Positions 1 to 32,000 of a DNA stretch of 32,000 nt are shown here, one piece after another. The position numbers were made by a program, and so were the translations under genes. Numbering within the stretch: position 1 is the stretch's first letter; each line of letters begins with the position of its first letter. The notes under the pieces are model-generated. The model worked only from the letters and a program-made list of their open reading frames with translations. It made no database searches and had not been told where the DNA came from. Source of the stretch: Synechococcus sp. A15-28 (GTDB taxonomy: Bacteria; Cyanobacteriota; Cyanobacteriia; PCC-6307; Cyanobiaceae); contig NZ_CP047931.1 of NCBI RefSeq assembly GCF_014280175.1, positions 600,001 to 632,000 on the forward strand, given 5' to 3'.

Positions 1-2
1 CG

Positions 3-92
3 GGAGTGCGTGCTCTTGAACAGTCGGGAGCCCGCTCCGCCTTCATGGAGGCCGTCATCGCCGCTGCCGAGCGCAGCCGGGAGCTCGCTTAA
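3..92 (+). CDS. 3' end of an unidentified upstream gene (partial, truncated by the window edge)
   Basis: Open frame from the window edge to TAA at 90-92 with GC-rich third positions (..GVRALEQSGARSAFMEAVIAAAERSRELA*). It converges on the stop of the next gene. No family recognised. Confidence 0.25.
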   Translation, partial: GVRALEQSGARSAFMEAVIAAAERSRELA

Positions 93-93
93 C

Positions 94-1263
94 TCAGGCG
101 GCCCGTTGGTCGGAGCTGACCAGGGACCCGTAGAGCGCTTCGATGGCGTCGATGTTGCGGCTGATGGTGTAGCGCTCGAGGGCACGCTGACGGGCCCGTC
201 GCCCCAGTTCCGCAGTGAGCACCGGCTGATCCCGCAGCACCGGTAACAGGGTGCGCAGCTGCGTGGTGACCCCCTGGGTGCTCAGAACGATCCCGGCTCC
301 ACCCTCCAAGGCCTCGCCATCCGCACCGGCATCGGTGGCCACGCAGGCGGTGCCGCTGGCCATCGCTTCCAGCAGCGCCAGGGATAACCCCTCAACGAGG
401 CTGGGCAGAACGAAGACCTCGGCGCATTGCAGCAGCGCCACACGGGTGTCCAGATCGGGTTCATAGCCCCACCACAGCACCTCACCATTGCCGAACTGAT
501 TCATCAGTCCGCTACTGAGGGGGCCATCGCCGACGATCACCAGTCGGCATCCGGTTGGTGAGGTGAGTCGCCAGGCCCGCAATAGCGCTTCGACGTTTTT
601 CTCGGTGGCCAGCCGTCCCATGTACAGGAAGATCCGCTGGGATCCCAGCCGTTCGCGCACGCGTTTGAGGGTCAGGTTGCTGGTGCCATGGGTGGCAGGG
701 GCCCAGCGTTCCGTATCCACGCCATTGGGAATGACCACCAGGCGCTGCTCCGGCACACCGAGTCGGACCAGTACATCAGCCTGCAGCTGGGAGAACACGA
801 TCACCCGGTCGTAGCGCGCCAGGGCGGGGGCATACAGCTGATATGTGAGCTGCTGGGTACCGGCGGTGATGTTGCGCAGCCCCGCATCAAAAGGGGGGTG
901 AAAAGTGGCCACCAGTGGCACGCCGAGCTGCTGGCAGAGCTCCGGCAGGCGGAAGTCAAGGGGTGAGAGGGTGAGGCTGGCGTGGACGATGTCCGGCTTC
1001 AGCCGCTCCAGGGAGTCCCTCAGCTCCCGCTGCGCCCCCGGTGAGGGGATCGTGTAAACCTGCGATTTGACCAGATACGGCAGGCTGACGTCCGGGTCAT
1101 TGGCCAGCAATGACGTTCCGCCGCTCTCGGGATTGCGAGGATTGTCGAAATGGATGAAGTGCGTCTGATGCCCCCGCTGACGCAAGGCCTCGGTGGTGCT
1201 GAGGCCGTAGGAGACGTTCCCGCAGAACGGTGTTTTCTTCCCCAGCCAGGCGATCTGCACCAA
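94..1263 (-). CDS. Glycosyltransferase, GT-B fold (GT4 / group 1-like)
   Basis: 389-aa ORF. N-terminus MVQIAWLGKKTPFCGNVSYG and a C-terminal half with ..LYMGRLATEKNVEALL.. and ..PSLVEGLSLALLEAMASGTACVATD.., typical of group-1 glycosyltransferases. The start is TTG/GTG at 1263/1260. Confidence 0.75.
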   Translation of the reverse strand: MVQIAWLGKKTPFCGNVSYGLSTTEALRQRGHQTHFIHFDNPRNPESGGTSLLANDPDVSLPYLVKSQVYTIPSPGAQRELRDSLERLKPDIVHASLTLSPLDFRLPELCQQLGVPLVATFHPPFDAGLRNITAGTQQLTYQLYAPALARYDRVIVFSQLQADVLVRLGVPEQRLVVIPNGVDTERWAPATHGTSNLTLKRVRERLGSQRIFLYMGRLATEKNVEALLRAWRLTSPTGCRLVIVGDGPLSSGLMNQFGNGEVLWWGYEPDLDTRVALLQCAEVFVLPSLVEGLSLALLEAMASGTACVATDAGADGEALEGGAGIVLSTQGVTTQLRTLLPVLRDQPVLTAELGRRARQRALERYTISRNIDAIEALYGSLVSSDQRAA

Positions 1264-1295
1264 GCGCGACTGCCCTCCTCAGGCGGACTGGCAAG

Positions 1296-2702
1296 TTAGC
1301 AGCGCTTCCAGGGGCGTTCGAGCACAGCCGCCACCAGAGCCATCGCAGCCAGAAGCAGCAAGACCGGCTCCAGCCCGACGCTGCTCACCAAGGTGCCGGC
1401 CAGCACCAGAGGAAGGCTCAGGGCGATGTTGATCAGGTTGTTCTGCAGTCCGAACACCCGTCCCCGCTCCCGCTCCGGTGTGTCCTCCTGCAGGGTGGTC
1501 TGGGCCGGTATCGCCACCAGTGCGGCGCCGATCCCCAGAACGGTGCAGAGCAACAGGGTGACTAAAAGGCGACCTTGCAACTGCCCCAGCATCACCAGGA
1601 CGAAGGTGATGGTGGCCAGGCCGGTGGCACCGAGGTGATGACGGCTGATCTGATGGCCCACCTGGGCCGTGACCACGGCCCCGATGGCCATGCCGAGGCC
1701 GCTCATGGCCAGCAGCGTGCCGAAACCGGTTGGACCGAGGCTGTTGATCGAGCCGGCCAGGCTGATGGCCAGCACGTACATGGCGGCCAGCAGGCTGTAC
1801 AGCAACACCAGGTTGCGCATCGCCCGCCGCACCGTCGGGCGTTTCACCAACACCTGCAGCCCCTCTCGGACCTCGTCCAGGATGCCGACATCCCCGGCTT
1901 CCCGGGGCGCTTCGCGCATCTGGATCGTGCTCAGACTCACCGCGGCCAGCCCATAGCAGAAGGGCAGCAGCAGAAACTCACCGCCCGCGAGGCCGATCCG
2001 GAGAAAGGCGCCGTTGAGCAACCTCAGAATCGGCTCCCCCAGGGCGAAGCCCACGATCGTGGCCGCCATGCTGGTGGCCTGGTAAAGGGAATTGGCAGCC
2101 AGCAGAAGGTCCCTCGGCACGAGGAGGGGGATCGCAGCCTGCTCCGCCGGCGCAAAAAACTGGGTCAGAACCGATTCGAAGAAGGTCATCACCAACAGGG
2201 CCCAGTAGCCCCAGCTCAGACCCAGAAACAAGGGGCCTGGCACCAGGCAGAAGGGTGCCAACAGCACCAGCAGGGCACGCATGGCATTGGAGGCCACCAT
2301 CACCCGTCGTTTGGGCCAGCGATCCGCCCAGACGCCGGCCAGCATCCCCAGGAGGATGGCGGGAACCGTGTTGGCCACGTAGATGCCTGTGGCCAGAAGC
2401 GTGATGCGCTCCGCCCGCGTTTCGATGTCCATGCGGATGGCTGACGCCACGTCCGCCAGGGGACCACTGCTGGAGGGATCACTGCTCACCCAGTACTGGG
2501 CGATCAGGAACACCATCAGCACGATGTAGAACTTGTCCGCCAGCTGGGAGAAGATCTGCCCCAGCCACAGCCGCCGGAAGCCGTCCAGACGGATCACCGC
2601 CTGCAGACCTCTCCGGCTGGTGTCTGGAGCGCTGGTTGCGGATCCGCTCAACTGTTCCCTGCGTCGGCGCCATGTTGGCTTACCTTCGTCGCCGTGACGC
2701 AC
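1296..2702 (-). CDS. MFS-type transporter (about 12 predicted TM helices)
   Basis: Long hydrophobic ORF with an N-terminal ..FRRLWLGQIFSQLADKF.. motif typical of MFS_3-like exporters. The longest ORF overlaps recO by 55 nt. More likely starts are TTG at 2651 (TTGA overlap with the recO stop) or GTG at 2597. Confidence 0.75.
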   Translation of the reverse strand: MRHGDEGKPTWRRRREQLSGSATSAPDTSRRGLQAVIRLDGFRRLWLGQIFSQLADKFYIVLMVFLIAQYWVSSDPSSSGPLADVASAIRMDIETRAERITLLATGIYVANTVPAILLGMLAGVWADRWPKRRVMVASNAMRALLVLLAPFCLVPGPLFLGLSWGYWALLVMTFFESVLTQFFAPAEQAAIPLLVPRDLLLAANSLYQATSMAATIVGFALGEPILRLLNGAFLRIGLAGGEFLLLPFCYGLAAVSLSTIQMREAPREAGDVGILDEVREGLQVLVKRPTVRRAMRNLVLLYSLLAAMYVLAISLAGSINSLGPTGFGTLLAMSGLGMAIGAVVTAQVGHQISRHHLGATGLATITFVLVMLGQLQGRLLVTLLLCTVLGIGAALVAIPAQTTLQEDTPERERGRVFGLQNNLINIALSLPLVLAGTLVSSVGLEPVLLLLAAMALVAAVLERPWKRC

Positions 2703-3454
2703 TCCCGCAGCATCGCCAGGGCAGGGTTCCCCCGTTGCAGATGGGTTCGGATCCAGATCTCGACCACGCCAAGCAATCGCAGCCAGACCGAGCGCGGCCC
2801 CATCAGCTGCCCATCGCGGCGGCGAGGCAGATCGGCACGGGTCAGCCGTTGCAGCAGGGCCAGTTCCGAAGGATTGAGGCTCATCGCCGCTCCGGGCTGC
2901 CGATCAATGGCGAAGCCGTCCATCGGCAGAAGGCTGCAGCGCCACTCCCACATCCCGATGGGAGGTTCGAGCGGGGCACCACTGAGGCAGCAGCTCTGCA
3001 GCGGCAGGCTGTATCCCCCCAGGGTCAGCAGATGGATGGCCCCCTGCACGCTGCTGGCCAGCACCTCATCCAGGCAGTCGCTGCGTTGGTCCAACCGTTC
3101 CAGGTGCAGTTGGAGTGTGGCGAGCAGTCCCTCCACGGGATCTTCCCCCGCCAGCTGCAGGCAGAGATCACAGAAGGCCTGAGCGGCGGACAGGGTCTCC
3201 AGCTGGCGGCCGAGACCGGCATGGCTGTGAAGCACCCGCAGCTGGCGAACGCGGGCCAGCCCACTGCGACCGCCCACCTGCAATTCCAGCAGGGTCAGAG
3301 GCGCGGCGGCCGCCAGGCTGCTTTTCGGCCGCCGCGCACCGGGAACGGCCACGCGGGTCACCCCTTCCGCATCGCTGAGCAGGCTCAACAGCCGATCGTG
3401 CTCGCCGAGGGGGCCCACCTTTAAGGCCAACCCCACCAGGGTACGTTCAGCCAT
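2648..3454 (-). CDS. recO: DNA repair protein RecO
   Basis: 268 aa. N-terminal OB-fold signature MAERTLVGLALKVGPLGEHDRLLSLLSDAEGVTRVAVPGARRPKS.. matches RecO. It abuts the deoC stop directly (3454/3455). Confidence 0.8.
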   Translation of the reverse strand: MAERTLVGLALKVGPLGEHDRLLSLLSDAEGVTRVAVPGARRPKSSLAAAAPLTLLELQVGGRSGLARVRQLRVLHSHAGLGRQLETLSAAQAFCDLCLQLAGEDPVEGLLATLQLHLERLDQRSDCLDEVLASSVQGAIHLLTLGGYSLPLQSCCLSGAPLEPPIGMWEWRCSLLPMDGFAIDRQPGAAMSLNPSELALLQRLTRADLPRRRDGQLMGPRSVWLRLLGVVEIWIRTHLQRGNPALAMLRECVTATKVSQHGADAGNS

Positions 3455-4132
3455 TCAGGCGATCGGTCGCCGCAGGGCTTGCAGCAGTTCGGGGGCGCTG
3501 CTGGTGCCGAGCAGAGCGGCACCGGCCTCGAGCAGTTCCAGGGCCAGCTCGGGTTGATGAATCCCACCGGCGGCCTTGATGGCGCAGCGGCCGCGGCACA
3601 ACCCGGAGAGAACAGCGATATCTGCCGCTTGGCAGGGAGGACCGAAGCCATTGCCGCTCTGCACCCCTGTGGCGCCGGCATCGATGGAGGCTTCCACAGC
3701 GGTCGCCAGGAGCTCCTCCGGCAACCGGGCCATGTCCAGCACCACCCGCACCGGCAGTCCCAGGCCGGTGATGGCCGCTAGATCCTCGGCAAATCCGCCG
3801 CTGTCCCCCGTTACCAAGGCACTGAAATCCGGAACCACGTCCAGTTCATCGGCGCCATGGGCCGCAGCCCATGTCGCTTCCGCCAACCGCAGTTGCGCAG
3901 GGAGAGCACCAAAGGGGAAGCCGATGGCGGCGATCAGCTGCGGTCCTCCCTGGCCCCCCAGCCGCTCCCGCAACACGGGAAGCTGTCGCAGGCTGGTGCA
4001 GATCGCCCGCACGCGTTCCTGCCGCCCCGCATCGCAGCGTTCGTGCAGCTGCTCCACGGTGAGCAGGGGATCCAGCACCGCCTGGTCCAGACAGGAAGGC
4101 AGGTCGGATTGATCCTGCCGTGGGTCAGCCAT
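3455..4132 (-). CDS. deoC: Deoxyribose-phosphate aldolase-like (DeoC/LacD family)
   Basis: 225 aa. ..DELDVVPDFSAL.., ..VRVVLDMARL.. and the Schiff-base lysine context ..CAIKAAGGI.. are typical of class I DERA. Confidence 0.7.
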   Translation of the reverse strand: MADPRQDQSDLPSCLDQAVLDPLLTVEQLHERCDAGRQERVRAICTSLRQLPVLRERLGGQGGPQLIAAIGFPFGALPAQLRLAEATWAAAHGADELDVVPDFSALVTGDSGGFAEDLAAITGLGLPVRVVLDMARLPEELLATAVEASIDAGATGVQSGNGFGPPCQAADIAVLSGLCRGRCAIKAAGGIHQPELALELLEAGAALLGTSSAPELLQALRRPIA

Positions 4133-4146
4133 GGATGCCGGTGACG

Positions 4147-4728
4147 TCAGCCTCGAGCCTGAATCACGCCGTAGCCGCCATGGTTGCGGCGGTAGATCAC
4201 CTGGAGTTGATCGCTGTCCTTGTCGCGGAACAGGTAGAAGTCGTGGTCGATCAGGTCCAGTTGGCGCCGGGCCTCATCCAGGCTCATCGGCGGCATGGCG
4301 AAGTACTTGCGACGCACACCGGGGTCGGGCAGCTCAGCTTCACGGCCCTGCAACAGCGACCCTTCCACCTGGCTGTCGTCGGCGACGGCCTCCGTGGTGG
4401 GGGTGGTGCTGGCGCTGTGGCCGTGGTGGTGATCGCTGTGACGCTCCTTCCAGCGCCGCAGTTGACGCGCCAGCTTGCCGGCCGCCAGGTCGATGCTGGC
4501 GTAAAGGTTTTCGCTGCGTTCCTGGGCCCGGATCACGGTGCCATTGGCAAACACCGTGACCTCAGCGGTCTGTTGCGGAACCCTGGGATTGCGGGCGACA
4601 GAAAGATGCACGTCCGCCTCGCGGACGGCATCGCCGAAATGGTGGGTGGCCCGTTCGAGTTTGGTCTGGGTGTAATCCCTCAGGGCCGGCGTGATCTCGA
4701 GGTTGCGACCATGGATCAGCAATTTCAT
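4147..4728 (-). CDS. hpf: Ribosome hibernation promoting factor, long form (light-repressed protein A type)
   Basis: [27 protein letters not shown].. S30AE N-domain plus the C-terminal dimerisation domain ..[47 protein letters not shown]. Confidence 0.9.
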
Positions 4729-4739
4729 GCCTCGCTCCT

Positions 4740-5435
4740 GTGCCGGTTGATATCGGCAAACTAGTTACGCCTGTCGATTCGGCACACCCCGGCTCCGCAA
4801 TTCTTGTTGAGCCCACCCAGCCGCTGCCCTTCCAGCGGGCCTGGACCGACCAACGCCAATGGCAGCAGCGTCTTCTGGAGAATCCAGAGCTGCCGGAGGC
4901 GGTGTGGTTGCTGCAGCACGAGGCCTGCTACACCCTGGGCCGCGGTGCCAGCAGCGACCATCTGCATTTCCCGCAGGATCACCCTCCCGCGCCGGTGCAT
5001 CGAATCGACCGTGGTGGTGAGGTGACCCATCACCTGCCTGGCCAGTTGGTGGCCTATCCCGTCCTGGATCTGCGGCGCCGTCAGCCCGACCTGCACTGGT
5101 ACCTGCGCCAGTTGGAGCAGGTGTTGATCGATGTCCTGGCGCAGCTCGACCTGCAGGGGGAGCGCCTGCCGGGTCTGACGGGCCTCTGGCTGGACAACCG
5201 CAAGGTGGCGGCCATTGGTGTGGGCTGTCGCCGCTGGATCACCCAGCACGGCCTGGCCCTGAACATCGATTGCGATCTGGCGGGCTTTGATCAGGTCACC
5301 CCCTGTGGCCTGACAGGTCGGGCGGTGGGACGCCTGGCGGACTGGATCCCGGGGTTGAGCCTCGCTGAGGTGCAGCCGCTGCTGCGGGATGCCCTGGCTT
5401 CCCGCTTCCACCTGGCCTGGTGCGATGAAGCGTGA
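4740..5435 (+). CDS. lipB: Octanoyltransferase (lipoyl(octanoyl) transferase) LipB
   Basis: ..[17 protein letters not shown].., ..[21 protein letters not shown].. and ..[22 protein letters not shown].. are LipB motifs. The GTG start at 4740 lies only 11 nt from the divergent hpf start, so the true start may be a little downstream. Confidence 0.85.
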
Positions 5436-5465
5436 TAGGCAAGTGCCATTGGATGCAGGTGTTGG

Positions 5466-7379
5466 ATGACCGCCAGCTGGACGCCCTCGGCCTGTGAACA
5501 GGAGGCCCTGCAGAGCCATGGCCACATTCAGGGGCTGGAGCGGGTGGATGCGGTCTGGCCCTGGCTGGCGGCAGAACACGGGACCATCACGGCCGTCGAT
5601 GCCCCCCACGCCGCCCATCCCGAGCGCTTCAGCTTCGCCGAACTGGAGCAGAGGATTGCCACGGCGGCGGCGGCTTTCCGACGCCAGGGGGTGCAGCCGG
5701 GAGATGTGGTGGCCCTGTTTGCGGAGAACAGTCCCCGCTGGCTGGTGGCAGACCAGGGTCTGATGCGTTGCGGGGCCGCCGATGCGGTGCGCGGCGCCTC
5801 GGCTCCTGTCGAGGAACTTCGCTACATCCTCGAGGACTGCAACGCCACAGCCCTGGTGGTGCAGAACGCGGATCTATGGCGCCGCCTGGATCTGACGGCG
5901 TCGCAGCGCCAGCGTCTCCGACTGGTCCTGCAGTTGGAGGGGGAGCCGGCAGAGGGCGTTCTCGGCTGGGAGGCCTTTCTCGCGTCCGGTGCCGGGCAGC
6001 AGACGGTGACCGCGTCAAGGGATCGCAGGGCCATCGCCACTGTTCTCTACACCTCCGGCACCACCGGTCAGCCCAAGGGTGTTCCCCTCACCCACGCCAA
6101 TCTCCTGCATCAGATGCAGTCTCTGGCCTGTGTGGCCCACCCCAAGCCCGGTTCCCCGGTGCTGAGCGTGCTGCCGATCTGGCACGCCTACGAGCGCAGT
6201 GCCAGCTATTACTTCCTGTCCTGTGCCTGCACGCAGACCTACACCACGATCAAGCAGCTGAAGAAGGACCTGCCGCGAGTCAAACCGATCGCTATGGCCA
6301 CCGTGCCGCGGTTGTGGGAGTCGGTGCAGGCCGGTTTCGAGGATGTGCTGAAAACCTTCCCTGCCTCCCGTCAGCGTCTGCTTCGGGCCGCTCTGGCCAA
6401 CAGCGCGGCCCAGCGCAAGGCTCTGCGGACGGCTCGGAATCTGCTGCTCCAACAGGTGAGCCTGAGCGGCCGCATCACGGCTGCAGCCACTGCAGTTCTG
6501 CGCTGGCCCCTGCATGCCCTGGCGTCAGCGCTGATCTGGCCGAAGCTGCGGCTGCAGCTCAGTGGCGGCCAGCTGGCCTACCCCATCAGCGGTGGTGGTG
6601 CCATTGCGCCCCATATCGACGCTTTCTTCGAGGCGGTGGGGATCGAGCTGCTGGTGGGCTATGGCCTGACGGAAACCAGTCCGGTGGTGAGCTGCCGCAG
6701 GCCCTGGCGCAACATCCGCGGCAGTTCTGGGCTGCCGATGCCGGACACGGAGTTCCGCATCGTGGATTCTGAATCGGGGGTGGCCCTCGGTTTCCGCGAA
6801 CAGGGTCGGGTGCTCGTGCGTGGCCCCCAGGTGATGGGGGGGTACCTGGGCAAGCCTGAGGCGAGTTCCAAGGTGCTCAGCGCCGACGGTTGGTTCGATA
6901 CCGGCGATCTGGGCATGCTGCTGCCCGACGGGTCGGTGGCGCTGACAGGCCGTGCCAAGGACACCATTGTGTTGAGCAGTGGGGAGAACATCGAACCGGG
7001 CCCCCTGGAGGAGGCCCTGGTGGCCAGTCCATTGATCGAGCAGGTGATGCTGGTGGGGCAGGACGAACGTCAGCTCGGAGCGTTGCTGGTTCCGCGGGTG
7101 GAACCGATCCGAGCCTGGGCCATGGGACAGGGCTTTGCCGTGGCGGAGGACCTTGGAGGACGACCGGGTGAGCCCGCGTTGCTGAACCTGCTCATGCGGG
7201 AGTGCAACCGCATGCTGCGGCTGCGGCCCGGGGCCCGTGGAGACGAGCGTTTGTGCGGTGTTGGCCTGGTGGAGCCGTTCAGCATCGACAACGGCCTGCT
7301 GACCCAGACCTTGAAACAGCGGCGGGACCGCATCGGCCGCCGCGACGCGGCGGTGATTCAGTGGATCTATGGGCGTTGA
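5466..7379 (+). CDS. AMP-forming long-chain acyl-CoA / acyl-ACP synthetase (ANL superfamily)
   Basis: 637 aa with the AMP-binding motifs LYTSGTTGQPKGV, GYGLTETS and TGDLG. Its size and layout match the cyanobacterial Aas-type enzymes. Confidence 0.85.
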   Translation: MTASWTPSACEQEALQSHGHIQGLERVDAVWPWLAAEHGTITAVDAPHAAHPERFSFAELEQRIATAAAAFRRQGVQPGDVVALFAENSPRWLVADQGLMRCGAADAVRGASAPVEELRYILEDCNATALVVQNADLWRRLDLTASQRQRLRLVLQLEGEPAEGVLGWEAFLASGAGQQTVTASRDRRAIATVLYTSGTTGQPKGVPLTHANLLHQMQSLACVAHPKPGSPVLSVLPIWHAYERSASYYFLSCACTQTYTTIKQLKKDLPRVKPIAMATVPRLWESVQAGFEDVLKTFPASRQRLLRAALANSAAQRKALRTARNLLLQQVSLSGRITAAATAVLRWPLHALASALIWPKLRLQLSGGQLAYPISGGGAIAPHIDAFFEAVGIELLVGYGLTETSPVVSCRRPWRNIRGSSGLPMPDTEFRIVDSESGVALGFREQGRVLVRGPQVMGGYLGKPEASSKVLSADGWFDTGDLGMLLPDGSVALTGRAKDTIVLSSGENIEPGPLEEALVASPLIEQVMLVGQDERQLGALLVPRVEPIRAWAMGQGFAVAEDLGGRPGEPALLNLLMRECNRMLRLRPGARGDERLCGVGLVEPFSIDNGLLTQTLKQRRDRIGRRDAAVIQWIYGR

Positions 7380-7451
7380 ACCACGTTCGGTTCCCCGGTG
7401 ATTGACCCCAGCGGTCTGGACTGAGACGCTGGCTGCCACTTTCACAGCACC

Positions 7452-7895
7452 ATGTCCGACGGCACCATCCTCACGATCAAGCGTCCGATCACGGTGCGTG
7501 CCGTCGTGACGCCCACCTGGAAGGAGGAGGCTGAGCGCGAGATCAGCAACGGCATCGCCAACGCCGATCAGCAGCTGGCACAGCTGGAACAGGAAGGTCA
7601 GACCGTGGTGGACCAGGTGCGGCGTCAGAGCGCCAATCCCCTTGACCCACGGGTGCAGGAGCAGGTGGCCAACATCCAGCAGCAGGTGGCTGGCAAGCGA
7701 TCAGAGCTTGAAGAGCAGAAGCGCAACCTGCTGCAGCAGCAGGCTCAGGTGCGTGAACTGGAGATGGACCAGATCGTGGAGCAGGGCCAGCTGGAAAGCA
7801 GCTGCGAGATCAAGCTCGGCGACAACCTGGTTCAGAAGATGCAGGTGGCGATCGTCGTCAAGGACGGCGTGATCCAGTCGATCGAAGAGGCCTGA
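7452..7895 (+). CDS. YlqD-like small coiled-coil protein
   Basis: 147 aa. ..IKRPITVRAVVTPTWKEEAEREI.. is followed by a Gln/Glu-rich coiled coil and ..IKLGDNLVQKMQVAIVVKDGVI.. Assigned from memory of the YlqD family pattern. Confidence 0.5.
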   Translation: MSDGTILTIKRPITVRAVVTPTWKEEAEREISNGIANADQQLAQLEQEGQTVVDQVRRQSANPLDPRVQEQVANIQQQVAGKRSELEEQKRNLLQQQAQVRELEMDQIVEQGQLESSCEIKLGDNLVQKMQVAIVVKDGVIQSIEEA

Positions 7896-7950
7896 AGCCG
7901 CTTCTCAGCTGACTCGTAAACTCCCCTGATCTGCCTTCTCGGAGACGGTT

Positions 7951-9285
7951 TTGGCAACCCACGACATCTTCATGCCTGCCCTTAGCTCCACCATGACGGA
8001 GGGCAAGATCGTGGAGTGGCTGAAGCAACCGGGCGACAAGGTCGGTCGGGGGGAATCTGTTCTGGTGGTGGAGTCGGATAAAGCCGACATGGATGTGGAG
8101 TCGTTTCAGGACGGCTACCTGGCCGCTGTTCTGATGCCCGCCGGCAGCACGGCCCCAGTCGGTGAAACGATCGGACTGATCGTGGAGACCGAGGCGGAGA
8201 TTGCTGACGCCAAGGCGAAGGCCCCCAGCACGGCGCCTGCAGCTGCATCCCCTGCTCCCACTCCTGCCCCGGCAGCTGTGCAGGCGCCGGCCCCGACACC
8301 AGCTCCGACACCAGTCCCAGCGGCACCGGCGCCTGTTGCAGCTGCTGTTCCCCCCGCAGCGCCGGTGGCGAACGGGCGCATTGTGGCCAGCCCCCGCGCC
8401 AAGAAGTTGGCCACCCAGATGGGTGTGGACCTCAGCACCGTGCGCGGCAGCGGTCCCCACGGCCGTATCCAGGCTGAGGACGTGCAACAAGCAGGCGGAC
8501 AGCCCATCTCTGTCCCCAGGGTTGCCGAGGGTGCCGCCCCCGCTCTTTCCAGCAGCGCAGTCCCAGCTGCTGCAGCTCCCAGTGCACCGGCGGGCAACAG
8601 CTTCGGGCGTCCCGGCGACACCGTTGCCTTCAACACCCTTCAGGCTGCGGTGAACCGGAACATGGAGGCGAGCCTCGCTGTTCCTTGTTTCCGAGTCGGT
8701 TACACCATCACCACCGACAAGCTGGATGCGTTCTCCAAGTTGGTGAAACCCAAGGACGTCACGATGACGGCGTTGCTGGCCAAGGCCGTTGCCGTCACCC
8801 TGGCGCGCCACCCTCAGGTGAATGCCGCCACCACCGCGGCCGGCATGGCCTACCCCGCTGATGTGAACGTGGCCATCGCTGTGGCCATGGAGGACGGCGG
8901 TCTGATCACCCCCGTGCTGCGCAATGCCGACCGCACGGATCTCTATGAGATGTCGCGTCAGTGGAAAGATCTGGTGAAGCGCTCGCGCAGCAAGCAGCTG
9001 CAGCCCGAGGAATACAGCACCGGAACCTTCACTTTGTCGAACCTGGGCATGTTCGGCGTGGATCGCTTTGACGCAATTCTTCCTCCAGGCACAGGCGCGA
9101 TCCTTGCGGTGGCGGCCTCCCGCCCAACCGTGGTTGCAGGCAAGGATGGTTCCATTGCCGTGAAACAGCAGATGCAGGTGAACCTCACCGCTGATCACCG
9201 GGTGATCTACGGCGCTGACGGCGCCGCCTTCCTCAAGGATCTGGCGGAGTTGATCGAACATCGCCCTGAAAGCCTGGCGCTCTGA
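7951..9285 (+). CDS. pdhC: Pyruvate dehydrogenase E2, dihydrolipoamide acetyltransferase
   Basis: Lipoyl domain (..[14 protein letters not shown]..), an Ala/Pro-rich linker, an E3-binding segment (..[16 protein letters not shown]..) and the catalytic ..[14 protein letters not shown].. The TTG start at 7951 is preceded by GGAG at 7941-7944. Confidence 0.9.
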
Positions 9286-9290
9286 TCGCG

Positions 9291-10388
9291 GTGCCCGATC
9301 CCAGGGATCTGCAGCTCAGCAGTTACGACTACCGGCTGCCGCAGGAGCGGATCGCCCAGGCTCCGGCCGAACCACGCCACAGCGCTCGGCTTCTGATGGT
9401 GCCCCAGGCGACCCAGGGGCTCGATGAAGCCAGGCACGGGACGGTCTGGGATCTGCTGGAGGAATTGCAGCCTGGCGATCTTCTGGTGGTGAACGACACC
9501 CGGGTGCTCAAGGCACGGTTGAAGGTGCGTCGCTCCGGTGGTGGGCTGTCGGAGCTGTTGGTGCTGGAGCCCCGCGGGGAGGGGCGTTGGCTTTGCCTGG
9601 CACGACCGGCGAAGCGCATGCGGCCCGGCGATGTGCTCAGCATCGATGGCACCTCGATCAGCCTGACGGTGCTGGATGAGGATGCCGCCAGTGGGGGGCG
9701 TTTGGTCCAGTTCCCGACGGACTGCCGAGATGCGGAGACAATCGAGAGGCTGCTGAATCAGTGGGGCGAGGTTCCACTCCCCCCTTACATCGACCGGCAC
9801 GACCCCGACGATGCTGATCGCTATCAGACTCGCTACGCCGACCGACCTGGCGCGGTTGCGGCACCAACGGCGGGTTTGCATTTCAGCGATGAACTGCTGG
9901 CCGGTCTCCAGCGCAAGGGAGTGGACCTGGCACGCATCACTCTTCACGTGGGACTCGGTACGTTCCGCCCCGTGGAGACGGAAGATCTCACCCAACTGGA
10001 ACTGCACAGCGAGTGGATCGAGGTCAGTGCGGCGGTGGTGGAGGCCATCCAGCGGTGTCCGGGCCGGGTCATTGCCGTCGGCACCACCTGTGTGCGGGCT
10101 CTGGAGGGGGCGGCTCAACAGAACGGTGGAGTTCTGCAACCGCTCACGGGGCCCGTCAACCTCGTGATTCAGCCGGGCTATCGCTTTCGGGTGGTGCAGG
10201 GTCTGGTCACTAACTTCCACTTACCGAAGAGTTCGTTGTTGCTGTTGGTAAGCGCCTTGATTGGACGGGAAAAGTTACTGCGTTTGTATGACGAAGCAAT
10301 TCAAAAGCAGTATCGATTTTTTTCTTATGGCGATGCGATGTGGATTCCACGGGAAGCGATTCTGCAATCAGCTCAGCTGATTCCATAA
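9291..10388 (+). CDS. queA: S-adenosylmethionine:tRNA ribosyltransferase-isomerase QueA
   Basis: 365 aa. ..[12 protein letters not shown].., ..TAGLHF.., ..[16 protein letters not shown].. and ..[12 protein letters not shown] are QueA signatures. The last ~180 nt are AT-rich, unlike the rest of the gene. Confidence 0.9.
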
Positions 10389-11023
10389 AATGGGTCCAAC
10401 CAGGAAATTTTTAGGGGGTCAATGTGGAGAAAGGCTGGCTGAATCATCAGTCTTTTTCCGGTAACGGCAGCTCGAATAGGTTCGCTTGTTTCCATCAATG
10501 ATTTGGCTGTGATGATGGCATGTTGGATGCAAGCGTTGGCATAGGACTGCTTCTCGTCAATGTTGATGCCATGACTGGTCAGTCCGAGCTGGATATCACG
10601 AACGAGCTCTGTTAAGGAAGCTGAGAAAACCTGATTTTTCAAATATGCAGCCTTTACTGCGCCGCAACCTTGATGACTCATCACAAGAAGGACGCTAACA
10701 TTGAGGTCAAGCACAGCATATTCAATCGAACCAGCTGACCCAAACGTGTTGGTATTTCCAGCATTGCGGATTACGAAAAGATCTCCAAAGCCTGCATCGA
10801 AGATCACTTCAACAGGAACTCTTGAATCAGAGCAAGCTAATAATGCAACTCGTGGGTGCTGCCCTCCGGCGAGTTGGTGCTCGCGTGCTTTTGTTGCGTG
10901 GGGGTGATGCGACGTGTTGCTCAAAAAGCGATCAAACCCTCGTTTGAGCTCTTCCACAACCTCGTTTGGATCAAAATACCCTTGGTTTGAGTCAACGTAA
11001 TAAGAGTCAATCATAAATTTCAC
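10373..11023 (-). CDS. Beta-class carbonic anhydrase
   Basis: 216 aa with the two zinc-ligand motifs of beta-CAs, ..[12 protein letters not shown].. (CxDxR) and ..MSHQGCGAV.. (HxxC). No N-terminal hydrophobic signal is visible. Its 3' end overlaps the queA 3' end by 16 nt, convergently. Confidence 0.85.
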
Positions 11024-11144
11024 AAGTTAACTTCCTCATTATTGCTATATAGATTAATGAAAGACGCTTTGGTCAGCAAATGCTAACTTTTTTCGGGATG
11101 TTTCTTGACTCGAGCCTCATAATTGAGGAAAGGTCACAACGTTA

Positions 11145-12557
11145 ATGCTTGCCGTTATTGTTTCACACTCGCTTTTGGCTTTGAAGGAGCCAGGTGCAGA
11201 AATTGAGGCTGCAACGGGGATGCTAGAGAAGCTCCCTTCGTTGCACTTCTCTTTTCAAGGGGCACTCCTATCACTCTCTCTGCTGTTGCTGGTCAGCATA
11301 CTGTCAGAAAAATTAGGCGTAAAGCTTGGAATACCTGGATCAATCTTCTTGTTTTTTGCTGGTCTCTTTTTTCATGTCTCAGGCTTTAGCTTTGAATCTT
11401 TTCCGTTAGAACAAGTTCATGTTGTATCGCTTTGTATATTGTTATTTTTCAGCGGGCTTTCCTTCGATCGGAAGCTTTTAAAAGAAAATAAAGTTCTATC
11501 TAATTCAATAAGTTTGGGTATTTTCGGAACCTTGCTTAGCATGGCTTTATGGCTGTTTTATTTAATCGTAGGTTTTGGTTTTTTTCAAGGTTTTTTTGGT
11601 TATCTAGAGGGTGTAAAGCAAGAGCTTGTCGAATTGCTCGTTGTAACTATTGTTTTTTCAATCGCAGTCCAGGATTGGAATTCATTTATGTTCGTATCTA
11701 AGAGAATCGTAGATTTTCGTTCAATTCTATCCAATATTTTTAGAGTTGAAACATCTATCTCAGCTTCGATCTCCGTAGCTGTTGCCGAGATTCTTGTTCT
11801 TGTTTGGCTCGCTCTGCATCCTGAGTATCAGCTCCTTAACGGATGGCAATTGTTCTCATCGATCTCCCAAGGAATATTCATTGGATCAGTATCAGGAATT
11901 GTTCTCGGTTACATTTTGATGCTGACAATTCGGTATGTCATTACGTCTAAACCTCAACTGGTTTTAGGTGCTGTTGCATTCACCCTGATCGGTTACGTAA
12001 TTTCTTTTTCAATTACTCACCAGGGTGGGTATCTCTGTGCGTTAGTGATGGGCATTGTTACCTCTTTGACCTATCGTAAAAGCTCAACTGAGGAAGAGAT
12101 AGAATTTCTAGCAGAAGAATTGGAGACACTCAATATTGCTTCTGAGGCAATCCTCTTCTTTGCGATTGGCCTTGGACTCAATGCAACTTCCTTCTTTGTT
12201 CACTTGCCAGTGGCGATCTATGTCTGGCTTGGAATCATCATCATCAGGCCAATTACAGTAAATCTCTTTTTCAAGGGCTCTCCTGCCATCGAGACTGAAG
12301 AACGTCAGCTCCTATCGATATGGAGTCCAAAAGGAGCCATTTCAATGGCCTTGGTGGTAACTGCACCAGAGCTGCTGGAGGGAACTTTTGGTATGGAGAT
12401 TGCTGAAATTTTTCCTGAAAGCGCTTCTAGCTTCTCGGCGGATGTGGTTTGCGGTGCTGTTTTGTTCTCGATGATTGTTAAATCCTTGGCGATTCCAAAA
12501 ATTCATTCCCAATTGATTCCCACTCAAAATACTATTACCACCAATCAAGAGGCTTGA
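11145..12557 (+). CDS. CPA-type (NhaP/CPA1-like) cation:proton antiporter-fold membrane protein, atypical
   Basis: 470 aa and highly hydrophobic, with about 11-13 TM segments. ..LLFFSGLSFD.. and ..WSPKGAISMALVV.. resemble the CPA1 consensus. GAGG lies at 11125-11128, upstream of the ATG. Confidence 0.6.
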   Translation: MLAVIVSHSLLALKEPGAEIEAATGMLEKLPSLHFSFQGALLSLSLLLLVSILSEKLGVKLGIPGSIFLFFAGLFFHVSGFSFESFPLEQVHVVSLCILLFFSGLSFDRKLLKENKVLSNSISLGIFGTLLSMALWLFYLIVGFGFFQGFFGYLEGVKQELVELLVVTIVFSIAVQDWNSFMFVSKRIVDFRSILSNIFRVETSISASISVAVAEILVLVWLALHPEYQLLNGWQLFSSISQGIFIGSVSGIVLGYILMLTIRYVITSKPQLVLGAVAFTLIGYVISFSITHQGGYLCALVMGIVTSLTYRKSSTEEEIEFLAEELETLNIASEAILFFAIGLGLNATSFFVHLPVAIYVWLGIIIIRPITVNLFFKGSPAIETEERQLLSIWSPKGAISMALVVTAPELLEGTFGMEIAEIFPESASSFSADVVCGAVLFSMIVKSLAIPKIHSQLIPTQNTITTNQEA

Positions 12558-12560
12558 GTT

Positions 12561-13223
12561 ATGTTGAAAAAAAAGCTGACAGATCGGTACCGGCTCTCAC
12601 GGGCAGTGTTGGTGGGCACAGTTATAACTCTTTTGTTCATGCCCATCTTGGCAACGAATGAAGCGACGACGATTGCAGTCGCATCTGCGCTTGCAGTGGA
12701 TTTTTGTATTTTTATCAAGCAATCCTGGCTCATTGACGTCAATAACACAAGGGATATCTTCCAGCAATTCGATGCGAAAGAATCATCTGTTGCAGAAAGA
12801 ACAATAGCGCTTGTATTTCTGAGTGTGGGCATATTGAGTTTCTGCATTGCGGAATTACATTCAAAGCATGATGTTCTGCCGAACTCAATTCATGTTTTTA
12901 TAAGTTTTATAGCACTATTTTTGACCTGGCTGCAGTTGCACAACGGATTTGCGCTTTACTATGCAAAAAAATACTTTGATATGAATCCGGTTCGACTTGA
13001 TGATCCTGAGGGGCAACTGGGATTTATATTTGAAGGAACAGAGCCAACATTTAGCGATTTTTTATATATTTCTTATTCGATAGGTCTTACTTATTCAATG
13101 ACTGACTGCGGCATCAAGGATTCTGCGGTTAGGCGAATTGTTATCATTCACTGCCTCTCTTCATTTCTCTACGCATCAACAGTACTGTCGATCATATTCT
13201 CATTGGCGACGCAAGTGAGTTGA
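12561..13223 (+). CDS. DUF1345-like integral membrane protein
   Basis: 220 aa. The C-terminal half ..HNGFALYYAKKYF..FSDFLYISYSIGLTYSMTDCGIKDSAVRRIVIIHCLSSFLY.. matches my recollection of the DUF1345 consensus. It starts 3 nt after the antiporter stop. Confidence 0.55.
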   Translation: MLKKKLTDRYRLSRAVLVGTVITLLFMPILATNEATTIAVASALAVDFCIFIKQSWLIDVNNTRDIFQQFDAKESSVAERTIALVFLSVGILSFCIAELHSKHDVLPNSIHVFISFIALFLTWLQLHNGFALYYAKKYFDMNPVRLDDPEGQLGFIFEGTEPTFSDFLYISYSIGLTYSMTDCGIKDSAVRRIVIIHCLSSFLYASTVLSIIFSLATQVS

Positions 13224-13358
13224 TCCGCAAAAGGGTTATCCATAACCTTTAGGGGTATGCATATGTGTGCGTTCCCTATTATTTTGTCGGGCGGCAGCGT
13301 TGGATACTTTCCAAATCCCGTATCTTCTCTACAATCAACTTGTGAACAGAATCAATCC

Positions 13359-13661
13359 ATGTTCGAACTCGAGTATCTCCTAGCTTTCGGCCTGGGTGCA
13401 GGTCTCGTTGCTCTTACCCCCGTTGTAGCTGCTGCTGCTGGAAAGGAAAGCGCTATCACCAAGACTGTTTCTGGCGCCGGACGTGGCTTGACAAAACAAG
13501 GTCTGAAAGCTGGTCTCTTTGTAGGAGGAAAGGTATCTGGACTGTTCACTGGCGTTAAGTCGGGTTTGAATGAGGTGGGTGAGAGCTTCGGCGACATTCT
13601 TGCTGAAGCGAAAGCAGACATGGCTACACCGAAAACTAAGACTTCATCACAAAAGGCTTAA
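13359..13661 (+). CDS. Small membrane-anchored glycine-zipper protein (DUF5132-like), paralog 1
   Basis: The start at the internal ATG is chosen because both paralogs then begin MFELE. It has a hydrophobic N-segment, a Lys/Gly period-4 region GLTKQGLKAGLFVGGKVSGLFTGVKSGL and an acidic tail. Confidence 0.6.
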   Translation: MFELEYLLAFGLGAGLVALTPVVAAAAGKESAITKTVSGAGRGLTKQGLKAGLFVGGKVSGLFTGVKSGLNEVGESFGDILAEAKADMATPKTKTSSQKA

Positions 13662-13664
13662 AGC

Positions 13665-14102
13665 TTGCCAATTACAGTTAAACATCGTGTATTTGGTCGT
13701 GTGAGATTTATTTGGGAGAAGAAATATACCAGTCACGAGATAAAGCTTATGGAATTATCGTTCTTGTATCATTTTCCTGAGTGTCGTTTTCGTTCTGCTT
13801 CAGGTAATACAGGTTGTGTGGTTCTTTTTGATGAAAGTAGTGATCAGCTTTTGTGCCATCAAGTGACTGATTGGATTCAGAATTTCATAGACTTTGCTGA
13901 GTGCCAAGGTCCGTTACTACCACCATCCAAAAGGGATATTCTGATCGACAAGGTTAAAGGTTGGACTGCTCAGTCCATGATTGTTATGGCTATTCTCGGA
14001 TGGATATTACCAATTCTTCCCGGTACTCCATTTTTCTTTGTGGCATGGTGGCTGGGTTGGAGGCCGTCGTCCACAAATCAGTCAGTTGTCGCCGAACCAT
14101 AA
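13665..14102 (+). CDS. Cysteine-free basic HMA-like (CoBaHMA/HMA2-like) domain protein with a C-terminal LPxxPG membrane hairpin
   Basis: TTG start 3 nt after the preceding stop. ITVKHRVFGRVRF ... ECRFRSASGNTGCVVLFDES follows the ferredoxin-like HMA pattern without CxxC. The C-terminus ..ILGWILPILPGTPFFFVAWWLGW.. resembles the DUF454/YbaN and PGPGW hairpins. Confidence 0.6.
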   Translation: MPITVKHRVFGRVRFIWEKKYTSHEIKLMELSFLYHFPECRFRSASGNTGCVVLFDESSDQLLCHQVTDWIQNFIDFAECQGPLLPPSKRDILIDKVKGWTAQSMIVMAILGWILPILPGTPFFFVAWWLGWRPSSTNQSVVAEP

Positions 14103-15170
14103 ACGCAGCCAGCTTTGAGTCATTTGTGCCCTATTGCATTGCATTGCTTCCAATTTTGCGGGCAATTCGATGCTTCTGCAGTATCCATTGTAGATCAAGT
14201 TGATGGTTGAATTGATCTGTTGAATATTCATATTATCTTTCTTCACCCCTGGTAGAAATATTTTCATGCAATGACTCTCTGTATTCCATTCTTCAATGCT
14301 TAAAGACTTATTCTTGTCTTTTAATGCGTTTGCCACGAGATCTGATTCGGGGACTGTGATCGAGCTGTTAAACGTTGTTGGTCCGTTTCGGCATTCATTT
14401 TCGATTTTGATATTGGATGTATTACTTGCGTCTTCGACAATCAGTAGATGCGGTATTGCACGGTGCATGCCTGCAACGCTTAATCGAGTTAGCAGCTGTT
14501 CCGGTTTGTAGTTTTTGCCATCAAGAATTAATGTGAAATGATGATTGCTCCGACCCGAGATCGTCTGTTGTAGGAGATGTAAACGACCTTTCCATGTTTC
14601 GTTGAGACGTAACTGTTGTGATGATGGTAAGCGTAAGCGCAGTAATTTTTCGACCGTTGAAAGTGTTTGACGCGTTGTGTCCCACCAGTTAAGCAAAGGC
14701 TCTAGCAATTGGTCGATCAAGGCTGGACCCTTTTGTGCCATTCCAAGTATTTTTAAAGCATGCAATGGCGTTGGGAGGATTACGATTAAAAGTGTACTTT
14801 TTGACGCACTGTCTAGTATTTCTGACAAGAAGATCAATCTCGTTAAGTCTTCGATCCCTGGAAGTTGCGGAAGCTCGATAGATTGTTTCCCTGCAATGTC
14901 GAGCAATTGCCACCAATCTTTGGCATGTGGATTGAGCTGTTCCCAAAGTCGAGCCAGGCTACAAATATAACTGAAATTTTCTACGATAAAATTCTTCTTG
15001 GCTATGAAATCTGATGTGTCTAAATCAATCTCTCCTGATAGATTAATCAATCTTGTGTCAGCATTTTCCTGCTGAGTATGTAGGAGCCCTTGCAACCATT
15101 GGTGTAGCGCTGAATACCGGTCTGCGCTTACCAAGAGAATCAAGGCACTGATTTCGTCTTCGAATGCCAT
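14082..15170 (-). CDS. ArsA/Get3-like protein lacking the P-loop, with an HSP20/alpha-crystallin-like C-terminal domain
   Basis: 362 aa. ..ILLVSADRYSAL.. aligns by eye to ArsA ..LLVSTDPAHSL.., and ..LIVILPTPLHALKIL.. to switch II ..DTAPTGHTLRLL.. No GKGGVGKT is present. The tail ..MKIFLPGVKKDNMNIQQINSTINLIYNGYCRSIELP.. resembles the ArsA_HSP20 domain. Confidence 0.6.
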   Translation of the reverse strand: MAFEDEISALILLVSADRYSALHQWLQGLLHTQQENADTRLINLSGEIDLDTSDFIAKKNFIVENFSYICSLARLWEQLNPHAKDWWQLLDIAGKQSIELPQLPGIEDLTRLIFLSEILDSASKSTLLIVILPTPLHALKILGMAQKGPALIDQLLEPLLNWWDTTRQTLSTVEKLLRLRLPSSQQLRLNETWKGRLHLLQQTISGRSNHHFTLILDGKNYKPEQLLTRLSVAGMHRAIPHLLIVEDASNTSNIKIENECRNGPTTFNSSITVPESDLVANALKDKNKSLSIEEWNTESHCMKIFLPGVKKDNMNIQQINSTINLIYNGYCRSIELPAKLEAMQCNRAQMTQSWLRLWFGDN

Positions 15171-15235
15171 TGTATCGGGAATGTCTTATTGGATTTCGGG
15201 ATTTTCGGGTAATATCTCCAAAATTCCATTACACC
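15171..15235. promoter_or_regulatory. Divergent promoter/operator region with tandem TTTCGGG repeats
   Basis: A 65-nt spacer lies between divergent starts. ATCGGG sits at 15174-15179, ATTTCGGG at 15193-15200, ATTTTCGGG at 15201-15209 and a TAATAT -10-like hexamer at 15210-15215. The 9-mer TTTCGGGAT recurs at 11091-11099. Confidence 0.3.
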
Positions 15236-15577
15236 ATGTTTGAACTGGAAACACTTGCTGCTTTCGGAGCAGGTGCTGCCTTGATGGCGTTAGCACCAGT
15301 TGTTCGAAAAATGGGCAATGAAGAGCTTGGAGACTCCATGGGGAAGGCAGGTCGCACGATGGCCAAAAGTGGAGTCAAGGTAGGTCTCGTTGCGGCAGAC
15401 GTTGCCGGAAAAGTTGCCAACGGTGTGACGAAGAACGTAGCTGAAGTCGCTGAATCGTTTGTGGACTTGGTTCAAGAAGCTAAGTCTGAGCGCGTTGAAC
15501 CAACAGATATCGACGCGGAACAGCCACCTACTGATGCATCCCGATCTCAGGTCATCACAGAAGTAACTGTCGAATAA
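15236..15577 (+). CDS. Small membrane-anchored glycine-zipper protein (DUF5132-like), paralog 2
   Basis: Begins MFELETLAAFGAGAALMALAPVV, parallel to paralog 1. Small-xxx-small periodicity GVKVGLVAADVAGKVANGV, a conserved ..VAESFVDLVQEAKSE.. and an acidic tail. Confidence 0.6.
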   Translation: MFELETLAAFGAGAALMALAPVVRKMGNEELGDSMGKAGRTMAKSGVKVGLVAADVAGKVANGVTKNVAEVAESFVDLVQEAKSERVEPTDIDAEQPPTDASRSQVITEVTVE

Positions 15578-15622
15578 GTCTGAATTCCATTCCAAATTTA
15601 TAATCTCTCTCCTACAAACATC

Positions 15623-18157
15623 ATGGCCACATCATTTCAGAACAGTTCAGGTTTTGGGGTCGTTGATGGAGGTGCTTCAGCACGAACATCTCGAGATCCT
15701 GCACTGCCACGATTCATTGATCGCATTCTTCATGCATCGTCTCGAAGACTTCGCTTCAGTGTGGAAACTGATTTCAAAGATCCAGATAACTTCACGCGAC
15801 ATATATCAACGCTTTCGTCAGTAGAGCAGGTTCGTTTTAATAGCTGGGCCTCTTGTTACATTGTAATTTTCAAGACTGGATATAAAATTGACGCTCTGCA
15901 ATGGCTAAGTTCACTACCACGGCGATCGCGTGAAATCCCTATTGTTCCAGAAGATTCGCTGACTGATACCGCCACTTCTACAAGCCTTCAGTCTGCTGAG
16001 GAAGAAGAGGAAAAATTTGTTCCAACGCGCATTATTCTCCCAGTTTGTTCTCTTGGTCTGGCCATAGCTGCTGGTCCTCTGGCTCTTCCTCCACTCGCCG
16101 TTGGAGTTTTTATCATTGGCGCAGCGCATCTGAGTTTCAAAAGAGCTTGGGAGGGTCTGAAAAAAGAGCGCAAAATTAATGTTGATTTTCTCGATGCCTT
16201 AGCTGTTTTGCTTCACAGCTTGGAGGGCTTTCTTTTGGGGCCAGCCATGATGATCACCATGATTGAGGGTGGTGAAGCTGTACGAGATGCTACTCAGCGT
16301 ATTGCTCACTCATCAAACACTGATCTTGTTTCCAGCCTTCAATCTGATGTGCGTCTGCTCACAGAAGATGGCGAGAAGATTGTTTCGAGTTTTGACCTTA
16401 GCCCTGGTGATCGTGTTTCGTTCCTGCCAGGAGACAAAATACCGATCGATGGTGTTATTGAGTCTGGTGAAGTTTCCCTCGATGTTGTGAAGCTGACGGG
16501 TGAATCAGTTCCGAGGATGTCGGGTCCCGGAGATGAGATTTTGGCCGGCTTTATTGTTTTGGAAGGCCACATTATTGTTACAACCTCTGCTGTTGGTCAT
16601 GACACGCGCGTCGGGCAGATCACTAAAATGATCGAGTCGGCGCCTGTTTTTGACACGCGTGTCGGAAATTTTGCCGCAAATATCGCCAATCGGTTTGTCA
16701 TCCCGACATTGGTTTTGGCGGGTGTCTCCCTGATGCTCAGTGCAGGCAATATTGCTCAGGCAGCATCTCTGCTCATGTTCGATCTTGGAACGGGGCTGCG
16801 TGTTTCAGTCCCAACTGCGATCATGGCTGCACTGACCAGAGCTGGAAGTCAAGGCCTGCTGATTCGTAGTGGACGTGCTTTGGAGCAGTTGGTTGAAGTT
16901 GATGTTGTCGTTTTTGATAAAACCGGTACGTTGACGGAAGGCCACCCGTCAATTGTTGAGTTTACTGTTTTTGACCAAAATGGAGCCCCCGATGAGTTTG
17001 TTGATGCTGATAAGTTTAAACACCTTTTGCAACTTTCCACATCACTTGAACAGGGGTTGAACCACCCGATCGCCAAGGCGATTCGTGATTTTGCTGAAGA
17101 GCAAGACGTCGACGTGATCGATTGCGAAAGCTGGGATTACAGGGTCGGTCGAGGTGTCGTCGCCACTGTTAATGGTGAGACGGTTCTTCTCGGAAACTTA
17201 AAACTTCTTCGGGAAGAGGGTGTCGAGATCTGGACAGTCGACTCCAAGCCTGAGCTGGACGTTGCTACCCCCATTTATCTTGCAGTTGATGGTCTCTTGG
17301 CCGGTATTCACTACGCCCTTGATCGTGTCAGACCAGATACGTCAGCCATGATCGCTGAATTGCATAACCGGGGTATTGAAGCTCATATGTTGACCGGTGA
17401 CATTTCCTCTGTCGCCCATGCTGTCGCTGCCGATATCGGCTTACAGCCTCATGAAGTTCATTCAGATGCCTTACCTGATCAAAAGGCAGAGTTGGTTCAA
17501 GAGTTCACTGCCGCAGGGAAGAAAGTTGTTTTTGTGGGTGATGGCATCAATGATTCAGCAGCCCTTGCCTATGCTGATGTCTCAGTATCCTTCGCCTCAG
17601 GCAGTGATTTAGCTCGCGAAACGGCTGATATTGTTCTCACGAATGATCGGGTCTCTGATCTGATTGTTGCCCAAGATTTAGCACGTCATACTTTTGCTTT
17701 GGTGAAACAGAACATTGGTATTGTCGGGGTTCCAAACTTATCGGCACTTCTGATCGGTACGTTCCTGCCAGTCAATCCCATCGCGGCTGTTTTCCTTAAC
17801 AATGGTTCCTGTCTTGTGGCAGCTGGCAATGCGATTCGGGCTCTTGGTTTCAAGGCCAAACCGCTACCTGAAATCGAAGCATCAGCTTCTACAGTGAATG
17901 TAGAAACAGTGCTCCCTGATACCGCTGCAGCTCAGGCCACGACAGAAGAAACTACCGACGAGAACGCTTCCTTACCCATCACTCATCTTGATTTGGCAGC
18001 TCTTTCACGTCGTGTTGGACTCAGTTATCAGAAGATCTCAGCCCGTCGTCGACGCAATGATTTTGCTGATTGGATATCGACTCATGATCCTGAAGGTCAT
18101 GGTTGGGAGTACAGCATTGATCTCAAAACATTCTCCATGGTTCCTGCGGTTTCATGA
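15623..18157 (+). CDS. P-type ATPase, P1B-like architecture, atypical (no CPx membrane motif, no CxxC N-domain)
   Basis: 844 aa with TGES (aa 292-295), FDKTGTLT (D432, nt 16916-16918), NHPIAKAI, MLTGD and GDGINDSAAL. The position of the P1B CPC reads LGT (nt 16784-16792). The N-terminal domain is HMA-like, with ..ILHASSRRLRFSV... Confidence 0.9.
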   Translation: MATSFQNSSGFGVVDGGASARTSRDPALPRFIDRILHASSRRLRFSVETDFKDPDNFTRHISTLSSVEQVRFNSWASCYIVIFKTGYKIDALQWLSSLPRRSREIPIVPEDSLTDTATSTSLQSAEEEEEKFVPTRIILPVCSLGLAIAAGPLALPPLAVGVFIIGAAHLSFKRAWEGLKKERKINVDFLDALAVLLHSLEGFLLGPAMMITMIEGGEAVRDATQRIAHSSNTDLVSSLQSDVRLLTEDGEKIVSSFDLSPGDRVSFLPGDKIPIDGVIESGEVSLDVVKLTGESVPRMSGPGDEILAGFIVLEGHIIVTTSAVGHDTRVGQITKMIESAPVFDTRVGNFAANIANRFVIPTLVLAGVSLMLSAGNIAQAASLLMFDLGTGLRVSVPTAIMAALTRAGSQGLLIRSGRALEQLVEVDVVVFDKTGTLTEGHPSIVEFTVFDQNGAPDEFVDADKFKHLLQLSTSLEQGLNHPIAKAIRDFAEEQDVDVIDCESWDYRVGRGVVATVNGETVLLGNLKLLREEGVEIWTVDSKPELDVATPIYLAVDGLLAGIHYALDRVRPDTSAMIAELHNRGIEAHMLTGDISSVAHAVAADIGLQPHEVHSDALPDQKAELVQEFTAAGKKVVFVGDGINDSAALAYADVSVSFASGSDLARETADIVLTNDRVSDLIVAQDLARHTFALVKQNIGIVGVPNLSALLIGTFLPVNPIAAVFLNNGSCLVAAGNAIRALGFKAKPLPEIEASASTVNVETVLPDTAAAQATTEETTDENASLPITHLDLAALSRRVGLSYQKISARRRRNDFADWISTHDPEGHGWEYSIDLKTFSMVPAVS

Positions 18158-18678
18158 CACCAACGCTTTGTTTGCGCCATCGCACCGATAGTCGCTGGAG
18201 GTTTGTGGTGACCCACGCATCCCAGTGTGATTGGGCTCGTCTGCAACGCGATCTTGTCGATGTTTTCCCCAACAGCAGCTGGTCTGTTCGAATCAATCAA
18301 AGGATTGGCTCGATTGTGGTTTGCCGCTTGGCTTCTGCACCACGCCTTCGTCAGGATCCGTTGTCATTGGTATTTGGGCGTGTTGCAAAGCAACTGAACC
18401 TTCAGGGATTTTCCGTCCCTGAAACCCCTTTAATCCCAACGGAAATCGTTGATCGGACCTCTCAGAAGCGGCTGAATGCTCTTCATTCGGTATTTCGTGG
18501 TATTGCCAATGCCGCTTCAGTGTCTTTATCCATATCTACTTTGTTATTGTCTCTGGCCCTCTTTATTATTGGTTTGCTGGGCATCCTTCTGCCATTTTCT
18601 CCAGGGATCTGGTTGTTGGTTGTAGCGACTGCTCTTTTTGACCTAGCCCTTTCTTTTCGTCGTCCTTTCGTCGTCTAA
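18154..18678 (+). CDS. Cysteine-free basic HMA-like (CoBaHMA/HMA2-like) domain protein with a C-terminal LPxxPG membrane hairpin, second copy
   Basis: ATGA start/stop overlap with the ATPase (18154-18157). LCLRHRTDSRWRFVV ... SVRINQRIGSIVVCR follows the HMA-like pattern. C-terminus ..LFIIGLLGILLPFSPGIWLLVVATALF.. Confidence 0.6.
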   Translation: MTPTLCLRHRTDSRWRFVVTHASQCDWARLQRDLVDVFPNSSWSVRINQRIGSIVVCRLASAPRLRQDPLSLVFGRVAKQLNLQGFSVPETPLIPTEIVDRTSQKRLNALHSVFRGIANAASVSLSISTLLLSLALFIIGLLGILLPFSPGIWLLVVATALFDLALSFRRPFVV

Positions 18679-18683
18679 ATCTC

Positions 18684-20780
18684 GTGACAATGCTTGCTGC
18701 GGCTTCACCATCCCCCTGGATCATCCGCAGCGAGCTCGCCGATCGAATTCGTGTCTTCCATCCAGGTTTGTCCTCCTCGCCTGGATTGCGCCAACATTGT
18801 GCGTCTTTGCTGCACCGGACGCATTGGCTGTTGAGTCACCGTATCAATGCTGTTTCTTCAACAGTAGTTATCCGATTCCACCCTCGCCAACGAGGCGATA
18901 TCACGCTCTTACTCGACCGTTGTTTCATTGACCCGGTAGCTGATTCGGGGCTTGAAAAGGCCCTTTCAGCAGAATCGCGCATCACAGACATCACGCACAG
19001 CTCCGCTTTTCAGAAGGCCCTTCGCACTGGCGCGATTTGCGGTTCAATTCTCTTCATTGATCCGATCGTCGCTGTTCCCCCGTTGGGTCTTGGCTTGGTG
19101 GCCACCATGCTGAGCTGGCCATTATTACGTGAATTATTTGAACAAGTGAACGAGCGCCTACAAGGAGAGGCTGATCCGCGACAGTTACTACCCCCTGCAT
19201 CGGTGGAGGTGGCACTGTCCGCTACGTTGATTGGATCAGGCTTGGCGCGTGAATCTCTTGTTGAAGGACTTCTAGGCAGTTCCACTTCGGCGCTTCAGTC
19301 GATGAGTGAGAACACCCAAGGATCAAGTTCGGAATTTTTTGCGTTTCTGGAGCGTCTGAAGACGTCAGTGATGCTGAGATGCATCGATATTCAAACAGAG
19401 GAAAGTACCTTGCTTCCTATTGGTGATCTTCAAGTTGGTCAACGCTATCGCTTGATGGACGATGATCATGTTTATCTGTCTTCCCGAGTTGTCCAAGGGG
19501 AGCTGGTTGTTACGAACAGCCTCAGCGATGGTTCCTCCCTGCCATTTCGTGTGGTGCCGGGTGATCACCTCGCCTTTGGGGCTTTTGTGCTGTCCGGAGA
19601 TGGTATTTGTGAAGTGGTTCAGTCGTTTTCTGAGGTCAGTCTCTTTAAGATCGAAGACACTCTTCTCGAGGAAGATGGATCAAGTGATTTCCAAAAGCGT
19701 TTGTCTTACTTGTACGATCTTCTGCTTCCTCCCGTACAGCTTGGATTTGGTGTTTGGTCGTTGCTGAATGGTCTAACAGAACGAGCCATTGGTTTGCTTT
19801 CATTTAACCCAGCTGAAGATTCTGAACGTTCCAAATTGTCTTCTTCAGAGTCAGCTTTGGTTGATATGGCACTCAATAATGTGCACATTTCAGATTCGCG
19901 CGTTTTTGAGACATTAATGGATGTTAGTCACATCATGATCAGCATCGATGCTTTGCGCCATCTTGGTACCTATTCTTGTCAACAAACCTTGTTAAATGGT
20001 GCTTCTGCACTTGATTGTGATTTACTTCAGATTCTTTGGGCTATTGTTTCTGATTTTGGTGCTGATCCATCTGTTGTCTTATGGGGAATTTTGAGTGATG
20101 TCCAAGAGAAACATCCTGCTCTTCAGTCTCTTGAAGTCAATGTCGGTGAATCGGATCAAGGTCTTTATCGCGTTGTCCTTGAAGGTCAGCCTGTCGTTTT
20201 AATTCGTTTCACGGAGAAGGATGGGGCAATTCATGCATCTTTCTCTACTGAAGAAGCGGATCTTGGTGTTATTACGATTACTTGGCGACCATCTCAAGAG
20301 TTTGAAATGATGTCGTCTCAGCTTTGTAAGCTTGGCATTTCAGTCTCTACGGTTGGTGCTCATTGTGGGCGCACTAAGGAAGCAGAAGACCGTAAGTCCA
20401 GATTGCTAGAGCTTCGTAATCAAGGATGTAAGGTGGCTTATCTTGGAGACGTTATTGACGATATTGCTGCAATGGCAGCAGCTGATATAGCTATAGGTCT
20501 TGCAGAGGATGAACTGGGCTTTATTTCTAAGACCGTTTGCGACATTGTACTTGGAGGCGATATTTTATGGTTGGCTCGTCTTTTTGTTTTGAGCCGAAAT
20601 TTTGTAGAAGCCAATCGTTTTAACACGAATTTGATTGTTGGCTCTTCTGTCCTGCTTGCAGCAGCCTCTCTTGTTGCCACCTTCTCGCCATTGCAAACGA
20701 TATTGCTATTTAACTCTGCTCCAATCATCGCTGAGATCAATACACTCAGGTCTCTCAACGGTTCAAGTTCCAGGCTATAG
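18684..20780 (+). CDS. Degenerate P-type ATPase paralog (probable pseudo-enzyme) with an N-terminal HMA-like domain
   Basis: 698 aa and collinear with P1B ATPases, but TGES becomes SDGS (aa 281-284), DKTGTLT becomes IDALRHLGT (D422, nt 19947-19949) and GDGINDxxAL becomes GDVIDDIAAM. TM segments are retained at both ends. Confidence 0.7.
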   Translation: MTMLAAASPSPWIIRSELADRIRVFHPGLSSSPGLRQHCASLLHRTHWLLSHRINAVSSTVVIRFHPRQRGDITLLLDRCFIDPVADSGLEKALSAESRITDITHSSAFQKALRTGAICGSILFIDPIVAVPPLGLGLVATMLSWPLLRELFEQVNERLQGEADPRQLLPPASVEVALSATLIGSGLARESLVEGLLGSSTSALQSMSENTQGSSSEFFAFLERLKTSVMLRCIDIQTEESTLLPIGDLQVGQRYRLMDDDHVYLSSRVVQGELVVTNSLSDGSSLPFRVVPGDHLAFGAFVLSGDGICEVVQSFSEVSLFKIEDTLLEEDGSSDFQKRLSYLYDLLLPPVQLGFGVWSLLNGLTERAIGLLSFNPAEDSERSKLSSSESALVDMALNNVHISDSRVFETLMDVSHIMISIDALRHLGTYSCQQTLLNGASALDCDLLQILWAIVSDFGADPSVVLWGILSDVQEKHPALQSLEVNVGESDQGLYRVVLEGQPVVLIRFTEKDGAIHASFSTEEADLGVITITWRPSQEFEMMSSQLCKLGISVSTVGAHCGRTKEAEDRKSRLLELRNQGCKVAYLGDVIDDIAAMAAADIAIGLAEDELGFISKTVCDIVLGGDILWLARLFVLSRNFVEANRFNTNLIVGSSVLLAAASLVATFSPLQTILLFNSAPIIAEINTLRSLNGSSSRL

Positions 20781-20815
20781 GGGTTGATTGTTAATTGATA
20801 TCTACAAATTCGAAT

Positions 20816-21421
20816 TCAGTTAACAAGTATCTTGACTCCGATGGCGATAAACAATGCCCCGCTTATGTACGACAGTCGTTTTTGACATAATCGATTTTTT
20901 AAACATTTTCCAGAGTAAACTGCCGTAATGGCTAAAAGAACGTTTGCGGCGACTGCTCCGGAGAAAATACTTTCAGCAGATATATTTGGACCTGCTGCTA
21001 AGGCAAGGAGTGCAAGTTGTGTGCGATCCCCGAATTCGGCTAAAAATGTTGTTGTGAAGGAGTTGCGTATGACGGCGTTGGCTGCCATCTTTGGTGCTGG
21101 TAATTGGAATTGGCTTGTATCGCATTCATCTTTGGCGACGTCAATCTTTGCTTCCAATCGTCTTGCTTCAATAATTGCGTTTGTGCCAAAGAGAAGGAAC
21201 GCAATACCCGAGACAATCTGAATGGTGTCGATGGATACGATCGATCTCATCCATACCCCAGCAGTGATCCAAAGTCCTGCCCCTATTGTGAGGGCTGAAA
21301 CGCTTCCAGTGAAAACCCAACGTGCTTTATGTCTTGCTGCCAGCAGAAGGGTAGTAATGAATGACTTATCTCCAACGCCTGCGATTGCGACAGTGGCGAA
21401 AGCAGTTGTGAACCCTGCCAC
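20816..21421 (-). CDS. UPF0016 / GDT1 / TMEM165 (Mnx-type) Ca2+/Mn2+:H+ exchanger family protein
   Basis: 201 aa in a two-repeat architecture. The second repeat has the canonical ExGD(K/R)(T/S) motif (..LAEFGDRTQLA..). The first repeat reads ..IAGVGDKSFIT.. GTG start. Confidence 0.75.
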   Translation of the reverse strand: MAGFTTAFATVAIAGVGDKSFITTLLLAARHKARWVFTGSVSALTIGAGLWITAGVWMRSIVSIDTIQIVSGIAFLLFGTNAIIEARRLEAKIDVAKDECDTSQFQLPAPKMAANAVIRNSFTTTFLAEFGDRTQLALLALAAGPNISAESIFSGAVAANVLLAITAVYSGKCLKNRLCQKRLSYISGALFIAIGVKILVN

Positions 21422-21499
21422 GATCTTTAAAAACTTTACAGAAACCCTATCGGAAAAGTCTCATGCCCGTTGTTTCCGTCAGTACATGTGGATATGGCT

Positions 21500-22027
21500 T
21501 CAGTGATTTGTGGGTTTCTTGATCAGCCAAGCTGTGCGCTGTCCGGCTCGATGGATCCGTTCAAACTCGAGGCCCATTCTGCGAAATCCAAGTTGACCAC
21601 TTGATAGTTGTACGGTCTGGGGCAAGCGCTTCACCTCGAGGAGCGAACAAATCTCGTGGCTAGAGAGTTCGATTTTTGTTGTTTTGAGCAAATGGAGAAG
21701 CTCAATTTTTTCACGCAGTAAACGTAGTTTGGAATACTTTCTGACGTCGTCTTGGAAAGGTTGCTCTGTATTTGTCTCGGTTGTTACTAGTTCATGATGG
21801 CTGCTGTTGGAGTCCACGGTGACGACTTCAGCTACCAGGGGGGCCTTCGGATTGTCCCGTCCGAGGTGGTCGTAGATAAGACCCGTTTCCTCCTGACGGA
21901 CCAAGGTGCGCATGCCTCGTCGAATTGGCTCAATTCCGAGTTCGCGAATGATGAGAAGCAGTTCAACGCGTGATATCCCTAGATCCGCCTCCAGGCTGCC
22001 AAGGCTGACTGCTTGCTGAGAGCTCAT
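21500..22027 (-). CDS. Hypothetical protein with an N-terminal helix-turn-helix-like segment (possible regulator)
   Basis: 175-aa ORF of intermediate G+C. ..LGSLEADLGISRVELLLIIRELGIEPI.. looks like an HTH. No family recognised. Confidence 0.45.
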   Translation of the reverse strand: MSSQQAVSLGSLEADLGISRVELLLIIRELGIEPIRRGMRTLVRQEETGLIYDHLGRDNPKAPLVAEVVTVDSNSSHHELVTTETNTEQPFQDDVRKYSKLRLLREKIELLHLLKTTKIELSSHEICSLLEVKRLPQTVQLSSGQLGFRRMGLEFERIHRAGQRTAWLIKKPTNH

Positions 22028-22093
22028 GTTGGCAATCTCTTGGATTCTCTTTTAACACGTTGGTTGCTTTGCGCTTTCTATTGTCACCGGCCC

Positions 22094-22131
22094 AAAAAAA
22101 ACGTGTGTGAAGCCCGATGGTTTCACACACG
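22094..22131 (-). terminator. Rho-independent terminator downstream of cysK
   Basis: On the minus strand the sequence reads CGTGTGTGAA-(10 nt loop)-TTCACACACG followed by T8. It lies 46 nt after the cysK stop. Confidence 0.7.
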
Positions 22132-22176
22132 CATGGATTAGAGCGTGAGCCGATGCATGGCCCCAGCGCTGTTGGT

Positions 22177-23163
22177 TCAGACCGCCACAGGCTGCTCGAT
22201 GATGCCTGTGGGCACCTCGGCGAACATCACTGAAGAGAGATAGCGCTCGGCCAGGTCGGGCAGCACCACAACGATGGTCTTGCCGGCGTACTCATCCTTC
22301 TCCGCCAGACGAATGGCGGCAGCGGCGGCGGCACCACAGGAGATGCCCACCAGCAGACCTTCTTCTTTGGCCAGACGCAGGGCCATCTCCACGGATTCCT
22401 CGTTGGTGACCTGCTCCACCTTGTCTACCACTGACATGTCCAGGTTCTTGGGGATGAAGCCGGCGCCGATGCCCTGAATTTTGTGGGGGCCGGGCTTGAG
22501 GGCCTCGCCGTTCATAGTCTGGGTGATCACCGGGCTGTTGGTCGGTTCGACCGCCACGGATTCGATCGCCTTGCCGGCGTCGGTTTTGATGTATCGGGAG
22601 ACGCCGGTGATGGTGCCGCCGGTACCGACGCCGGCCACCAGCACATCGATGGCGCCGTCGCAGTCGTTCCAGATCTCCGGGCCCGTGGTCTTGAAGTGGA
22701 TCTCGGGGTTGGCGGGATTGTCGAACTGGCCAGGCATGAAGTACTTGGCCGGATCGCCGTCGGCGATCTCCTTGGCCTTGGCGATGGCGCCGGGCATGCC
22801 CTTGGCGGCCTCGGTGAGGATCAGTTCAGCGCCGAGAACGGCCATCATCCGGCGACGCTCGATCGACATCGATTCGGGCATCGTGAGGATCAGCTTGTAG
22901 CCACGGGCTGCAGCCGTGAAAGCCAGGGCGATGCCGGTGTTGCCGGAGGTGGGCTCAACGATCACCTTGTCCTTGGTGAGCTTGCCGCTTTTCTCGGCAT
23001 CCCAGATCATGTTGGCGCCGATCCGGCACTTGACGCTGTAAGCGGGATTGCGTCCTTCCACCTTGGCCAGCACGGTGGCTTTGCAGTTCTTGGTGACGCT
23101 GTTGAGCTTCACCAGCGGGGTGTTGCCGATGGCGAGGCTGTTGTCGTCGTAGATGCGGGACAT
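22177..23163 (-). CDS. cysK: Cysteine synthase A (O-acetylserine sulfhydrylase)
   Basis: 328 aa. ..IGNTPLV.., the PLP-lysine context ..[11 protein letters not shown].., ..[10 protein letters not shown].. and ..[10 protein letters not shown].. Confidence 0.92.
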
Positions 23164-23265
23164 GAGGCTGCTGGCAGGTAAGAGGGCCCGAAGAAAACAA
23201 ACTAGGCATCGGAATCCCTGTTCAGCGCTGTTGTTAAGGGCTTTTTCAGAGTCTCTGCTTTCTCT

Positions 23266-24717
23266 TCACGGTTTCAGTGCTTGTTCGAACCGTTGCCAGA
23301 GCTCGTCAGGATCTTCCAGACCGACGGAGACTCGCAGCAGATGGGCCGGCACGCCGCATTGGCCTGCCCAGTCCAGTTCGTCGTAATGGGCCAGCTGGGT
23401 GTACGGACAAGCCAGGGTGAAGTGGGTTCCCAGGCTTGGCCCCTTGCTCACCCGCAGGGCATCGAACACTTGTTGCGCCCTGGTGGCGTCGTTCAGCACA
23501 AAGGAGAGCAGGCAGCCGTGGCCGGCGTTGGGGCGCATCAGGGTCGTGAAATTGGCGCAGTCCTTTGGGTGCAGCACCTGGCGCACAGCCGGGTGCTGTT
23601 CCAGGTGTTGCGCCAGCTGCAGGCAGTGGCGATCCAGCAGCGGAACCCGTTGGCTCACGTCTCGACTCGCCTGCTCCAGGGCCATCGCATCACCATCCCC
23701 CAGGGGGGCTGGGGTTGAAATGACCGCCTGCAGGTCTGGGCTCCAGCGGGAGTGGGGGCTCACCAGCAGGCTGCCGCCCATCACATCCCCGCGGCCGGCG
23801 AAGCTTTTGGTGAGCGAGGTGAAGATCAGATCGACATAGGGCAGGGCATTGAGGTTGATGCCGGTGCCGATGGTGTCGTCCGCGATTACAGGAATCCCCC
23901 GGGAGTGGGCGATCTCGCTCACCATCGGCAGGTCCACACAGCGCAGCAGCGGATTGCTGGGCAGCTCCACGATCACCGCGGCGGGGTTGAGCCGGTCCAA
24001 GGTCGCTGCGATCTGCGCCTGGTCGCTGGTCTGCAACAGCTCACCGCCGTGGAACACCACCTGCGGTTGCTTGAGCACATCCACATAGGGAAAGCCGAGC
24101 TGCAGGGTGGGGCGCTGTGGACGCAGATGCTGAATGGCGGTCAGTGCGGCATGCAGGCCAGCCATCCCCGCCGGATGCAGGCTGATCCGCTGGGCCTCGA
24201 TGCCGTGGATGGCACCCAGGCGCTGGCAGACAGCAGTTCTGGCGGCGTCCGCCTCCGCTGCTGAAGGGGCGGCCTCCAACCCCAGCGCCACCGCAGCCTG
24301 ACGGGAGGAGGCGCCGAGACCGGTGTGCTGCCAGAAGGCCTTGGCATGGGGCGTGGCGCCGGCATCAGTGTGCAATGCCACCAAGGGGCCGAAGTTGGTC
24401 AGTTGGTTGTGGGCCTGCGGTGCCTTGCGTTGGCAGTGGGCCTGGGCGGCGCGGGCGGCGGCTTCTGTGGCGAAGGGCCAGGCGGTCAAACCATCCACGG
24501 CCATCCGGGCGGTCAGCGTCTGCAGCAGAGGGTGCAGCCCGAAGCGCGGGTAAATCGTCTGCAGTGCCTGGCGACAGGCGGGATCCTTTTCCTCATAGGC
24601 GATCACGTCCTGCCAGCGCGGCAACGCCATCGACACGGCGTGGGTGGTATCCGGCAGGGGATGGCCAAGATCTGAGCCCTGCCAGCAGGGATCGCTCAGC
24701 AGATCGCGGGGACTCAC
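23266..24717 (-). CDS. Cys/Met-metabolism PLP-dependent enzyme, long form (cystathionine gamma-synthase / beta-lyase family)
   Basis: 483 aa. PLP-lysine motif ..FTSLTKSFAGRGDVMGG.. and a C-terminal ..RVSVGLEDPDEL.. The GTG start overlaps the upstream stop (GTGA at 24714-24717). Confidence 0.75.
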   Translation of the reverse strand: MSPRDLLSDPCWQGSDLGHPLPDTTHAVSMALPRWQDVIAYEEKDPACRQALQTIYPRFGLHPLLQTLTARMAVDGLTAWPFATEAAARAAQAHCQRKAPQAHNQLTNFGPLVALHTDAGATPHAKAFWQHTGLGASSRQAAVALGLEAAPSAAEADAARTAVCQRLGAIHGIEAQRISLHPAGMAGLHAALTAIQHLRPQRPTLQLGFPYVDVLKQPQVVFHGGELLQTSDQAQIAATLDRLNPAAVIVELPSNPLLRCVDLPMVSEIAHSRGIPVIADDTIGTGINLNALPYVDLIFTSLTKSFAGRGDVMGGSLLVSPHSRWSPDLQAVISTPAPLGDGDAMALEQASRDVSQRVPLLDRHCLQLAQHLEQHPAVRQVLHPKDCANFTTLMRPNAGHGCLLSFVLNDATRAQQVFDALRVSKGPSLGTHFTLACPYTQLAHYDELDWAGQCGVPAHLLRVSVGLEDPDELWQRFEQALKP

Positions 24718-25883
24718 GCCAGCAGCTCCAGGGCCTGGTCCAGATCGGCCTGCAGATCGGCGAGGTCTTCGCAGCCTACCGAGAAGCGCACGAGTCCGTC
24801 GTCAATGCCCAGTCTGGCCTTCACCTCGGCCGACACTGCAGCGTGGGTCATGGTGGCGGGGTGGCAGATCAGGCTTTCAATGCCCCCAAGGCTCTCGGCC
24901 ATGGTGAACCAGCGCAGTTGTTTGCAGAGGGCATAGGTCTGCTCCTGGCTGGCGTTGAAGCTCACCGTCACGATGGCCCCACCGGCGCGCATCTGACGGG
25001 TCGCCACCTGATGCTGAGGGTGATCACTGCGGTGGGGGTAACGCACCCAATTCACCTTGGCGTGCCCAGCCAGTTGATCGGCGAGGGCTGCGGCATTGGC
25101 CATCTGCTGCTTCAGCCGCAGCGGCAGGGTCTTGATGCCGCGGGTGATCAGCCAGCAATCAAAAGGGGAGGGCTGCAGGCCCAGGGCCTTCTGGGAGAAC
25201 ACCATCTTCTGGTGCCACTCGGGATCGTTGGTGCACACGGCTCCGCCGAGGGCATCGGAGTGGCCGTTGATGTATTTGGTGGTGCTGGTGAGCGAGAGGG
25301 TGGCGCCCAGATCCAGGGGGCGCTGCACCAGGGCGGTGGCGAAGGTGTTGTCCACCACCACGGGGATGCCGAGGGGTTGGCTGATGGCACAGACCGCCTC
25401 CAGGTCGATCACCTTGAGCAGGGGGTTGGTGGGACTCTCCAGCCAAACCATCGCCGGCTTCTGGTCTTGGATCTCCTTCAGTGCTGCGGCCTGGGTGAAG
25501 TCCACCCAGGCGGTGCGCAGGCCGAACTTGGCGAACACCTGCTCGAACAGCCGCACGGTGCAGCCGTAGAGGTTTTCCTCACACAGCACCAGATCACCCT
25601 GCTTCAGCTGCGACACCACAGCGGTGATGGCGCTGACGCCGGAGGCGAAGACGGTGGCGTGGGCGCAGCCTTCCACCGAGGCAAGCACCCCATCGAGGAT
25701 GCGGAAGTTGGGGTTGCCCGAGCGGGTGTAATCAAACCCGCCGGCGTTGCCATGGGCAAAGGTGCTGGTCGGAAAGATCGGCGGCATCACCGTGCCGGTG
25801 TCCCCCGCAAAGCTGTCGCCGTGGTGGATCACCCGGGTGTTCAAGCCTTCGTTGTCGCCTTCCTTCAATGCCACTGGAGCCAC
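24714..25883 (-). CDS. Cys/Met-metabolism PLP-dependent enzyme (cystathionine gamma-synthase / O-succinylhomoserine sulfhydrylase type)
   Basis: 389 aa. ..YTRSGNPN.., ..STTKYINGHSDALGG.. and ..RFSVGCEDLADL.. Confidence 0.85.
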   Translation of the reverse strand: MAPVALKEGDNEGLNTRVIHHGDSFAGDTGTVMPPIFPTSTFAHGNAGGFDYTRSGNPNFRILDGVLASVEGCAHATVFASGVSAITAVVSQLKQGDLVLCEENLYGCTVRLFEQVFAKFGLRTAWVDFTQAAALKEIQDQKPAMVWLESPTNPLLKVIDLEAVCAISQPLGIPVVVDNTFATALVQRPLDLGATLSLTSTTKYINGHSDALGGAVCTNDPEWHQKMVFSQKALGLQPSPFDCWLITRGIKTLPLRLKQQMANAAALADQLAGHAKVNWVRYPHRSDHPQHQVATRQMRAGGAIVTVSFNASQEQTYALCKQLRWFTMAESLGGIESLICHPATMTHAAVSAEVKARLGIDDGLVRFSVGCEDLADLQADLDQALELLA

Positions 25884-25960
25884 CAGTACAGGCTAAGAAA
25901 TCAAGGTCGGCACGATTTAGTGAATAAATCAACTCAAAATAATTACGATTTCGTGCCAAC

Positions 25961-25988
25961 AAAAAAGCTCCCGCCGAAAGGCGGAAGC
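25961..25988 (-). terminator. Rho-independent terminator of the psbD-psbC operon
   Basis: On the minus strand the sequence reads GCTTCCGCC-TTTC-GGCGGGAGC (9 bp with one G-U pair) followed by T6. It lies 36 nt after the psbC stop. Confidence 0.75.
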
Positions 25989-26024
25989 TTGAGGACTATC
26001 GATCGGTTGAAAAAAACCGTTGGA

Positions 26025-27413
26025 TCAGTCGAGGTCGGGCATGCCGAGCACAGGCTCAGCCTTGCGGTCGATGCCTTTCTCGAAGCCAGCAGCAGCAGCG
26101 CGAGCGCGGCCGGCGTGCCAGAGGTGACCAACCAGGAAGAAGAAGGCGAGCACGAACTGCGTTGCACCCAGCCACTGGCGGAGGTTCACGTAGTTCACCG
26201 AGTTGGGCTCGGTGATGATGCCGCCAACGGAGTTGATCGAGGCGTTGGGAGCGTGGGTCATGTACTCAGCCGCACGGCGCACCTGCCAGGGCTGAATGTC
26301 GTTCTGCAGCTTGTCGAGGCTGAGACCGTTGGGGCCACGCAGGGGCTCCAGCCAGGGACCACGGAAGTCCCAGAAGCGCATGGTTTCACCACCGAAGATG
26401 ATTTCGCCAGTGGGTGAACGCATCAGGTACTTACCCAGGCCGGTGGGGCCCATGGCGGAACCGATGTTGGCGCCAAGGCGCTGGTCGCGCACTAGGAAGG
26501 TGAAACTCTGAGCCTGGGATGCCTCAGCGTTGGTGGGGCCCCAGAACTCGGAGGGATAGGCGGTGTTGTTGAACCAGATGTAGGCCGAGGCGATGAAGCT
26601 CATGAAGCTCAGGGCGCCGAGGCTGTAGCTCAGGTAGGCCTCACCGTTCCAGATGAAGGCGCGACGCACCCAGCCGAAGGGTTTGGTGATGGCGTGCCAG
26701 ATGCCACCGAAGATCAGGGTCAGGCCCAACCAGATGTGGCCACCGATGATGTCCTCCATGGAGTTCACACCGATGATCCAGCCTTCGCCACCGAAGGGGG
26801 CGCGGGTCAGGTAACCGAAGATCACGCCCGGATCCAGGGTTGGGTTGGTGATCATGCGGACGTCACCGCCGCCGGGGGCCCAGGTGTCGTAGACGCCGCC
26901 GAAGAACATGGCCTTGAAGACCAGCAGCAGGCAGCCGACGCCGAGCAGGATCAGGTGATAACCAATGATATTGGTCATCTGGTTCTTGTCGCGCCAGTCT
27001 TGGGAGAAGAAGGAGGAATAGTTCTCCAGGATCTCCGGACCGCGCAGGGCGTGGTACAGACCGCCAAGGCCGAGAACGGCCGAGCTGATCAGGTGCAGAA
27101 CACCGACCACGAAGAAGGGGAAGAGATCAGTGACCTCACCGCCGGGGCCCACGCCGTAGCCAAGGGTGGCGACGTGGGGCATGCAGATGAAGCCCTGTTC
27201 ATACATGGGCTTGTCGAAGGTGAAGTGGCTCACCTCGAACAGCATCATGGCGCCGGCCCAAAACACCATCAGGCCAGCGTGCGCCACGTGGGCGCCCAGC
27301 AGACGGCCGGACAGGTTGATCAGACGGGCGTTGCCGGACCACCAGGCATAGCCGGTGGAGTCAAGGTCTTTGCCGCCAGTGGCGCCAAGACCGGGATTAG
27401 AGAGCGTTACCAC
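26025..27413 (-). CDS. psbC: Photosystem II CP43 chlorophyll apoprotein
   Basis: ..[45 protein letters not shown].. and onward is CP43. The start is placed at GTG 27413 (V-VTLSNPG, equivalent to the plant GTG start), which overlaps psbD by 17 nt. The 514-aa track ORF is an upstream read-through. Confidence 0.93.
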
Positions 27414-28452
27414 GGGGCAGAACCTCTTCAGGGAAGACGAAGTTTTCGTGCGGCTGGTCAGCCGGTGCCATCCAGGCACGCAGTCCTTCATTAAGAAGGA
27501 TGTTCTTGGTGTAGAAGGTCTCGAATTCGGGATCTTCTGCAGCGCGGATTTCCTGTGACACGAAGTCATAGGCGCGCAGGTTGAGGGCCAGGCCGATGAT
27601 GCCGATGGAGCTGGTCCACAGGCCCATCACAGGAACGAACAGCATGAAGAAGTGCAGCCAGCGCTTGTTGGAGAAGGCGATACCGAAGATCTGACTCCAG
27701 AAGCGGTTGGCGGTGACCATGGAATAGGTCTCTTCTTCCTGCGTGGGCTCGAACGCCTTGAAGGTGTTGGCCTGCTCGCCGTCCTCAAACAGGGTGTTTT
27801 CCACGGTGGCGCCGTGAATGGCGCAGAGGAGTGCACCGCCGAGGATGCCGGCGACGCCCATCATGTGGAAGGGGTTCAGGGTCCAGTTATGGAAGCCCTG
27901 GAGGAAGAGAAGGAAGCGGAAGATCGCAGCCACACCGAAGGAGGGCGCGAAGAACCAGCTGCTCTGGCCGAGGGGGTACATCAGAAAGACACTGACGAAC
28001 ACCGCGATCGGACCGGAGAAGGCGATGGCGTTGTAAGGGCGGATGCCGACCAGACGGGCGATTTCGAACTGACGCAGCATGAAGCCGATCAGCGCGAAGG
28101 CGCCGTGCAGGGCCACGAAGGCCCAGAGGCCGCCGAGCTGACACCAGCGAACGAAGTCACCCTGGGCTTCAGGGCCCCAGAGCAGCAGGAGGCTGTGACC
28201 CATCGCATCAGCGGGGGTGGACACAGCGGCGGTGAGGAAGTTGCAACCTTCCAGGTACGAGGAGGCGATGCCGTGGGTGTACCAGGAGGTGACAAAGGTG
28301 GTGCCTGTGAGCCAGCCACCGATGGCCAGATAGGCCGTGGGGAAGAGAAGAATGCCGGACCAGCCGACAAAAACGAAGCGGTCGCGCTTGAGCCAGTCAT
28401 CGAGGATGTCAAACCATCCCCGCTGAGGCGCGCGTCCTACAGCGATCGTCAT
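27397..28452 (-). CDS. psbD: Photosystem II D2 protein
   Basis: [33 protein letters not shown]... to ...EVLPRGNAL, 351 aa. The start is taken at the internal ATG (28450-28452), which gives the canonical D2 N-terminus. Confidence 0.95.
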
Positions 28453-28506
28453 GAGAGGTGAACGGTGCGGTGAACCGCAGGCTGTGGGATACGCCAGCGA
28501 CCTTAA

Positions 28507-29178
<672 letters not shown>

Positions 29179-29182
29179 ACCC

Positions 29183-29854
29183 ATGCGTCGTTTTGTTCTC
29201 TGGTCCCTGCTGCTGTTGCTGCCCCTGATGGTGAGCTGCAGCCCTTCACCGAGAGCGGAGGTGTCCCGTGGTTGCGCTGATGCGGATGCCGCCTGCCTGC
29301 AAGGAAAGGCCACCGTGCTGATGAGCACCAGTCGTGGTGACATCACCATCGAGGTGGATGGTGATGCCGCCCCGCTCACGGCCGGCAACTTCGTTGATCT
29401 GGTGCGTCGCGGGACCTACGACGGCACCATGTTCCACCGCGTGGTTCGCGAGCCTGTTCCTTTCGTGGTCCAGGGGGGTGATCCCCAGTCCAGCGATCGC
29501 TCCGTTCCCCTCAGTCAGCTGGGAACCGGCAGCTTTGTGGATCCCTCCAACGGTCTGGCGCGGATGATTCCGTTGGAGCTGAGTTTCGAGGGCGAAGACG
29601 CACCGCGCTACAGCCGGGTCAGCAGCAACCCCAGCGAACTCCAGAACCTGGTCTTGACACATGAGCGTGGCGCCGTGGCCATGGCCCGTTCCCAGGCGCC
29701 TGATTCCGCCAGTGCGCAGTTCTACATCGCCCTGCGTCCGCTGCCGGAGCTGGATGGCCGTTACGCCGTCTTTGGTCGGGTGGCGAAAGGTCTGGAGCTG
29801 GTGGACATGATCGAGCAGGGGGATCGCATTGAAACGGCTCGCCTGAGCGACTGA
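29183..29854 (+). CDS. Cyclophilin-type peptidyl-prolyl cis-trans isomerase with signal/lipoprotein-like leader
   Basis: MRRFVLWSLLLLLPLMVSC leader, then ..GDITIEVDGDAAPLTAGNFVDLVRRGTYDGTMFHRVV..FVVQGGDP.. The start is at the internal ATG, 5 nt after the ycf4 stop. Confidence 0.85.
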   Translation: MRRFVLWSLLLLLPLMVSCSPSPRAEVSRGCADADAACLQGKATVLMSTSRGDITIEVDGDAAPLTAGNFVDLVRRGTYDGTMFHRVVREPVPFVVQGGDPQSSDRSVPLSQLGTGSFVDPSNGLARMIPLELSFEGEDAPRYSRVSSNPSELQNLVLTHERGAVAMARSQAPDSASAQFYIALRPLPELDGRYAVFGRVAKGLELVDMIEQGDRIETARLSD

Positions 29855-29856
29855 GC

Positions 29857-30387
29857 TCAGGCCGGCACCCGGTTTTCGCTGGGGGACACCTTCAGCAGCT
29901 CGGTGTTCACTCCCGACGCCCTCTCCAGGGCCACCTTGCCGGTGCGGGCAATTTCCAGGATCCCGAAGGGCGCCATCAGGCGCTCCAGGGCCACCAGTTT
30001 TCCGGGATCCCCCACCACTTCCAGGGTGAGGGCTTCGTTGGCCACATCCACCACCTTGGCCCTGAACACCTGCACCAGGTCGAAGACCGCGCTCCGTGTC
30101 TCGGCAGGGGCGGACACCTTCAGCAGCATCAGTTCCCGCTCCACGGCAGGCCGTTGCGTCAGGTCGAGCACCTGAAGCACGTTCACCAGCTTGTCCAGCT
30201 GTTTGGTCATTTGCTGGAGGGTCTGGTCATCTCCCTCCACCACCATGGTGAGGCGCGATTGGCGTTCGGCCTCGGCAGGACCCACCGCCAGGCTGTCGAT
30301 GTTGAAGCCGCGGCGGGCGAACAGTCCGGCGATCCGACTGAGGGCGCCGGATTCGTCCTCCACCAGCACCGAAAGGGTGTGTTTCAT
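29857..30387 (-). CDS. ilvH: Acetolactate synthase small (regulatory) subunit
   Basis: [39 protein letters not shown].. is an ACT domain followed by the ALS_ss_C domain, 176 aa from the internal ATG. Confidence 0.88.
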
Positions 30388-30412
30388 CGCTGCTGGTCGT
30401 TCCCGGCCGATC

Positions 30413-31324
30413 TCACACACCCAAGTTACGGTCCAGCCACGGCAGGACCAGGGCAACGAACTGTTCCGGACGTTCGTCATGGGGGCAGTGGCCGCAGGCA
30501 TCGATCACCTGCAGTTCGGTGTTGGGTCGGCAGGCGTGGATCTGTCGGGTCACGCTCAGGGGCACAAATCGATCCTGCTGTCCCCAGATCAACAGCAATG
30601 GACATTTCAATTGCTTCAGCAGGGCCGGGGCCGTTGCCCCCCGCGGTCGCAGGGCCATGCCCATGCTCATCGCCCGAAGAGCGCGGGCAGCAGTCGGGCG
30701 GCGCGCTGGTCGGGCAATCAGCTGCAGCAGCTCCCGATCCGAAGCGATCGATTGGTGGTAAGCCCCCTGGAGGCCCGATCTGAGCAGACCTGAGCGGGCG
30801 ATCAGGGGCACCAGCAGCTCGAGGGGCAGCAGCCTCAGAACCAATCCCACGAGGCGCCGTTGCCAACGGCGTCGCCAGGGCGTTCGTCGTGATGGGATCG
30901 GTTGGATCAGGGCTGGGTCCGGCAGCGGTGCGGCCACCACAGCGCGGATCAGTTCCGGTTGGAGCACGGCGGCGGTCAGGGCCGTCAGGGCCCCCAGGGA
31001 ATTGCCCAGCAGTACGGCAGGTCGCTGCACCACCTGTTCGATAAAGGCGTTCACCTGTCGTCCCCAGAGGCGGTTGTCCATGGGGATCGTCGGCTGGTCG
31101 GAGGCTCCGAATCCCAGCAGATCCAGGCTGAACACGCGCCAGCCTTCTTTTGCCAGTCGTGGAGCCGTCTTGCGCCAGTGGCCACTGGCAGCTCCGAATC
31201 CATGCAGCAGAACTATCGCCGGACCATGCTCTGGGCCCAGGATTCTCCAGTGGCACGACCAGCCCTTCCAACGCCAGAGGGCCTGGTCACCCCAGTCGGC
31301 AGTCTGGTGAGCAGTGGTGGTCAA
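30413..31324 (-). CDS. Alpha/beta-fold hydrolase
   Basis: ..[15 protein letters not shown].., the nucleophile elbow ..GNSLGA.. and a C-terminal ..[13 protein letters not shown].. The TTG start at 31324 is uncertain. Confidence 0.75.
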
Positions 31325-32000
31325 AGCACTGGTCGATCCGGAACCTCACTATCGCGAGGGGGCAGCCGAGCTGCTGCTCGGTGACGGCTTCTTCCGCCGC
31401 GACTCTCGGCCGGCCCGGGATTGTTCGGTGCTGCTGGCCTGGCATCAGGCCAGGACGACAACCCGCGAACAACCCCTCCAGTGGCTTGATCTGATGGCCG
31501 GATGCGGCATCCGTGCGCTGCGCTGGGGGCTGGAGGCTGGCGCAGCCTGTTCGATGCCCCCGGAGATCGTGGTGAACGATGCCGATGGCGATCGGCGGTC
31601 CCTGCTGGAGCACAACCTCCGGCCGTTGGCAGCGGCGACCTGCAGCAACGTCCCCGCCGAGCGACTGTTGTGCCAGGCCCAGCTGGAGGGGCATCGCTTT
31701 GATCTGATTGATCTGGATGCCTTCGGCCAGCCGGGTGCCCTGCTCCAGCCAGCCCTGCAGGTGCTTGCGCCGGAGGGAATTCTTGTTCTGGCCAGTACGG
31801 ATGGTCGTTCTCCCACCGGCCATGACCGTTGCGGCGCGATCCGCAGTTTCGGAGCAGCCGCGCGGGCCCATCCCGCCAGCTGGGAGCTGGCGCTGCGCCA
31901 ACAGCTGGGGTTACTGGCACGACAGGCCTGGTTGCTGGGCCGCGGAATCCAACCGTTGTTGAATTTCAGCGACGGTCGCACCTTTCGTCTGGCGATCCGT
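31314..32000 (+). CDS. TRM1-like tRNA (guanine-N2)-dimethyltransferase family protein (partial, runs off the window)
   Basis: The frame is open from the TGA at 31308 to the window end and is missing from the ORF track because it has no stop. ..YREGAAELLLGDGFFRRDSRPARDCSVL.., ..IVVNDADG.. and ..FDLIDLDAFGQPGALLQPAL.. resemble TRM1. Candidate GTG starts are at 31314/31317. Confidence 0.55.
   Translation, partial: MVVKALVDPEPHYREGAAELLLGDGFFRRDSRPARDCSVLLAWHQARTTTREQPLQWLDLMAGCGIRALRWGLEAGAACSMPPEIVVNDADGDRRSLLEHNLRPLAAATCSNVPAERLLCQAQLEGHRFDLIDLDAFGQPGALLQPALQVLAPEGILVLASTDGRSPTGHDRCGAIRSFGAAARAHPASWELALRQQLGLLARQAWLLGRGIQPLLNFSDGRTFRLAIR

Follow-up and report, generated by a model that had tools for sequence, protein, structure and literature searches.

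A low-GC island of marine Synechococcus as the calcyanin-free version of a conserved cluster with a possible role in cation and carbonate handling

We analyzed a 32-kb stretch of DNA (32,000 nucleotides, hereafter the window) from Synechococcus sp. A15-28, a member of marine clade III, and found that the island between queA and cysK corresponds to a conserved gene cluster in a marine form that lacks calcyanin. The homology of the clusters is strong, and the function is what we infer from it: tentatively, though as our preferred reading, the island would encode an ATP-driven cation/carbonate membrane system related to the machinery for intracellular amorphous calcium carbonate (iACC).

Results

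Twelve linked genes lie between queA and cysK (Table 1), all 12 ORFs of the preliminary description being present, and nearly all of its family calls hold in Pfam and NCBIfam profile searches. The flanking genes are housekeeping genes (PDH E2, queA, cysK, metB-like, psbC, and psbD). The sharp drop in composition noted earlier is real, with a GC content of 45.8% inside the island (10389-22027) versus 64.6% in the flanks. In a 100-bp profile, the GC fraction falls from 0.64-0.69 to 0.42-0.47 at ~10200, within the 3' end of queA, whose product has a full-length Pfam match (E 4e-119), and it recovers at ~22100. Given these edges, the coordinates first assigned to the island, 10205-22093, are accurate. 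On the right, the hairpin and T-run probably represent the terminator native to cysK. Among marine assemblies the island is common: 141 blocks contain its Get3d-like protein, and queA and cysK flank it in all displayed marine contigs long enough to reach the flanks. Several alleles circulate, and it behaves like a niche-linked flexible island.

Table 1. Features of the island and its boundaries (positions in the window)
Feature	Coordinates	Strand	Basis
Left boundary	10205..10388	+	last ~60 queA codons are island-type low-GC DNA
Beta-class carbonic anhydrase, 216 aa	10373..11023	-	Pro_CA, E 2.3e-29
CPA-type cation/H+ antiporter, 470 aa, about 9-11 TM	11145..12557	+	Na_H_Exchanger, E 6.9e-18
DUF1345 (BPSS1818) membrane protein, core cluster member	12561..13223	+	PF07077, E 2.8e-29
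sm1, DUF5132 family, 100 aa	13359..13661	+	DUF5132, 24.5 bits (cut-off 25)
HP1, CoBaHMA-like with C-terminal DUF454-type helical hairpin, 145 aa	13665..14102	+	DUF454 hairpin, E 1.3e-5
Get3d-like protein	14082..15170	-	ArsA_HSP20, E 2e-7
sm2, second DUF5132-family protein, sm1 paralog, 113 aa	15236..15577	+	43% identity to sm1
CoBaHMA-fused P1B-like P-type ATPase, 844 aa	15623..18157	+	E1-E2_ATPase and Hydrolase; TIGR01525
HP2, CoBaHMA-like with C-terminal membrane hairpin, 174 aa	18154..18678	+	signature, hhalign
Pseudo-ATPase paralog, N-terminal CoBaHMA-like domain, 698 aa	18684..20780	+	E1-E2_ATPase, E 6e-7
UPF0016/GDT1-family cation/H+ exchanger, 201 aa	20816..21421	-	PF01169, E 2.1e-33, two repeats
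u175, conserved soluble protein, core cluster member, 175 aa	21500..22027	-	orthologs
Right boundary	22103..22140	-	hairpin then T-run downstream of cysK

Orthologous clusters of other picocyanobacteria, in Synechococcus sp. CBW1107 and on metagenome contigs, share ten of the 12 genes in conserved order, namely those for the beta-carbonic anhydrase, the DUF1345 protein, the two DUF5132 proteins, the two CoBaHMA-hairpin proteins, the Get3d-like protein, the ATPase, its dead paralog, and u175. The preliminary description had taken a lack of co-conservation elsewhere as its refutation; since orthologous clusters recur, this refutation fails. As for the other two genes, the CPA antiporter gene is present in all marine alleles but not in the cluster of non-marine loci, and the GDT1 exchanger gene belongs to the marine version only.

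A calcyanin-like gene lies within the cluster, between the sm1 gene and a carbonic anhydrase or cax gene, in all 10 loci found via this gene; as these loci stem from related lineages (45-99% identity), they are not independent observations. In one of them, it is adjoined by a gene for a cax-type Ca2+/H+ exchanger (Na_Ca_ex). The encoded proteins (294-317 aa) combine a CoBaHMA N-domain with three GlyZip repeats, the central Gly-Pro being invariant in repeat 2 and present in most members in repeat 1, and PdsO is matched on GlyZip2 by 10 of 12 members. Both traits correspond to the calcyanin description in PMC8890360, and the assignment rests on such published descriptive criteria rather than on a reference calcyanin sequence. 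Among the five non-marine loci, L015 and L016 lack the gene, indicating that the core cluster function needs no calcyanin and need not be mineralization. Likewise, the window contains no calcyanin-like ORF. To our knowledge, calcyanin (ccyA) is the only validated iACC marker, and mineralization by the island is therefore conjectural. The ion-sequestration or mineralization reading put forward earlier thus gains from the calcyanin-like gene inside orthologous clusters and loses from its absence here.

The calls of a carbonic anhydrase, a CPA antiporter, a DUF1345 protein, and a GDT1 exchanger are all secure in Pfam. The carbonic anhydrase lacks a signal peptide and TM segment, its zinc-site motifs are readable (C-x-D-x-R as CSDSR, H-x-x-C as HQGC), and orthologs with 45% identity occupy the matching cluster position in loci L001 and L012. 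DUF1345 orthologs, often in two copies, share 37 to 45% identity in L001, L012, and L013, and a 31% match is found in a Gloeothece plasmid cluster. In the GDT1 exchanger, the first repeat motif is G-x-G-D-K-S and the second E-F-G-D-R-T. The GDT1 and CPA genes also fit ordinary Mn2+, Ca2+, or pH homeostasis.

The ~100-aa proteins sm1 and sm2 had been described as paralogous glycine-zipper proteins. They are indeed paralogs of the DUF5132 family, but no homology to the calcyanin GlyZip repeats was detectable (hhalign probability, 0.4%). sm1 consists of a Gly/Ala-rich N-terminal TM helix (residues 4 to 28), a basic Gly-rich middle, and an acidic C-terminal helix; it is 63 to 68% identical to its orthologs in L001, L012, and L013 and 32% identical to proteins annotated as DUF5132 in Gloeothece and Nostoc. 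The corresponding values for sm2 are 51 to 64% in the same loci and 41% to a Gloeothece DUF5132 protein. At the cluster edge, u175 has orthologs in these three loci (38 to 44% identity); it matched nothing in Pfam (even at E <= 10), NCBIfam-style, PADLOC, or PHROG searches, and its former HTH-like label could not be confirmed.

HP1 and HP2 correspond to the two small HMA-like proteins with a membrane hairpin that had been proposed. The conserved N-terminal strands of HP1 are included only from the TTG start at 13665, public gene calls giving an N-terminally incomplete protein of 117 aa. Its CoBaHMA signature is readable ('KHRVFGRVRF...CRFRS'), it aligns with HMA_2-positive proteins (hhalign, 93.6%), and its hydrophobic segment (residues 100 to 128) contains PGTP. 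The start of HP2, which has orthologs in L001 and L012, overlaps the stop codon of the ATPase gene. Its signature reads 'LRHRTDSRWRF...VRINQRIGSIVV', its hydrophobic segment spans residues 117 to 169, and its hhalign probabilities are 78% with the N-domains of calcyanin-like proteins, 71% with HP1, and merely 32% with HMA_2 references. The evidence supports both the CoBaHMA fold and its signature.

The Get3d-like protein combines a Get3/ArsA fold with a C-terminal alpha-crystallin/HSP20 domain. Its AF2 model (pLDDT 79.5, pTM 0.80) supports the Get3d fold, Foldseek giving AtGet3d (8ELF) and NosGet3d (8EGK/3IGF) as the best matches, with E values of 2e-14 to 5e-12. As initially proposed, the P-loop is absent, and this holds family-wide: GKGGVGKT is replaced by 'SADR' in every aligned member reaching that position, S15 and D17 being invariant in the alignment. 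Get3d proteins bind tail-anchored proteins (PMC10248533).

The ATPase is, as had been suggested, catalytically intact and atypical in its motifs; it is no standard Cu/Zn/Co exporter. DKTGT, TGES, TGD, and GDGIND are intact. M4 carries no CPx, SPC, TPC, or CPH motif: the CPC position reads L-G-T inside the invariant 'FDLGTGLRVSVPT' (D-x-G-T-G), and glycine stands in place of the otherwise universal M4 proline. TM6 reads NNGS in 124 homologs, at identities down to 38%; throughout this set, M5 and M6 invariably carry Asn and Ser in place of Met, Cys, or His. Furthermore, the N-terminal domains, that of the ATPase included, contain no CxxC motif. The replacement of the CPx metal site by invariant oxygen ligands (D-x-G-T-G/NNGS) argues against Cu, Zn, or Cd transport and for a hard cation, e.g., Ca2+, a specificity deduced from ligand chemistry alone. 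The N-terminal domain is predicted to fold as beta0-beta1-alpha1-beta2-beta3-alpha2 (pLDDT > 90) and aligns with HMA_2 proteins (hhalign, 98.7%); the C-terminal extension is conserved. The paralog is degenerate, as anticipated: TGES, DKTGT, HP, and TGD are lost in all six full-length orthologs (680 to 730 aa), GD-x-x-D alone being kept, while its N-domain still aligns with HMA_2 references (hhalign, 95%).

Discussion

We propose that the intact P-type ATPase would move a hard cation, most likely Ca2+ or another alkaline-earth ion and possibly Mn2+ or Mg2+, from the cytoplasm into a membrane-bounded space, through a putative site formed by D387 and T390 (M4), N704 (M5), and N725, N726, and S728 (M6). 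Its dead paralog would probably be a partner or regulator. Four arginine-faced CoBaHMA domains (pump, pseudo-pump, HP1, and HP2) could dock the assembly to an anionic surface, for example anionic lipids, the P-loop-less Get3d-like protein may hold the C-terminal hairpins that anchor HP1 and HP2, or insert them, without ATP hydrolysis, and the two DUF5132 proteins may cover or scaffold the membrane. Through the beta-carbonic anhydrase, CO2/HCO3- chemistry and proton balance would be linked to this process, and in the marine version H+ counter-flux would come from the CPA and GDT1 proteins. Since the marine island has no calcyanin, buffering or sequestration of cations and alkalinity is more likely than classical iACC granules.

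A possible but unlikely alternative is ordinary ion/pH homeostasis, in which the pump, GDT1 (Mn2+/Ca2+:H+), and CPA export surplus divalent cations and set the pH of the cytoplasm or thylakoid lumen in some niches of the ocean, with no dedicated compartment or mineral and with the CoBaHMA, DUF5132, and Get3d-like proteins serving merely to regulate or assemble the pump. The confident GDT1 and Na_H_Exchanger assignments, the role of UPF0016 proteins in cyanobacterial Mn2+ homeostasis, the loci without calcyanin (the window, L015, and L016), and the niche-linked, flexible, multiallelic nature of the island all fit this model. However, it does not account for the fixed order in which a dead pump gene and six accessory genes (membrane-anchored or chaperone-like) are kept across lineages whose proteins share only 30 to 64% identity, nor for the insertion of calcyanin and cax into exactly this cluster, and an unconfined cytosolic beta-carbonic anhydrase would be expected to deplete the bicarbonate accumulated by the carbon-concentrating mechanism. 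It is improbable, in our view, that the cluster serves membrane remodeling or protein targeting, with CoBaHMA domains on anionic lipids, an ATPase moving a lipid or another nonmetal substrate, a Get3d-like protein targeting hairpin proteins, and the ion transporters as passengers. The anionic-lipid role of CoBaHMA is a published hypothesis, the M4 proline-to-glycine change would suit such a substrate, and the Gloeothece version of the cluster adjoins genes for a lipid kinase and an SDR; nevertheless, NCBIfam places the ATPase core nearest P1B cation pumps (444.7 bits for TIGR01525, cut-off 346, versus 14.8 for the phospholipid-flippase model), and the cluster repeatedly comes with genes for carbonic anhydrase, cax, GDT1, and CPA.

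The public annotation of the pump as a 'heavy metal translocating P-type ATPase' would make this a conventional, horizontally acquired Cu/Zn/Cd/Co resistance island. The TIGR01525 score, the closest solved relatives (CopA, HMA4, and ZntA), and the low GC content, suggestive of horizontal acquisition, agree with it, but the M4 to M6 residues and the missing CxxC do not, and Pfam and NCBIfam searches of the 12 gene products found no metal-sensing regulator or metallochaperone; we disfavor this reading as very improbable. Least credible of all is chance cargo without shared function in a hypervariable island, or a defense or prophage remnant, despite the atypical composition and the recombination-prone site with several alleles. 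The order of 10 genes is kept between marine and non-marine picocyanobacteria, and this synteny refutes a chance collection of unrelated genes. Moreover, cluster GC equals host GC in non-marine loci, no tRNA, integrase, or flanking repeat was found at the island, and viral contigs yielded no relative of the Get3d-like protein. Among the candidate proteins of the island, PADLOC matched none and PHROG only the pseudo-ATPase, with a generic ATPase family.

With a calcyanin-like gene in related clusters, the island, read as a cation/carbonate membrane system, points to candidate machinery for intracellular calcium-carbonate granules, a poorly understood process, its marine role being unproven. In the marine version, the CPA and GDT1 genes would take the place that calcyanin, and in one locus also the cax-type exchanger, holds in other versions. 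The published Microcystis ccyA neighborhood has DUF5132, CoBaHMA-DUF454, CoBaHMA, and DUF5132 genes in the same order as in the island, plus cax; there, DUF5132 (-1), DUF454 (-3), and cax are co-expressed with ccyA (preprint). The system, introduced as undescribed, is so only in part, because part of this module has already been reported next to ccyA.

A low-GC island of 12 genes lies between queA and cysK

Synechococcus sp. A15-28 belongs to marine clade III and has a genome of 2.34 Mb, in which the region studied here spans QNI41723 (queA) to QNI41736 (cysK). The GC content of the window is ~65% except between ~10.2 and 22.1 kb, where it dips to 39 to 50%, the island proper having 45.8% GC versus 64.6% for its flanks. 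At a resolution of 100 bp, the drop begins at ~10200, within the final ~60 codons of queA, and GC recovers at ~22100, in good agreement with the AT-rich island that the preliminary description had placed at 10205 to 22093. On the left side, the carbonic anhydrase (CA) gene overlaps the queA stop codon by 16 bp on the opposite strand. The 3' end of queA, a gene of an essential pathway, consists itself of island-type low-GC DNA, as if the island supplied its own replacement for this part of the gene. On the right side, an inverted repeat (CGTGTGTGAA...TTCACACACG) with a T-run behind it probably serves as the terminator of cysK and marks the right edge of native DNA. Promoter and terminator scans gave no excess over shuffled sequence. 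Antisense ORFs of 300 to 470 aa over flank genes were rejected as high-GC artefacts.

Profile searches of the 12 island genes confirmed almost all of the family assignments initially made from the sequence. The genes encode a beta-carbonic anhydrase, a Na_H_Exchanger antiporter (CPA), a DUF1345 protein, a DUF5132-like small protein (sm1) and its paralog (sm2), two proteins with a C-terminal DUF454-type hairpin (HP1 and HP2), an ArsA_HSP20 protein (here called Get3d-like), an intact and a degenerate E1-E2 ATPase (the latter called pseudo-ATPase), and a GDT1 exchanger. The remaining 175-aa protein (u175) had no family match in these searches.

Table. Coordinates of features of the island and its surroundings (window positions unless stated otherwise)
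Feature	Position	Strand	Basis or remark
Left flank genes: glycosyltransferase, MFS transporter, recO, acyl-activating enzyme, PDH E2, queA			Housekeeping
Antisense ORFs over PDH E2, queA and other flank genes	7858-9261, 9207-10220 and similar	minus	Rejected as genes
Island-type 3' end of queA	10205-10388		Last ~60 codons
Most divergent segment among marine alleles (HP1 and Get3d-like gene)	13.5-14.5 kb		Window 9500-22100 compared with L007 and L017
HP1 strands beta0 and beta1	13665-13748		TTG start at 13665, 4 bp past the sm1 stop
ATPase C-terminal extension, residues ~780-844	17960-18157		After a variable acidic linker
GDT1 N terminus with first motif	21340-21421		Gly for Glu
Hairpin and T-run, probable cysK terminator	22103-22140	minus	Sequence read, downstream of cysK
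Right flank genes: cysK, two Cys/Met PLP enzymes, psbC, psbD, cyclophilin			Housekeeping
Free-standing GlyZip protein	18301-18903 of L003		Gloeothece verrucosa PCC 7822 plasmid, 200 aa

Ten island genes recur in picocyanobacteria, in several loci together with a calcyanin-like gene

Relatives of the ATPase number in the hundreds: those from metagenomes are 75 to 95% identical to it, and those from Cyanobium-type picocyanobacteria, including Vulcanococcus and Synechococcus sp. CBW1107, are 57 to 65% identical. Inspection of gene contexts, with orthologs tabulated by BLAST, showed that ten genes (CA, DUF1345, sm1, HP1, Get3d-like, sm2, ATPase, HP2, pseudo-ATPase, and u175) are kept in order and orientation in CBW1107 (L001) and in four other non-marine loci (L012, L013, L015, and L016), individual loci lacking one to three of them. 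The linkage reported in the preliminary description is thus indeed co-conserved elsewhere. In these non-marine loci, the cluster has 57 to 67% GC versus 60 to 64% for its surroundings.

In cyanobacteria, the calcyanin gene ccyA is the sole marker gene for the formation of intracellular amorphous calcium carbonate (iACC), the mechanism of which is unknown according to the field's own papers. Calcyanin is defined by a C-terminal (GlyZip)3 made of three long repeats of ~50 aa, each with a central Gly-Pro, by a match of GlyZip2 to the PdsO model, and by a conserved Trp and Glu in GlyZip3 (PMC8890360). CBW1107 harbors, between the CA gene and sm1, a gene for a 294-aa protein whose N-domain carries the CoBaHMA signature MHxTxQRLRLR ... 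RSVVIEL and is followed by three long glycine-zipper repeats. In the family of this protein, the central Gly-Pro is invariant in repeat 2 and present in most members in repeat 1, the PdsO model matches repeat 2 in 10 of 12 members, and one Glu and one Trp are invariant in repeat 3. At the sequence level, proteins of the CBW1107 type do show the defining features of calcyanin, the identification being made by the published description and not against a reference calcyanin sequence.

The calcyanin-like gene has the same slot in L012, in L013, and in each of the seven metagenome loci that its alignment retrieved; it lies inside the cluster in every one of the ten loci found through the gene, which belong to related lineages, and a homolog search with the protein returned only close relatives. 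In L013, it is adjoined by a Na_Ca_ex (cax-type) gene, cax beside ccyA being a published trait of ccyA neighborhoods. Of the five non-marine loci, L015 and L016 have no calcyanin-like gene. Likewise, no calcyanin-like ORF is present in the 32-kb window, where tblastn with six calcyanin-like proteins gave only chance matches in the GC-rich flanks. Among marine strains, RS9917 has a CoBaHMA-type calcyanin and forms iACC (PMC8890360). A specific P-type ATPase is shared, in one or two copies, by clade VIII and subcluster 5.2. Overall, we consider it very probable that the island is homologous to the calcyanin-bearing cluster.

The same ATPase subfamily also occurs on plasmids, together with DUF5132 and HMA2 genes, in Gloeothece PCC 7822 and Nostoc flagelliforme; DUF1345 and DUF1269 accompany them in Gloeothece, and a DUF454 gene does so in Nostoc. 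A tblastn search of plasmids with the calcyanin-like protein found nothing, probably because of the BLAST low-complexity filter. The Gloeothece plasmid (L003) also encodes a free-standing GlyZip protein. This "hypothetical protein," located near the ATPase, DUF5132, and HMA2 genes, contains a long, calcyanin-like glycine zipper with Gly-Pro at its center, is 36% identical to GlyZip1-2 of the CBW1107 protein, ends with a run of eight His residues, and has no CoBaHMA domain.

The marine island exists as divergent, mosaic alleles

In marine Synechococcus, the whole 12-gene island sits between queA and cysK, and at least four divergent alleles occur at this site (A15-28 type, A15-24 type, L019, and AG-670-B23 type). 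Marine assemblies contain the Get3d-like protein of one allele in 141 indexed blocks; a contig scan with a single peptide pattern from the Get3d-like alignment returned 2 loci, reference genomes being poorly sampled for distribution. Contig L017 is 100% identical to the window in the queA segment, but nucleotide identity drops to only ~75% in the island. A second contig, L007, is 98 to 99% identical to the window over 18.0 to 22.0 kb (right half) but 78 to 93% identical over 10.5 to 15.5 kb (left half). Judged from these alignments, the mosaic suggests allelic replacement or diversifying selection.

We also searched for the hallmarks of integrative islands. No tRNA was found, none of the 12 genes encodes a recombinase or integrase, and the two boundaries share neither a k-mer of 11 or more bases nor att-like repeats. 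Viral contigs contained no relative of the Get3d-like protein, and the defense and phage search of the island's candidate proteins gave no PADLOC match and a sole PHROG match, to a generic ATPase family, on the pseudo-ATPase. Only composition and allelic mosaicism point to horizontal exchange. The locus is therefore better described as a recombining flexible island than as a recognizable mobile element.

The ATPase combines intact catalytic motifs with an atypical membrane site

The ATPase scores 444.7 bits with TIGR01525 (cut-off, 346.25), and its catalytic motifs TGES, DKTGT, HP, TGD, and GDGIND are intact. Its best solved relatives by sequence are the P1B heavy-metal ATPases CopA, ZntA, and HMA4, with which it has in common TGES, DKTGT, HP, TGD, and GDGxND as well as a "PT-A-(I/V)-M" stretch after M4. 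However, it has no CPx-type motif (CPC, CPH, SPC, or TPC) in M4 and no soft-metal ligands in M5 or M6. In an alignment to HMA4 and solved Cu pumps, the CPC corresponds to L388-G389-T390, which lies within D-x-G-T-G, and the M4 proline is therefore lost. The M6 motif is MxxSS in CopA-type and HEGxT in ZntA-type pumps; at this place, the island ATPase has NNGS. The motifs "FDLGTGLRVSVPT" (M4), "VPN" (M5), and "NNGS" (M6) are invariant or nearly so in 124 homologs, which take in Gloeothece and Nostoc proteins of ~40% identity.

Unlike P1B pumps, the island ATPase has a conserved 100-aa C-terminal extension, and its gene is paired with that of a dead paralog, which has lost TGES, DKTGT, HP, and TGD in all six full-length orthologs. 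Both parts of the earlier reading, a catalytically intact but motif-atypical pump and a degenerate paralog, therefore stand. The extension reads "LS.R.G...Q.I.ARRRR.DF..WI...DP.G..W.Y." A resemblance of u175 to this extension was considered and rejected, as BLAST shows no similarity.

We searched 1.84 billion cluster representatives and inspected the best 150 (50%-identity clusters). Most of these have a proline-free "D-x-x-T-G-(I/V)-R" in M4 together with the N-terminal CoBaHMA signature "H..PGRxRxR"; a second sub-type has "VDYSCAIKL...LHNxxT," and several members have a degenerate DKTGT (DKTAT, DQAA, or DCS). The ATPase therefore belongs to a large, uncharacterized family of CoBaHMA-fused, P1B-like ATPases in which pseudo-pump paralogs recur and the otherwise near-universal M4 proline is missing.

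CoBaHMA-like domains and DUF5132 proteins

The AF2 model of the ATPase N-domain (pLDDT, >90) has the topology beta0-beta1-alpha1-beta2-beta3-alpha2 (E32-38, E42-47, H54-63, E67-73, E78-83, and H91-96). In this model, which provides structural evidence for the ATPase N-domain only, the domain is predicted to have the CoBaHMA/HMA_2 (PF19991) fold feature, an extra N-terminal strand beta0 on a ferredoxin-like HMA core. Foldseek against the PDB returned several HMA domains, none of them at an E value of ≤0.001. The motifs "H..(P)GR.R.R" and "R.N" are readable in the ATPase, HP1, and HP2, and in the pseudo-ATPase without the His; R42, R44, R71, and N73 are invariant in 45 ATPases, and none of these domains, including the CoBaHMA-type N-domain of the ATPase, has a CxxC metal site. 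Their sequences thus appear to carry the CoBaHMA signature, i.e., basic residues in beta1 and beta2 and a His in beta0 with no CxxC.

Single sequences remained below the Pfam cut-off for HMA_2, the best being the N terminus of the pseudo-ATPase (E value, 0.014; 15.7 bits versus a cut-off of 30). By hhalign against HMA_2-positive proteins, probabilities were 98.7% for the ATPase, 95% for the pseudo-ATPase, 93.6% for HP1, and 32% for HP2, and the profile-profile comparison of HP2 with calcyanin-like N-domains gave 78%. In public gene annotations, HP1 begins at an internal ATG and is a 117-aa protein devoid of the "KHxxxGRxRF" strands beta0 and beta1; an upstream TTG start, conserved in other alleles, restores the full CoBaHMA domain.

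The small protein sm1 reached 24.5 bits with DUF5132 (PF17195; cut-off, 25) and sm2 had no Pfam match, but both are 28 to 41% identical by BLAST to proteins annotated by NCBI as DUF5132. They consist of an N-terminal transmembrane helix, a basic Gly-rich middle, and an acidic helix, a TM-plus-helix plan as in DUF5132, and appear to represent two orthologous DUF5132 subfamilies. The kinship to the glycine zippers of calcyanin that had been proposed for them did not hold, as the hhalign probability with the GlyZip region was 0.4%.

Get3d-like protein, carbonic anhydrase, and GDT1 exchanger

The Get3d-like protein matches ArsA_HSP20 (E value, 2e-7), and Foldseek of its AF2 model (pLDDT, 79.5) returned as top matches 8ELF (AtGet3d) and 8EGK/3IGF (NosGet3d All4481), with E values of 2e-14 to 5e-12 and TM scores of 0.56 to 0.69. 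The model thus predicts a Get3/ArsA fold with a C-terminal alpha-crystallin/HSP20 domain, as in Get3d of Arabidopsis and Nostoc. Get3d is a photosynthesis-associated branch of Get3, cyanobacterial and plastid borne, whose members bind tail-anchored proteins and have retained the P-loop (Barlow et al. 2023, PMC10248533). While the deviant Walker A P-loop is conserved in published Get3d, the island protein has no GKGGVGKT-like motif and the island family has "SADR" instead: "L(V/A)SADRY" stands at this position in every aligned member that reaches there, and a second alignment (n = 26) has S15 and D17 without exception. The fold and this replacement bear out the P-loop-less ArsA/Get3-like protein noted earlier. 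Also unlike known Get3d, the gene lies inside a cluster, where it convergently overlaps the gene for a hairpin-anchored protein.

The CA protein (PF00484, 103 bits), in which CSDSR and HQGC are readable, is by sequence a beta-carbonic anhydrase with Cys/His/Cys zinc ligands and an Asp-Arg dyad. In an alpha-cyanobacterium, carbonic anhydrase in the cytosol should short-circuit the carbon-concentrating mechanism, which suggests that the island enzyme is confined or regulated.

UPF0016/GDT1 proteins are recognized by two repeats, each with E-x-G-D-(K/R)-(T/S). The island GDT1 matches PF01169 (114.9 bits) in two stretches; its second motif, EFGDRT, is canonical, and the first is G-(V/I/F)-G-D-K-S, with Gly in place of Glu, in four of four marine alleles. 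Hence, the exchanger may be asymmetric, or its specificity may be changed.

A possible ion-storage function and its significance

P1B-type pumps export from the cytoplasm. The ligand set of the island ATPase would consist entirely of oxygen donors (Asp, Thr, Asn, Asn, and Ser), which speaks against Cu, Zn, Cd, or Co as the substrate and in favor of a hard cation, e.g., Ca2+. We propose that this ATP-driven pump and its dead paralog would load a membrane-bounded space, that the four Arg-faced CoBaHMA domains would tether the assembly to an anionic surface, that the P-loop-less Get3d-like protein would handle the C-terminal hairpin anchors of HP1 and HP2, and that the DUF5132 proteins would form a coat. 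CA and H+-coupled exchangers would balance carbonate and protons, the exchangers being CPA and GDT1 in the marine version and a cax-type protein in one calcyanin-bearing locus (L013). As a whole, we regard this functional reading as plausible, if just short of probable.

The product may differ between the two versions. Where calcyanin is present, it would plausibly be iACC; the marine island would more likely buffer cations and alkalinity or provide a store of another kind, and actual mineral formation by it is very doubtful. An extension of the storage reading would make the ten-gene core the genetic toolkit of a cyanobacterial ion-storage organelle, in which a membrane- or monolayer-bounded compartment is built and loaded, calcyanin is an optional mineral-controlling add-on, and the marine island sequesters Ca, Sr, Ba, or Mn with carbonate in an unrecognized body. 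We consider this extension unlikely, and put it forward as speculation.

Some of the elements have already been described, namely DUF5132, CoBaHMA-DUF454, and cax beside ccyA, in a Microcystis preprint, and the CoBaHMA domain family is published. We found in the searchable literature neither the ten-gene cluster as a unit nor the pair of ATPase and pseudo-ATPase with a non-canonical site, the P-loop-less Get3d-like member, calcyanin embedded in a picocyanobacterial cluster, or an abundant calcyanin-free marine island. With a calcyanin-like gene lying inside a conserved ten-gene picocyanobacterial cluster, the problem of intracellular carbonate formation in cyanobacteria can be approached through a concrete list of testable knock-out candidates, namely a carbonic anhydrase, CoBaHMA proteins with hairpin anchors, a chaperone of the Get3d-like type, and a pump whose site is of a non-metal type, along with the dead paralog of this pump. 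The function of the marine island itself is one that we infer. Its calcyanin-free version is a common, recombining island in open-ocean Synechococcus, which makes one ask what task the core machine performs in the absence of calcyanin and whether marine Ca, Sr, Ba, Mn, or alkalinity cycling is affected by it.

Comparison with known calcyanin neighborhoods

In Microcystis aeruginosa PCC 7806 (Bruley et al., bioRxiv 10.1101/2024.07.07.602159), the ccyA neighborhood has the order DUF5132/CoBaHMA-DUF454/CoBaHMA/DUF5132/ccyA/cax, and ccyA is co-expressed with DUF5132 (-1), DUF454 (-3), and cax. The window is alike in having two DUF5132 genes, a CoBaHMA-DUF454 hairpin gene, a further CoBaHMA gene, and a cation/H+ exchanger alongside, CAX in Microcystis and GDT1 in the window. 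However, ccyA is absent from the window, and relative to the text of that paper, the pair of CoBaHMA-ATPase and pseudo-ATPase, the Get3d-like protein, the beta-CA, DUF1345, u175, CPA, and GDT1 are found in the window only. The ccyA region on the megaplasmid of Fischerella sp. NIES-4106 (Benzerara et al. 2022, PMC8890360) has the same ingredient list as the window; its ATPases were not among the 25 matches listed in the plasmid search with the island ATPase and may therefore belong to another subfamily. The non-marine calcyanin-containing cluster of CBW1107 and metagenome contigs has ten orthologs in common with the window, in the same order and orientation. The slot between CA and sm1 holds the calcyanin-like gene in that cluster (with Na_Ca_ex in L013) but CPA and DUF1345 in the window, which in addition has GDT1 and lies 19 GC points below its own host, whereas the GC content of the non-marine cluster matches that of its hosts.

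Follow-up and report, generated by a model that had tools for sequence, protein, structure and literature searches.

The stretch of DNA analysed here, hereafter the window, covers 32,000 nucleotides of Synechococcus sp. A15-28 and holds a 45% GC island in the 65% GC background of this marine Synechococcus. It contains a conserved gene cluster, about 10 genes in size, comprising a beta-carbonic anhydrase, cation/H+ antiporters, a DUF1345 protein, two CoBaHMA-hairpin proteins as predicted from sequence, a Get3/ArsA-like protein, a P1B-type ATPase without CPC together with its inactive paralog, and the two genes studied here, MFELE-1 and MFELE-2. One edge of the island is marked by the beta-carbonic anhydrase gene (10373..11023, minus strand; Pro_CA, 103 bits), conserved beside the cluster, and the other by the gene of a conserved hypothetical protein of 175 aa (21500..22027, minus strand), which has 38-61% identical orthologs in many loci, matched no Pfam or NCBIfam family and, on our own reading of its residues, may have an HTH-like N-terminus. 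Family or domain matches identified a Na+(K+)/H+ exchanger family protein (11145..12557, plus strand), a DUF1345 membrane protein (12561..13223, plus strand; also found in loci L001, L040, L042, L048 and L049) and a GDT1/UPF0016 divalent cation/H+ antiporter (20816..21421, minus strand). The Get3/ArsA-like protein of 362 aa (14082..15170, minus strand), whose position is conserved in the loci, retains only the C-terminal ArsA_HSP20 domain, with no P-loop visible in its N-terminus; its gene is convergent with that of the 145-aa protein described below, which its 3' end overlaps by 21 nt. A scan of the island for promoters and terminators gave counts no higher than those of shuffled sequence. 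The TTTCCA-16-TACAAT site found 24 nt before MFELE-1 is given no weight.

MFELE-1 (13359..13661, plus strand) encodes a DUF5132-like small membrane protein of 100 aa, and MFELE-2 (15236..15577, plus strand) its paralog of 113 aa. A first-pass annotation, made from the sequence, had placed both open reading frames at exactly these coordinates and had proposed that they are homologous. The two proteins indeed share 43% identity over 101 aa (BLASTP with compositional adjustment, E 4e-12). About 78 homologs were found for each at E<=1e-3, picocyanobacterial almost throughout, and residues M1, E3, L4, E5, G13, A14, L16, A18, P21, G41, K46, K50, E72, E75, D79, E83 and A84 are invariant in a 24-sequence alignment. 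Comparison with marine orthologs gave pN values of 0.12-0.24 and pS values of 0.69-0.91, with dN/dS of 0.05-0.10 where computable. In view of this conservation and low dN/dS, both are real, paralogous coding genes under strong purifying selection.

The resemblance to DUF5132, which the first-pass annotation had suggested, was supported, with a Pfam score that is borderline and confined to MFELE-1. Pfam DUF5132 (PF17195) reached 25.4 bits on MFELE-1, against a gathering threshold of 25, and gave no match on MFELE-2 at E<=0.1; about half of the orthologs, like MFELE-2, score below the threshold, and precomputed assignments occur on many MFELE-1 orthologs and on no MFELE-2 ortholog. It should be noted that the PF17195 model spans only about 30 residues, the H3 block of MFELE-1 (AE.GESFxDLLAEAK) aligning to model positions 15-43. 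Of 1.84 billion cluster representatives, only 54 matched a joint profile of the two proteins. This profile matched the Microcystis 'DUF5132 domain-containing protein' cluster (E 1.7e-13), as well as DUF5132 proteins of Xenococcaceae, Anthocerotibacter, Nostoc and Neosynechococcus, and its remote full-length matches are cyanobacterial DUF5132 proteins, including the Microcystis one encoded directly upstream of ccyA. On the basis of these profile matches, the MFELE proteins are classed as a cyanobacterial branch of DUF5132. A canonical DUF5132 member in Sinorhizobium (44 bits) has an unrelated gene context, its plasmid-borne gene neighbouring transposase, glyoxalase and radical-SAM genes and not adjoining HMA_2 genes.

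The claim of membrane anchoring was in turn supported by hydropathy and modelling. The N-terminal Kyte-Doolittle mean over 19 residues is 2.1 in MFELE-1 and 1.6 in MFELE-2, and the AF2 model of MFELE-1 contains helices at residues 2-27 (H1, the anchor), 32-58 (H2) and 62-89 (H3), with a pLDDT of 71-85 over residues 1-50 and lower values beyond. The hydrophobic part of the anchor helix (residues 6-27; 13374..13439, plus strand) includes the invariant G13, A14 and P21. Taken together, AF2 and hydropathy reproduce the architecture of the DUF5132 type found in ccyA neighbourhoods, with an N-terminal TM helix, a hairpin helix and a long DUF5132-motif helix. Since the invariant E3 and E5 precede the anchor helix and Lys/Arg residues follow it, the positive-inside rule predicts an N-out/C-in topology for MFELE-1. 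Besides the anchor helix, two charged stripes, each within an 80-degree helix arc, are kept across the family, namely the basic stripe R42/K46/K50 of H2 (13482..13508, plus strand) and the acidic stripe E72/E75/D79/E83 of H3 (13572..13607, plus strand). The latter, formed of invariant columns inside the Pfam match at residues 61-89, is the most conserved feature of the family in the alignments. The aligned columns of MFELE-2 give a basic stripe R40/K44/K48 and an acidic stripe E70/E73/D77/E81 (15443..15478, plus strand). An acidic tail, initially attributed to both proteins, was found in MFELE-2, with 11 D/E in residues 71-113 and the ending ITEVTVE, and not in MFELE-1, whose end is Lys/Ser/Thr-rich.

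Calcyanin (CcyA) consists of a CoBaHMA N-terminus and a C-terminal (GlyZip)3 domain (Benzerara et al., 2022, PMC8890360), and the first-pass annotation saw in the MFELE proteins a split-gene echo of the latter domain, in which (G/A)xxx(G/A) zippers could self-assemble into an oligomer or a membrane coat. Small residues at every fourth position were indeed above chance in MFELE-1, where glycines at i/i+4 in residues 35-72 numbered 6 against 2.2 expected (P=0.003); A9, G11, G13 and A14 add small residues to the anchor helix, and H1 and H2 were modelled with a pLDDT of 71-85. By contrast, no significant enrichment was seen in MFELE-2 (1 observed, 0.7 expected, P=0.56), and non-picocyanobacterial relatives have non-glycine sequence in place of the glycine-rich middle region. 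Moreover, when 63 MFELE sequences were compared by hhalign with the GlyZip domains of 16 picocyanobacterial calcyanins, the probability was 0.2% (E 0.31), and a Foldseek search of the PDB with the MFELE-1 model returned no match at E<=0.001, glycine-zipper channels included. One anchor helix followed by charged amphipathic helices also differs from three long glycine zippers. The glycine-zipper reading of these sequences is thus weak, both as a defining and as an oligomerising feature, and self-assembly of this kind is very unlikely. Homology of MFELE to the GlyZip or CoBaHMA domains of calcyanin was rejected by hhalign.

Each MFELE gene is followed by a gene for an HMA-like protein, with gaps of 3 nt for MFELE-1 and 45 nt for MFELE-2, as first described. 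The protein encoded after MFELE-1 (145 aa; 13665..14102, plus strand) would combine a CoBaHMA-like N-terminus with a DUF454-type C-terminal helical hairpin (LPILPGTPF), according to a DUF454 match, hhalign and signature residues, and has the hairpin motif in common with the Microcystis HMA_2+DUF454 protein. MFELE-2 precedes the gene of an 844-aa P1B-type ATPase (15623..18157, plus strand) with a putative N-terminal CoBaHMA-like domain (ILHASSRRLRFSV). This gene is overlapped over 4 nt by the start of that of a second CoBaHMA-like protein, of 174 aa, with a C-terminal hairpin anchor (18154..18678, plus strand), and then comes a catalytically dead P-type ATPase paralog of 698 aa (18684..20780, plus strand), conserved in the loci, with a CoBaHMA-like N-terminus and without DKTGT, TGES and GDGxND.

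The CoBaHMA domain is an HMA-like fold defined by a conserved basic patch (PMC8890360), for which binding to anionic lipids has been hypothesised (Gaschignard et al., 2024, as relayed in bioRxiv 10.64898/2025.12.07.689555). It was recognised here by a conserved His in strand beta0, basic residues in beta1/beta2 and a relation to the calcyanin N-terminus, hhalign and signature residues being used in place of Pfam HMA_2 (PF19991), which gave no significant match on the window proteins nor on 19 of 20 aligned relatives. Against the calcyanin N-terminus, the four proteins reached hhalign probabilities of 80-91.5% (E 1e-5 to 8.5e-7), with 91.5% for the 145-aa protein, 90% for the ATPase and 80% for the 174-aa protein, the last also matching the HMA_DUF454 family at 97%. 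In an alignment also covering the Microcystis HMA_2+DUF454 protein, H7, R12 and R14 never vary and R43 hardly does. The presence of HMA-like genes next to both ORFs was thus upheld and, as judged from these alignments, all four downstream proteins carry a CoBaHMA-type domain. The AF2 model of the 145-aa partner, built on a 4-sequence alignment of window paralogs only, is unreliable (pLDDT 48), and its beta-beta-alpha-beta-beta order is suggestive only. The 844-aa ATPase scored 444.7 bits with TIGR01525 (cut-off 346) and contains the DKTGT, TGES, HP and GDGIND motifs; the motif scan found no [CST]P[CHST], and alignment with HMA4 revealed DLGTG instead of CPC in TM4. DLGTG is also kept in the ortholog of locus L045 (38% identity, E 8e-180), which does carry Pfam HMA_2. 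From this score and these motifs, the gene after MFELE-2 is assigned to the P1B-type ATPases, without CPC. Literature searches on NosAFP, HMA2-domain P-type ATPases and DUF1345 in cyanobacteria yielded nothing relevant.

Gene order proved to be widely conserved when the linkage of DUF5132-like genes to HMA-like or ATPase genes was counted, as had been proposed. In picocyanobacteria, a CoBaHMA-DUF454 gene follows MFELE-1 in 24 of 35 loci, the two often overlapping by 4 nt as if translationally coupled, and the ATPase gene follows MFELE-2 in 28 of 35. In other cyanobacteria, 8 of 10 loci have Pfam HMA_2 genes next to the DUF5132-like gene or only a few genes away, and in L042, L044, L045, L046 and L049 a P-type ATPase gene directly follows a DUF5132-like gene; in Neosynechococcus sphagnicola sy1, both DUF5132-like genes stand alone, without CoBaHMA neighbours. 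Across picocyanobacteria, Nostoc, Gloeothece, Phormidesmis and others, the DUF5132 and CoBaHMA pairing thus recurs as the core of a mobile cluster.

Phospholamban, sarcolipin, KdpF and FXYD are small bitopic proteins encoded with, or acting on, P-type pumps, and we know of no counterpart of these single-pass regulators in P1B pumps. By analogy, MFELE proteins might regulate the ATPase through transmembrane helix contacts, independently of CoBaHMA. The position of a DUF5132-like gene just upstream of the ATPase gene in the window, in the 28 picocyanobacterial loci and in the five others would suit such a role, as would an anchor helix with a conserved small-residue face and Pro21. Unlike these regulators, however, MFELE proteins have CoBaHMA partners that are not ATPases, as MFELE-1 does with the CoBaHMA-DUF454 protein; the strongest conservation lies in the soluble H2 and H3 and not in the membrane helix alone, and the 20-kb Microcystis locus that groups both DUF5132 genes with CoBaHMA genes and ccyA contains no P-type ATPase. 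Such regulation is accordingly considered unlikely.

The link with calcyanin suggested in the first-pass annotation fared differently in its two parts: similarity to GlyZip failed, as seen above, while the genomic association went beyond what had been guessed. Indeed, 19 of 35 picocyanobacterial loci (HK05, Vulcanococcus, Cyanobium, lake MAGs) carry ccyA on the strand opposite to MFELE-1, 41-118 nt upstream of it, which makes calcyanin a genomic partner, and the proteins encoded downstream of the MFELE genes have the calcyanin-type CoBaHMA signature. The ccyA gene is the marker of intracellular amorphous CaCO3 (iACC), the function of calcyanin being unknown (PMC8890360). In Microcystis, ccyA is co-expressed with the DUF5132 and CoBaHMA-DUF454 genes (bioRxiv 10.1101/2024.07.07.602159), and the DUF5132 proteins WP_002741624.1 and WP_002753396.1 of Microcystis aeruginosa PCC 7806 are encoded at -1 and -4 relative to ccyA (Bruley et al., bioRxiv 10.1101/2024.07.07.602159). 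The DUF5132 family and its genomic ccyA link had thus already been noted in this genus. These proteins belong to the same family as MFELE, the profile match reported above being to the -1 type, and share with it their length, N-terminal TM helix, hairpin helix and long DUF5132 helix, our AF2 model agreeing with the published one; as in the window, the cluster has two DUF5132 paralogs beside a CoBaHMA-DUF454Cter protein. Identity is nevertheless only about 30-38%, the glycine-rich H2 of MFELE is missing, and an NJ tree without bootstrap suggests independent duplications. The neighbourhoods also differ, that of Microcystis having cax and ccyA, whereas the window lacks ccyA and has two P-type ATPase genes. 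The pairing first seen beside the Microcystis ccyA is no local accident.

Within the 32-kb window, no GlyZip ORF was found in a coding-like frame, and ccyA was absent from marine loci L004-L009. The island of this marine strain could thus serve Mn2+/Ca2+/pH homeostasis or detoxification, unrelated to any mineral, with MFELE as accessory membrane proteins; the recurrence of GDT1 or MntP, DUF1345 and Na/H exchanger genes in the cluster and the low GC, suggestive of an accessory trait, are in favour of this. However, the same cluster has ccyA in the 19 related loci and always includes carbonic anhydrase, and ccyA could lie elsewhere in the genome, which makes a purely homeostatic island quite improbable.

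Mms6/MamG-type magnetosome membrane proteins are small and single-anchored, combining a hydrophobic part rich in Gly/Leu with an acidic C-terminal one, and belong to a biomineralisation cluster. The comparison with MFELE is an analogy only, no sequence relation being expected, and mineral, organism and envelope type differ. A counterpart role would have the MFELE acidic stripe and the MFELE-2 acidic tail bind Ca2+ directly at the granule envelope and nucleate or stabilise amorphous carbonate, much as has been proposed for the acidic C-terminus of the magnetosome protein Mms6 with iron. It is consistent with the position of E72/E75/D79/E83 on one helix face, with the carbonic anhydrase and Ca2+-type antiporters of the cluster, with the adjoining ccyA of relatives and with the thin envelope of iACC granules, 2.5 nm thick and of unknown composition (PMC6087745). 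Yet the predicted topology would place the acidic stripe on the cytoplasmic and not the luminal side, an acidic tail is lacking in MFELE-1, four acidic residues make a weak Ca2+ site, and the tight gene-by-gene pairing of MFELE with CoBaHMA is left unexplained. A matrix function therefore seems rather unlikely.

We propose instead that the MFELE proteins are probably adaptor subunits of the ion-handling machinery of the cluster. Each would be a small bitopic protein anchored by its N-terminal helix, N-out/C-in, in the membrane or granule envelope, with H2 resting on the membrane surface via the basic stripe, while H3 would dock by its acidic stripe on the CoBaHMA basic patch of the protein that the next gene encodes. 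The partner would be the CoBaHMA-DUF454 protein, plus calcyanin where present, for MFELE-1, and the pump for MFELE-2, and docking would tether or gate the machinery handling cations and carbonate. This mechanism as a whole is put forward tentatively, its chances being a little short of even. It is favoured by the charge complementarity of the acidic stripe and the basic patch, together with paralogy, selection, family identity, gene order, the ccyA link, the CoBaHMA signature, the three-helix AF2 fold and the co-expression reported in Microcystis. The adaptor model is weakened by the lone genes of Neosynechococcus sphagnicola sy1, by the Sinorhizobium DUF5132 gene without HMA_2 neighbours, by Pfam HMA_2 scores below significance on the window proteins and by the low pLDDT of the 145-aa model. 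In addition, the absence of ccyA from the window, which leaves any iACC role in Synechococcus sp. A15-28 hypothetical, counts against the model.

A broader reading, distinctly unlikely at present, would see in DUF5132-like/CoBaHMA pairs the conserved core of an ion-storage or mineral-granule organelle of cyanobacteria, with MFELE as envelope-anchored adaptors recruiting CoBaHMA pumps, hairpin-anchored proteins and calcyanin, and with the marine island as a horizontally spread, calcyanin-independent variant. If this were true, sequestration of Ca/carbonate, or of other cations, by ocean picocyanobacteria would be wider than the ccyA marker suggests. Marine Synechococcus islands, which have the whole apparatus except ccyA, offer natural controls for the contribution of calcyanin. 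Binding of the acidic stripe to the CoBaHMA basic patch is itself a hypothesis open to mutagenesis; the basic stripe of H2 could instead pair with the acidic stripe of H3, within or between MFELE molecules.

The two MFELE proteins of the window, MFELE-1 (100 aa, 13359-13661(+)) and MFELE-2 (113 aa, 15236-15577(+)), were 43% identical over 101 residues (E 4e-12), in line with the paralogy claimed in the first-pass annotation, and the gaps separating them from the next genes were indeed 3 nt and 45 nt. Each had about 78 database homologs, drawn almost entirely from metagenomes, together with Synechococcus/Cyanobium-type genomes. An alignment of 24 sequences from both paralog groups contained 17 invariant columns, and the presence of M1, E3, L4 and E5 among them confirmed the start codon. 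Comparison with four marine orthologs gave non-synonymous values of 0.12-0.24 per site against synonymous values of 0.69-0.91, which are saturated, and a dN/dS of 0.05-0.10 where computable. Judged from this conservation, MFELE-1 and MFELE-2 are genuine, constrained genes.

A profile built from both paralogs retrieved only 54 matches (E<=1e-3) among 1.84 billion cluster representatives. Its distant full-length matches were cyanobacterial proteins labelled DUF5132, from Microcystis (E 1.7e-13), Xenococcaceae, Anthocerotibacter, Nostoc, Neosynechococcus and others, so that the likeness to DUF5132, a Pfam family of unknown function, was borne out. The family shares an N-terminal M(E/F)LE, a Pro-containing hydrophobic helix, a basic central region and an AE.xESFxDLVAEAK block. 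An 'EVTVE/EVEIA' C-terminal tail is frequent in the distant relatives and retained in MFELE-2, and has been lost in MFELE-1. The acidic tail attributed to both proteins holds for MFELE-2 only. In a neighbour-joining tree without bootstrap, MFELE-1 and MFELE-2 formed sister clades with matching internal topology within the picocyanobacterial branch, which suggests a lineage-specific duplication, separate from that in Microcystis.

From a structural point of view, the hydrophobic N-terminal segment (residues ~6-27) had a 19-residue Kyte-Doolittle mean of 2.1 for MFELE-1 and 1.6 for MFELE-2, and is unlike a Sec signal peptide. With invariant acidic residues before it and Lys/Arg after it, the segment is predicted by the positive-inside rule to be oriented N-out, C-in. 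The AF2 model obtained with the family alignment comprised three helices, H1 (2-27), H2 (32-58) and H3 (62-89), with a mean pLDDT of 66 (71-85 for residues 1-50), and had no significant Foldseek match in the PDB. On helical wheels, the invariant R42, K46 and K50 of H2 (MFELE-1 numbering) formed a basic stripe within an 80-degree arc, and the invariant E72, E75, D79 and E83 of H3 an acidic stripe, also within an 80-degree arc. The Pfam DUF5132 match corresponds to the H3 block, still the most conserved feature among distant relatives, and we infer that the single-faced acidic stripe defines the family. A stripe of this kind could also belong to a matrix protein binding Ca2+ directly. Glycine-zipper self-assembly is a further, less likely explanation. 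The pattern of small residues at every fourth position, measured as glycine at i/i+4, exceeded chance in MFELE-1 (P=0.003) and not in MFELE-2 (P=0.56), and the glycine-rich H2 occurred in picocyanobacteria only.

The gene neighbourhood pointed to a CoBaHMA partner. When one genome per species was scanned, 33 loci were obtained on contigs with a picocyanobacterial cluster, the best match being Synechococcus sp. MIT S1220; combined with the loci from protein look-up, these amounted to 35 distinct picocyanobacterial loci. In 24 of them a CoBaHMA-DUF454 gene lay directly 3' of MFELE-1, the two frequently overlapping by 4 nt, and an ATPase gene directly followed MFELE-2 (or the single copy of Synechococcus lacustris-type genomes) in 28. 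Outside picocyanobacteria, genes for HMA_2, the Pfam counterpart of CoBaHMA, were adjacent or a few genes away in 8 of 10 loci, including Nostoc sphaeroides, a N. flagelliforme plasmid, Microcystis, Phormidesmis, Xenococcaceae, a plasmid of Gloeothece PCC 7822 and further cyanobacteria; both exceptions were from Neosynechococcus sphagnicola sy1. The proposed linkage of DUF5132-like and HMA_2 genes was recovered in these cyanobacterial loci. Genes for DUF1345, MntP or GDT1, beta-carbonic anhydrase, cax, DUF454 and ArsA-like proteins also recur in these clusters. Public MAGs assign some picocyanobacterial-cluster contigs (L004-L006, L008, L033, L034 and L039) to Rhodopirellula sp., uncultured proteobacterium or uncultured Klebsiella sp., probably through mis-binning.

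Pfam HMA_2 remained below significance on the window proteins. In ortholog alignments, the N-terminal domains of all four matched the N-terminal domain of picocyanobacterial calcyanin (hhalign 80-91.5%, E 1e-5 to 8.5e-7), which upholds the HMA-like nature claimed for the downstream products. When the window partners were aligned with a Microcystis protein called HMA_2+DUF454 by Pfam, a His, an Arg-x-Arg and an LPxLPGTPF hairpin motif were invariant; the first two are equivalent to the His of beta0 and the basic residues of beta1 by which CoBaHMA is defined (PMC8890360). The partner of MFELE-1, a protein of 145 aa (13665-14102), has a C-terminus of DUF454 type; its structure model was too poor for use.

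The relation to calcyanin was more direct still: 19 of the 35 picocyanobacterial loci, among them those of S. lacustris, HK05, Vulcanococcus, Cyanobium and many lake MAGs, carry a ccyA gene of ~290 codons on the opposite strand, 41-118 nt upstream of MFELE-1 (L001:8974-9858(-), with equivalents in L012-14, L017, L019, L021-24, L026-29, L031-34 and L036). The encoded protein combines an N-terminal CoBaHMA domain with three long glycine zippers, and its entire GlyZip region, up to the terminal GRKIDW, aligned with Microcystis CcyA, whose gene lies between DUF5132 and cax (E 2e-12). For Microcystis, Bruley et al. (bioRxiv 10.1101/2024.07.07.602159) described the order DUF5132, CoBaHMA-DUF454, CoBaHMA, DUF5132, ccyA, cax, and co-expression of ccyA with the DUF5132 and DUF454 genes. 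ATPase and carbonic-anhydrase genes are found near ccyA in Fischerella, and ccyA is diagnostic of the formation of intracellular amorphous CaCO3 (iACC), marine Synechococcus RS9917 included (Benzerara et al., 2022, PMC8890360). The known range of ccyA, and hence that of predicted iACC formers, seems to be widened by these loci. The same clusters in Nostoc sphaeroides and Phormidesmis encode CoBaHMA proteins of 403 aa (L040:12645-13856(-)), with a glycine-zipper-like C-terminal region and a central GP (GEVLGGVVGGIVGETVGSILAGPIGMVVGEEVG...), and of 268 aa (L046:8007-8813), with a faint Pfam Gly-zipper_YMGG match; both could be atypical calcyanin-like proteins.

In the window and in marine loci L004-L009, ccyA was absent upstream of MFELE-1, where a Na/H-exchanger gene (11145-12557 in the window) is found instead, and no GlyZip ORF occurred in the whole 32 kb. 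GC content was 39-50% over ~10.4-21.5 kb, against ~65% for the window generally, and the 11-kb island (10400-21450) had 45.5% GC between flanks of 65.6% and 63.5%. It is bounded by queA and a PALP-family (PLP-dependent) gene, within housekeeping genes (queA and 2-oxoacid dehydrogenase E2 at one end; at the other, PLP-dependent enzymes together with a PSII antenna-family gene), and the queA-adjacent site is common to the low-GC islands of other marine Synechococcus loci (L004, L007, L009). Because marine islands have 43-48% GC in hosts of 60-66%, unlike HK05- and Vulcanococcus-type clusters, whose GC equals that of the host, the marine versions look horizontally acquired. Such an island might serve non-mineralising cation homeostasis; besides the exchanger, it carries genes for a beta-carbonic anhydrase (10373-11023(-)), a DUF1345 protein (12561-13223) and a GDT1 antiporter (20816-21421(-)). 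At its edge, a conserved 175-aa protein (21500-22027(-)) had no family match and may be an island regulator, since its N-terminus (LGISRVELLLIIRELGI) resembles a helix-turn-helix.

MFELE-2 is followed by an 844-aa P1B-type ATPase (15623-18157; TIGR01525, 444.7 bits) with DKTGT, TGES, HP and GDGIND, in which the TM4 CPC is replaced by DLGTG. This substitution is kept in a distant ortholog (L045), an HMA_2-bearing ATPase of another cyanobacterium, 38% identical over the full length (E 8e-180). A ~50-aa C-terminal module of the window ATPase (LDLAALSRRVGLSYQKISARRRRNDFADWISTHDPEGHGWEY) recurs centrally in a Nostoc protein that has a CoBaHMA domain and a glycine zipper (E 3e-7). After a 174-aa protein (18154-18678) comes a 698-aa degenerate paralog of the pump (18684-20780) in which a motif scan found none of DKTGT, TGES, TGD and GDGxND; kept in nearly all clusters, it is likely a pseudo-ATPase partner. 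MFELE proteins could also act as transmembrane-helix regulators of the pump; their constant genomic partner is the CoBaHMA domain, not the ATPase or ccyA as such. We consider it likely that the MFELE proteins, which belong to this cluster, are members of a calcyanin-type ion-handling system.

Anionic lipids were proposed as ligand of the CoBaHMA basic surface by Gaschignard et al. (2024), as relayed in bioRxiv 10.64898/2025.12.07.689555. Given this basic surface, the acidic stripe of MFELE and the apparent translational coupling of many of the gene pairs, the most economical model, held tentatively, is a stoichiometric complex: the acidic helix of the small membrane-anchored MFELE protein would dock onto the basic patch of the CoBaHMA protein made directly afterwards, and so tether or gate this partner. 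The convergent Get3/ArsA-like gene (14082-15170(-), 362 aa), which at its 3' end runs 21 nt into the CoBaHMA-DUF454 gene, encodes the HSP20-like C-terminal domain (ArsA_HSP20) alone, with no recognisable P-loop, in place of the full ArsA ATPase of the Nostoc cluster (L040:14834-15937). Its product may be relevant to the insertion of hairpin- or tail-anchored CoBaHMA proteins. The granule envelope is 2.5 nm thick and non-bilayer (PMC6087745), and we speculate that this envelope, the hairpin anchors and the Get3/ArsA-like gene are compatible with an unusual set of envelope-embedded proteins.

DUF5132 beside ccyA and CoBaHMA-DUF454 in Microcystis had already been reported (bioRxiv 10.1101/2024.07.07.602159). 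The breadth and strict order of the DUF5132-like/CoBaHMA pairing across cyanobacteria, the picocyanobacterial cluster with adjacent ccyA, its low-GC marine variant without ccyA and the acidic-stripe/basic-patch hypothesis appear undescribed in the literature searched, and make an open question of biomineralisation more testable. Among the profile matches was also an uncharacterised 568-aa protein (P0181) of Liolophura sinensis, a chiton, in which seven stretches matched the H3 region (E 1.5e-7). Chitons are biomineralising animals; this similarity is probably a chance likeness of amphipathic helices, amplified by repeats.

What the first reader, a model, noticed from the sequence alone, without database searches (positions are those of the whole stretch)
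13665..18900. Four separate proteins open with the same cysteine-free, arginine-rich HMA-like (CoBaHMA/HMA2-like) domain
Seen in sequence, the four N-termini are as follows. (1) 13665: ITVKHRVFGRVRF...ECRFRSASGNTGCVVLFDES. (2) ATPase 15623: RILHASSRRLRFSV...VEQVRFNSWASCYIVIFKTG. (3) 18154: LCLRHRTDSRWRFVV...SVRINQRIGSIVVCR. (4) 18684: WIIRSELADRIRVFHPGL...SHRINAVSSTVVIRFHP. All four show a first strand of the form H/x-x-x-x-R-x-R-(F/V). All four also have a later strand pair typical of ferredoxin-like HMA domains. None has the GMxCxxC metal site. Two are fused to ATPase bodies and two to an LPxxPG membrane hairpin. Established knowledge, from recollection: CoBaHMA is a recently defined HMA subfamily with conserved basic residues. 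It was first noticed in calcyanin and is often fused to membrane proteins, including P-type ATPases. Inference: these domains bind an anionic ligand or lipid head-group rather than a soft metal. Their four-fold use suggests a multi-subunit membrane assembly.
Basis: partly seen in the sequence, partly recalled or inferred. Interest (0 to 1): 0.7.

Follow-up and report, generated by a model that had tools for sequence, protein, structure and literature searches.

The report
Four CoBaHMA-headed membrane proteins, calcyanin-type cluster
Four neighbouring membrane proteins of a marine Synechococcus do start with the same arginine-rich, metal-site-less relative of the heavy-metal-binding (HMA) domain. 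Their gene cluster is the one that, in freshwater relatives, also carries calcyanin, the marker gene for intracellular calcium-carbonate granules.

Summary
ORFs 13665, 15623, 18154 and 18684 each open with an ~75-residue domain in which R12, R14 (strand b1) and an Arg in b2 are invariant or nearly so across 46 orthologues. Profile comparisons link all four to bona fide Pfam HMA_2 proteins (81-98% against 0.2-0.4% for reversed controls). Three of them link to the CoBaHMA domain of a calcyanin-like protein. A profile built from these domains retrieves mostly HMA_2 and HMA proteins from 1.84 billion sequences. AlphaFold models of H1 and H3 show b0-b1-a1-b2-b3-a2 followed by a helical hairpin.

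Corrections: Pfam's own HMA_2 threshold is met by none. The domains are not literally cysteine-free. H4 lacks the b0 histidine and has its own invariant His/Cys. H4 is a catalytically dead ATPase copy.

Context: the genes sit in an 11.7-kb low-GC island with a carbonic anhydrase, a Na/H exchanger, GDT1, two DUF5132 proteins and a Walker-A-less Get3-like protein. The cluster is syntenic in 13 picocyanobacterial genome loci. In 11 related loci (6 genomic, 5 metagenomic) a CoBaHMA+3xGlyZip (calcyanin-like) gene lies inside or beside the cluster; the window lacks it.

This is a new member of a known domain kind. Its function (docking onto an anionic partner in a Ca/carbonate-handling membrane assembly) is inferred, not shown.

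The parts
13668..13901 (+). H1 N-terminal CoBaHMA-type domain (aa 2-79 of ORF 13665-14102)
   Evidence: Family HMM envelope. AF2 strands 4-9, 12-16, 41-45, 50-54 and helices 23-36, 61-78, with pLDDT 81-93. hhalign 80.9% to HMA_2 anchors and 86% to the calcyanin-like N-terminus.
13929..14051 (+). H1 C-terminal helical hairpin with LPILPGTPFF (DUF454 C-terminal part)
   Evidence: Pfam DUF454 E=1.3e-5, below cutoff. Orthologues carry precomputed PF04304. AF2 helices 89-114 and 122-129.
15719..15931 (+). H2 N-terminal CoBaHMA/HMA_2-type domain (aa 33-103 of ATPase ORF 15623-18157)
   Evidence: HMM envelope. hhalign 97.6% to HMA_2 anchors, 93% to the calcyanin-like N-terminus and 69% to classical HMA. 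The Gloeothece orthologue (41% identical, N-terminus included) scores above the PF19991 cutoff.
15623..18157 (+). H2: active-looking P1B-type ATPase, with M4 = SVPT instead of CPC
   Evidence: TIGR01525 444.7 bits against a cutoff of 346. TGES, DKTGT, HP, TGD and GDGIND are invariant, as are M4 RVSVPTAIMAA and M6 LNNGS.
18166..18399 (+). H3 N-terminal CoBaHMA-type domain (aa 5-82 of ORF 18154-18678)
   Evidence: HMM envelope. AF2 strands 5-10, 14-19, 43-48, 53-58 and helices 27-37, 69-83. hhalign 91.4% to HMA_2 anchors, 96.2% to H2 and 83% to the calcyanin-like N-terminus. No Pfam annotation in 53 homologues.
18457..18654 (+). H3 C-terminal helical hairpin with LPFSPG
   Evidence: AF2 helices 102-143 and 150-167. 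hhalign 82% to the H1 hairpin, against 0.2% for the reversed control.
18714..18935 (+). H4 N-terminal HMA_2-type domain (aa 11-84 of ORF 18684-20780). Ser replaces the b0 His; H29, C30 and H38 are invariant.
   Evidence: Pfam HMA_2 E=0.0094 for the window sequence; orthologue consensus 2.2e-5 at 24.9 bits. hhalign 95.7% to anchors. Conserved residues.
18684..20780 (+). H4: catalytically dead P-type ATPase paralogue
   Evidence: E1-E2_ATPase 29.6 bits. Partial TIGR01512/01525 matches. DKTGT is replaced by SIDAL, TGES by SDGS, TGD is absent and GDGIND is GDVIDD.
13359..13661 (+). small1: DUF5132-type single-TM protein, directly upstream of H1 (3-nt gap). The ORF is listed from 13257; the likely start is MFELE.
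   Evidence: Pfam DUF5132 E=2.8e-5. Orthologues start at MFELE. Called as 100 aa in L017. Junction sequence.
15236..15577 (+). small2: paralogue of small1, upstream of the ATPase
   Evidence: hhalign small1 against small2 99.8%. Conserved acidic helix ExxExFxDxxAEAK.
14082..15170 (-). Get3/ArsA-like protein without a Walker A motif, with a C-terminal ArsA_HSP20 domain
   Evidence: Pfam ArsA_HSP20 E=2.1e-7. NF050088 Get3_fold_NosAFP, weak. No GxxxxGK[ST] in the window protein or its 11 orthologues.
10373..11023 (-). Beta-carbonic anhydrase, at the left end of the low-GC island
   Evidence: NF011765 E=2.3e-27. Pro_CA in L017. GC drop.
11145..12557 (+). Na+/H+ exchanger family protein (found only in the marine form of the cluster)
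   Evidence: Pfam Na_H_Exchanger E=6.9e-18. Present in L001 and absent from the freshwater loci.
12561..13223 (+). DUF1345 membrane protein
   Evidence: Pfam E=2.8e-29. Also lies next to the orthologous ATPase in Gloeothece.
20816..21421 (-). GDT1/UPF0016 divalent cation:proton antiporter
   Evidence: Pfam GDT1 E=2.1e-33.
21500..22027 (-). Conserved 175-aa ORF of unknown function, at the right end of the island
   Evidence: Syntenic in L001-L004, L009, L010, L018 and L020. No family hit.

Best explanation
SHOWN. The four ORFs carry paralogous copies of one cytosolic N-terminal domain of the HMA_2/CoBaHMA branch of the HMA superfamily.
- Topology is b0-b1-a1-b2-b3-a2.
- Two Arg in b1 are invariant and one Arg in b2 is invariant or nearly so. 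A His in b0 is present in H1-H3.
- There is no CxxC metal loop.
- Each copy is tethered to the membrane by a different body: an apparently active P1B-like pump whose ion site lacks Cys (H2), a catalytically dead copy of such a pump (H4), and two DUF454-type helical hairpins (H1, H3).

SHOWN. They form the conserved core of a picocyanobacterial gene cluster with two DUF5132 proteins, a Walker-A-less Get3-like protein, a carbonic anhydrase, DUF1345 and GDT1. In freshwater relatives this cluster also encodes a fifth CoBaHMA protein with three GlyZip repeats, which matches the published description of calcyanin (ccyA). The window holds a marine, low-GC, ccyA-less version with an added Na/H exchanger.

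INFERRED. The shared domain is a common docking or regulatory module. Its basic sheet face binds an anionic partner: anionic lipid head-groups, as proposed for CoBaHMA, and/or the conserved acidic helix of the DUF5132 proteins encoded just upstream. This would bring the pump, its dead paralogue and the two hairpin adaptors together on one membrane. The assembly would handle cations, protons and bicarbonate, probably in connection with intracellular Ca-carbonate chemistry.
For: Domain homology:
- 46-sequence alignment with invariant R12 and R14 and nearly invariant b2 Arg.
- Inter-group hhalign up to 96%, with controls at most 2%.
- All four groups against four proteins that pass Pfam HMA_2 (33-51 bits): 80.9, 97.6, 91.4 and 95.7%, against 0.2-0.4% reversed.
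- Those anchors against classical HMA 89.8%, and H2 against classical HMA 69.3%.
- A profile of the window domains and their relatives finds 198 representatives in 1.84e9 proteins. Of 134 scanned, 92 are HMA_2 and 33 are HMA.
- AF2 models of H1 and H3 (pLDDT 79 and 81) show the topology plus hairpin.
- HMA chains are matched at TM 0.47-0.58.

Bodies: catalytic motifs are intact in H2 and lost in H4. The H1 and H3 hairpins are homologous.

Cluster:
- Synteny in 13 genome loci, a near-identical contig and partly in Gloeothece and Nostoc plasmids.
- A CoBaHMA+3xGlyZip ORF lies between the CA gene and small1 in 6 loci and in 5 further metagenome loci.
- That ORF shows the weak PdsO match in GlyZip2, the central Gly-Pro and the conserved W/E in GlyZip3 that Benzerara 2022 describe for calcyanin.

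Coupling: H2 and H3 overlap by ATGA. small1 and H1 are separated by 3 nt.

Literature: in Microcystis the ccyA neighbourhood holds CoBaHMA-DUF454, a second CoBaHMA protein and two DUF5132 proteins. NhaP-type, UPF0016 and Ca-ATPase genes co-vary with ccyA. On the Fischerella plasmid, ccyA lies beside two cation ATPases and a carbonic anhydrase.

Acidic DUF5132 helix.
Against: - No window domain passes Pfam's HMA_2 cutoff. H1 and H3 are invisible to Pfam.
- No b4 strand is modelled in H1 or H3.
- H4 barely aligns to H3 (6.4%) or to the calcyanin-like N-terminus (0.4%), lacks the b0 His, and has invariant His/Cys that could bind metal.
- The window itself has no ccyA, so the link to carbonate granules is by association only.
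- No binding, localisation or transport data exist.
- The calcyanin identification rests on matching a published description, not on alignment to a reference sequence.
Confidence: 0.6

Rival explanations
1. The domains are metal sensors or metal-binding regulatory domains after all. They would use His/Cys ligands other than CxxC: the b0 His in H1-H3, H29/C30/H38 in H4, and the b3 Cys pair found in most H2 orthologues (the window's H2 has only one of them). They would tune the pump to a cation such as Mn2+, Zn2+ or Ni2+. On this view the cluster is a metal-homeostasis island (GDT1/UPF0016 proteins are Mn/Ca transporters).
For: Conserved His/Cys positions. The parent superfamily is metal-binding. 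GDT1 is in the cluster. The pump body is closest to heavy-metal P1B ATPases.
Against: - No CxxC in any copy.
- The His/Cys sets differ between paralogues, whereas the arginines are the shared feature.
- The pump's M4/M6 lack Cys, His and acidic ligands.
- Carbonic anhydrase, a Na/H exchanger and, in relatives, a calcyanin-like gene are not expected in a transition-metal island.
Confidence: 0.15
2. The basic face binds a protein, not a lipid. Each CoBaHMA domain would dock the conserved acidic helix (ExxExFxDxxAEAK) of a DUF5132 protein encoded just upstream. The domain's role would be purely to assemble DUF5132-containing hetero-oligomers.
For: The gene pair 'DUF5132 then CoBaHMA-headed protein' recurs in the window (twice), in Gloeothece, in Nostoc and in Microcystis. 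The acidic helix is conserved in 27 sequences.
Against: No interaction was predicted or measured here. H3 and H4 have no DUF5132 gene of their own. CoBaHMA occurs in many architectures without DUF5132.
Confidence: 0.2
3. The basic beta-sheet marks an RRM- or eIF1-like nucleic-acid-binding module, since eIF1-like folds rank above HMA in the structure search.
For: Foldseek hits to eIF1/SUI1 (TM 0.46-0.55), which share the topology with an extra N-terminal strand. Three weak RRM_1 hits among the 46 sequences.
Against: All of these hits are non-significant. Sequence profiles point to HMA_2/HMA, not to RRM or SUI1. All four proteins are membrane-anchored transporters or hairpin proteins.
Confidence: 0.03
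4. There is no common domain. The resemblance would be chance similarity of Arg-rich N-termini, or Tat-type (S-R-R-x-F) signal peptides.
For: The short motif alone occurs 14 times in the six-frame translation. H2 reads SSRRLRF.
Against: Full-length collinear profile matches with clean controls. AF2 folds the segment as a globular domain. No hydrophobic h-region follows the RxR: the first hydrophobic segments start at residues 100-132.
Confidence: 0.02

Closest known systems
CoBaHMA domain of W-type calcyanin (CcyA), e.g. Synechococcus sp. RS9917 (Benzerara et al. 2022, PMC8890360; Gaschignard et al. 2024, Proteins 92:776, not readable here)
   Same: An extra b0 strand with His, conserved basic residues in b1 and b2, and no CxxC. 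H1, H2 and H3 align to the N-terminus of the calcyanin-like ORF of related loci at 83-93% hhalign probability.
   Different: The domain is fused here to a pump, a dead pump and DUF454-type hairpins instead of three GlyZip repeats. H4 lacks the His and does not align to the calcyanin-type domain. No b4 is modelled in H1 or H3.
Pfam HMA_2 (PF19991) N-terminal domain of cyanobacterial P1B-type ATPases and 'HMA2 domain-containing proteins' (Gloeothece verrucosa PCC 7822 WP_013334282.1 and WP_013334278.1; Nostoc flagelliforme WP_225912762.1 and WP_100903442.1)
   Same: The pump is orthologous (41% and 38% identity, N-terminus included). The HxxPGRxRxR...RxN signature is the same. The neighbours are the same (DUF5132, DUF1345, DUF454, and a truncated ATPase-like HMA2 protein).
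   Different: The window copies score below the Pfam cutoff (at most 16 bits; consensus at most 25). H1 and H3 are not detected at all.
Microcystis aeruginosa PCC 7806 ccyA neighbourhood (Bruley et al. 2025, bioRxiv 10.1101/2024.07.07.602159)
   Same: A CoBaHMA-DUF454-C-terminus protein, a second CoBaHMA protein and two DUF5132 proteins lie next to ccyA. NhaP-type, UPF0016 and Ca-ATPase genes co-vary with ccyA.
   Different: In Microcystis the calcyanin itself has no CoBaHMA domain, and no CoBaHMA-ATPase pair, Get3-like gene or carbonic anhydrase is reported in the neighbourhood. The window has the pumps but no ccyA.
Classical HMA domains (PF00403) of CopZ/Atx1 chaperones and CopA/ZntA pumps
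   Same: A ferredoxin-like a/b sandwich at the N-terminus of a P1B pump, plus small single-domain partners. This suggests domain-domain docking between adaptor and pump. The a1-b2-b3-a2 region aligns in register.
   Different: There is no GMxCxxC loop. There is an added b0, and arginines sit on the sheet. The partners are membrane-anchored rather than soluble. The pump's M4 is SVPT, not CPC.

Membership tests
CoBaHMA (conserved-basic-residue HMA) | Ferredoxin-like HMA core (b1-a1-b2-b3-a2-b4) | tested here: inconclusive
   AF2 of H1 and H3 gives b1-a1-b2-b3-a2 at pLDDT 80-93, but no b4. Foldseek matches HMA chains at TM 0.47-0.58 with E about 0.7-1, which is not significant. H2 and H4 were not modelled.
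CoBaHMA (conserved-basic-residue HMA) | Extra N-terminal strand b0 carrying a conserved histidine | tested here: met
   b0 is modelled in H1 (4-9) and H3 (5-10). His7 is invariant in H1 and H3 and present in 10 of 14 H2 sequences. It is NOT met in H4, where Ser occurs in 11 of 11.
CoBaHMA (conserved-basic-residue HMA) | Conserved basic residues in b1 and b2 | tested here: met
   R12 and R14 are invariant and the b2 Arg nearly invariant in 46 sequences of all four groups. Only three positions are conserved here, whereas the literature speaks of four.
CoBaHMA (conserved-basic-residue HMA) | Absence of the CxxC metal-binding motif | tested here: met
   No CxxC in any of the four domains.
CoBaHMA (conserved-basic-residue HMA) | Detectable similarity to the calcyanin N-terminal domain (founding members) | tested here: met
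   hhalign to the N-terminus of the calcyanin-like ORF of L003-L010 gives H1 86%, H2 93% and H3 83%. H4 gives 0.4%, which is not met. No reference calcyanin sequence was available.
Pfam HMA_2 (PF19991) | Score at or above the gathering cutoff (30 bits) | tested here: not met
   Window H4 scores 16.3 bits and the other three give no hit. Orthologue consensus scores are H4 24.9 and H2 19.0 bits, with none for H1 or H3. Ten H1/H3 orthologues give none.
Pfam HMA_2 (PF19991) | Profile-level homology to members that pass the cutoff | tested here: met
   hhalign 80.9-97.6% to four anchors scoring 33-51 bits. 92 of 134 proteins retrieved by the family profile match HMA_2 at E<=1e-3.
Classical HMA (PF00403) | GMxCxxC metal-binding loop between b1 and a1 | tested here: not met
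   Absent in all four.
P1B-type (heavy-metal) P-type ATPase, for H2 | P-type catalytic motifs (TGES, DKTGT, TGD, GDGxND) and the family model | tested here: met
   TIGR01525 444.7 bits against a cutoff of 346. Motifs are invariant.
P1B-type (heavy-metal) P-type ATPase, for H2 | Cys-containing M4 motif (CPC, SPC, CPH and similar) | tested here: not met
   M4 is RVSVPTAIMAA in the window's H2 and its 12 picocyanobacterial orthologues aligned. The SVPT core is also kept in the Gloeothece and Nostoc pumps.
P-type ATPase, for H4 | Phosphorylated Asp in DKTGT | tested here: not met
   The aligned segment is SIDAL or SRSCL. TGES and TGD are also lost.
DUF454 / YbaN (PF04304), for H1 and H3 | Score at or above the gathering cutoff over the family model | tested here: not met
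   H1 scores 25.6 bits against a cutoff of 35.1 and covers only profile positions 10-42 of 115. H3 gives no hit. H1 orthologues do carry a precomputed PF04304 mark. The H1 and H3 hairpins are homologous.
Calcyanin (ccyA) gene cluster | Presence of ccyA (variable N-terminal domain plus three GlyZip repeats) | tested here: not met
   tblastn with the L003 calcyanin-like ORF finds nothing in the window. It is present in 6 of 13 genome loci and in 5 metagenome loci with the same neighbours. The rest of the window's genome could not be searched.

The most novel reading that the evidence does not exclude
The island would be a transferable toolkit for an intracellular Ca/carbonate-handling compartment. 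In it, the CoBaHMA domain would act as a shared address or dock. It would assemble an unusual Cys-less pump, its dead paralogue, two hairpin adaptors and (where present) calcyanin onto one membrane, through the acidic helix of the DUF5132 proteins and/or anionic lipids. A pseudo-Get3 would insert the C-terminal hairpins. Marine Synechococcus carrying the ccyA-less form would then still run part of this chemistry, for example Ca/Sr/Ba sequestration or pH/bicarbonate buffering.
Probability: 0.2. Interest if true: 0.8.

Novelty: new member of a known kind. Interest (0 to 1): 0.55.

Why it matters
Calcyanin is so far the only marker for intracellular amorphous calcium-carbonate formation in cyanobacteria, and how it works is unknown.

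In picocyanobacteria a calcyanin-like gene sits inside a fixed cluster. That cluster holds four more CoBaHMA-headed membrane proteins, a pump and its dead copy, DUF5132 proteins, a pseudo-Get3, a carbonic anhydrase and cation/proton exchangers. This gives a concrete and small candidate gene set that can be tested by knock-outs, localisation and binding assays.

A natural ccyA-less marine version offers a ready comparison.

The work also shows that Pfam HMA_2 misses half of these domains, so the family is under-counted in annotation.

Tried and rejected
- Direct MAFFT of the four window N-termini was uninformative.
- Pfam and NCBIfam on the window proteins and N-terminal fragments gave only one sub-threshold HMA_2 hit.
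- The first database search, with the mixed 46-sequence profile, returned only 12 proteins.
- A profile search of PDB sequences found no relative.
- Foldseek against the PDB found nothing significant.
- An exact look-up of the ATPase failed.
- No tRNA gene and no convincing flanking direct repeats mark the island ends.
- The Gaschignard 2024 CoBaHMA paper could not be read, and no supplements are held for Benzerara 2022. Published CoBaHMA alignments and reference calcyanin sequences could therefore not be used.
- Tat-signal and chance-motif readings were rejected.
- The metagenome scan for the calcyanin-like ORF gave only 5 close relatives.

Full report
**Setting.** The window is about 65% G+C except for an 11.7-kb stretch (about 10.37-22.03 kb) at 39-51% G+C. 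The flanks encode queA, a PLP-dependent enzyme (PALP family), a Cys/Met-metabolism PLP enzyme, psbC and psbD, so the host is a cyanobacterium.

The island carries twelve ORFs:
- a beta-carbonic anhydrase
- a Na/H exchanger
- DUF1345
- small1
- H1
- a Get3/ArsA-like gene on the opposite strand
- small2
- H2 (a P-type ATPase)
- H3
- H4
- GDT1
- a 175-aa ORF of unknown function

**Observation.** The four quoted N-termini are there. A direct four-sequence alignment was useless, and Pfam saw only H4, at E=0.0094.

I therefore fetched relatives of the ATPase from one genome per species. Thirteen picocyanobacterial loci (marine Synechococcus, Vulcanococcus, Cyanobium) carry the same gene order, and I extracted orthologues of each of the four proteins.
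- In the joint 46-sequence alignment, R12 and R14 are invariant and the Arg of the next strand pair is nearly invariant.
- Profile-profile comparison between the four orthologue sets gives H1-H2 91.8%, H2-H3 96.2%, H1-H3 76.9%, H2-H4 62.8%, H1-H4 49.5% and H3-H4 6.4%. Reversed or shuffled controls give at most 2%.
- A family HMM hits only these four among 423 six-frame segments of the window. In the leave-one-group-out runs read for H1 and H4, the left-out ORF still ranks first.
- The short HxxxxRxR motif alone is common in this Arg-rich translation, with 14 hits. The evidence lies in the whole domain.

**What the domain is.** The closest plasmid-borne relatives of the pump are in Gloeothece verrucosa PCC 7822 and Nostoc flagelliforme. 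There it lies next to DUF5132, DUF1345 and DUF454 genes and 'HMA2 domain-containing' proteins. Four of those proteins pass Pfam HMA_2 (33-51 bits).
- All four window groups align collinearly to these anchors: 80.9, 97.6, 91.4 and 95.7%, against 0.2-0.4% reversed.
- The anchors align to eight classical HMA sequences at 89.8% and H2 does so at 69.3%, in register over a1-b2-b3-a2. I wrote those eight sequences from memory and validated them against PF00403.
- A profile made only of the window domains and database relatives finds 198 cluster representatives among 1.84 billion proteins. Of 134 scanned, 92 match HMA_2 and 33 match HMA. Others carry DUF454, ATPase or YegS lipid-kinase bodies.
- AlphaFold2 with deep alignments models H3 (pLDDT 81) and H1 (pLDDT 79) as b0-b1-a1-b2-b3-a2 followed by a long helical hairpin.

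Taken together, the sequence evidence for HMA_2/CoBaHMA is strong. The fold evidence is compatible with it but not discriminating.

- No window domain reaches Pfam's HMA_2 cutoff. H1, H3 and ten of their orthologues are invisible to it, as is the calcyanin-like ORF.
- The domains are not cysteine-free. H2 keeps a Cys in b3, and H4 has invariant H29, C30 and H38. H4 also has Ser in place of the b0 His.
- H4 is not an ATPase in function. DKTGT, TGES and TGD are lost.
- H2 has every catalytic motif, but an invariant SVPT in M4 and NNGS in M6. It therefore lacks the Cys ligands of heavy-metal pumps.
- The H1 and H3 hairpins are homologous.
- small1 and small2 are DUF5132 paralogues (99.8%).
- The Get3-like protein lacks a Walker A motif in the window and in all 11 orthologues.

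**Context that changes the reading.** In six of the 13 loci, a roughly 310-aa ORF lies between the carbonic anhydrase gene and small1. Its features are:
- an N-terminal HxxPxRLRL domain, which aligns to H1, H2 and H3 at 83-93%;
- three glycine-zipper repeats with a central Gly-Pro;
- a weak PdsO match in the second repeat;
- conserved W and E in the third repeat.

These are the features Benzerara et al. 2022 give for calcyanin. Five further metagenome loci with this ORF show the same neighbours as far as each contig extends: two carry the full gene order, one a large part of it, and two short contigs only the CA/DUF1345 side.

The window, the near-identical contig L017, and two other marine Synechococcus loci (L001, L002) lack this ORF in the sequence available. 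The window, L001 and L017 have a Na/H exchanger there instead; L002 does not. Only these marine copies are low in G+C.

The literature links the same families to ccyA:
- In Microcystis, CoBaHMA-DUF454, a second CoBaHMA protein and two DUF5132 genes lie beside ccyA. NhaP-type, UPF0016 and Ca-ATPase genes co-vary with it.
- On the Fischerella plasmid, ccyA lies near two cation ATPases and a carbonic anhydrase.

**Mechanism.**
- Shown: four paralogous basic domains on four membrane bodies; tight gene packing, with an ATGA overlap of H2 and H3 and a 3-nt gap between small1 and H1; conserved synteny.
- Inferred: the domain is cytosolic. This rests on P1B topology and on the first hydrophobic segments starting at residues 100-132. 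Its Arg-bearing sheet would dock an anionic partner and so gather the pump, the dead pump and the adaptors on one membrane.
- Candidate partners: anionic lipids (the published CoBaHMA hypothesis), or the conserved acidic helix ExxExFxDxxAEAK of the DUF5132 proteins encoded just upstream.
- The link to Ca-carbonate handling is by gene association only.

**Novelty.** The domain family and two of its architectures are already described, so this is a new member of a known kind. I did not find the following in the searchable literature:
- the fixed picocyanobacterial cluster with five CoBaHMA proteins;
- the dead-pump partner;
- the pseudo-Get3;
- the ccyA-less, low-GC marine form.

The key CoBaHMA paper could not be read.

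Noticed in passing
L003:6598-7527(-), L004:1333-2262(-), L005:1046-1972(-), L006:6669-7583(-), L009:7658-8569(-), L010:2367-3308(-); L018-L022: A ~310-aa CoBaHMA + 3xGlyZip ORF lies between the carbonic anhydrase gene and small1 in freshwater relatives of the cluster. It matches the published description of calcyanin. It is absent from the window, L001 and L002.
   Followed up: yes
window 10373-22027: The whole cluster is a 39-51% G+C island in a ~65% G+C host. The same holds for marine L001 and L002 (36-50%). Freshwater Vulcanococcus and Cyanobium copies have host-like G+C. No tRNA gene or flanking repeat marks the ends.
   Followed up: partly
window 18684-20780: H4 is a P-type ATPase paralogue that has lost DKTGT, TGES and TGD in all orthologues. 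Gloeothece has a comparable truncated 'HMA2 domain-containing protein' next to its pump. A conserved dead pump encoded beside a live one is unusual.
   Followed up: partly
window 18768-18800 (H4 aa 29-38): H29, C30 and H38 are invariant (11 of 11). C37 is present in 9 of 11 orthologues and is Thr in the two marine copies, which have a His at position 35. These residues lie in or after helix a1 and are specific to the H4 copy. They may form a non-CxxC metal site.
   Followed up: no
window 16796-16831 and 17783-17839 (H2 M4 and M6): The pump's transmembrane signature is RVSVPTAIMAA (M4) and LNNGS (M6) in the window and its 12 picocyanobacterial orthologues aligned. The SVPT and NNGS cores are also kept in the Gloeothece and Nostoc pumps. 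It has no Cys, His or acidic ligand, so the substrate is unclear.
   Followed up: partly
window 14082-15170 (-): A Get3/ArsA-like protein with an ArsA_HSP20 domain lacks a Walker A motif in the window and in all 11 orthologues. It is encoded among proteins with C-terminal hairpins or anchors. It may be a pseudo-chaperone for membrane insertion.
   Followed up: partly
window 13359-13661 and 15236-15577: Two DUF5132 paralogues each lie just upstream of a CoBaHMA-headed gene. They share a TM segment, a basic GRxxxKxGxKxG stretch and an acidic helix ExxExFxDxxAEAK. The same gene pairing recurs in Gloeothece, Nostoc and Microcystis. The longest ORFs (from 13257 and 15164) probably overshoot the true MFELE starts.
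   Followed up: partly
L017:5512-5949 (equivalent to window 13665-14102): In the near-identical public assembly GCA_902572615.1 the H1 gene (TTG start) was not called at all. This family is therefore under-annotated.
   Followed up: no
P0187-P0315: Many 330-450-aa representatives contain two copies of the domain. Single cases are fused to a YegS/DAGK lipid kinase, an ACT domain or a KipI-type CT_C_D domain. In Gloeothece a YegS-family lipid kinase and a DUF1269 (GlyZip-like) gene lie in the same neighbourhood (L015:15941-18930).
   Followed up: no
window 18154-18157: The H2 stop codon and the H3 start codon overlap as ATGA, which suggests translational coupling. H4 starts 6-12 nt after the H3 stop.
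   Followed up: yes

Follow-up and report, generated by a model that had tools for sequence, protein, structure and literature searches.

A gene island of Synechococcus sp. A15-28 encodes a P-type ATPase of P1B descent (ATPase1) in which, as its aligned sequence indicates, a putative site of oxygen donors, together with a membrane-embedded arginine, R393, stands in place of the thiophilic CPx site. The enzyme is not decaying; its motifs are those of a P-type ATPase (HAD-IC) that is predicted to be catalytically competent. It is no oddity, but one among many members of a large conserved clade. Our favoured reading, to which we give slightly less than an even chance, is that ATPase1 transports a hard cation, most probably Ca2+, as part of a module that builds a compartment.

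Catalytic motifs and profile matches of ATPase1

ATPase1 is encoded at 15623..18157 (+ strand) of the window, i.e. the whole 32-kb stretch of DNA that was analysed, as an open reading frame of 844 aa (QNI41731.1). An earlier note on this DNA had called the frame and listed all soluble-domain motifs as present. The frame is real and the motifs are all there: TGES at aa 292-295, DKTGT at 432-436 (with D432), NHPIAKAI at 480-487, MLTGD at 589-593 and GDGINDSAAL at 639-648. TGES, DKTGT, HP (H481-P482), MLTGD and GDGxND are unchanged in all aligned relatives (43/43); these motifs include the phosphorylation site (DKTGT), the dephosphorylation loop (TGES) and those for nucleotide binding.

The protein matches Pfam E1-E2_ATPase and Hydrolase, and TIGR01494 is also passed. 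With NCBIfam TIGR01525, which describes the P1B heavy-metal subfamily, it reaches 444.7 bits, the cut-off being 346.25, and the match is therefore well beyond chance. Scores with the more specific models TIGR01511 (IB1_Cu; 317.2, cut-off 397) and TIGR01512 (IB2_Cd; 308.3, cut-off 313.5) are below threshold. Models of P2 Ca2+-ATPases, P3A H+-ATPases and P3B Mg2+-ATPases yield 69-109 bits against cut-offs of 507-975, the P3A model giving 109 against 615. Best PDB matches are HMA4, CopA and ZntA.

Putative ion site in TM4-TM6

The TM4 signature of ATPase1, D387-L-G-T-G-L-R393 (16781..16801, + strand), is part of FDLGTGLRVSVPTAIM (aa 386-401). In the HMMER alignment to plant HMA4 (8q75), 'sllmfdLGTglrvsvpta' lies under 'svlvvaCPCalglatpta', and MAFFT alignment with 21 CPx pumps gives the same L-G-T/CPC register. 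The signature stands for A-C-P-C-A-L-G of CPx pumps and for D-Y-S-C-A-I-K of FezB. Both alignments thus bear out the earlier proposal that L388-G389-T390 (nt 16784-16792) occupies the position of CPC/CPH/SPC/TPC; the Arg that had been noticed in the helix is R393, situated within TM4. A shifted but intact CPx or equivalent motif was found in none of the alignments. The surrounding TM4 block FDLG[T/S]GLRVSVPTA is invariant in 121 ATPase1 homologues (57-95% identity), and no TM4 cysteine occurs in any of these 121 family members.

In TM5 and TM6, alignments place N705 (VPN) and N726-N727-G-S729-C730 (17735..17812, + strand) opposite N...H-N-x-x-T of P1B-6. Conservation at these positions is high: among 62 active clade members, D387 and G391 are found in 62 each, T/S390 in 59, R393 in 55, N705 in 56 and N727 in 50. 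Conserved polar TM residues of ATPase1 (D387, T390, N705, N726, N727 and S729) offer oxygen donors only. According to the alignments, no Cys, His or Met occupies a TM4-TM6 ligand position; C730 is the only cysteine nearby and varies across the clade. TM4 signatures described for the seven P1B subtypes, namely CPC, CPH, SPC, PCP, SCA and CSC (PMC13460109), are all missing from ATPase1, as are the pairs of TM5 YN with TM6 MxxSS and TM5 K with TM6 DxG, in whose place it reads PN and NNGSC. AF2 models the TM core with low confidence (pLDDT <50 around TM4-TM6), and geometry of the putative site is therefore that of the alignment alone.

These residues bear directly on the database annotation, 'heavy metal translocating P-type ATPase', by which ATPase1 would be an ordinary Cu/Zn/Cd/Co efflux pump with shifted or unconventional ligands. 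Apart from the annotation itself, the passed TIGR01525 cut-off and the HP motif agree with such a function. We regard it as extremely unlikely in view of ligand positions devoid of Cys, His and Met (the adjacent C730 being variable), the subthreshold IB1_Cu and IB2_Cd scores, the lack of a shifted CPx in any alignment and the lack of a CxxC or His-rich domain.

Phylogenetic position

A neighbour-joining tree (132 sequences, 536 columns, top hits only), provisional in its deep branching order, puts ATPase1 in its own D-x-G-T-G-x-R clade, separated with 83% bootstrap from a group of CPx and FezB-type pumps. FezB-type sequences form a core group (97% bootstrap) that does not include ATPase1. Hallmarks of the clade are TM4 D-x-G-T-G-x-R, TM5 PN, TM6 NNG[ST] and an N-terminal CoBaHMA domain. 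The clade is large and uncharacterised and, judging from these sequences, related to the FezB/P1B-6 ferrosome pumps but outside them; the placement in a phylogeny that the earlier note had called for thus leads to no characterised subgroup.

Of general P1B features, ATPase1 possesses the class profile (TIGR01525) and the N-domain HP dipeptide and does not possess the TM4 Cys tripeptide. With P1B-1/-2/-4 pumps (CopA, ZntA, CoaT/CzcP) it shares 31-35% identity of the P1B core and the HP motif. Unlike them, it carries no CPx/SPC, YN/MxxSS, K/DxG, HEGxT, CxxC or His-rich domain. Membership in P1B-1 (Cu+) or P1B-2 (Zn2+/Cd2+) was rejected because of sub-cut-off TIGR01511 and TIGR01512 scores and wrong TM5/TM6 residues. 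Identity with FezB (P1B-6) was likewise rejected: TM4 reads D-L-G-T-G instead of D[Y/F]SCA, and the protein falls outside the FezB clade in the NJ tree of top hits. The earlier note had concluded that the Cu/Zn/Co/Cd pumps are no guide to the substrate specificity of ATPase1; the missing P1B TM4 signature, the IB1_Cu and IB2_Cd scores and the separate clade support this.

Terminal domains

Residues 31-110 of ATPase1 (15713..15952, + strand) form a putative CoBaHMA-type domain, R-rich and HMA_2-like according to AF2 and alignment. Domains of this type have an HMA-like ferredoxin fold with an additional N-terminal strand that bears a conserved His, conserved basic residues in beta1 and beta2, and no CxxC. 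It is modelled with pLDDT 86-90 in the order beta-beta-alpha-beta-beta-alpha, with two strands before the first helix. Conserved residues are H37, R42, R44, R71 and N73; the RxR, R and N are invariant in all four CoBaHMA-type domains of the window. The R-rich motif reads R41-R42-L-R44-F with R42 and R44 invariant, and so corresponds to RxR/RxRxR of P1B-6/FezB. Of 16 aligned domains, 5 give weak HMA_2 matches, and precomputed HMA_2 matches exist for the relatives P0123 and P0141; the domain of ATPase1 itself has no Pfam match. By fold model and alignment, it is probably the described CoBaHMA/HMA_2 (R-rich) domain. The earlier note had taken it for a cysteine-free HMA-like domain. It is indeed HMA-like, and ATPase1 contains no CxxC or His-rich metal-binding domain, but one cysteine (C78) is present, the family consensus there having one or two. 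The EEEEE linker reported in the same note is at aa 126-130.

The region after the last TM helix was previously described as a long basic tail of about 110 aa. The tail is long (aa 742-844, 103 aa) but net acidic rather than basic (K+R = 10, D+E = 15, net -5). It begins with a variable acidic and Thr-rich linker (aa 742-786, net -6), which is followed by a conserved C-terminal domain of 58 aa (aa 787-844, net +1; 17981..18154, + strand) recognised by AF2 and HMM. This domain consists of three helices and a beta-hairpin, and includes the Arg-rich helix RRVGLSYQKISARRRR. Its pLDDT is 83-88 in the full model and 85.9 when modelled alone. Foldseek retrieves weak winged-HTH-like matches (best E 0.55), and the corresponding HMM matches ATPase1 C-termini only, in 13/13 loci.

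Gene cluster and low-GC island

ATPase1 resides in a low-GC island between queA and cysK (10373..22027; GC 0.458 vs 0.655 and 0.633 in the flanks), whose insertion site is identical in two further loci (L001 and L002). The left part of the island encodes a beta-carbonic anhydrase (10373..11023, - strand; Pfam Pro_CA 103 bits) with intact CxDxR and HxxC, which adjoins the module in 11/13 loci. Next to it are a membrane protein of the Na+/H+ exchanger family (CPA; 11145..12557, + strand; Pfam Na_H_Exchanger 65 bits), found among the fetched loci only in L001 besides the window, and a DUF1345 membrane protein (12561..13223, + strand), conserved with the module and occurring also on a Gloeothece PCC 7822 plasmid.

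Two small TM proteins belong to the DUF5132 family. DUF5132a (13257..13661, + strand), assigned by Pfam and synteny, contains GLGAG (GxxxG); its true start is likely M35 (nt 13359), and the trimmed protein scores 25.4 bits with a Pfam DUF5132 cut-off of 25. Its paralogue DUF5132b (15164..15577, + strand; true start likely M25, nt 15236) combines a Gly-rich N-terminal TM segment (GAGAA) with a long soluble helix. DUF5132b lies directly upstream of ATPase1, i.e. in FezA position, and has orthologues in all loci; its family HMM also matches small proteins beside clade ATPases in L019-L022. Between the two DUF5132 genes are located a CoBaHMA domain protein with DUF454-like helical hairpin (13665..14102, + strand; weak DUF454 matches, alignment), identical in architecture with a ccyA neighbour described in Microcystis, and an ArsA/Get3-like protein (14082..15170, - strand; Pfam ArsA_HSP20, NCBIfam NosAFP for the C-terminal part only). 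The latter has no Walker A: GxxxxGK[ST] is not visible in the window protein and is found in 0/11 orthologues of related loci.

Downstream of ATPase1, and overlapping its stop codon (ATGA), starts a gene for a FezC-like protein with a CoBaHMA-like domain and C-terminal TM hairpin (18154..18678, + strand; ORF, synteny, alignment). It is followed by ATPase2 (18684..20780, + strand; 698 aa), a pseudo-P-type ATPase with CoBaHMA N-terminus (Pfam E1-E2_ATPase 29.6 bits, weak HMA_2). ATPase2 is devoid of DKTGT, TGES, HP and MLTGD and has a TM4 motif of its own, FNPxxD[SW], as tabulated for 11 orthologues; to judge from these motifs, it is a conserved, catalytically dead paralogue of ATPase1. The right part of the island carries a gene for a GDT1/UPF0016 divalent cation (Ca2+/Mn2+):H+ antiporter family protein (20816..21421, - strand; Pfam GDT1 114.9 bits), present also in L001-L003, and, at its edge, one for a conserved 175-aa protein (21500..22027, - strand) that has orthologues in six loci and no family match.

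The module of DUF5132s, CoBaHMA two-TM proteins, ATPase1, ATPase2 and ArsA/Get3-like protein keeps its synteny throughout the picocyanobacteria and is met again in other bacteria; a DUF5132/HMA_2/ATPase neighbourhood is also found in L019-L022 and on plasmids of Gloeothece and Nostoc. Relatives of ATPase1 are consistently paired with pseudo-ATPases and pseudo-ArsA. Such constant pairing, together with the vanished canonical metal site, the unusual winged-helix-like C-terminal domain and the anionic lipid binding proposed in literature for CoBaHMA domains, might indicate that ATPase1 is not a transporter at all, but an ATP-driven conformational or scaffolding part that acts with ATPase2, CoBaHMA and ArsA-like proteins in membrane or lipid remodelling or on partner proteins. 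We find this very unlikely: precisely those positions of TM4, TM5 and TM6 that make up the ion site hold strictly conserved polar and charged residues, and the full conservation of TGES in the A-domain and of the P-domain motifs speaks for a complete transport cycle.

Comparison with ferrosome and effluxosome systems

ATPase1 and its cluster closely resemble the fez ferrosome clusters of Desulfovibrio magneticus, Shewanella putrefaciens and Rhodopseudomonas palustris, in which FezB is a P1B-6 ATPase. As in FezB, the N-terminus of ATPase1 is R-rich and HMA-like without a metal-binding Cys pair, the TM4 Asp is followed by a basic residue six positions on, and the TM5 Asn (N705) and the second TM6 Asn (N727) recur. 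Genes for DUF5132b (with Gly-zipper TM), ATPase1 and the CoBaHMA-2TM protein follow each other like fezA-fezB-fezC, and ATPase2 resembles FezH in being a second divergent R-rich ATPase. Partners expected of a P1B-6 enzyme are thus present, namely small GxxxG proteins (GLGAG of DUF5132a, GAGAA of DUF5132b) and R-rich two-TM proteins (13665-14102 and 18154-18678). Sequence homology between DUF5132 and a FezA-position protein is not significant (E 0.17).

Differences from FezB concern the site itself. The TM4 signature published for FezB is D[Y/F]SCA (bioRxiv 10.1101/2020.01.10.902569), and ATPase1 has D-L-G-T-G instead; TM6 reads N-N-G-S-C vs H-N-x-x-T. The P1B-6 motif N-X18-H-N-X-(S/T) (HNxxT) is replaced by N705-X20-N726-N727-G-S729, where in the alignment His corresponds to Asn, and Thr730 to Cys or a variable residue. 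In short, S-C, H and T of the FezB type correspond to G-T, N/S and a variable residue in the ATPase1 clade. Moreover, model and hydropathy suggest 8 TM helices for ATPase1 as opposed to 6 predicted for FezB, an extra folded C-terminal domain is present, the host is an oxygenic marine phototroph and not an anaerobe, and its partner genes code for carbonic anhydrase and cation/H+ antiporters and not for iron homeostasis.

ATPase1 could still be a ferrosome-type Fe2+/Mn2+ pump of a true fez cluster that loads a lipid-bounded storage organelle, its altered TM residues retuning a borderline-metal site. This would account for the fez-like gene order and protein types, for D387, the basic residue at 393, N705 and N727 common to ATPase1 and FezB-type pumps, and for the R-rich N-terminus as in FezB and CtpC; GDT1 family members also move Mn2+ (Pfam description), and one distant relative is near DtxR-like and ZnuA genes. 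On balance we consider it improbable, since ATPase1 lacks precisely the P1B-6-defining, potentially Fe2+-binding residues of TM4 (S-C) and TM6 (H and T), FeoA, ferritin-like and DUF4405 genes were not found in the island by Pfam and NCBIfam searches, ATPase1 is outside the FezB-type clade (core group 97% bootstrap), the conserved partner is carbonic anhydrase, and FezB carriers are mostly anaerobes.

Similarity extends to CtpC of the Mycobacterium tuberculosis 'effluxosome', a P1B-6-like pump with an R-rich, CxxC-less N-domain, and to its helper PacL1, in which a single TM segment precedes a long helix as in DUF5132 architecture. Unlike ATPase1, CtpC retains both CPC and H-N-x-(S/T); its substrate for export is Zn2+, with Mn2+ as a further proposal. 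DUF5132 proteins of the window gave no DUF1490 match.

Putative cargo and possible link to calcium carbonate

The intact pump, loss of the heavy-metal site, and a fez-like cluster accompanied by carbonic anhydrase and calcium/proton transporters suggest that ATPase1 may take part in the handling of cellular calcium or carbonate. ATPase1 would act as the active ATP-hydrolysing pump of a fez-like membrane module, with an ordinary P-type E1/E2 cycle: a hard cation would be bound from the cytoplasm at the D/T/N/N/S site, D432 phosphorylated and the ion released across the membrane. R393 might serve as built-in counter-charge to D387, similarly to the pairs K693/D714 in ZntA and R655/D684 in plant H+-ATPase. 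The likeliest cargo would be Ca2+ (or Sr2+, Ba2+, Mg2+, Mn2+), moved into or across an internal membrane compartment whose carbonate chemistry and pH might be set by the co-encoded beta-carbonic anhydrase and cation/H+ antiporters. CoBaHMA and C-terminal winged-helix-like domains would be regulatory or targeting elements rather than metal-binding ones. A hard cation, which the earlier note had also considered, would fit the oxygen-only TM residues as well as the beta-CA, GDT1 and Na+/H+-exchanger genes nearby. Against Ca2+ stands the single acidic residue of the putative site, D387, next to Arg: in comparison with Ca2+-ATPases, it is poorly suited to high-affinity divalent binding, and a monovalent ion or H+ fits at least as well.

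Buried D387, R393 and Asn might accordingly be read as a P3A-like H+ site, ATPase1 being a proton pump that powers GDT1 and the Na+/H+ exchanger (CAX elsewhere) for loading of Ca2+ or other cations. The P3A site (AHA2/Pma1) comprises a buried Asp, a neighbouring Arg counter-ion and Asn, and the residue logic of D684/R655/N106 in plant AHA2 resembles that of D387/R393/Asn with their one carboxylate. H+-coupled antiporters are encoded in the island and, as CAX, also beside ccyA in other cyanobacteria. The analogy is functional only, the subfamilies being unrelated and the site residues situated on different helices. ATPase1 is of P1B lineage, its P3A score being far below cut-off as given above, and we know of no H+-pumping P1B enzyme. 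D387 and a basic residue 393 are also found in FezB-type pumps, thought to move Fe2+, and the pair may therefore be mechanistic and not specificity-deciding. Altogether, proton pumping is quite unlikely.

For the preferred hard-cation pump, the compartment could be a carbonate-handling counterpart of the ferrosome, tied to intracellular amorphous CaCO3 in those relatives that have a calcyanin-like gene in the cluster. Calcyanin (ccyA) is the marker of intracellular CaCO3, and in Microcystis, DUF5132 and CoBaHMA-DUF454 genes and cax flank ccyA and are expressed together with it. The island resembles ccyA neighbourhoods (Benzerara 2022; Bruley 2025 preprint; Gaschignard 2024) in its CoBaHMA, CoBaHMA-DUF454 hairpin, two DUF5132 and Ca2+/H+-type antiporters; in those parts of the published descriptions that were available, ATPase1, the pseudo-ATPase and the ArsA-like gene do not appear. 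Unlike ccyA neighbourhoods of iACC-forming cyanobacteria, and at variance with a calcium/carbonate role, the 32-kb window itself yielded no calcyanin-like gene (variable N-domain + (GlyZip)3) in HMM search. In six freshwater picocyanobacterial loci (L003-L006, L009, L010), a calcyanin-like ORF of 302-351 aa is located between CA and DUF5132a. It consists of a CoBaHMA domain and three GlyZip (long Gly-X3) repeats. As in published descriptions of calcyanin, Gly-Pro is central, GlyZip2 matches PdsO in part, and GlyZip3 has a conserved Trp and Glu. Profile search with this family retrieved no named calcyanins, and tblastn found no match on plasmids. Also against the hard-cation reading, cyanobacterial ACC granules were reported to have an envelope of about 2.5 nm that is 'not a lipid bilayer' (PMC6087745), and such an envelope could not house an 8-TM pump. 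Distant clade members have MgtE or DtxR/ZnuA genes nearby rather than carbonic anhydrase; cargo may therefore differ between lineages.

A more far-reaching and somewhat unlikely proposal is that the island, with its pump, dead paralogue, DUF5132/CoBaHMA proteins and beta-CA, encodes a ferrosome-like, membrane-bounded carbonate/alkaline-earth store in marine and freshwater picocyanobacteria. The pump of P1B descent would either load Ca2+ itself or move H+ to drive Ca2+/H+ antiport; ATPase1 and dead ATPase2 would form an obligate pair, the membrane would owe its shape to DUF5132 and CoBaHMA proteins, and carbonate would come from beta-carbonic anhydrase. If true, the transport and compartment genes that have been missing for the formation of intracellular amorphous CaCO3 would be at hand, and the pump would represent an eighth P1B subgroup, a non-thiophilic one.

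Identification and conservation of ATPase1

ATPase1, encoded at 15623-18157 (+), is a protein of 844 aa (QNI41731.1/WP_186587674.1) that databases name "heavy metal translocating P-type ATPase". Its host, A15-28, is a marine Synechococcus strain of clade III (PMC7522525). Motif positions read by the earlier note are exact: TGES (aa 292-295), DKTGT (432-436), NHPIAKAI (480-487), MLTGD (589-593), GDGINDSAAL (639-648) and an EEEEE stretch (126-130). As judged by sequence, the catalytic machinery is complete. ATPase1 scores above the cut-off of TIGR01525, the general P1B model (444.7 bits vs 346), and below those of the subgroup models for Cu (317 vs 397) and Cd/Zn (308.3 vs 313.5).

The same note had placed L-G-T under the C-P-C of typical pumps. 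HMMER alignment to plant HMA4 (8q75) supports this, and MAFFT alignment with 21 CPx pumps (those with the usual cysteine-containing TM4 motif) gives the same register. Since FDLGTGLRVSVPTAIM represents aa 386-401, L-G-T corresponds to nt 16784-16792. A shifted CPx motif, which the note named as something that would refute its reading, is ruled out, being absent from the HMMER alignments to PDB sequences and from two MAFFT alignments.

Search for homologs retrieved 7,657 sequences at E <= 1e-20. The closest 120 are all picocyanobacterial (marine Synechococcus, Vulcanococcus, Cyanobium; 57-95% identity), and among these closest homologs TM4 reads LLMFDLG[T/S]GLRVSVPTAIMAAL without exception. In these close relatives TM5 (KQNIGIVGVPNLSAL), TM6 (NPIAAVFLNNGS) and every catalytic motif show little or no variation. 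Residues D387, T390, N705, N726, N727, S729 and R393 compose an invariant polar set which, in the alignment, takes the canonical ion-site positions. Decay of ATPase1 into a pseudogene is ruled out because TM4 is invariant in 121 relatives and all catalytic motifs in 43.

Relation to other P1B ATPases

Defining features of P1B-ATPases are a TM4 site that contains cysteine, and thiophilic metals as cargo. To place ATPase1 among them, exhaustive HMMER scan of 1.84 billion representatives was performed, yielding 62,694 matches, and 131 of the best 150, those of at least 560 aa, were aligned. Site residues were counted only in sequences keeping DKTGT. Counts refer to the residue found in the query, with T and S both accepted at 390; pairs such as N/S denote the commonest residues.

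In the D-x-G-T-G-x-R group (n=62), to which the query belongs, TM4 contains D387 (62), G/A at 389, T/S at 390 (59), G391 (62) and R393 (55), and TM5/TM6 contain N705 (56), N/S at 726, N727 (50) and a variable residue at 730. The FezB type, i.e. P1B-6 ATPases of ferrosome (fez) clusters (n=24), has D387 (24), S389 (20), C390 (24), A391 (18) and K/R at 393 (24), followed by N705, H726, N727 and T730 (24 each). The CPx group (n=21) has A/S at 387, P389 (21), C390 (19), A391 (21) and G393 (17), then N705 (21), M/H at 726, a variable 727 and S/T at 730. A further 17 aligned sequences lack DKTGT and lie outside both the FezB-type and CPx groups. Nearest relatives beyond picocyanobacteria share 33-48% identity with the query, and most D-x-G-T-G-x-R members carry the N-terminal signature H-x-x-P-G-R-x-R-x-R.

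According to these counts, Asp387, a basic residue at 393, Asn705 and Asn727 are common to the query clade and the FezB type. The two differ exactly at positions defining P1B-6, whose signatures are D[Y/F]SCA and HNxxT (Grant et al., bioRxiv 10.1101/2020.01.10.902569) or, for TM5-TM6, N-X18-H-N-X-(S/T) (PMC13460109). Unlike all seven recognised P1B subtypes, which have Cys within the TM4 tripeptide (PMC13460109), the D-x-G-T-G-x-R clade has none there. A neighbour-joining tree (132 sequences, 536 columns, 100 bootstraps) splits the D-x-G-T-G group from FezB-type and CPx sequences with 83% support, and the FezB-type core is supported by 97%. Given this separation and the differences at P1B-6 positions, ATPase1 is, by its sequence, no member of P1B-6; in this neighbour-joining tree of top matches, the deep branching order is provisional.

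Existence of "related R-rich P1B-ATPases" has already been published (bioRxiv 10.1101/2020.01.10.902569), and Doré et al. name a P-type ATPase gene of picocyanobacteria but do not analyse it (PMC7522525). Our literature search found no description of the D-x-G-T-G-x-R clade as a Cys-less subgroup. With its oxygen-only site (D-x-G-T-G-x-R, PN, NNG[ST]), this large and strongly conserved clade would widen the P1B class to include hard cations or protons.

N- and C-terminal domains

The full-length AlphaFold model of ATPase1 is poor overall (pLDDT 67), and its TM core (pLDDT <50) is too weak for listing site-lining residues. Confident regions are aa 31-110 (pLDDT 86-90) and aa 787-840 (pLDDT 83-88). 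The former has a predicted beta-beta-alpha-beta-beta-alpha fold, that is, HMA/ferredoxin-like with an extra N-terminal strand, and its conserved residues are H37, R42, R44 and R71. The published CoBaHMA family (Pfam HMA_2; R-rich, HMA-like, without CxxC) is characterised by a strand beta0 bearing a conserved His and by basic residues in strands beta1 and beta2. In predicted fold and residues, the N-domain of ATPase1 matches this description, and it is the same element that Grant et al. call the "R-rich motif" (bioRxiv 10.1101/2020.01.10.902569). Pfam HMA_2 gives no match to ATPase1's own N-domain; it matches clade relatives and, weakly, 5 of 16 aligned domains. In total, four CoBaHMA-type domains occur in the window (ATPase1, ATPase2 and two hairpin proteins), with R-x-R, R and N invariant on alignment. 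The domain is not cysteine-free, as had been claimed: C78 is present, and relatives have one or two Cys at that position.

Nor is the C-terminal tail basic. It comprises 103 aa with net acidic charge (-5): a variable acidic linker leads into a conserved 58-aa domain (17981-18154, +) that includes an Arg-rich stretch. Modelled alone (pLDDT 85.9), this last domain folds into three helices and a beta-hairpin. Neither profile search against PDB sequences nor Foldseek against PDB (best E 0.55) gave a significant match; the weak Foldseek list comprises mostly winged-helix regulators. The domain is found only on picocyanobacterial ATPase1 orthologs and on the database homolog P0122. Candidate roles of the modelled domain are auto-regulation, or binding of nucleic acid, a polyanion or a partner. 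Homology of the tail to the 175-aa ORF at 21500-22027 is ruled out: BLASTP found nothing and a tail HMM matches ATPase1 C-termini only.

Low-GC island and gene cluster

ATPase1 lies in a low-GC island (10373-22027) between queA and cysK, with GC of 0.458 vs 0.655 and 0.633 outside and GC3 of about 0.41 vs 0.71-0.85. Its borders show neither tRNA genes nor convincing flanking repeats. The island begins with genes for a beta-carbonic anhydrase (CA; 10373-11023, -), a Na+/H+ exchanger family protein (11145-12557, +), a DUF1345 protein (12561-13223, +), the small TM protein DUF5132a (13257-13661, +) and a CoBaHMA protein with DUF454-like hairpin (13665-14102, +). These are followed by an ArsA/Get3-like protein with HSP20-like end (14082-15170, -), the second small TM protein, DUF5132b (15164-15577, +), and ATPase1 itself. 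Downstream are a CoBaHMA protein with TM hairpin (18154-18678, +), whose start overlaps the ATPase1 stop, the paralog ATPase2 (18684-20780, +), a GDT1/UPF0016 antiporter (20816-21421, -) and a conserved 175-aa protein (21500-22027, -).

Core gene order is kept in 13 genomes and MAGs, from marine Synechococcus, Vulcanococcus, Cyanobium and their relatives. ATPase1 has a conserved multi-protein membrane context. In two marine loci (L001, L002) the cluster occupies the same queA/cysK site as a low-GC island, and in the three marine Synechococcus genomes, A15-28 included, ATPase1 has GC of 0.445-0.50 and GC3 of about 0.41, vs 0.85 for cysK. Freshwater lineages carry the cluster at host GC, and in SC 5.2-type genomes its GC is host-like (0.57-0.70). 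Beyond picocyanobacteria, DUF5132, small HMA_2 proteins and an HMA_2-ATPase occur together in four loci (L019-L022) and on Gloeothece and Nostoc plasmids.

None of 11 orthologs of the ArsA/Get3-like protein has a Walker A motif, which makes it a second conserved pseudo-ATPase of the cluster. The GDT1/UPF0016 protein has G-V-G-D-K-S as its first signature motif, without the usual Glu; the second is canonical (E-F-G-D-R-T). Both mechanically called DUF5132 ORFs extend further 5' than their orthologs, whose conserved start "MFELE..." falls at about nt 13359 and 15236. Identity of DUF5132 with PacL/DUF1490 was ruled out, as there was no match. The 175-aa protein has no family match and has orthologs in six loci, each time at the cluster edge. 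In the complete genome of Synechococcus sp. MIT S1220 (L002), the island lacks ATPase2 and the Na+/H+ exchanger, so the paralog is not retained everywhere. In a Prochlorococcaceae MAG (L009), ATPase1 and ATPase2 (10046-12604 and 13128-15344) are each split in two ORFs and the ArsA-like gene is absent, reflecting either an assembly error or a decaying cluster copy.

Pairing of active and dead ATPases

All 11 orthologs of ATPase2 lack DKTGT, TGES, HP and MLTGD, keeping the CoBaHMA N-terminus and a TM4 motif of their own, FNPxxD[SW]. On these motifs, ATPase2 is a conserved pseudo-enzyme. A dead paralog lies downstream of the active pump in the window (18684-20780, +) and also in L020 (11830-14100) and L021 (12141-14507), the latter with GRTGT for DKTGT and GEGMDD for GDGIND. 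Such a second ATPase often accompanies modules outside picocyanobacteria (L019-L022; Gloeothece and Nostoc plasmids). Because the pair recurs in distant lineages, an obligate heteromer of active and dead ATPase is suggested. No account of such a pair was found in our literature search, and recurrent pairing of this kind represents an unstudied arrangement of P-type ATPases in its own right.

Likeness to ferrosome clusters

Ferrosomes are lipid-bounded iron-phosphate organelles whose formation requires fez genes; fezA-fezB-fezC encode a hydrophobic GxxxG protein, a P1B-6 ATPase and an HMA-plus-2TM protein (bioRxiv 10.1101/2020.01.10.902569). DUF5132b, ATPase1 and the CoBaHMA-2TM protein follow the same order, and the extra R-rich ATPase of the window cluster parallels FezH (bioRxiv 10.1101/2020.01.10.902569). 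The same three-gene layout is found in a FezB-type cluster of a sulfate reducer (L025). Its protein in FezA position has an architecture and a C-terminal "EDLVAEAR" motif similar to those of DUF5132, yet the HMM match is not significant (E 0.17). Hence the two modules are analogous at the least, and probably homologous. A ferrosome-like function in Fe or Mn handling is the second alternative for ATPase1; this organization speaks for it, and the residues of ATPase1 at P1B-6-defining positions are not those of FezB.

Calcyanin-like gene and calcium carbonate

The module may be linked to intracellular amorphous CaCO3 (iACC), the marker of which is the calcyanin gene ccyA. In Microcystis, the reported flanking genes of ccyA are two DUF5132 genes, one for a CoBaHMA-DUF454 protein, a further CoBaHMA gene and cax; DUF5132, DUF454 and cax are reported as co-expressed with it. 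Most calcyanins are described as starting with a CoBaHMA domain. Of the 13 loci in our set, 11 have beta-CA next to the module. In six loci of freshwater or brackish picocyanobacteria (L003-L006, L009, L010), an ORF of 302-351 aa lies between CA and DUF5132a, for example at 6595-7560 (-) in L003 and 7649-8629 (-) in L009. Its product combines a CoBaHMA domain with three repeats of Gly/hydrophobic period-4 type (GlyZip). Repeat 2 has an invariant central Gly-Pro and a partial PdsO (TIGR03789) match, and repeat 3 has conserved Trp and Glu, all of them published descriptors of calcyanin.

Searches of this ORF gave only the partial PdsO match in NCBIfam and nothing in Pfam. Single-sequence and profile searches reached only unnamed picocyanobacterial proteins and no named calcyanin, and tblastn of the GlyZip region against plasmids had no match; we therefore call the ORF calcyanin-like. 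The family has 66 members, all unnamed, and is absent from the window, L001 and L002, i.e. from the marine loci. A 352-aa HMA_2 protein of L022 was rejected as calcyanin, having two CoBaHMA domains separated by a TM hairpin. The ccyA region of Fischerella NIES-4106 is described as containing "two cation ATPases and a CA". Its plasmid is not among the top tblastn hits with ATPase1, so these ATPases probably lie outside the ATPase1 clade. Association of the module with beta-CA and a calcyanin-like gene was not found described in our literature search.

Putative function

In an ordinary E1/E2 cycle, ATPase1 would export a hard cation out of the cytoplasm, with R393 presumably serving as built-in counter-charge for D387. 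Our best guess for the cargo, Ca2+ or a congener, draws on the genomic context (CA, GDT1, Na+/H+ exchanger and calcyanin-like gene). Since the site has one carboxylate only, an H+ pump energising cation/H+ antiport is a serious alternative. Location of ATPase1 in an iACC envelope meets a real difficulty: the layer around ACC granules is reported to be 2.5 nm thick and "not a lipid bilayer" (PMC6087745). ATPase1 may instead reside in another membrane, such as thylakoid, plasma membrane or a precursor vesicle.

The genomic setting joins three threads so far separate: ferrosome organelle clusters; the CoBaHMA, DUF5132 and DUF454 genes that accompany calcyanin, the marker of intracellular CaCO3; and carbonic anhydrase with Ca2+/H+ antiporters. 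It offers concrete candidate genes for cyanobacterial concentration of Ca, Sr and Ba and for intracellular carbonate precipitation, a process that bears on carbonate geochemistry and on bioremediation of radionuclides, and suggests that abundant marine Synechococcus may hold a related capacity on a mobile low-GC island.

Recognition of an oxygen-only clade would also correct thousands of "heavy metal ATPase" annotations. Among individual records, an ortholog from Synechococcus sp. CBW1107 (P0048) is named "Potassium-transporting ATPase ATP-binding subunit", likely an annotation error. The same is likely for HBM51481.1, a fragment in the cluster of at least 90% identity to ATPase1 that is assigned to a Deltaproteobacteria MAG.

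Follow-up and report, generated by a model that had tools for sequence, protein, structure and literature searches.

P-type ATPases are among the best-studied transporters. In the stretch of Synechococcus sp. A15-28 DNA analysed here (the window, 32,000 nucleotides), an intact P1B-like pump gene is accompanied by a second gene of the same fold whose catalytic motifs are eroded. Is the second gene a relic, or is it kept for a purpose other than pumping? The initial annotation took it for a degenerate P1B-ATPase paralog, and our analysis agrees: judged from its aligned motifs, its product (hereafter the pseudo-pump) is unable to run the aspartyl-phosphate cycle, and purifying selection maintains the gene. 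The best explanation, and on balance a probable one, is that the ORF would encode a full-length P1B-fold membrane protein that is a pseudoenzyme and acts as a partner of the pump.

The two ATPase-family genes lie in a low-GC island (45.8% vs 64.4%) of ~12 genes, which reads as follows.

10373..11023, minus strand: beta-carbonic anhydrase (Pro_CA), the first island gene
11145..12557, plus strand: Na+/H+ (CPA-type) exchanger, by family match
12561..13223, plus strand: DUF1345 membrane protein, by family match
13359..13661, plus strand: DUF5132 small membrane protein (E = 1.5e-5, 25.4 bits vs cutoff 25), with its real start at M35, 'MFELEYLLAFGLGAG', and a GxxxG motif
13665..14102, plus strand: 145-aa protein with a CoBaHMA-like N-terminus ('VKHRVFGRVRF') and a DUF454-type C-terminal hairpin
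14082..15170, minus strand: protein of Get3d/ArsA fold that carries an HSP20-like domain at its C-terminus and lacks the Walker A motif
15236..15577, plus strand: paralog of the DUF5132 protein, with its real start at M25, 'MFELETLAAFGAGAA'
15623..18157, plus strand: active CoBaHMA-type P1B-like ATPase of 844 aa, by motif and profile match
18154..18678, plus strand: 174-aa protein, R-rich/CoBaHMA-like at its N-terminus and with a hydrophobic hairpin at its C-terminus
18684..20780, plus strand: pseudo-P1B-ATPase ORF (the pseudo-pump), 698 aa from the GTG at 18684
20816..21421, minus strand: GDT1/UPF0016 divalent cation/H+ antiporter, by family match
21500..22027, minus strand: conserved 175-aa protein with no family match, the last island gene

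This CoBaHMA/DUF5132/Get3d-like context, the most important one for the gene, was absent from the first reading of the DNA. R-rich motifs recur in the pump (RRLRF), the pseudo-pump (DRIRV) and the hairpin proteins (GRVRF and SRWRF), and the small island proteins carry GxxxG-type motifs (GLGAG / GAGAA). The DUF454 match of the 145-aa protein (E = 1.3e-5) is under the Pfam cutoff. The Get3d-like protein gave no match in a single-sequence search of solved structures, and its family profile matches All4481 over the HSP20-like domain only. NCBIfam holds no dedicated family model for the pseudo-pump or for the small proteins of the island.

In the active pump, DKTGT, TGES, TGD and GDGIND are all intact. 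Its M4 helix reads MFDLGTGLRVSVPTA (MFDLGTG), without Cys or His, and its M6 carries LNNGS. The start of the 174-aa gene overlaps the pump stop codon (ATGA), and a gap of 5-11 nt separates this gene from the pseudo-pump. The pseudo-pump was first described as lying directly behind the active pump, which is incorrect because the 174-aa gene (18154-18678) intervenes. The pseudo-pump gene seems to be co-transcribed, in one closely packed unit, with those of the pump and the CoBaHMA-hairpin protein. Promoter-like and terminator-like matches across the cluster were no commoner than in shuffled sequence.

The ATG at 18690, two codons past the GTG, is likely the true start of the pseudo-pump, in agreement with its 696-aa homologs. 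The protein was matched by Pfam E1-E2_ATPase over the family cutoff (E = 5.9e-7). BLASTP against the adjoining pump gave 32% identity over aa 569-691 (E = 2e-8), which is the C-terminal half of the P domain plus M5-M6, and a search of solved-structure sequences returned a C-terminal P-domain piece as the sole match. The profile alignment of both ATPases that had been proposed as a check (hhalign, pseudo-pump family vs pump family) covered 617 collinear columns from the N-terminal domain to M6, with a probability of 98.6 and an E-value of 7e-16. An AlphaFold2 model (pLDDT 69, with low confidence, pLDDT <50, in the MA-M2 TM region) had ZntA as its best Foldseek match (4umw, E = 7e-23), and CopA, ATP7B and CadA were also among the best matches (E = 1e-20 to 1e-23). 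The P1B domain layout and fold (8 TM helices; A, P and N domains) are thus present, and the collinearity with a P1B ATPase claimed for the 698-aa ORF is supported by both profile alignment and predicted fold. As in the P1B pumps ZntA, CopA and CadA, an N-terminal HMA-superfamily domain, MA/MB, M1-M2, the A domain, M3-M4, the P/N domains and M5-M6 follow in the same order. The following features were located in the pseudo-pump, all on the plus strand.

18708..18938: CoBaHMA-like (HMA_2-like, 'R-rich') domain, aa 9-85, dN/dS 0.125
19329..19679: A (actuator) domain, aa 216-332, dN/dS 0.23
19527-19538: degenerate TGES, D282-G283-S284-S285, by alignment
19803..19811: M4 signature F374-N375-P376
19941..19955: former phosphorylation site, S420-I-D422-A-L vs D-K-T-G-T, by alignment
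20445..20462: GDGIND remnant, G588-D-V-I-D-D593
20568..20759: M5/M6 helices with conserved polar residues, dN/dS 0.13

However, the pseudo-pump differs from the P1B pumps at every catalytic signature in this list, and it is not a pump. The catalytic Asp of the adjoining pump (D432) pairs with S420, both in the hhalign alignment and at the predicted strand end, and DKTGT has become SIDAL, in keeping with the earlier statement that the signatures are eroded and KTGT is lost. The catalytic Asp was said to be kept as D422, but S420 holds that position; D422 lies two residues downstream, opposite the first Thr of DKTGT, and ~8 of the 23 homologs have Asn there. All members of groups A and B of the pseudo-ATPases have Ser at position 420, and group C has A, S or T. 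Since the nucleophile Asp is a Ser, no aspartyl-phosphate intermediate should be possible. Dephosphorylation catalysis should likewise be impossible, as S284 stands in place of the TGES Glu and shows no variation among the 23 aligned marine sequences (group A); the residues aligned with TGES are DGSS, and not the SDGS initially read. Neither the pseudo-pump nor any family member contains a string resembling DKTGT or TGES, or a TGD, which excludes an intact DKTGT elsewhere and agrees with the description of MLTGD as unrecognisable. GDGIND remains as GDVIDD, as described, and across the family as G588-D/N-V-I-x-D593, with G588 and D593 at least 90% conserved. The N-domain HP motif is missing, its position pairing with A460-D461. 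In M4, the (C/S/T)P(C/H) metal-binding motif is also missing; FNP, with F and P at least 90% conserved in the family, replaces F386-D387-L388 of the pump and the CPC (or SPC) of classical P1B pumps. The adjoining CoBaHMA-type pump and related R-rich pumps share with the pseudo-pump the R-rich/CoBaHMA-like N-terminus, and the pump shares Asp/Asn at the M4 position (FDLG vs FNP), whereas the pseudo-pump is non-catalytic and belongs to a separate, long-branched monophyletic lineage.

The N-terminal domain is modelled as a beta-beta-alpha-beta-alpha unit (aa 13-80, block-mean pLDDT 65-82). The basic residues R21, R23 and R53 on its first beta-strands are at least 90% conserved among 39 sequences, and the same level is reached by W12, W48 and N55 along with them in all three pseudo-ATPase groups. 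Pfam HMA_2 (PF19991) stayed below threshold on the N-terminus of the pseudo-pump (E = 0.0076, 16.6 bits, cutoff 30); other cyanobacterial degenerate ATPases (P0137, P0088 and a Gloeothece 522-aa protein) pass this cutoff. CoBaHMA domains have a strictly conserved His in strand beta0 (PMC8890360). In the pseudo-pump this His ('VVHxxPGRxR') is missing; most of group A has Arg or Lys (R15) instead, and the invariant residue near beta0 is W12.

All 30 recovered full-length copies of the pseudo-pump gene are intact, at identities of 27-98%. Its dN/dS is 0.12-0.26, vs 0.04-0.12 for the adjoining pump in the same locus pairs, and its evolutionary rate is about twice that of the pump. The expectation that an intact ORF is upheld by selection is therefore confirmed, and the homologs show no pseudogene-like decay, with dN/dS far below 1. 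By domain, dN/dS is lowest in the TM helices (0.11-0.13), the CoBaHMA-like domain and the P core (0.12-0.15), and highest in the N domain (0.31) and the A domain. Forty positions are at least 90% conserved across the pseudo-ATPase sequences; R21, R23, R53, F374, P376, S420, R570, G588, D593, D620, N647, P669 and E684 reach this level across the three groups. Conserved residues in M5/M6 are N647, P669, Q671, N/D677, A683, E684 and N686.

The pseudo-pump family is restricted to picocyanobacteria, and its lineage was found in CC9605, CC9616, A15-24, WH 8101 and Vulcanococcus. The order of pump, ~175-aa CoBaHMA-hairpin protein and pseudo-pump is near-universal in marine and freshwater picocyanobacterial loci, and, the MIT S1220 type apart, every recovered multi-gene locus has the pseudo-pump downstream of the pump. 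The gene is solitary in two genomes, Synechococcus MIT S1220 and GCA_047285265.1, with no pump within 10 kb and a dN/dS of 0.12. Because these solitary copies remain constrained, adjacency to the pump, and perhaps partnership with it, is not obligatory. WH 8101 has two different pseudo-ATPases within one cluster. A neighbor-joining tree with 200 bootstraps groups the pseudo-ATPases together on a long branch, with 100% support, and by this topology the pseudo-pumps are one old, monophyletic dead lineage. Bootstrap support for this clade as sister of the pump family is 6.5%, and deeper placement is unreliable given the distance method and the long branches. A recent tandem duplication of the adjoining pump is not supported by these values.

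Operon-like packing and near-universal synteny make a non-catalytic membrane partner of the pump the most likely role of the pseudo-pump, which probably works within an ion-handling membrane system. The hetero-oligomer with the upstream ATPase that was first proposed would draw on the same packing and synteny. The pseudo-pump could act as a scaffold, stabiliser, regulator and/or passive cation-binding module. The parts retained under constraint for such a role would be the eight-helix membrane domain with polar/acidic residues at the usual M4-M6 ion-site positions, the basic CoBaHMA-like N-terminal domain and the P-domain core. The setting may be a specialised membrane assembly that includes the DUF5132, CoBaHMA-DUF454 and Get3d-like proteins of the island. 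Gene content points to a hard divalent cation (Ca2+, Mn2+, Mg2+ or Fe2+) handled with pH or carbonate as a possible cargo, because the island has a carbonic anhydrase and Na+/H+ and GDT1 exchangers and because the pump has an Asp/Asn-lined site. It should be noted that the two genomes with the gene alone, in which purifying selection persists, weigh against an obligate-partner reading.

These solitary copies are also consistent with an autonomous, ATP-independent device, that is, a passive cation channel, uniporter or ion sensor that does not bind the active pump. The membrane helices are the most constrained part of the protein, polar/acidic residues occupy the canonical ion sites (N/D375, N647, Q671, N/D677, E684 and N686), and the two pseudo-ATPases in the WH 8101 cluster suggest diversified roles. 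However, the position downstream of the pump in nearly all multi-gene loci argues for a link with it, and the cytoplasmic A, P and N domains, superfluous for a bare channel, are under purifying selection (0.12-0.31). We know of no P-type ATPase that is a natural channel, and we consider an autonomous device a possible but unlikely role. Far less likely is an enzyme with non-canonical chemistry, for example one using Ser420 as nucleophile or acting on a different substrate. Such an enzyme would fit the invariant S420 of groups A and B and the conserved P-domain residues G588, D593 and D620, but the Lys, Thr and Gly of DKTGT, TGD, the TGES glutamate and the N-domain HP are all gone, group C varies at position 420, and the N domain is the least constrained part; to our knowledge, no HAD-fold enzyme has a Ser nucleophile. 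A decaying pseudogene, or a spurious long ORF within a horizontally acquired island, might be suspected from the low GC content and the faster rate, but we reject it as extremely improbable given the intact copies, the dN/dS well under 1 in every pair and every domain, and the 40 conserved positions.

By its gene content, the island can be compared with characterised systems. Ferrosome (fez) clusters encode the P1B-6 ATPase FezB (D[Y/F]SCA in M4, and HNxxT), FezC (HMA-like plus 2 TM), FezA (GxxxG) and FezH (bioRxiv 10.1101/2020.01.10.902569). Like them, the island combines R-rich ATPase(s) with R-rich 2-TM proteins and small membrane proteins that carry GxxxG, and it has a second ATPase-family gene, as do larger fez clusters, where that second ATPase is FezH. 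However, FezH is not reported to be catalytically dead, fez hosts are anaerobes whereas the island host is an oxygenic phototroph, and the island has no iron-related genes but a carbonic anhydrase and Na+/H+ and GDT1 exchangers. The island pump also has neither D[Y/F]SCA nor HNxxT, and its M4 (MFDLGTG) and M6 (LNNGS) motifs led us to reject its membership in fez/P1B-6.

In cyanobacteria that form intracellular amorphous calcium carbonates (iACC), UPF0016/GDT1 and Na+/H+ antiporters are candidates from ccyA neighbourhoods (PMC8890360; bioRxiv 10.1101/2024.07.07.602159). The island has such Ca2+/H+-type transporters (GDT1, with the Na+/H+ antiporters listed there), two DUF5132 proteins and a CoBaHMA-DUF454 hairpin protein. 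Calcyanin, the ccyA product, has a C-terminal domain with a triple glycine zipper. A crude search of the window for glycine zippers, with the upstream half read ORF by ORF, brought out no ORF resembling calcyanin; the sole GxxxGxxxG-rich match of this motif-based search was an alternative frame of an acyl-CoA synthetase gene. A parallel is found on a Gloeothece plasmid with an active pump, DUF1345, DUF5132 and a degenerate 'HMA2 domain-containing' mini-ATPase.

These resemblances raise the tentative idea, which we regard as doubtful, that the island is the blueprint of a ferrosome- or iACC-like cation store with the dead ATPase as its structural or gating subunit and the Get3d-like protein as an inserter. 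Such a store would be membrane-bounded, with Ca, Mn or Mg, for example, kept as carbonate in marine and freshwater picocyanobacteria. The dead ATPase might then be a non-enzymatic module for ion binding or release paired with the live pump, and the Walker-A-less Get3d-like protein might insert the hairpin-anchored CoBaHMA proteins. An analogy to the proposed scaffold role and the DUF5132 proteins is PacL (DUF1490) of mycobacterial 'effluxosomes', small single-TM scaffolds co-expressed with R-rich P1B pumps and needed for pump stability and localisation; unlike the pseudo-pump, PacL is not ATPase-derived.

A literature search found no published account of the pseudo-pump family and no stand-alone, selection-maintained, catalytically dead P-type ATPase family. 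No described case of an active and a dead P1B ATPase sharing one operon came up either, in line with the initial annotation, which knew of none. The closest is a comment that likens the N-terminal halves of M. tuberculosis CtpH/CtpI to degenerate P-type ATPases (PMC13460109). Alveolate guanylate cyclases are described as carrying P4-ATPase-like domains. Both cases resemble the pseudo-pump in that a P-type fold with an incomplete set of catalytic elements is retained alongside an active partner, but theirs are domains of one polypeptide and of P2/P4 type, whereas the pseudo-pump is a separate gene, of P1B type, with its own conserved family.

Because catalysis is lost and yet the gene is kept by selection beside a working pump, the pseudo-pump would represent a new kind of non-enzymatic pump relative, conserved across globally abundant phototrophs, including the cultured strains CC9605, CC9616, A15-24 and WH 8101. 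The live pump paired with it is itself of an unclassified P1B-like type. Degenerate CoBaHMA-ATPases in other cyanobacteria are annotated merely as 'HMA2 domain-containing protein' or 'hypothetical protein', and the phenomenon is therefore wider than this family. The pseudo-pump offers a natural experiment on the use of the P-type fold without ATP turnover, in an island that overlaps the parts lists of two known bacterial mineral-store gene sets, those of ferrosomes and of calcyanin/iACC. If the island does build a membrane-bounded store, this would bear on how picocyanobacteria handle trace metals, calcium and carbonate at sea.

The ORF at 18684-20780 (+) is uninterrupted, as originally read, and encodes 698 aa counted from GTG; an alternative ATG start two codons further on agrees with homologs of 696 aa. 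Its match to Pfam E1-E2_ATPase was barely over the threshold (E 5.9e-7), and BLASTP aligned its last 130 residues with the active P1B-like ATPase encoded upstream (32% identity, E 2e-8), here termed the pump. Profile-profile alignment of the two families extended over 617 collinear columns from the N-terminal domain to M6 (probability 98.6, E 7e-16), and the AlphaFold2 model of the target (mean pLDDT 69, with a poor MA-M2 region) matched ZntA, CopA, ATP7B, and CadA at E 1e-20 to 1e-23. These comparisons support the collinearity with P1B ATPases proposed in the initial annotation.

In the profile alignment, all catalytic signatures of the target were degenerate. D422 had been taken for the retained catalytic Asp, but pump D432 is aligned with target S420, which closes a predicted beta-strand at the place expected of the nucleophile, and D422 pairs with the first Thr in DKTGT. 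TGES corresponds to D282-G-S-S rather than to the SDGS read before, and GDGIND corresponds, as had been proposed, to G588-D-V-I-D-D593. The TGD motif, already described as unrecognizable, and the N-domain HP signature are lost. A check for an intact DKTGT elsewhere found no DKTGT-like string anywhere in the target protein. In M4, the target has F374-N375-P376, compared with F386-D387-L388 in the pump.

A search of 5.8 billion proteins recovered 35 clusters related to the target (41-98% identity, all ~690-726 aa), and a profile search over 1.84 billion representatives separated the full-length family (E ≤ 1e-87) sharply from ordinary P1B pumps, which began at ~1e-22. Named carriers include CC9605, CC9616, A15-24, MIT S1220, RS9909, WH 8101, and Vulcanococcus. 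No family member contains DKTGT or TGES, and the M4 signature F-[ND]-P-x-x-D-[WS] is common to its three subgroups. Group A is marine and contains the target, with S-I-[DN]-A-L at the former phosphorylation site; group B (S-R-S-C-L), made up mostly of metagenome proteins without names, clusters with the freshwater loci of Vulcanococcus and related MAGs; group C ([AST]-E-x-x) is an additional paralog for which RS9909 and WH 8101 are the only named carriers to date. The three groups came together in a distance tree as one clade on a long branch (100% of 200 bootstraps), and this clade was sister to the pump family in only 6.5%. This topology points to catalysis having been lost once, long ago, rather than to the target being a recent duplicate. 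Several other degenerate relatives were present in the profile search, e.g., D-to-A variants with 'FAKTGTLT'; among such relatives are P0084 and P0141 (D to A), P0088, P0100, P0124, P0137, and P0148.

Genome and metagenome collections yielded 34 related loci. The ORF was intact in each of the 30 full-length pseudo-ATPase copies, that of the window included, and their pairwise dN/dS was 0.12-0.26 (NG86, unsaturated dS); for these same locus pairs the pump had 0.04-0.12. The proposal that the target is maintained by selection, for which frameshifts and a dN/dS near 1 had been named as contrary signs, is thus upheld. Constraint was strongest in the TM helices (dN/dS 0.11-0.13), N-terminal domain (0.125), and P core (0.12-0.15), and weakest in the N domain (0.31) and A domain (0.23). 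Residues at least 90% conserved among 39 sequences include R21, R23, R53, F374, P376, S420, R570, G588, D593, D620, N647, P669, and E684. On one marine metagenome contig (L019, 4042-6527), the pump was recovered in three tblastn pieces in different frames and the downstream pseudo-ATPase was intact; the split could be a sequencing error or genuine pump decay.

The target lies in a 12-gene cluster at 10373-22027, a low-GC island (~10.37-22.03 kb, 45.8% GC vs 64.4% in the genome) flanked by queA and cysK.

Genes of the island, in order
1: beta-carbonic anhydrase
2: Na+/H+ exchanger
3: DUF1345 protein
4: DUF5132 protein
5: CoBaHMA-like protein (basic R-rich, HMA_2-like domain) with a DUF454-type hairpin
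6: 14082-15170 (-), Get3d/ArsA-like protein, on the opposite strand
7: second DUF5132-like protein
8: 15623-18157 (+), pump, 844 aa
9: 18154-18678, R-rich hairpin protein, 174 aa
10: 18684-20780 (+), pseudo-pump (target)
11: GDT1/UPF0016 exchanger, replaced in freshwater loci by a second DUF1345
12: 21500-22027 (-), conserved 175-aa protein without a family match

The order was syntenic across every multi-gene locus recovered, and the queA/cysK insertion site was the same in all marine loci recovered. The low GC and fixed site suggest that the island was acquired horizontally or has long kept its distinct composition. The pump is a canonical-looking P1B-type ATPase (E 5.7e-133 vs TIGR01525) with DKTGT, TGES, TGD, and GDGIND all intact. 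The target had been placed directly behind it, but the 174-aa gene intervenes, its start forming an ATGA overlap with the pump stop codon and its own stop lying 5-11 nt before the target start. Across the cluster, matches resembling promoters or terminators were no commoner than in shuffled sequence.

Several other island genes were also characterized. The 175-aa protein closes the island in every locus (42-99% identity) and had no match in Pfam or NCBIfam. The mechanical starts of the DUF5132 ORFs at 13257-13661 and 15164-15577 (+) lie too far upstream: the alignment with homologs begins only at M35 'MFELEYLLAFG' (nt 13359) and M25 'MFELETLAAFG' (nt 15236), respectively, and in other loci stops interrupt the upstream extension of the latter. 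The Get3d/ArsA-fold protein, with a C-terminal HSP20-like domain, is the second degenerate NTPase of the island (AF2 pLDDT 79; top Foldseek hits Arabidopsis thaliana Get3d 8elf and Nostoc All4481 8egk/3igf, E 4e-16). S-[AS]-D-[RL], mostly SADRY, replaces Walker A GKGGVGKT in all 32 N-terminus-containing homolog clusters out of 37 found. Its clients may plausibly be the adjoining hairpin-anchored CoBaHMA proteins.

More distant pump homologs (57-60% identity) likewise have a ~180-aa gene behind them and, after it, one of ~718 aa without a Pfam match. In WH 8101 (L037, CP035914.1 671041-693167), a single active pump is accompanied by two different pseudo-ATPases: one of 720 aa in the usual place, completing the pump triad, and a group C protein of 708 aa (P0318; Pfam E1-E2_ATPase only) adjoining the carbonic anhydrase. 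Beyond the picocyanobacteria, plasmid NC_014533.1 of Gloeothece verrucosa PCC 7822 (L039) encodes an active pump relative. It is followed by DUF1345, DUF5132, and a hypothetical gene of 40 aa, and then, three genes downstream of the pump, by a 522-aa 'HMA2 domain-containing protein' (12816-14384). By BLASTP this protein is a mini degenerate P1B ATPase, which keeps the CoBaHMA domain, TM helices, and the C-terminal portion of the P domain and is without the A domain, N domain, and DKTGT. Near-identical island gene copies occur in MAGs labelled 'Rhodopirellula sp.' or 'Deltaproteobacteria bacterium' (L001; P0330, P0404); since L001 has 99% identity to the window and the same cysK, these are probably misbinned Synechococcus contigs.

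The invariant TM residues of the pump (D387, N697, N705, N726, N727, S729, N736) include no Cys or His, and its M4, MFDLGTGLRVSVPTA, fits no M4 motif listed for P1B-1 to P1B-7. Invariant Asp and Asn in M4-M6 without Cys or His suggest a hard cation as substrate. A C-terminal extension of ~100 aa (aa ~745-844) is conserved, with consensus 'LSKRLGLSHQxITARRxRxDF..W..HDP'.

The gene content of the island matches two published sets. Ferrosome fez clusters combine a P1B-6 ATPase, which bears an 'R-rich' motif at its N-terminus, with the R-rich/HMA-like 2-TM proteins FezC and the small GxxxG membrane proteins FezA; larger clusters add a second ATPase, FezH (bioRxiv 10.1101/2020.01.10.902569). The island similarly has R-rich motifs on four proteins and small GxxxG proteins; however, it is not a fez cluster because its pump is without P1B-6 motifs. 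In iACC-forming Microcystis, the calcyanin gene ccyA is co-expressed with a pair of DUF5132 genes, one CoBaHMA-DUF454 gene, and a Ca2+/H+ exchanger, and UPF0016 and NhaP transporters are further candidates in this setting (PMC8890360; bioRxiv 10.1101/2024.07.07.602159). The island shares with this neighbourhood two DUF5132-type genes, a CoBaHMA-DUF454-type gene, and UPF0016. In the window, a crude scan for glycine zippers brought up no calcyanin-like ORF. RS9917, the sole marine strain known to form iACC, is described as clade VIII, in which the cluster carriers RS9909 and WH 8101 are also placed. Doré et al. report that clade VIII and subcluster 5.2 have a specific P-type ATPase gene.

The target family is thus established as a P1B-fold pseudoenzyme under purifying selection and nearly always encoded with a live pump. 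The initial reading stands as to a degenerate P1B paralog kept by selection, and fails on motif register and on placement directly behind the pump. We propose that the pseudo-pump may be a non-catalytic partner or ion-binding module of the live pump, in a membrane assembly that would be built by the small CoBaHMA and DUF5132 proteins of the island.

The main rival is that the pseudo-pump acts as an autonomous passive device. In its favour, the TM helices are strongly constrained, and solitary copies exist in MIT S1220 (L002, 10004-12154) and a second genome (L038, 10001-12151), between DUF481 and LOG-family genes, in a low-GC patch (40%, with flanks at 49-53%). Within 10 kb of these two copies there is neither a pump nor any other gene of the island, yet both are still constrained (dN/dS 0.12 between them). 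However, the cytoplasmic domains of the family also remain under selection and synteny is near-universal, both of which speak against this rival. Residual catalysis is unlikely in a family with neither DKTGT nor TGES, as is pseudogene decay in one whose 30 recovered full-length copies are all intact.

As PacL scaffolds show, an R-rich P1B pump can depend on small membrane proteins that are co-expressed with it. The nearest dead P-type precedents found, the degenerate N-terminal halves of CtpH/CtpI (PMC13460109) and the P4-ATPase-like domains of alveolate guanylate cyclases, are fused domains. The significance of the pseudo-pump comes mostly from its conserved live/dead pairing and its organelle-like gene context.
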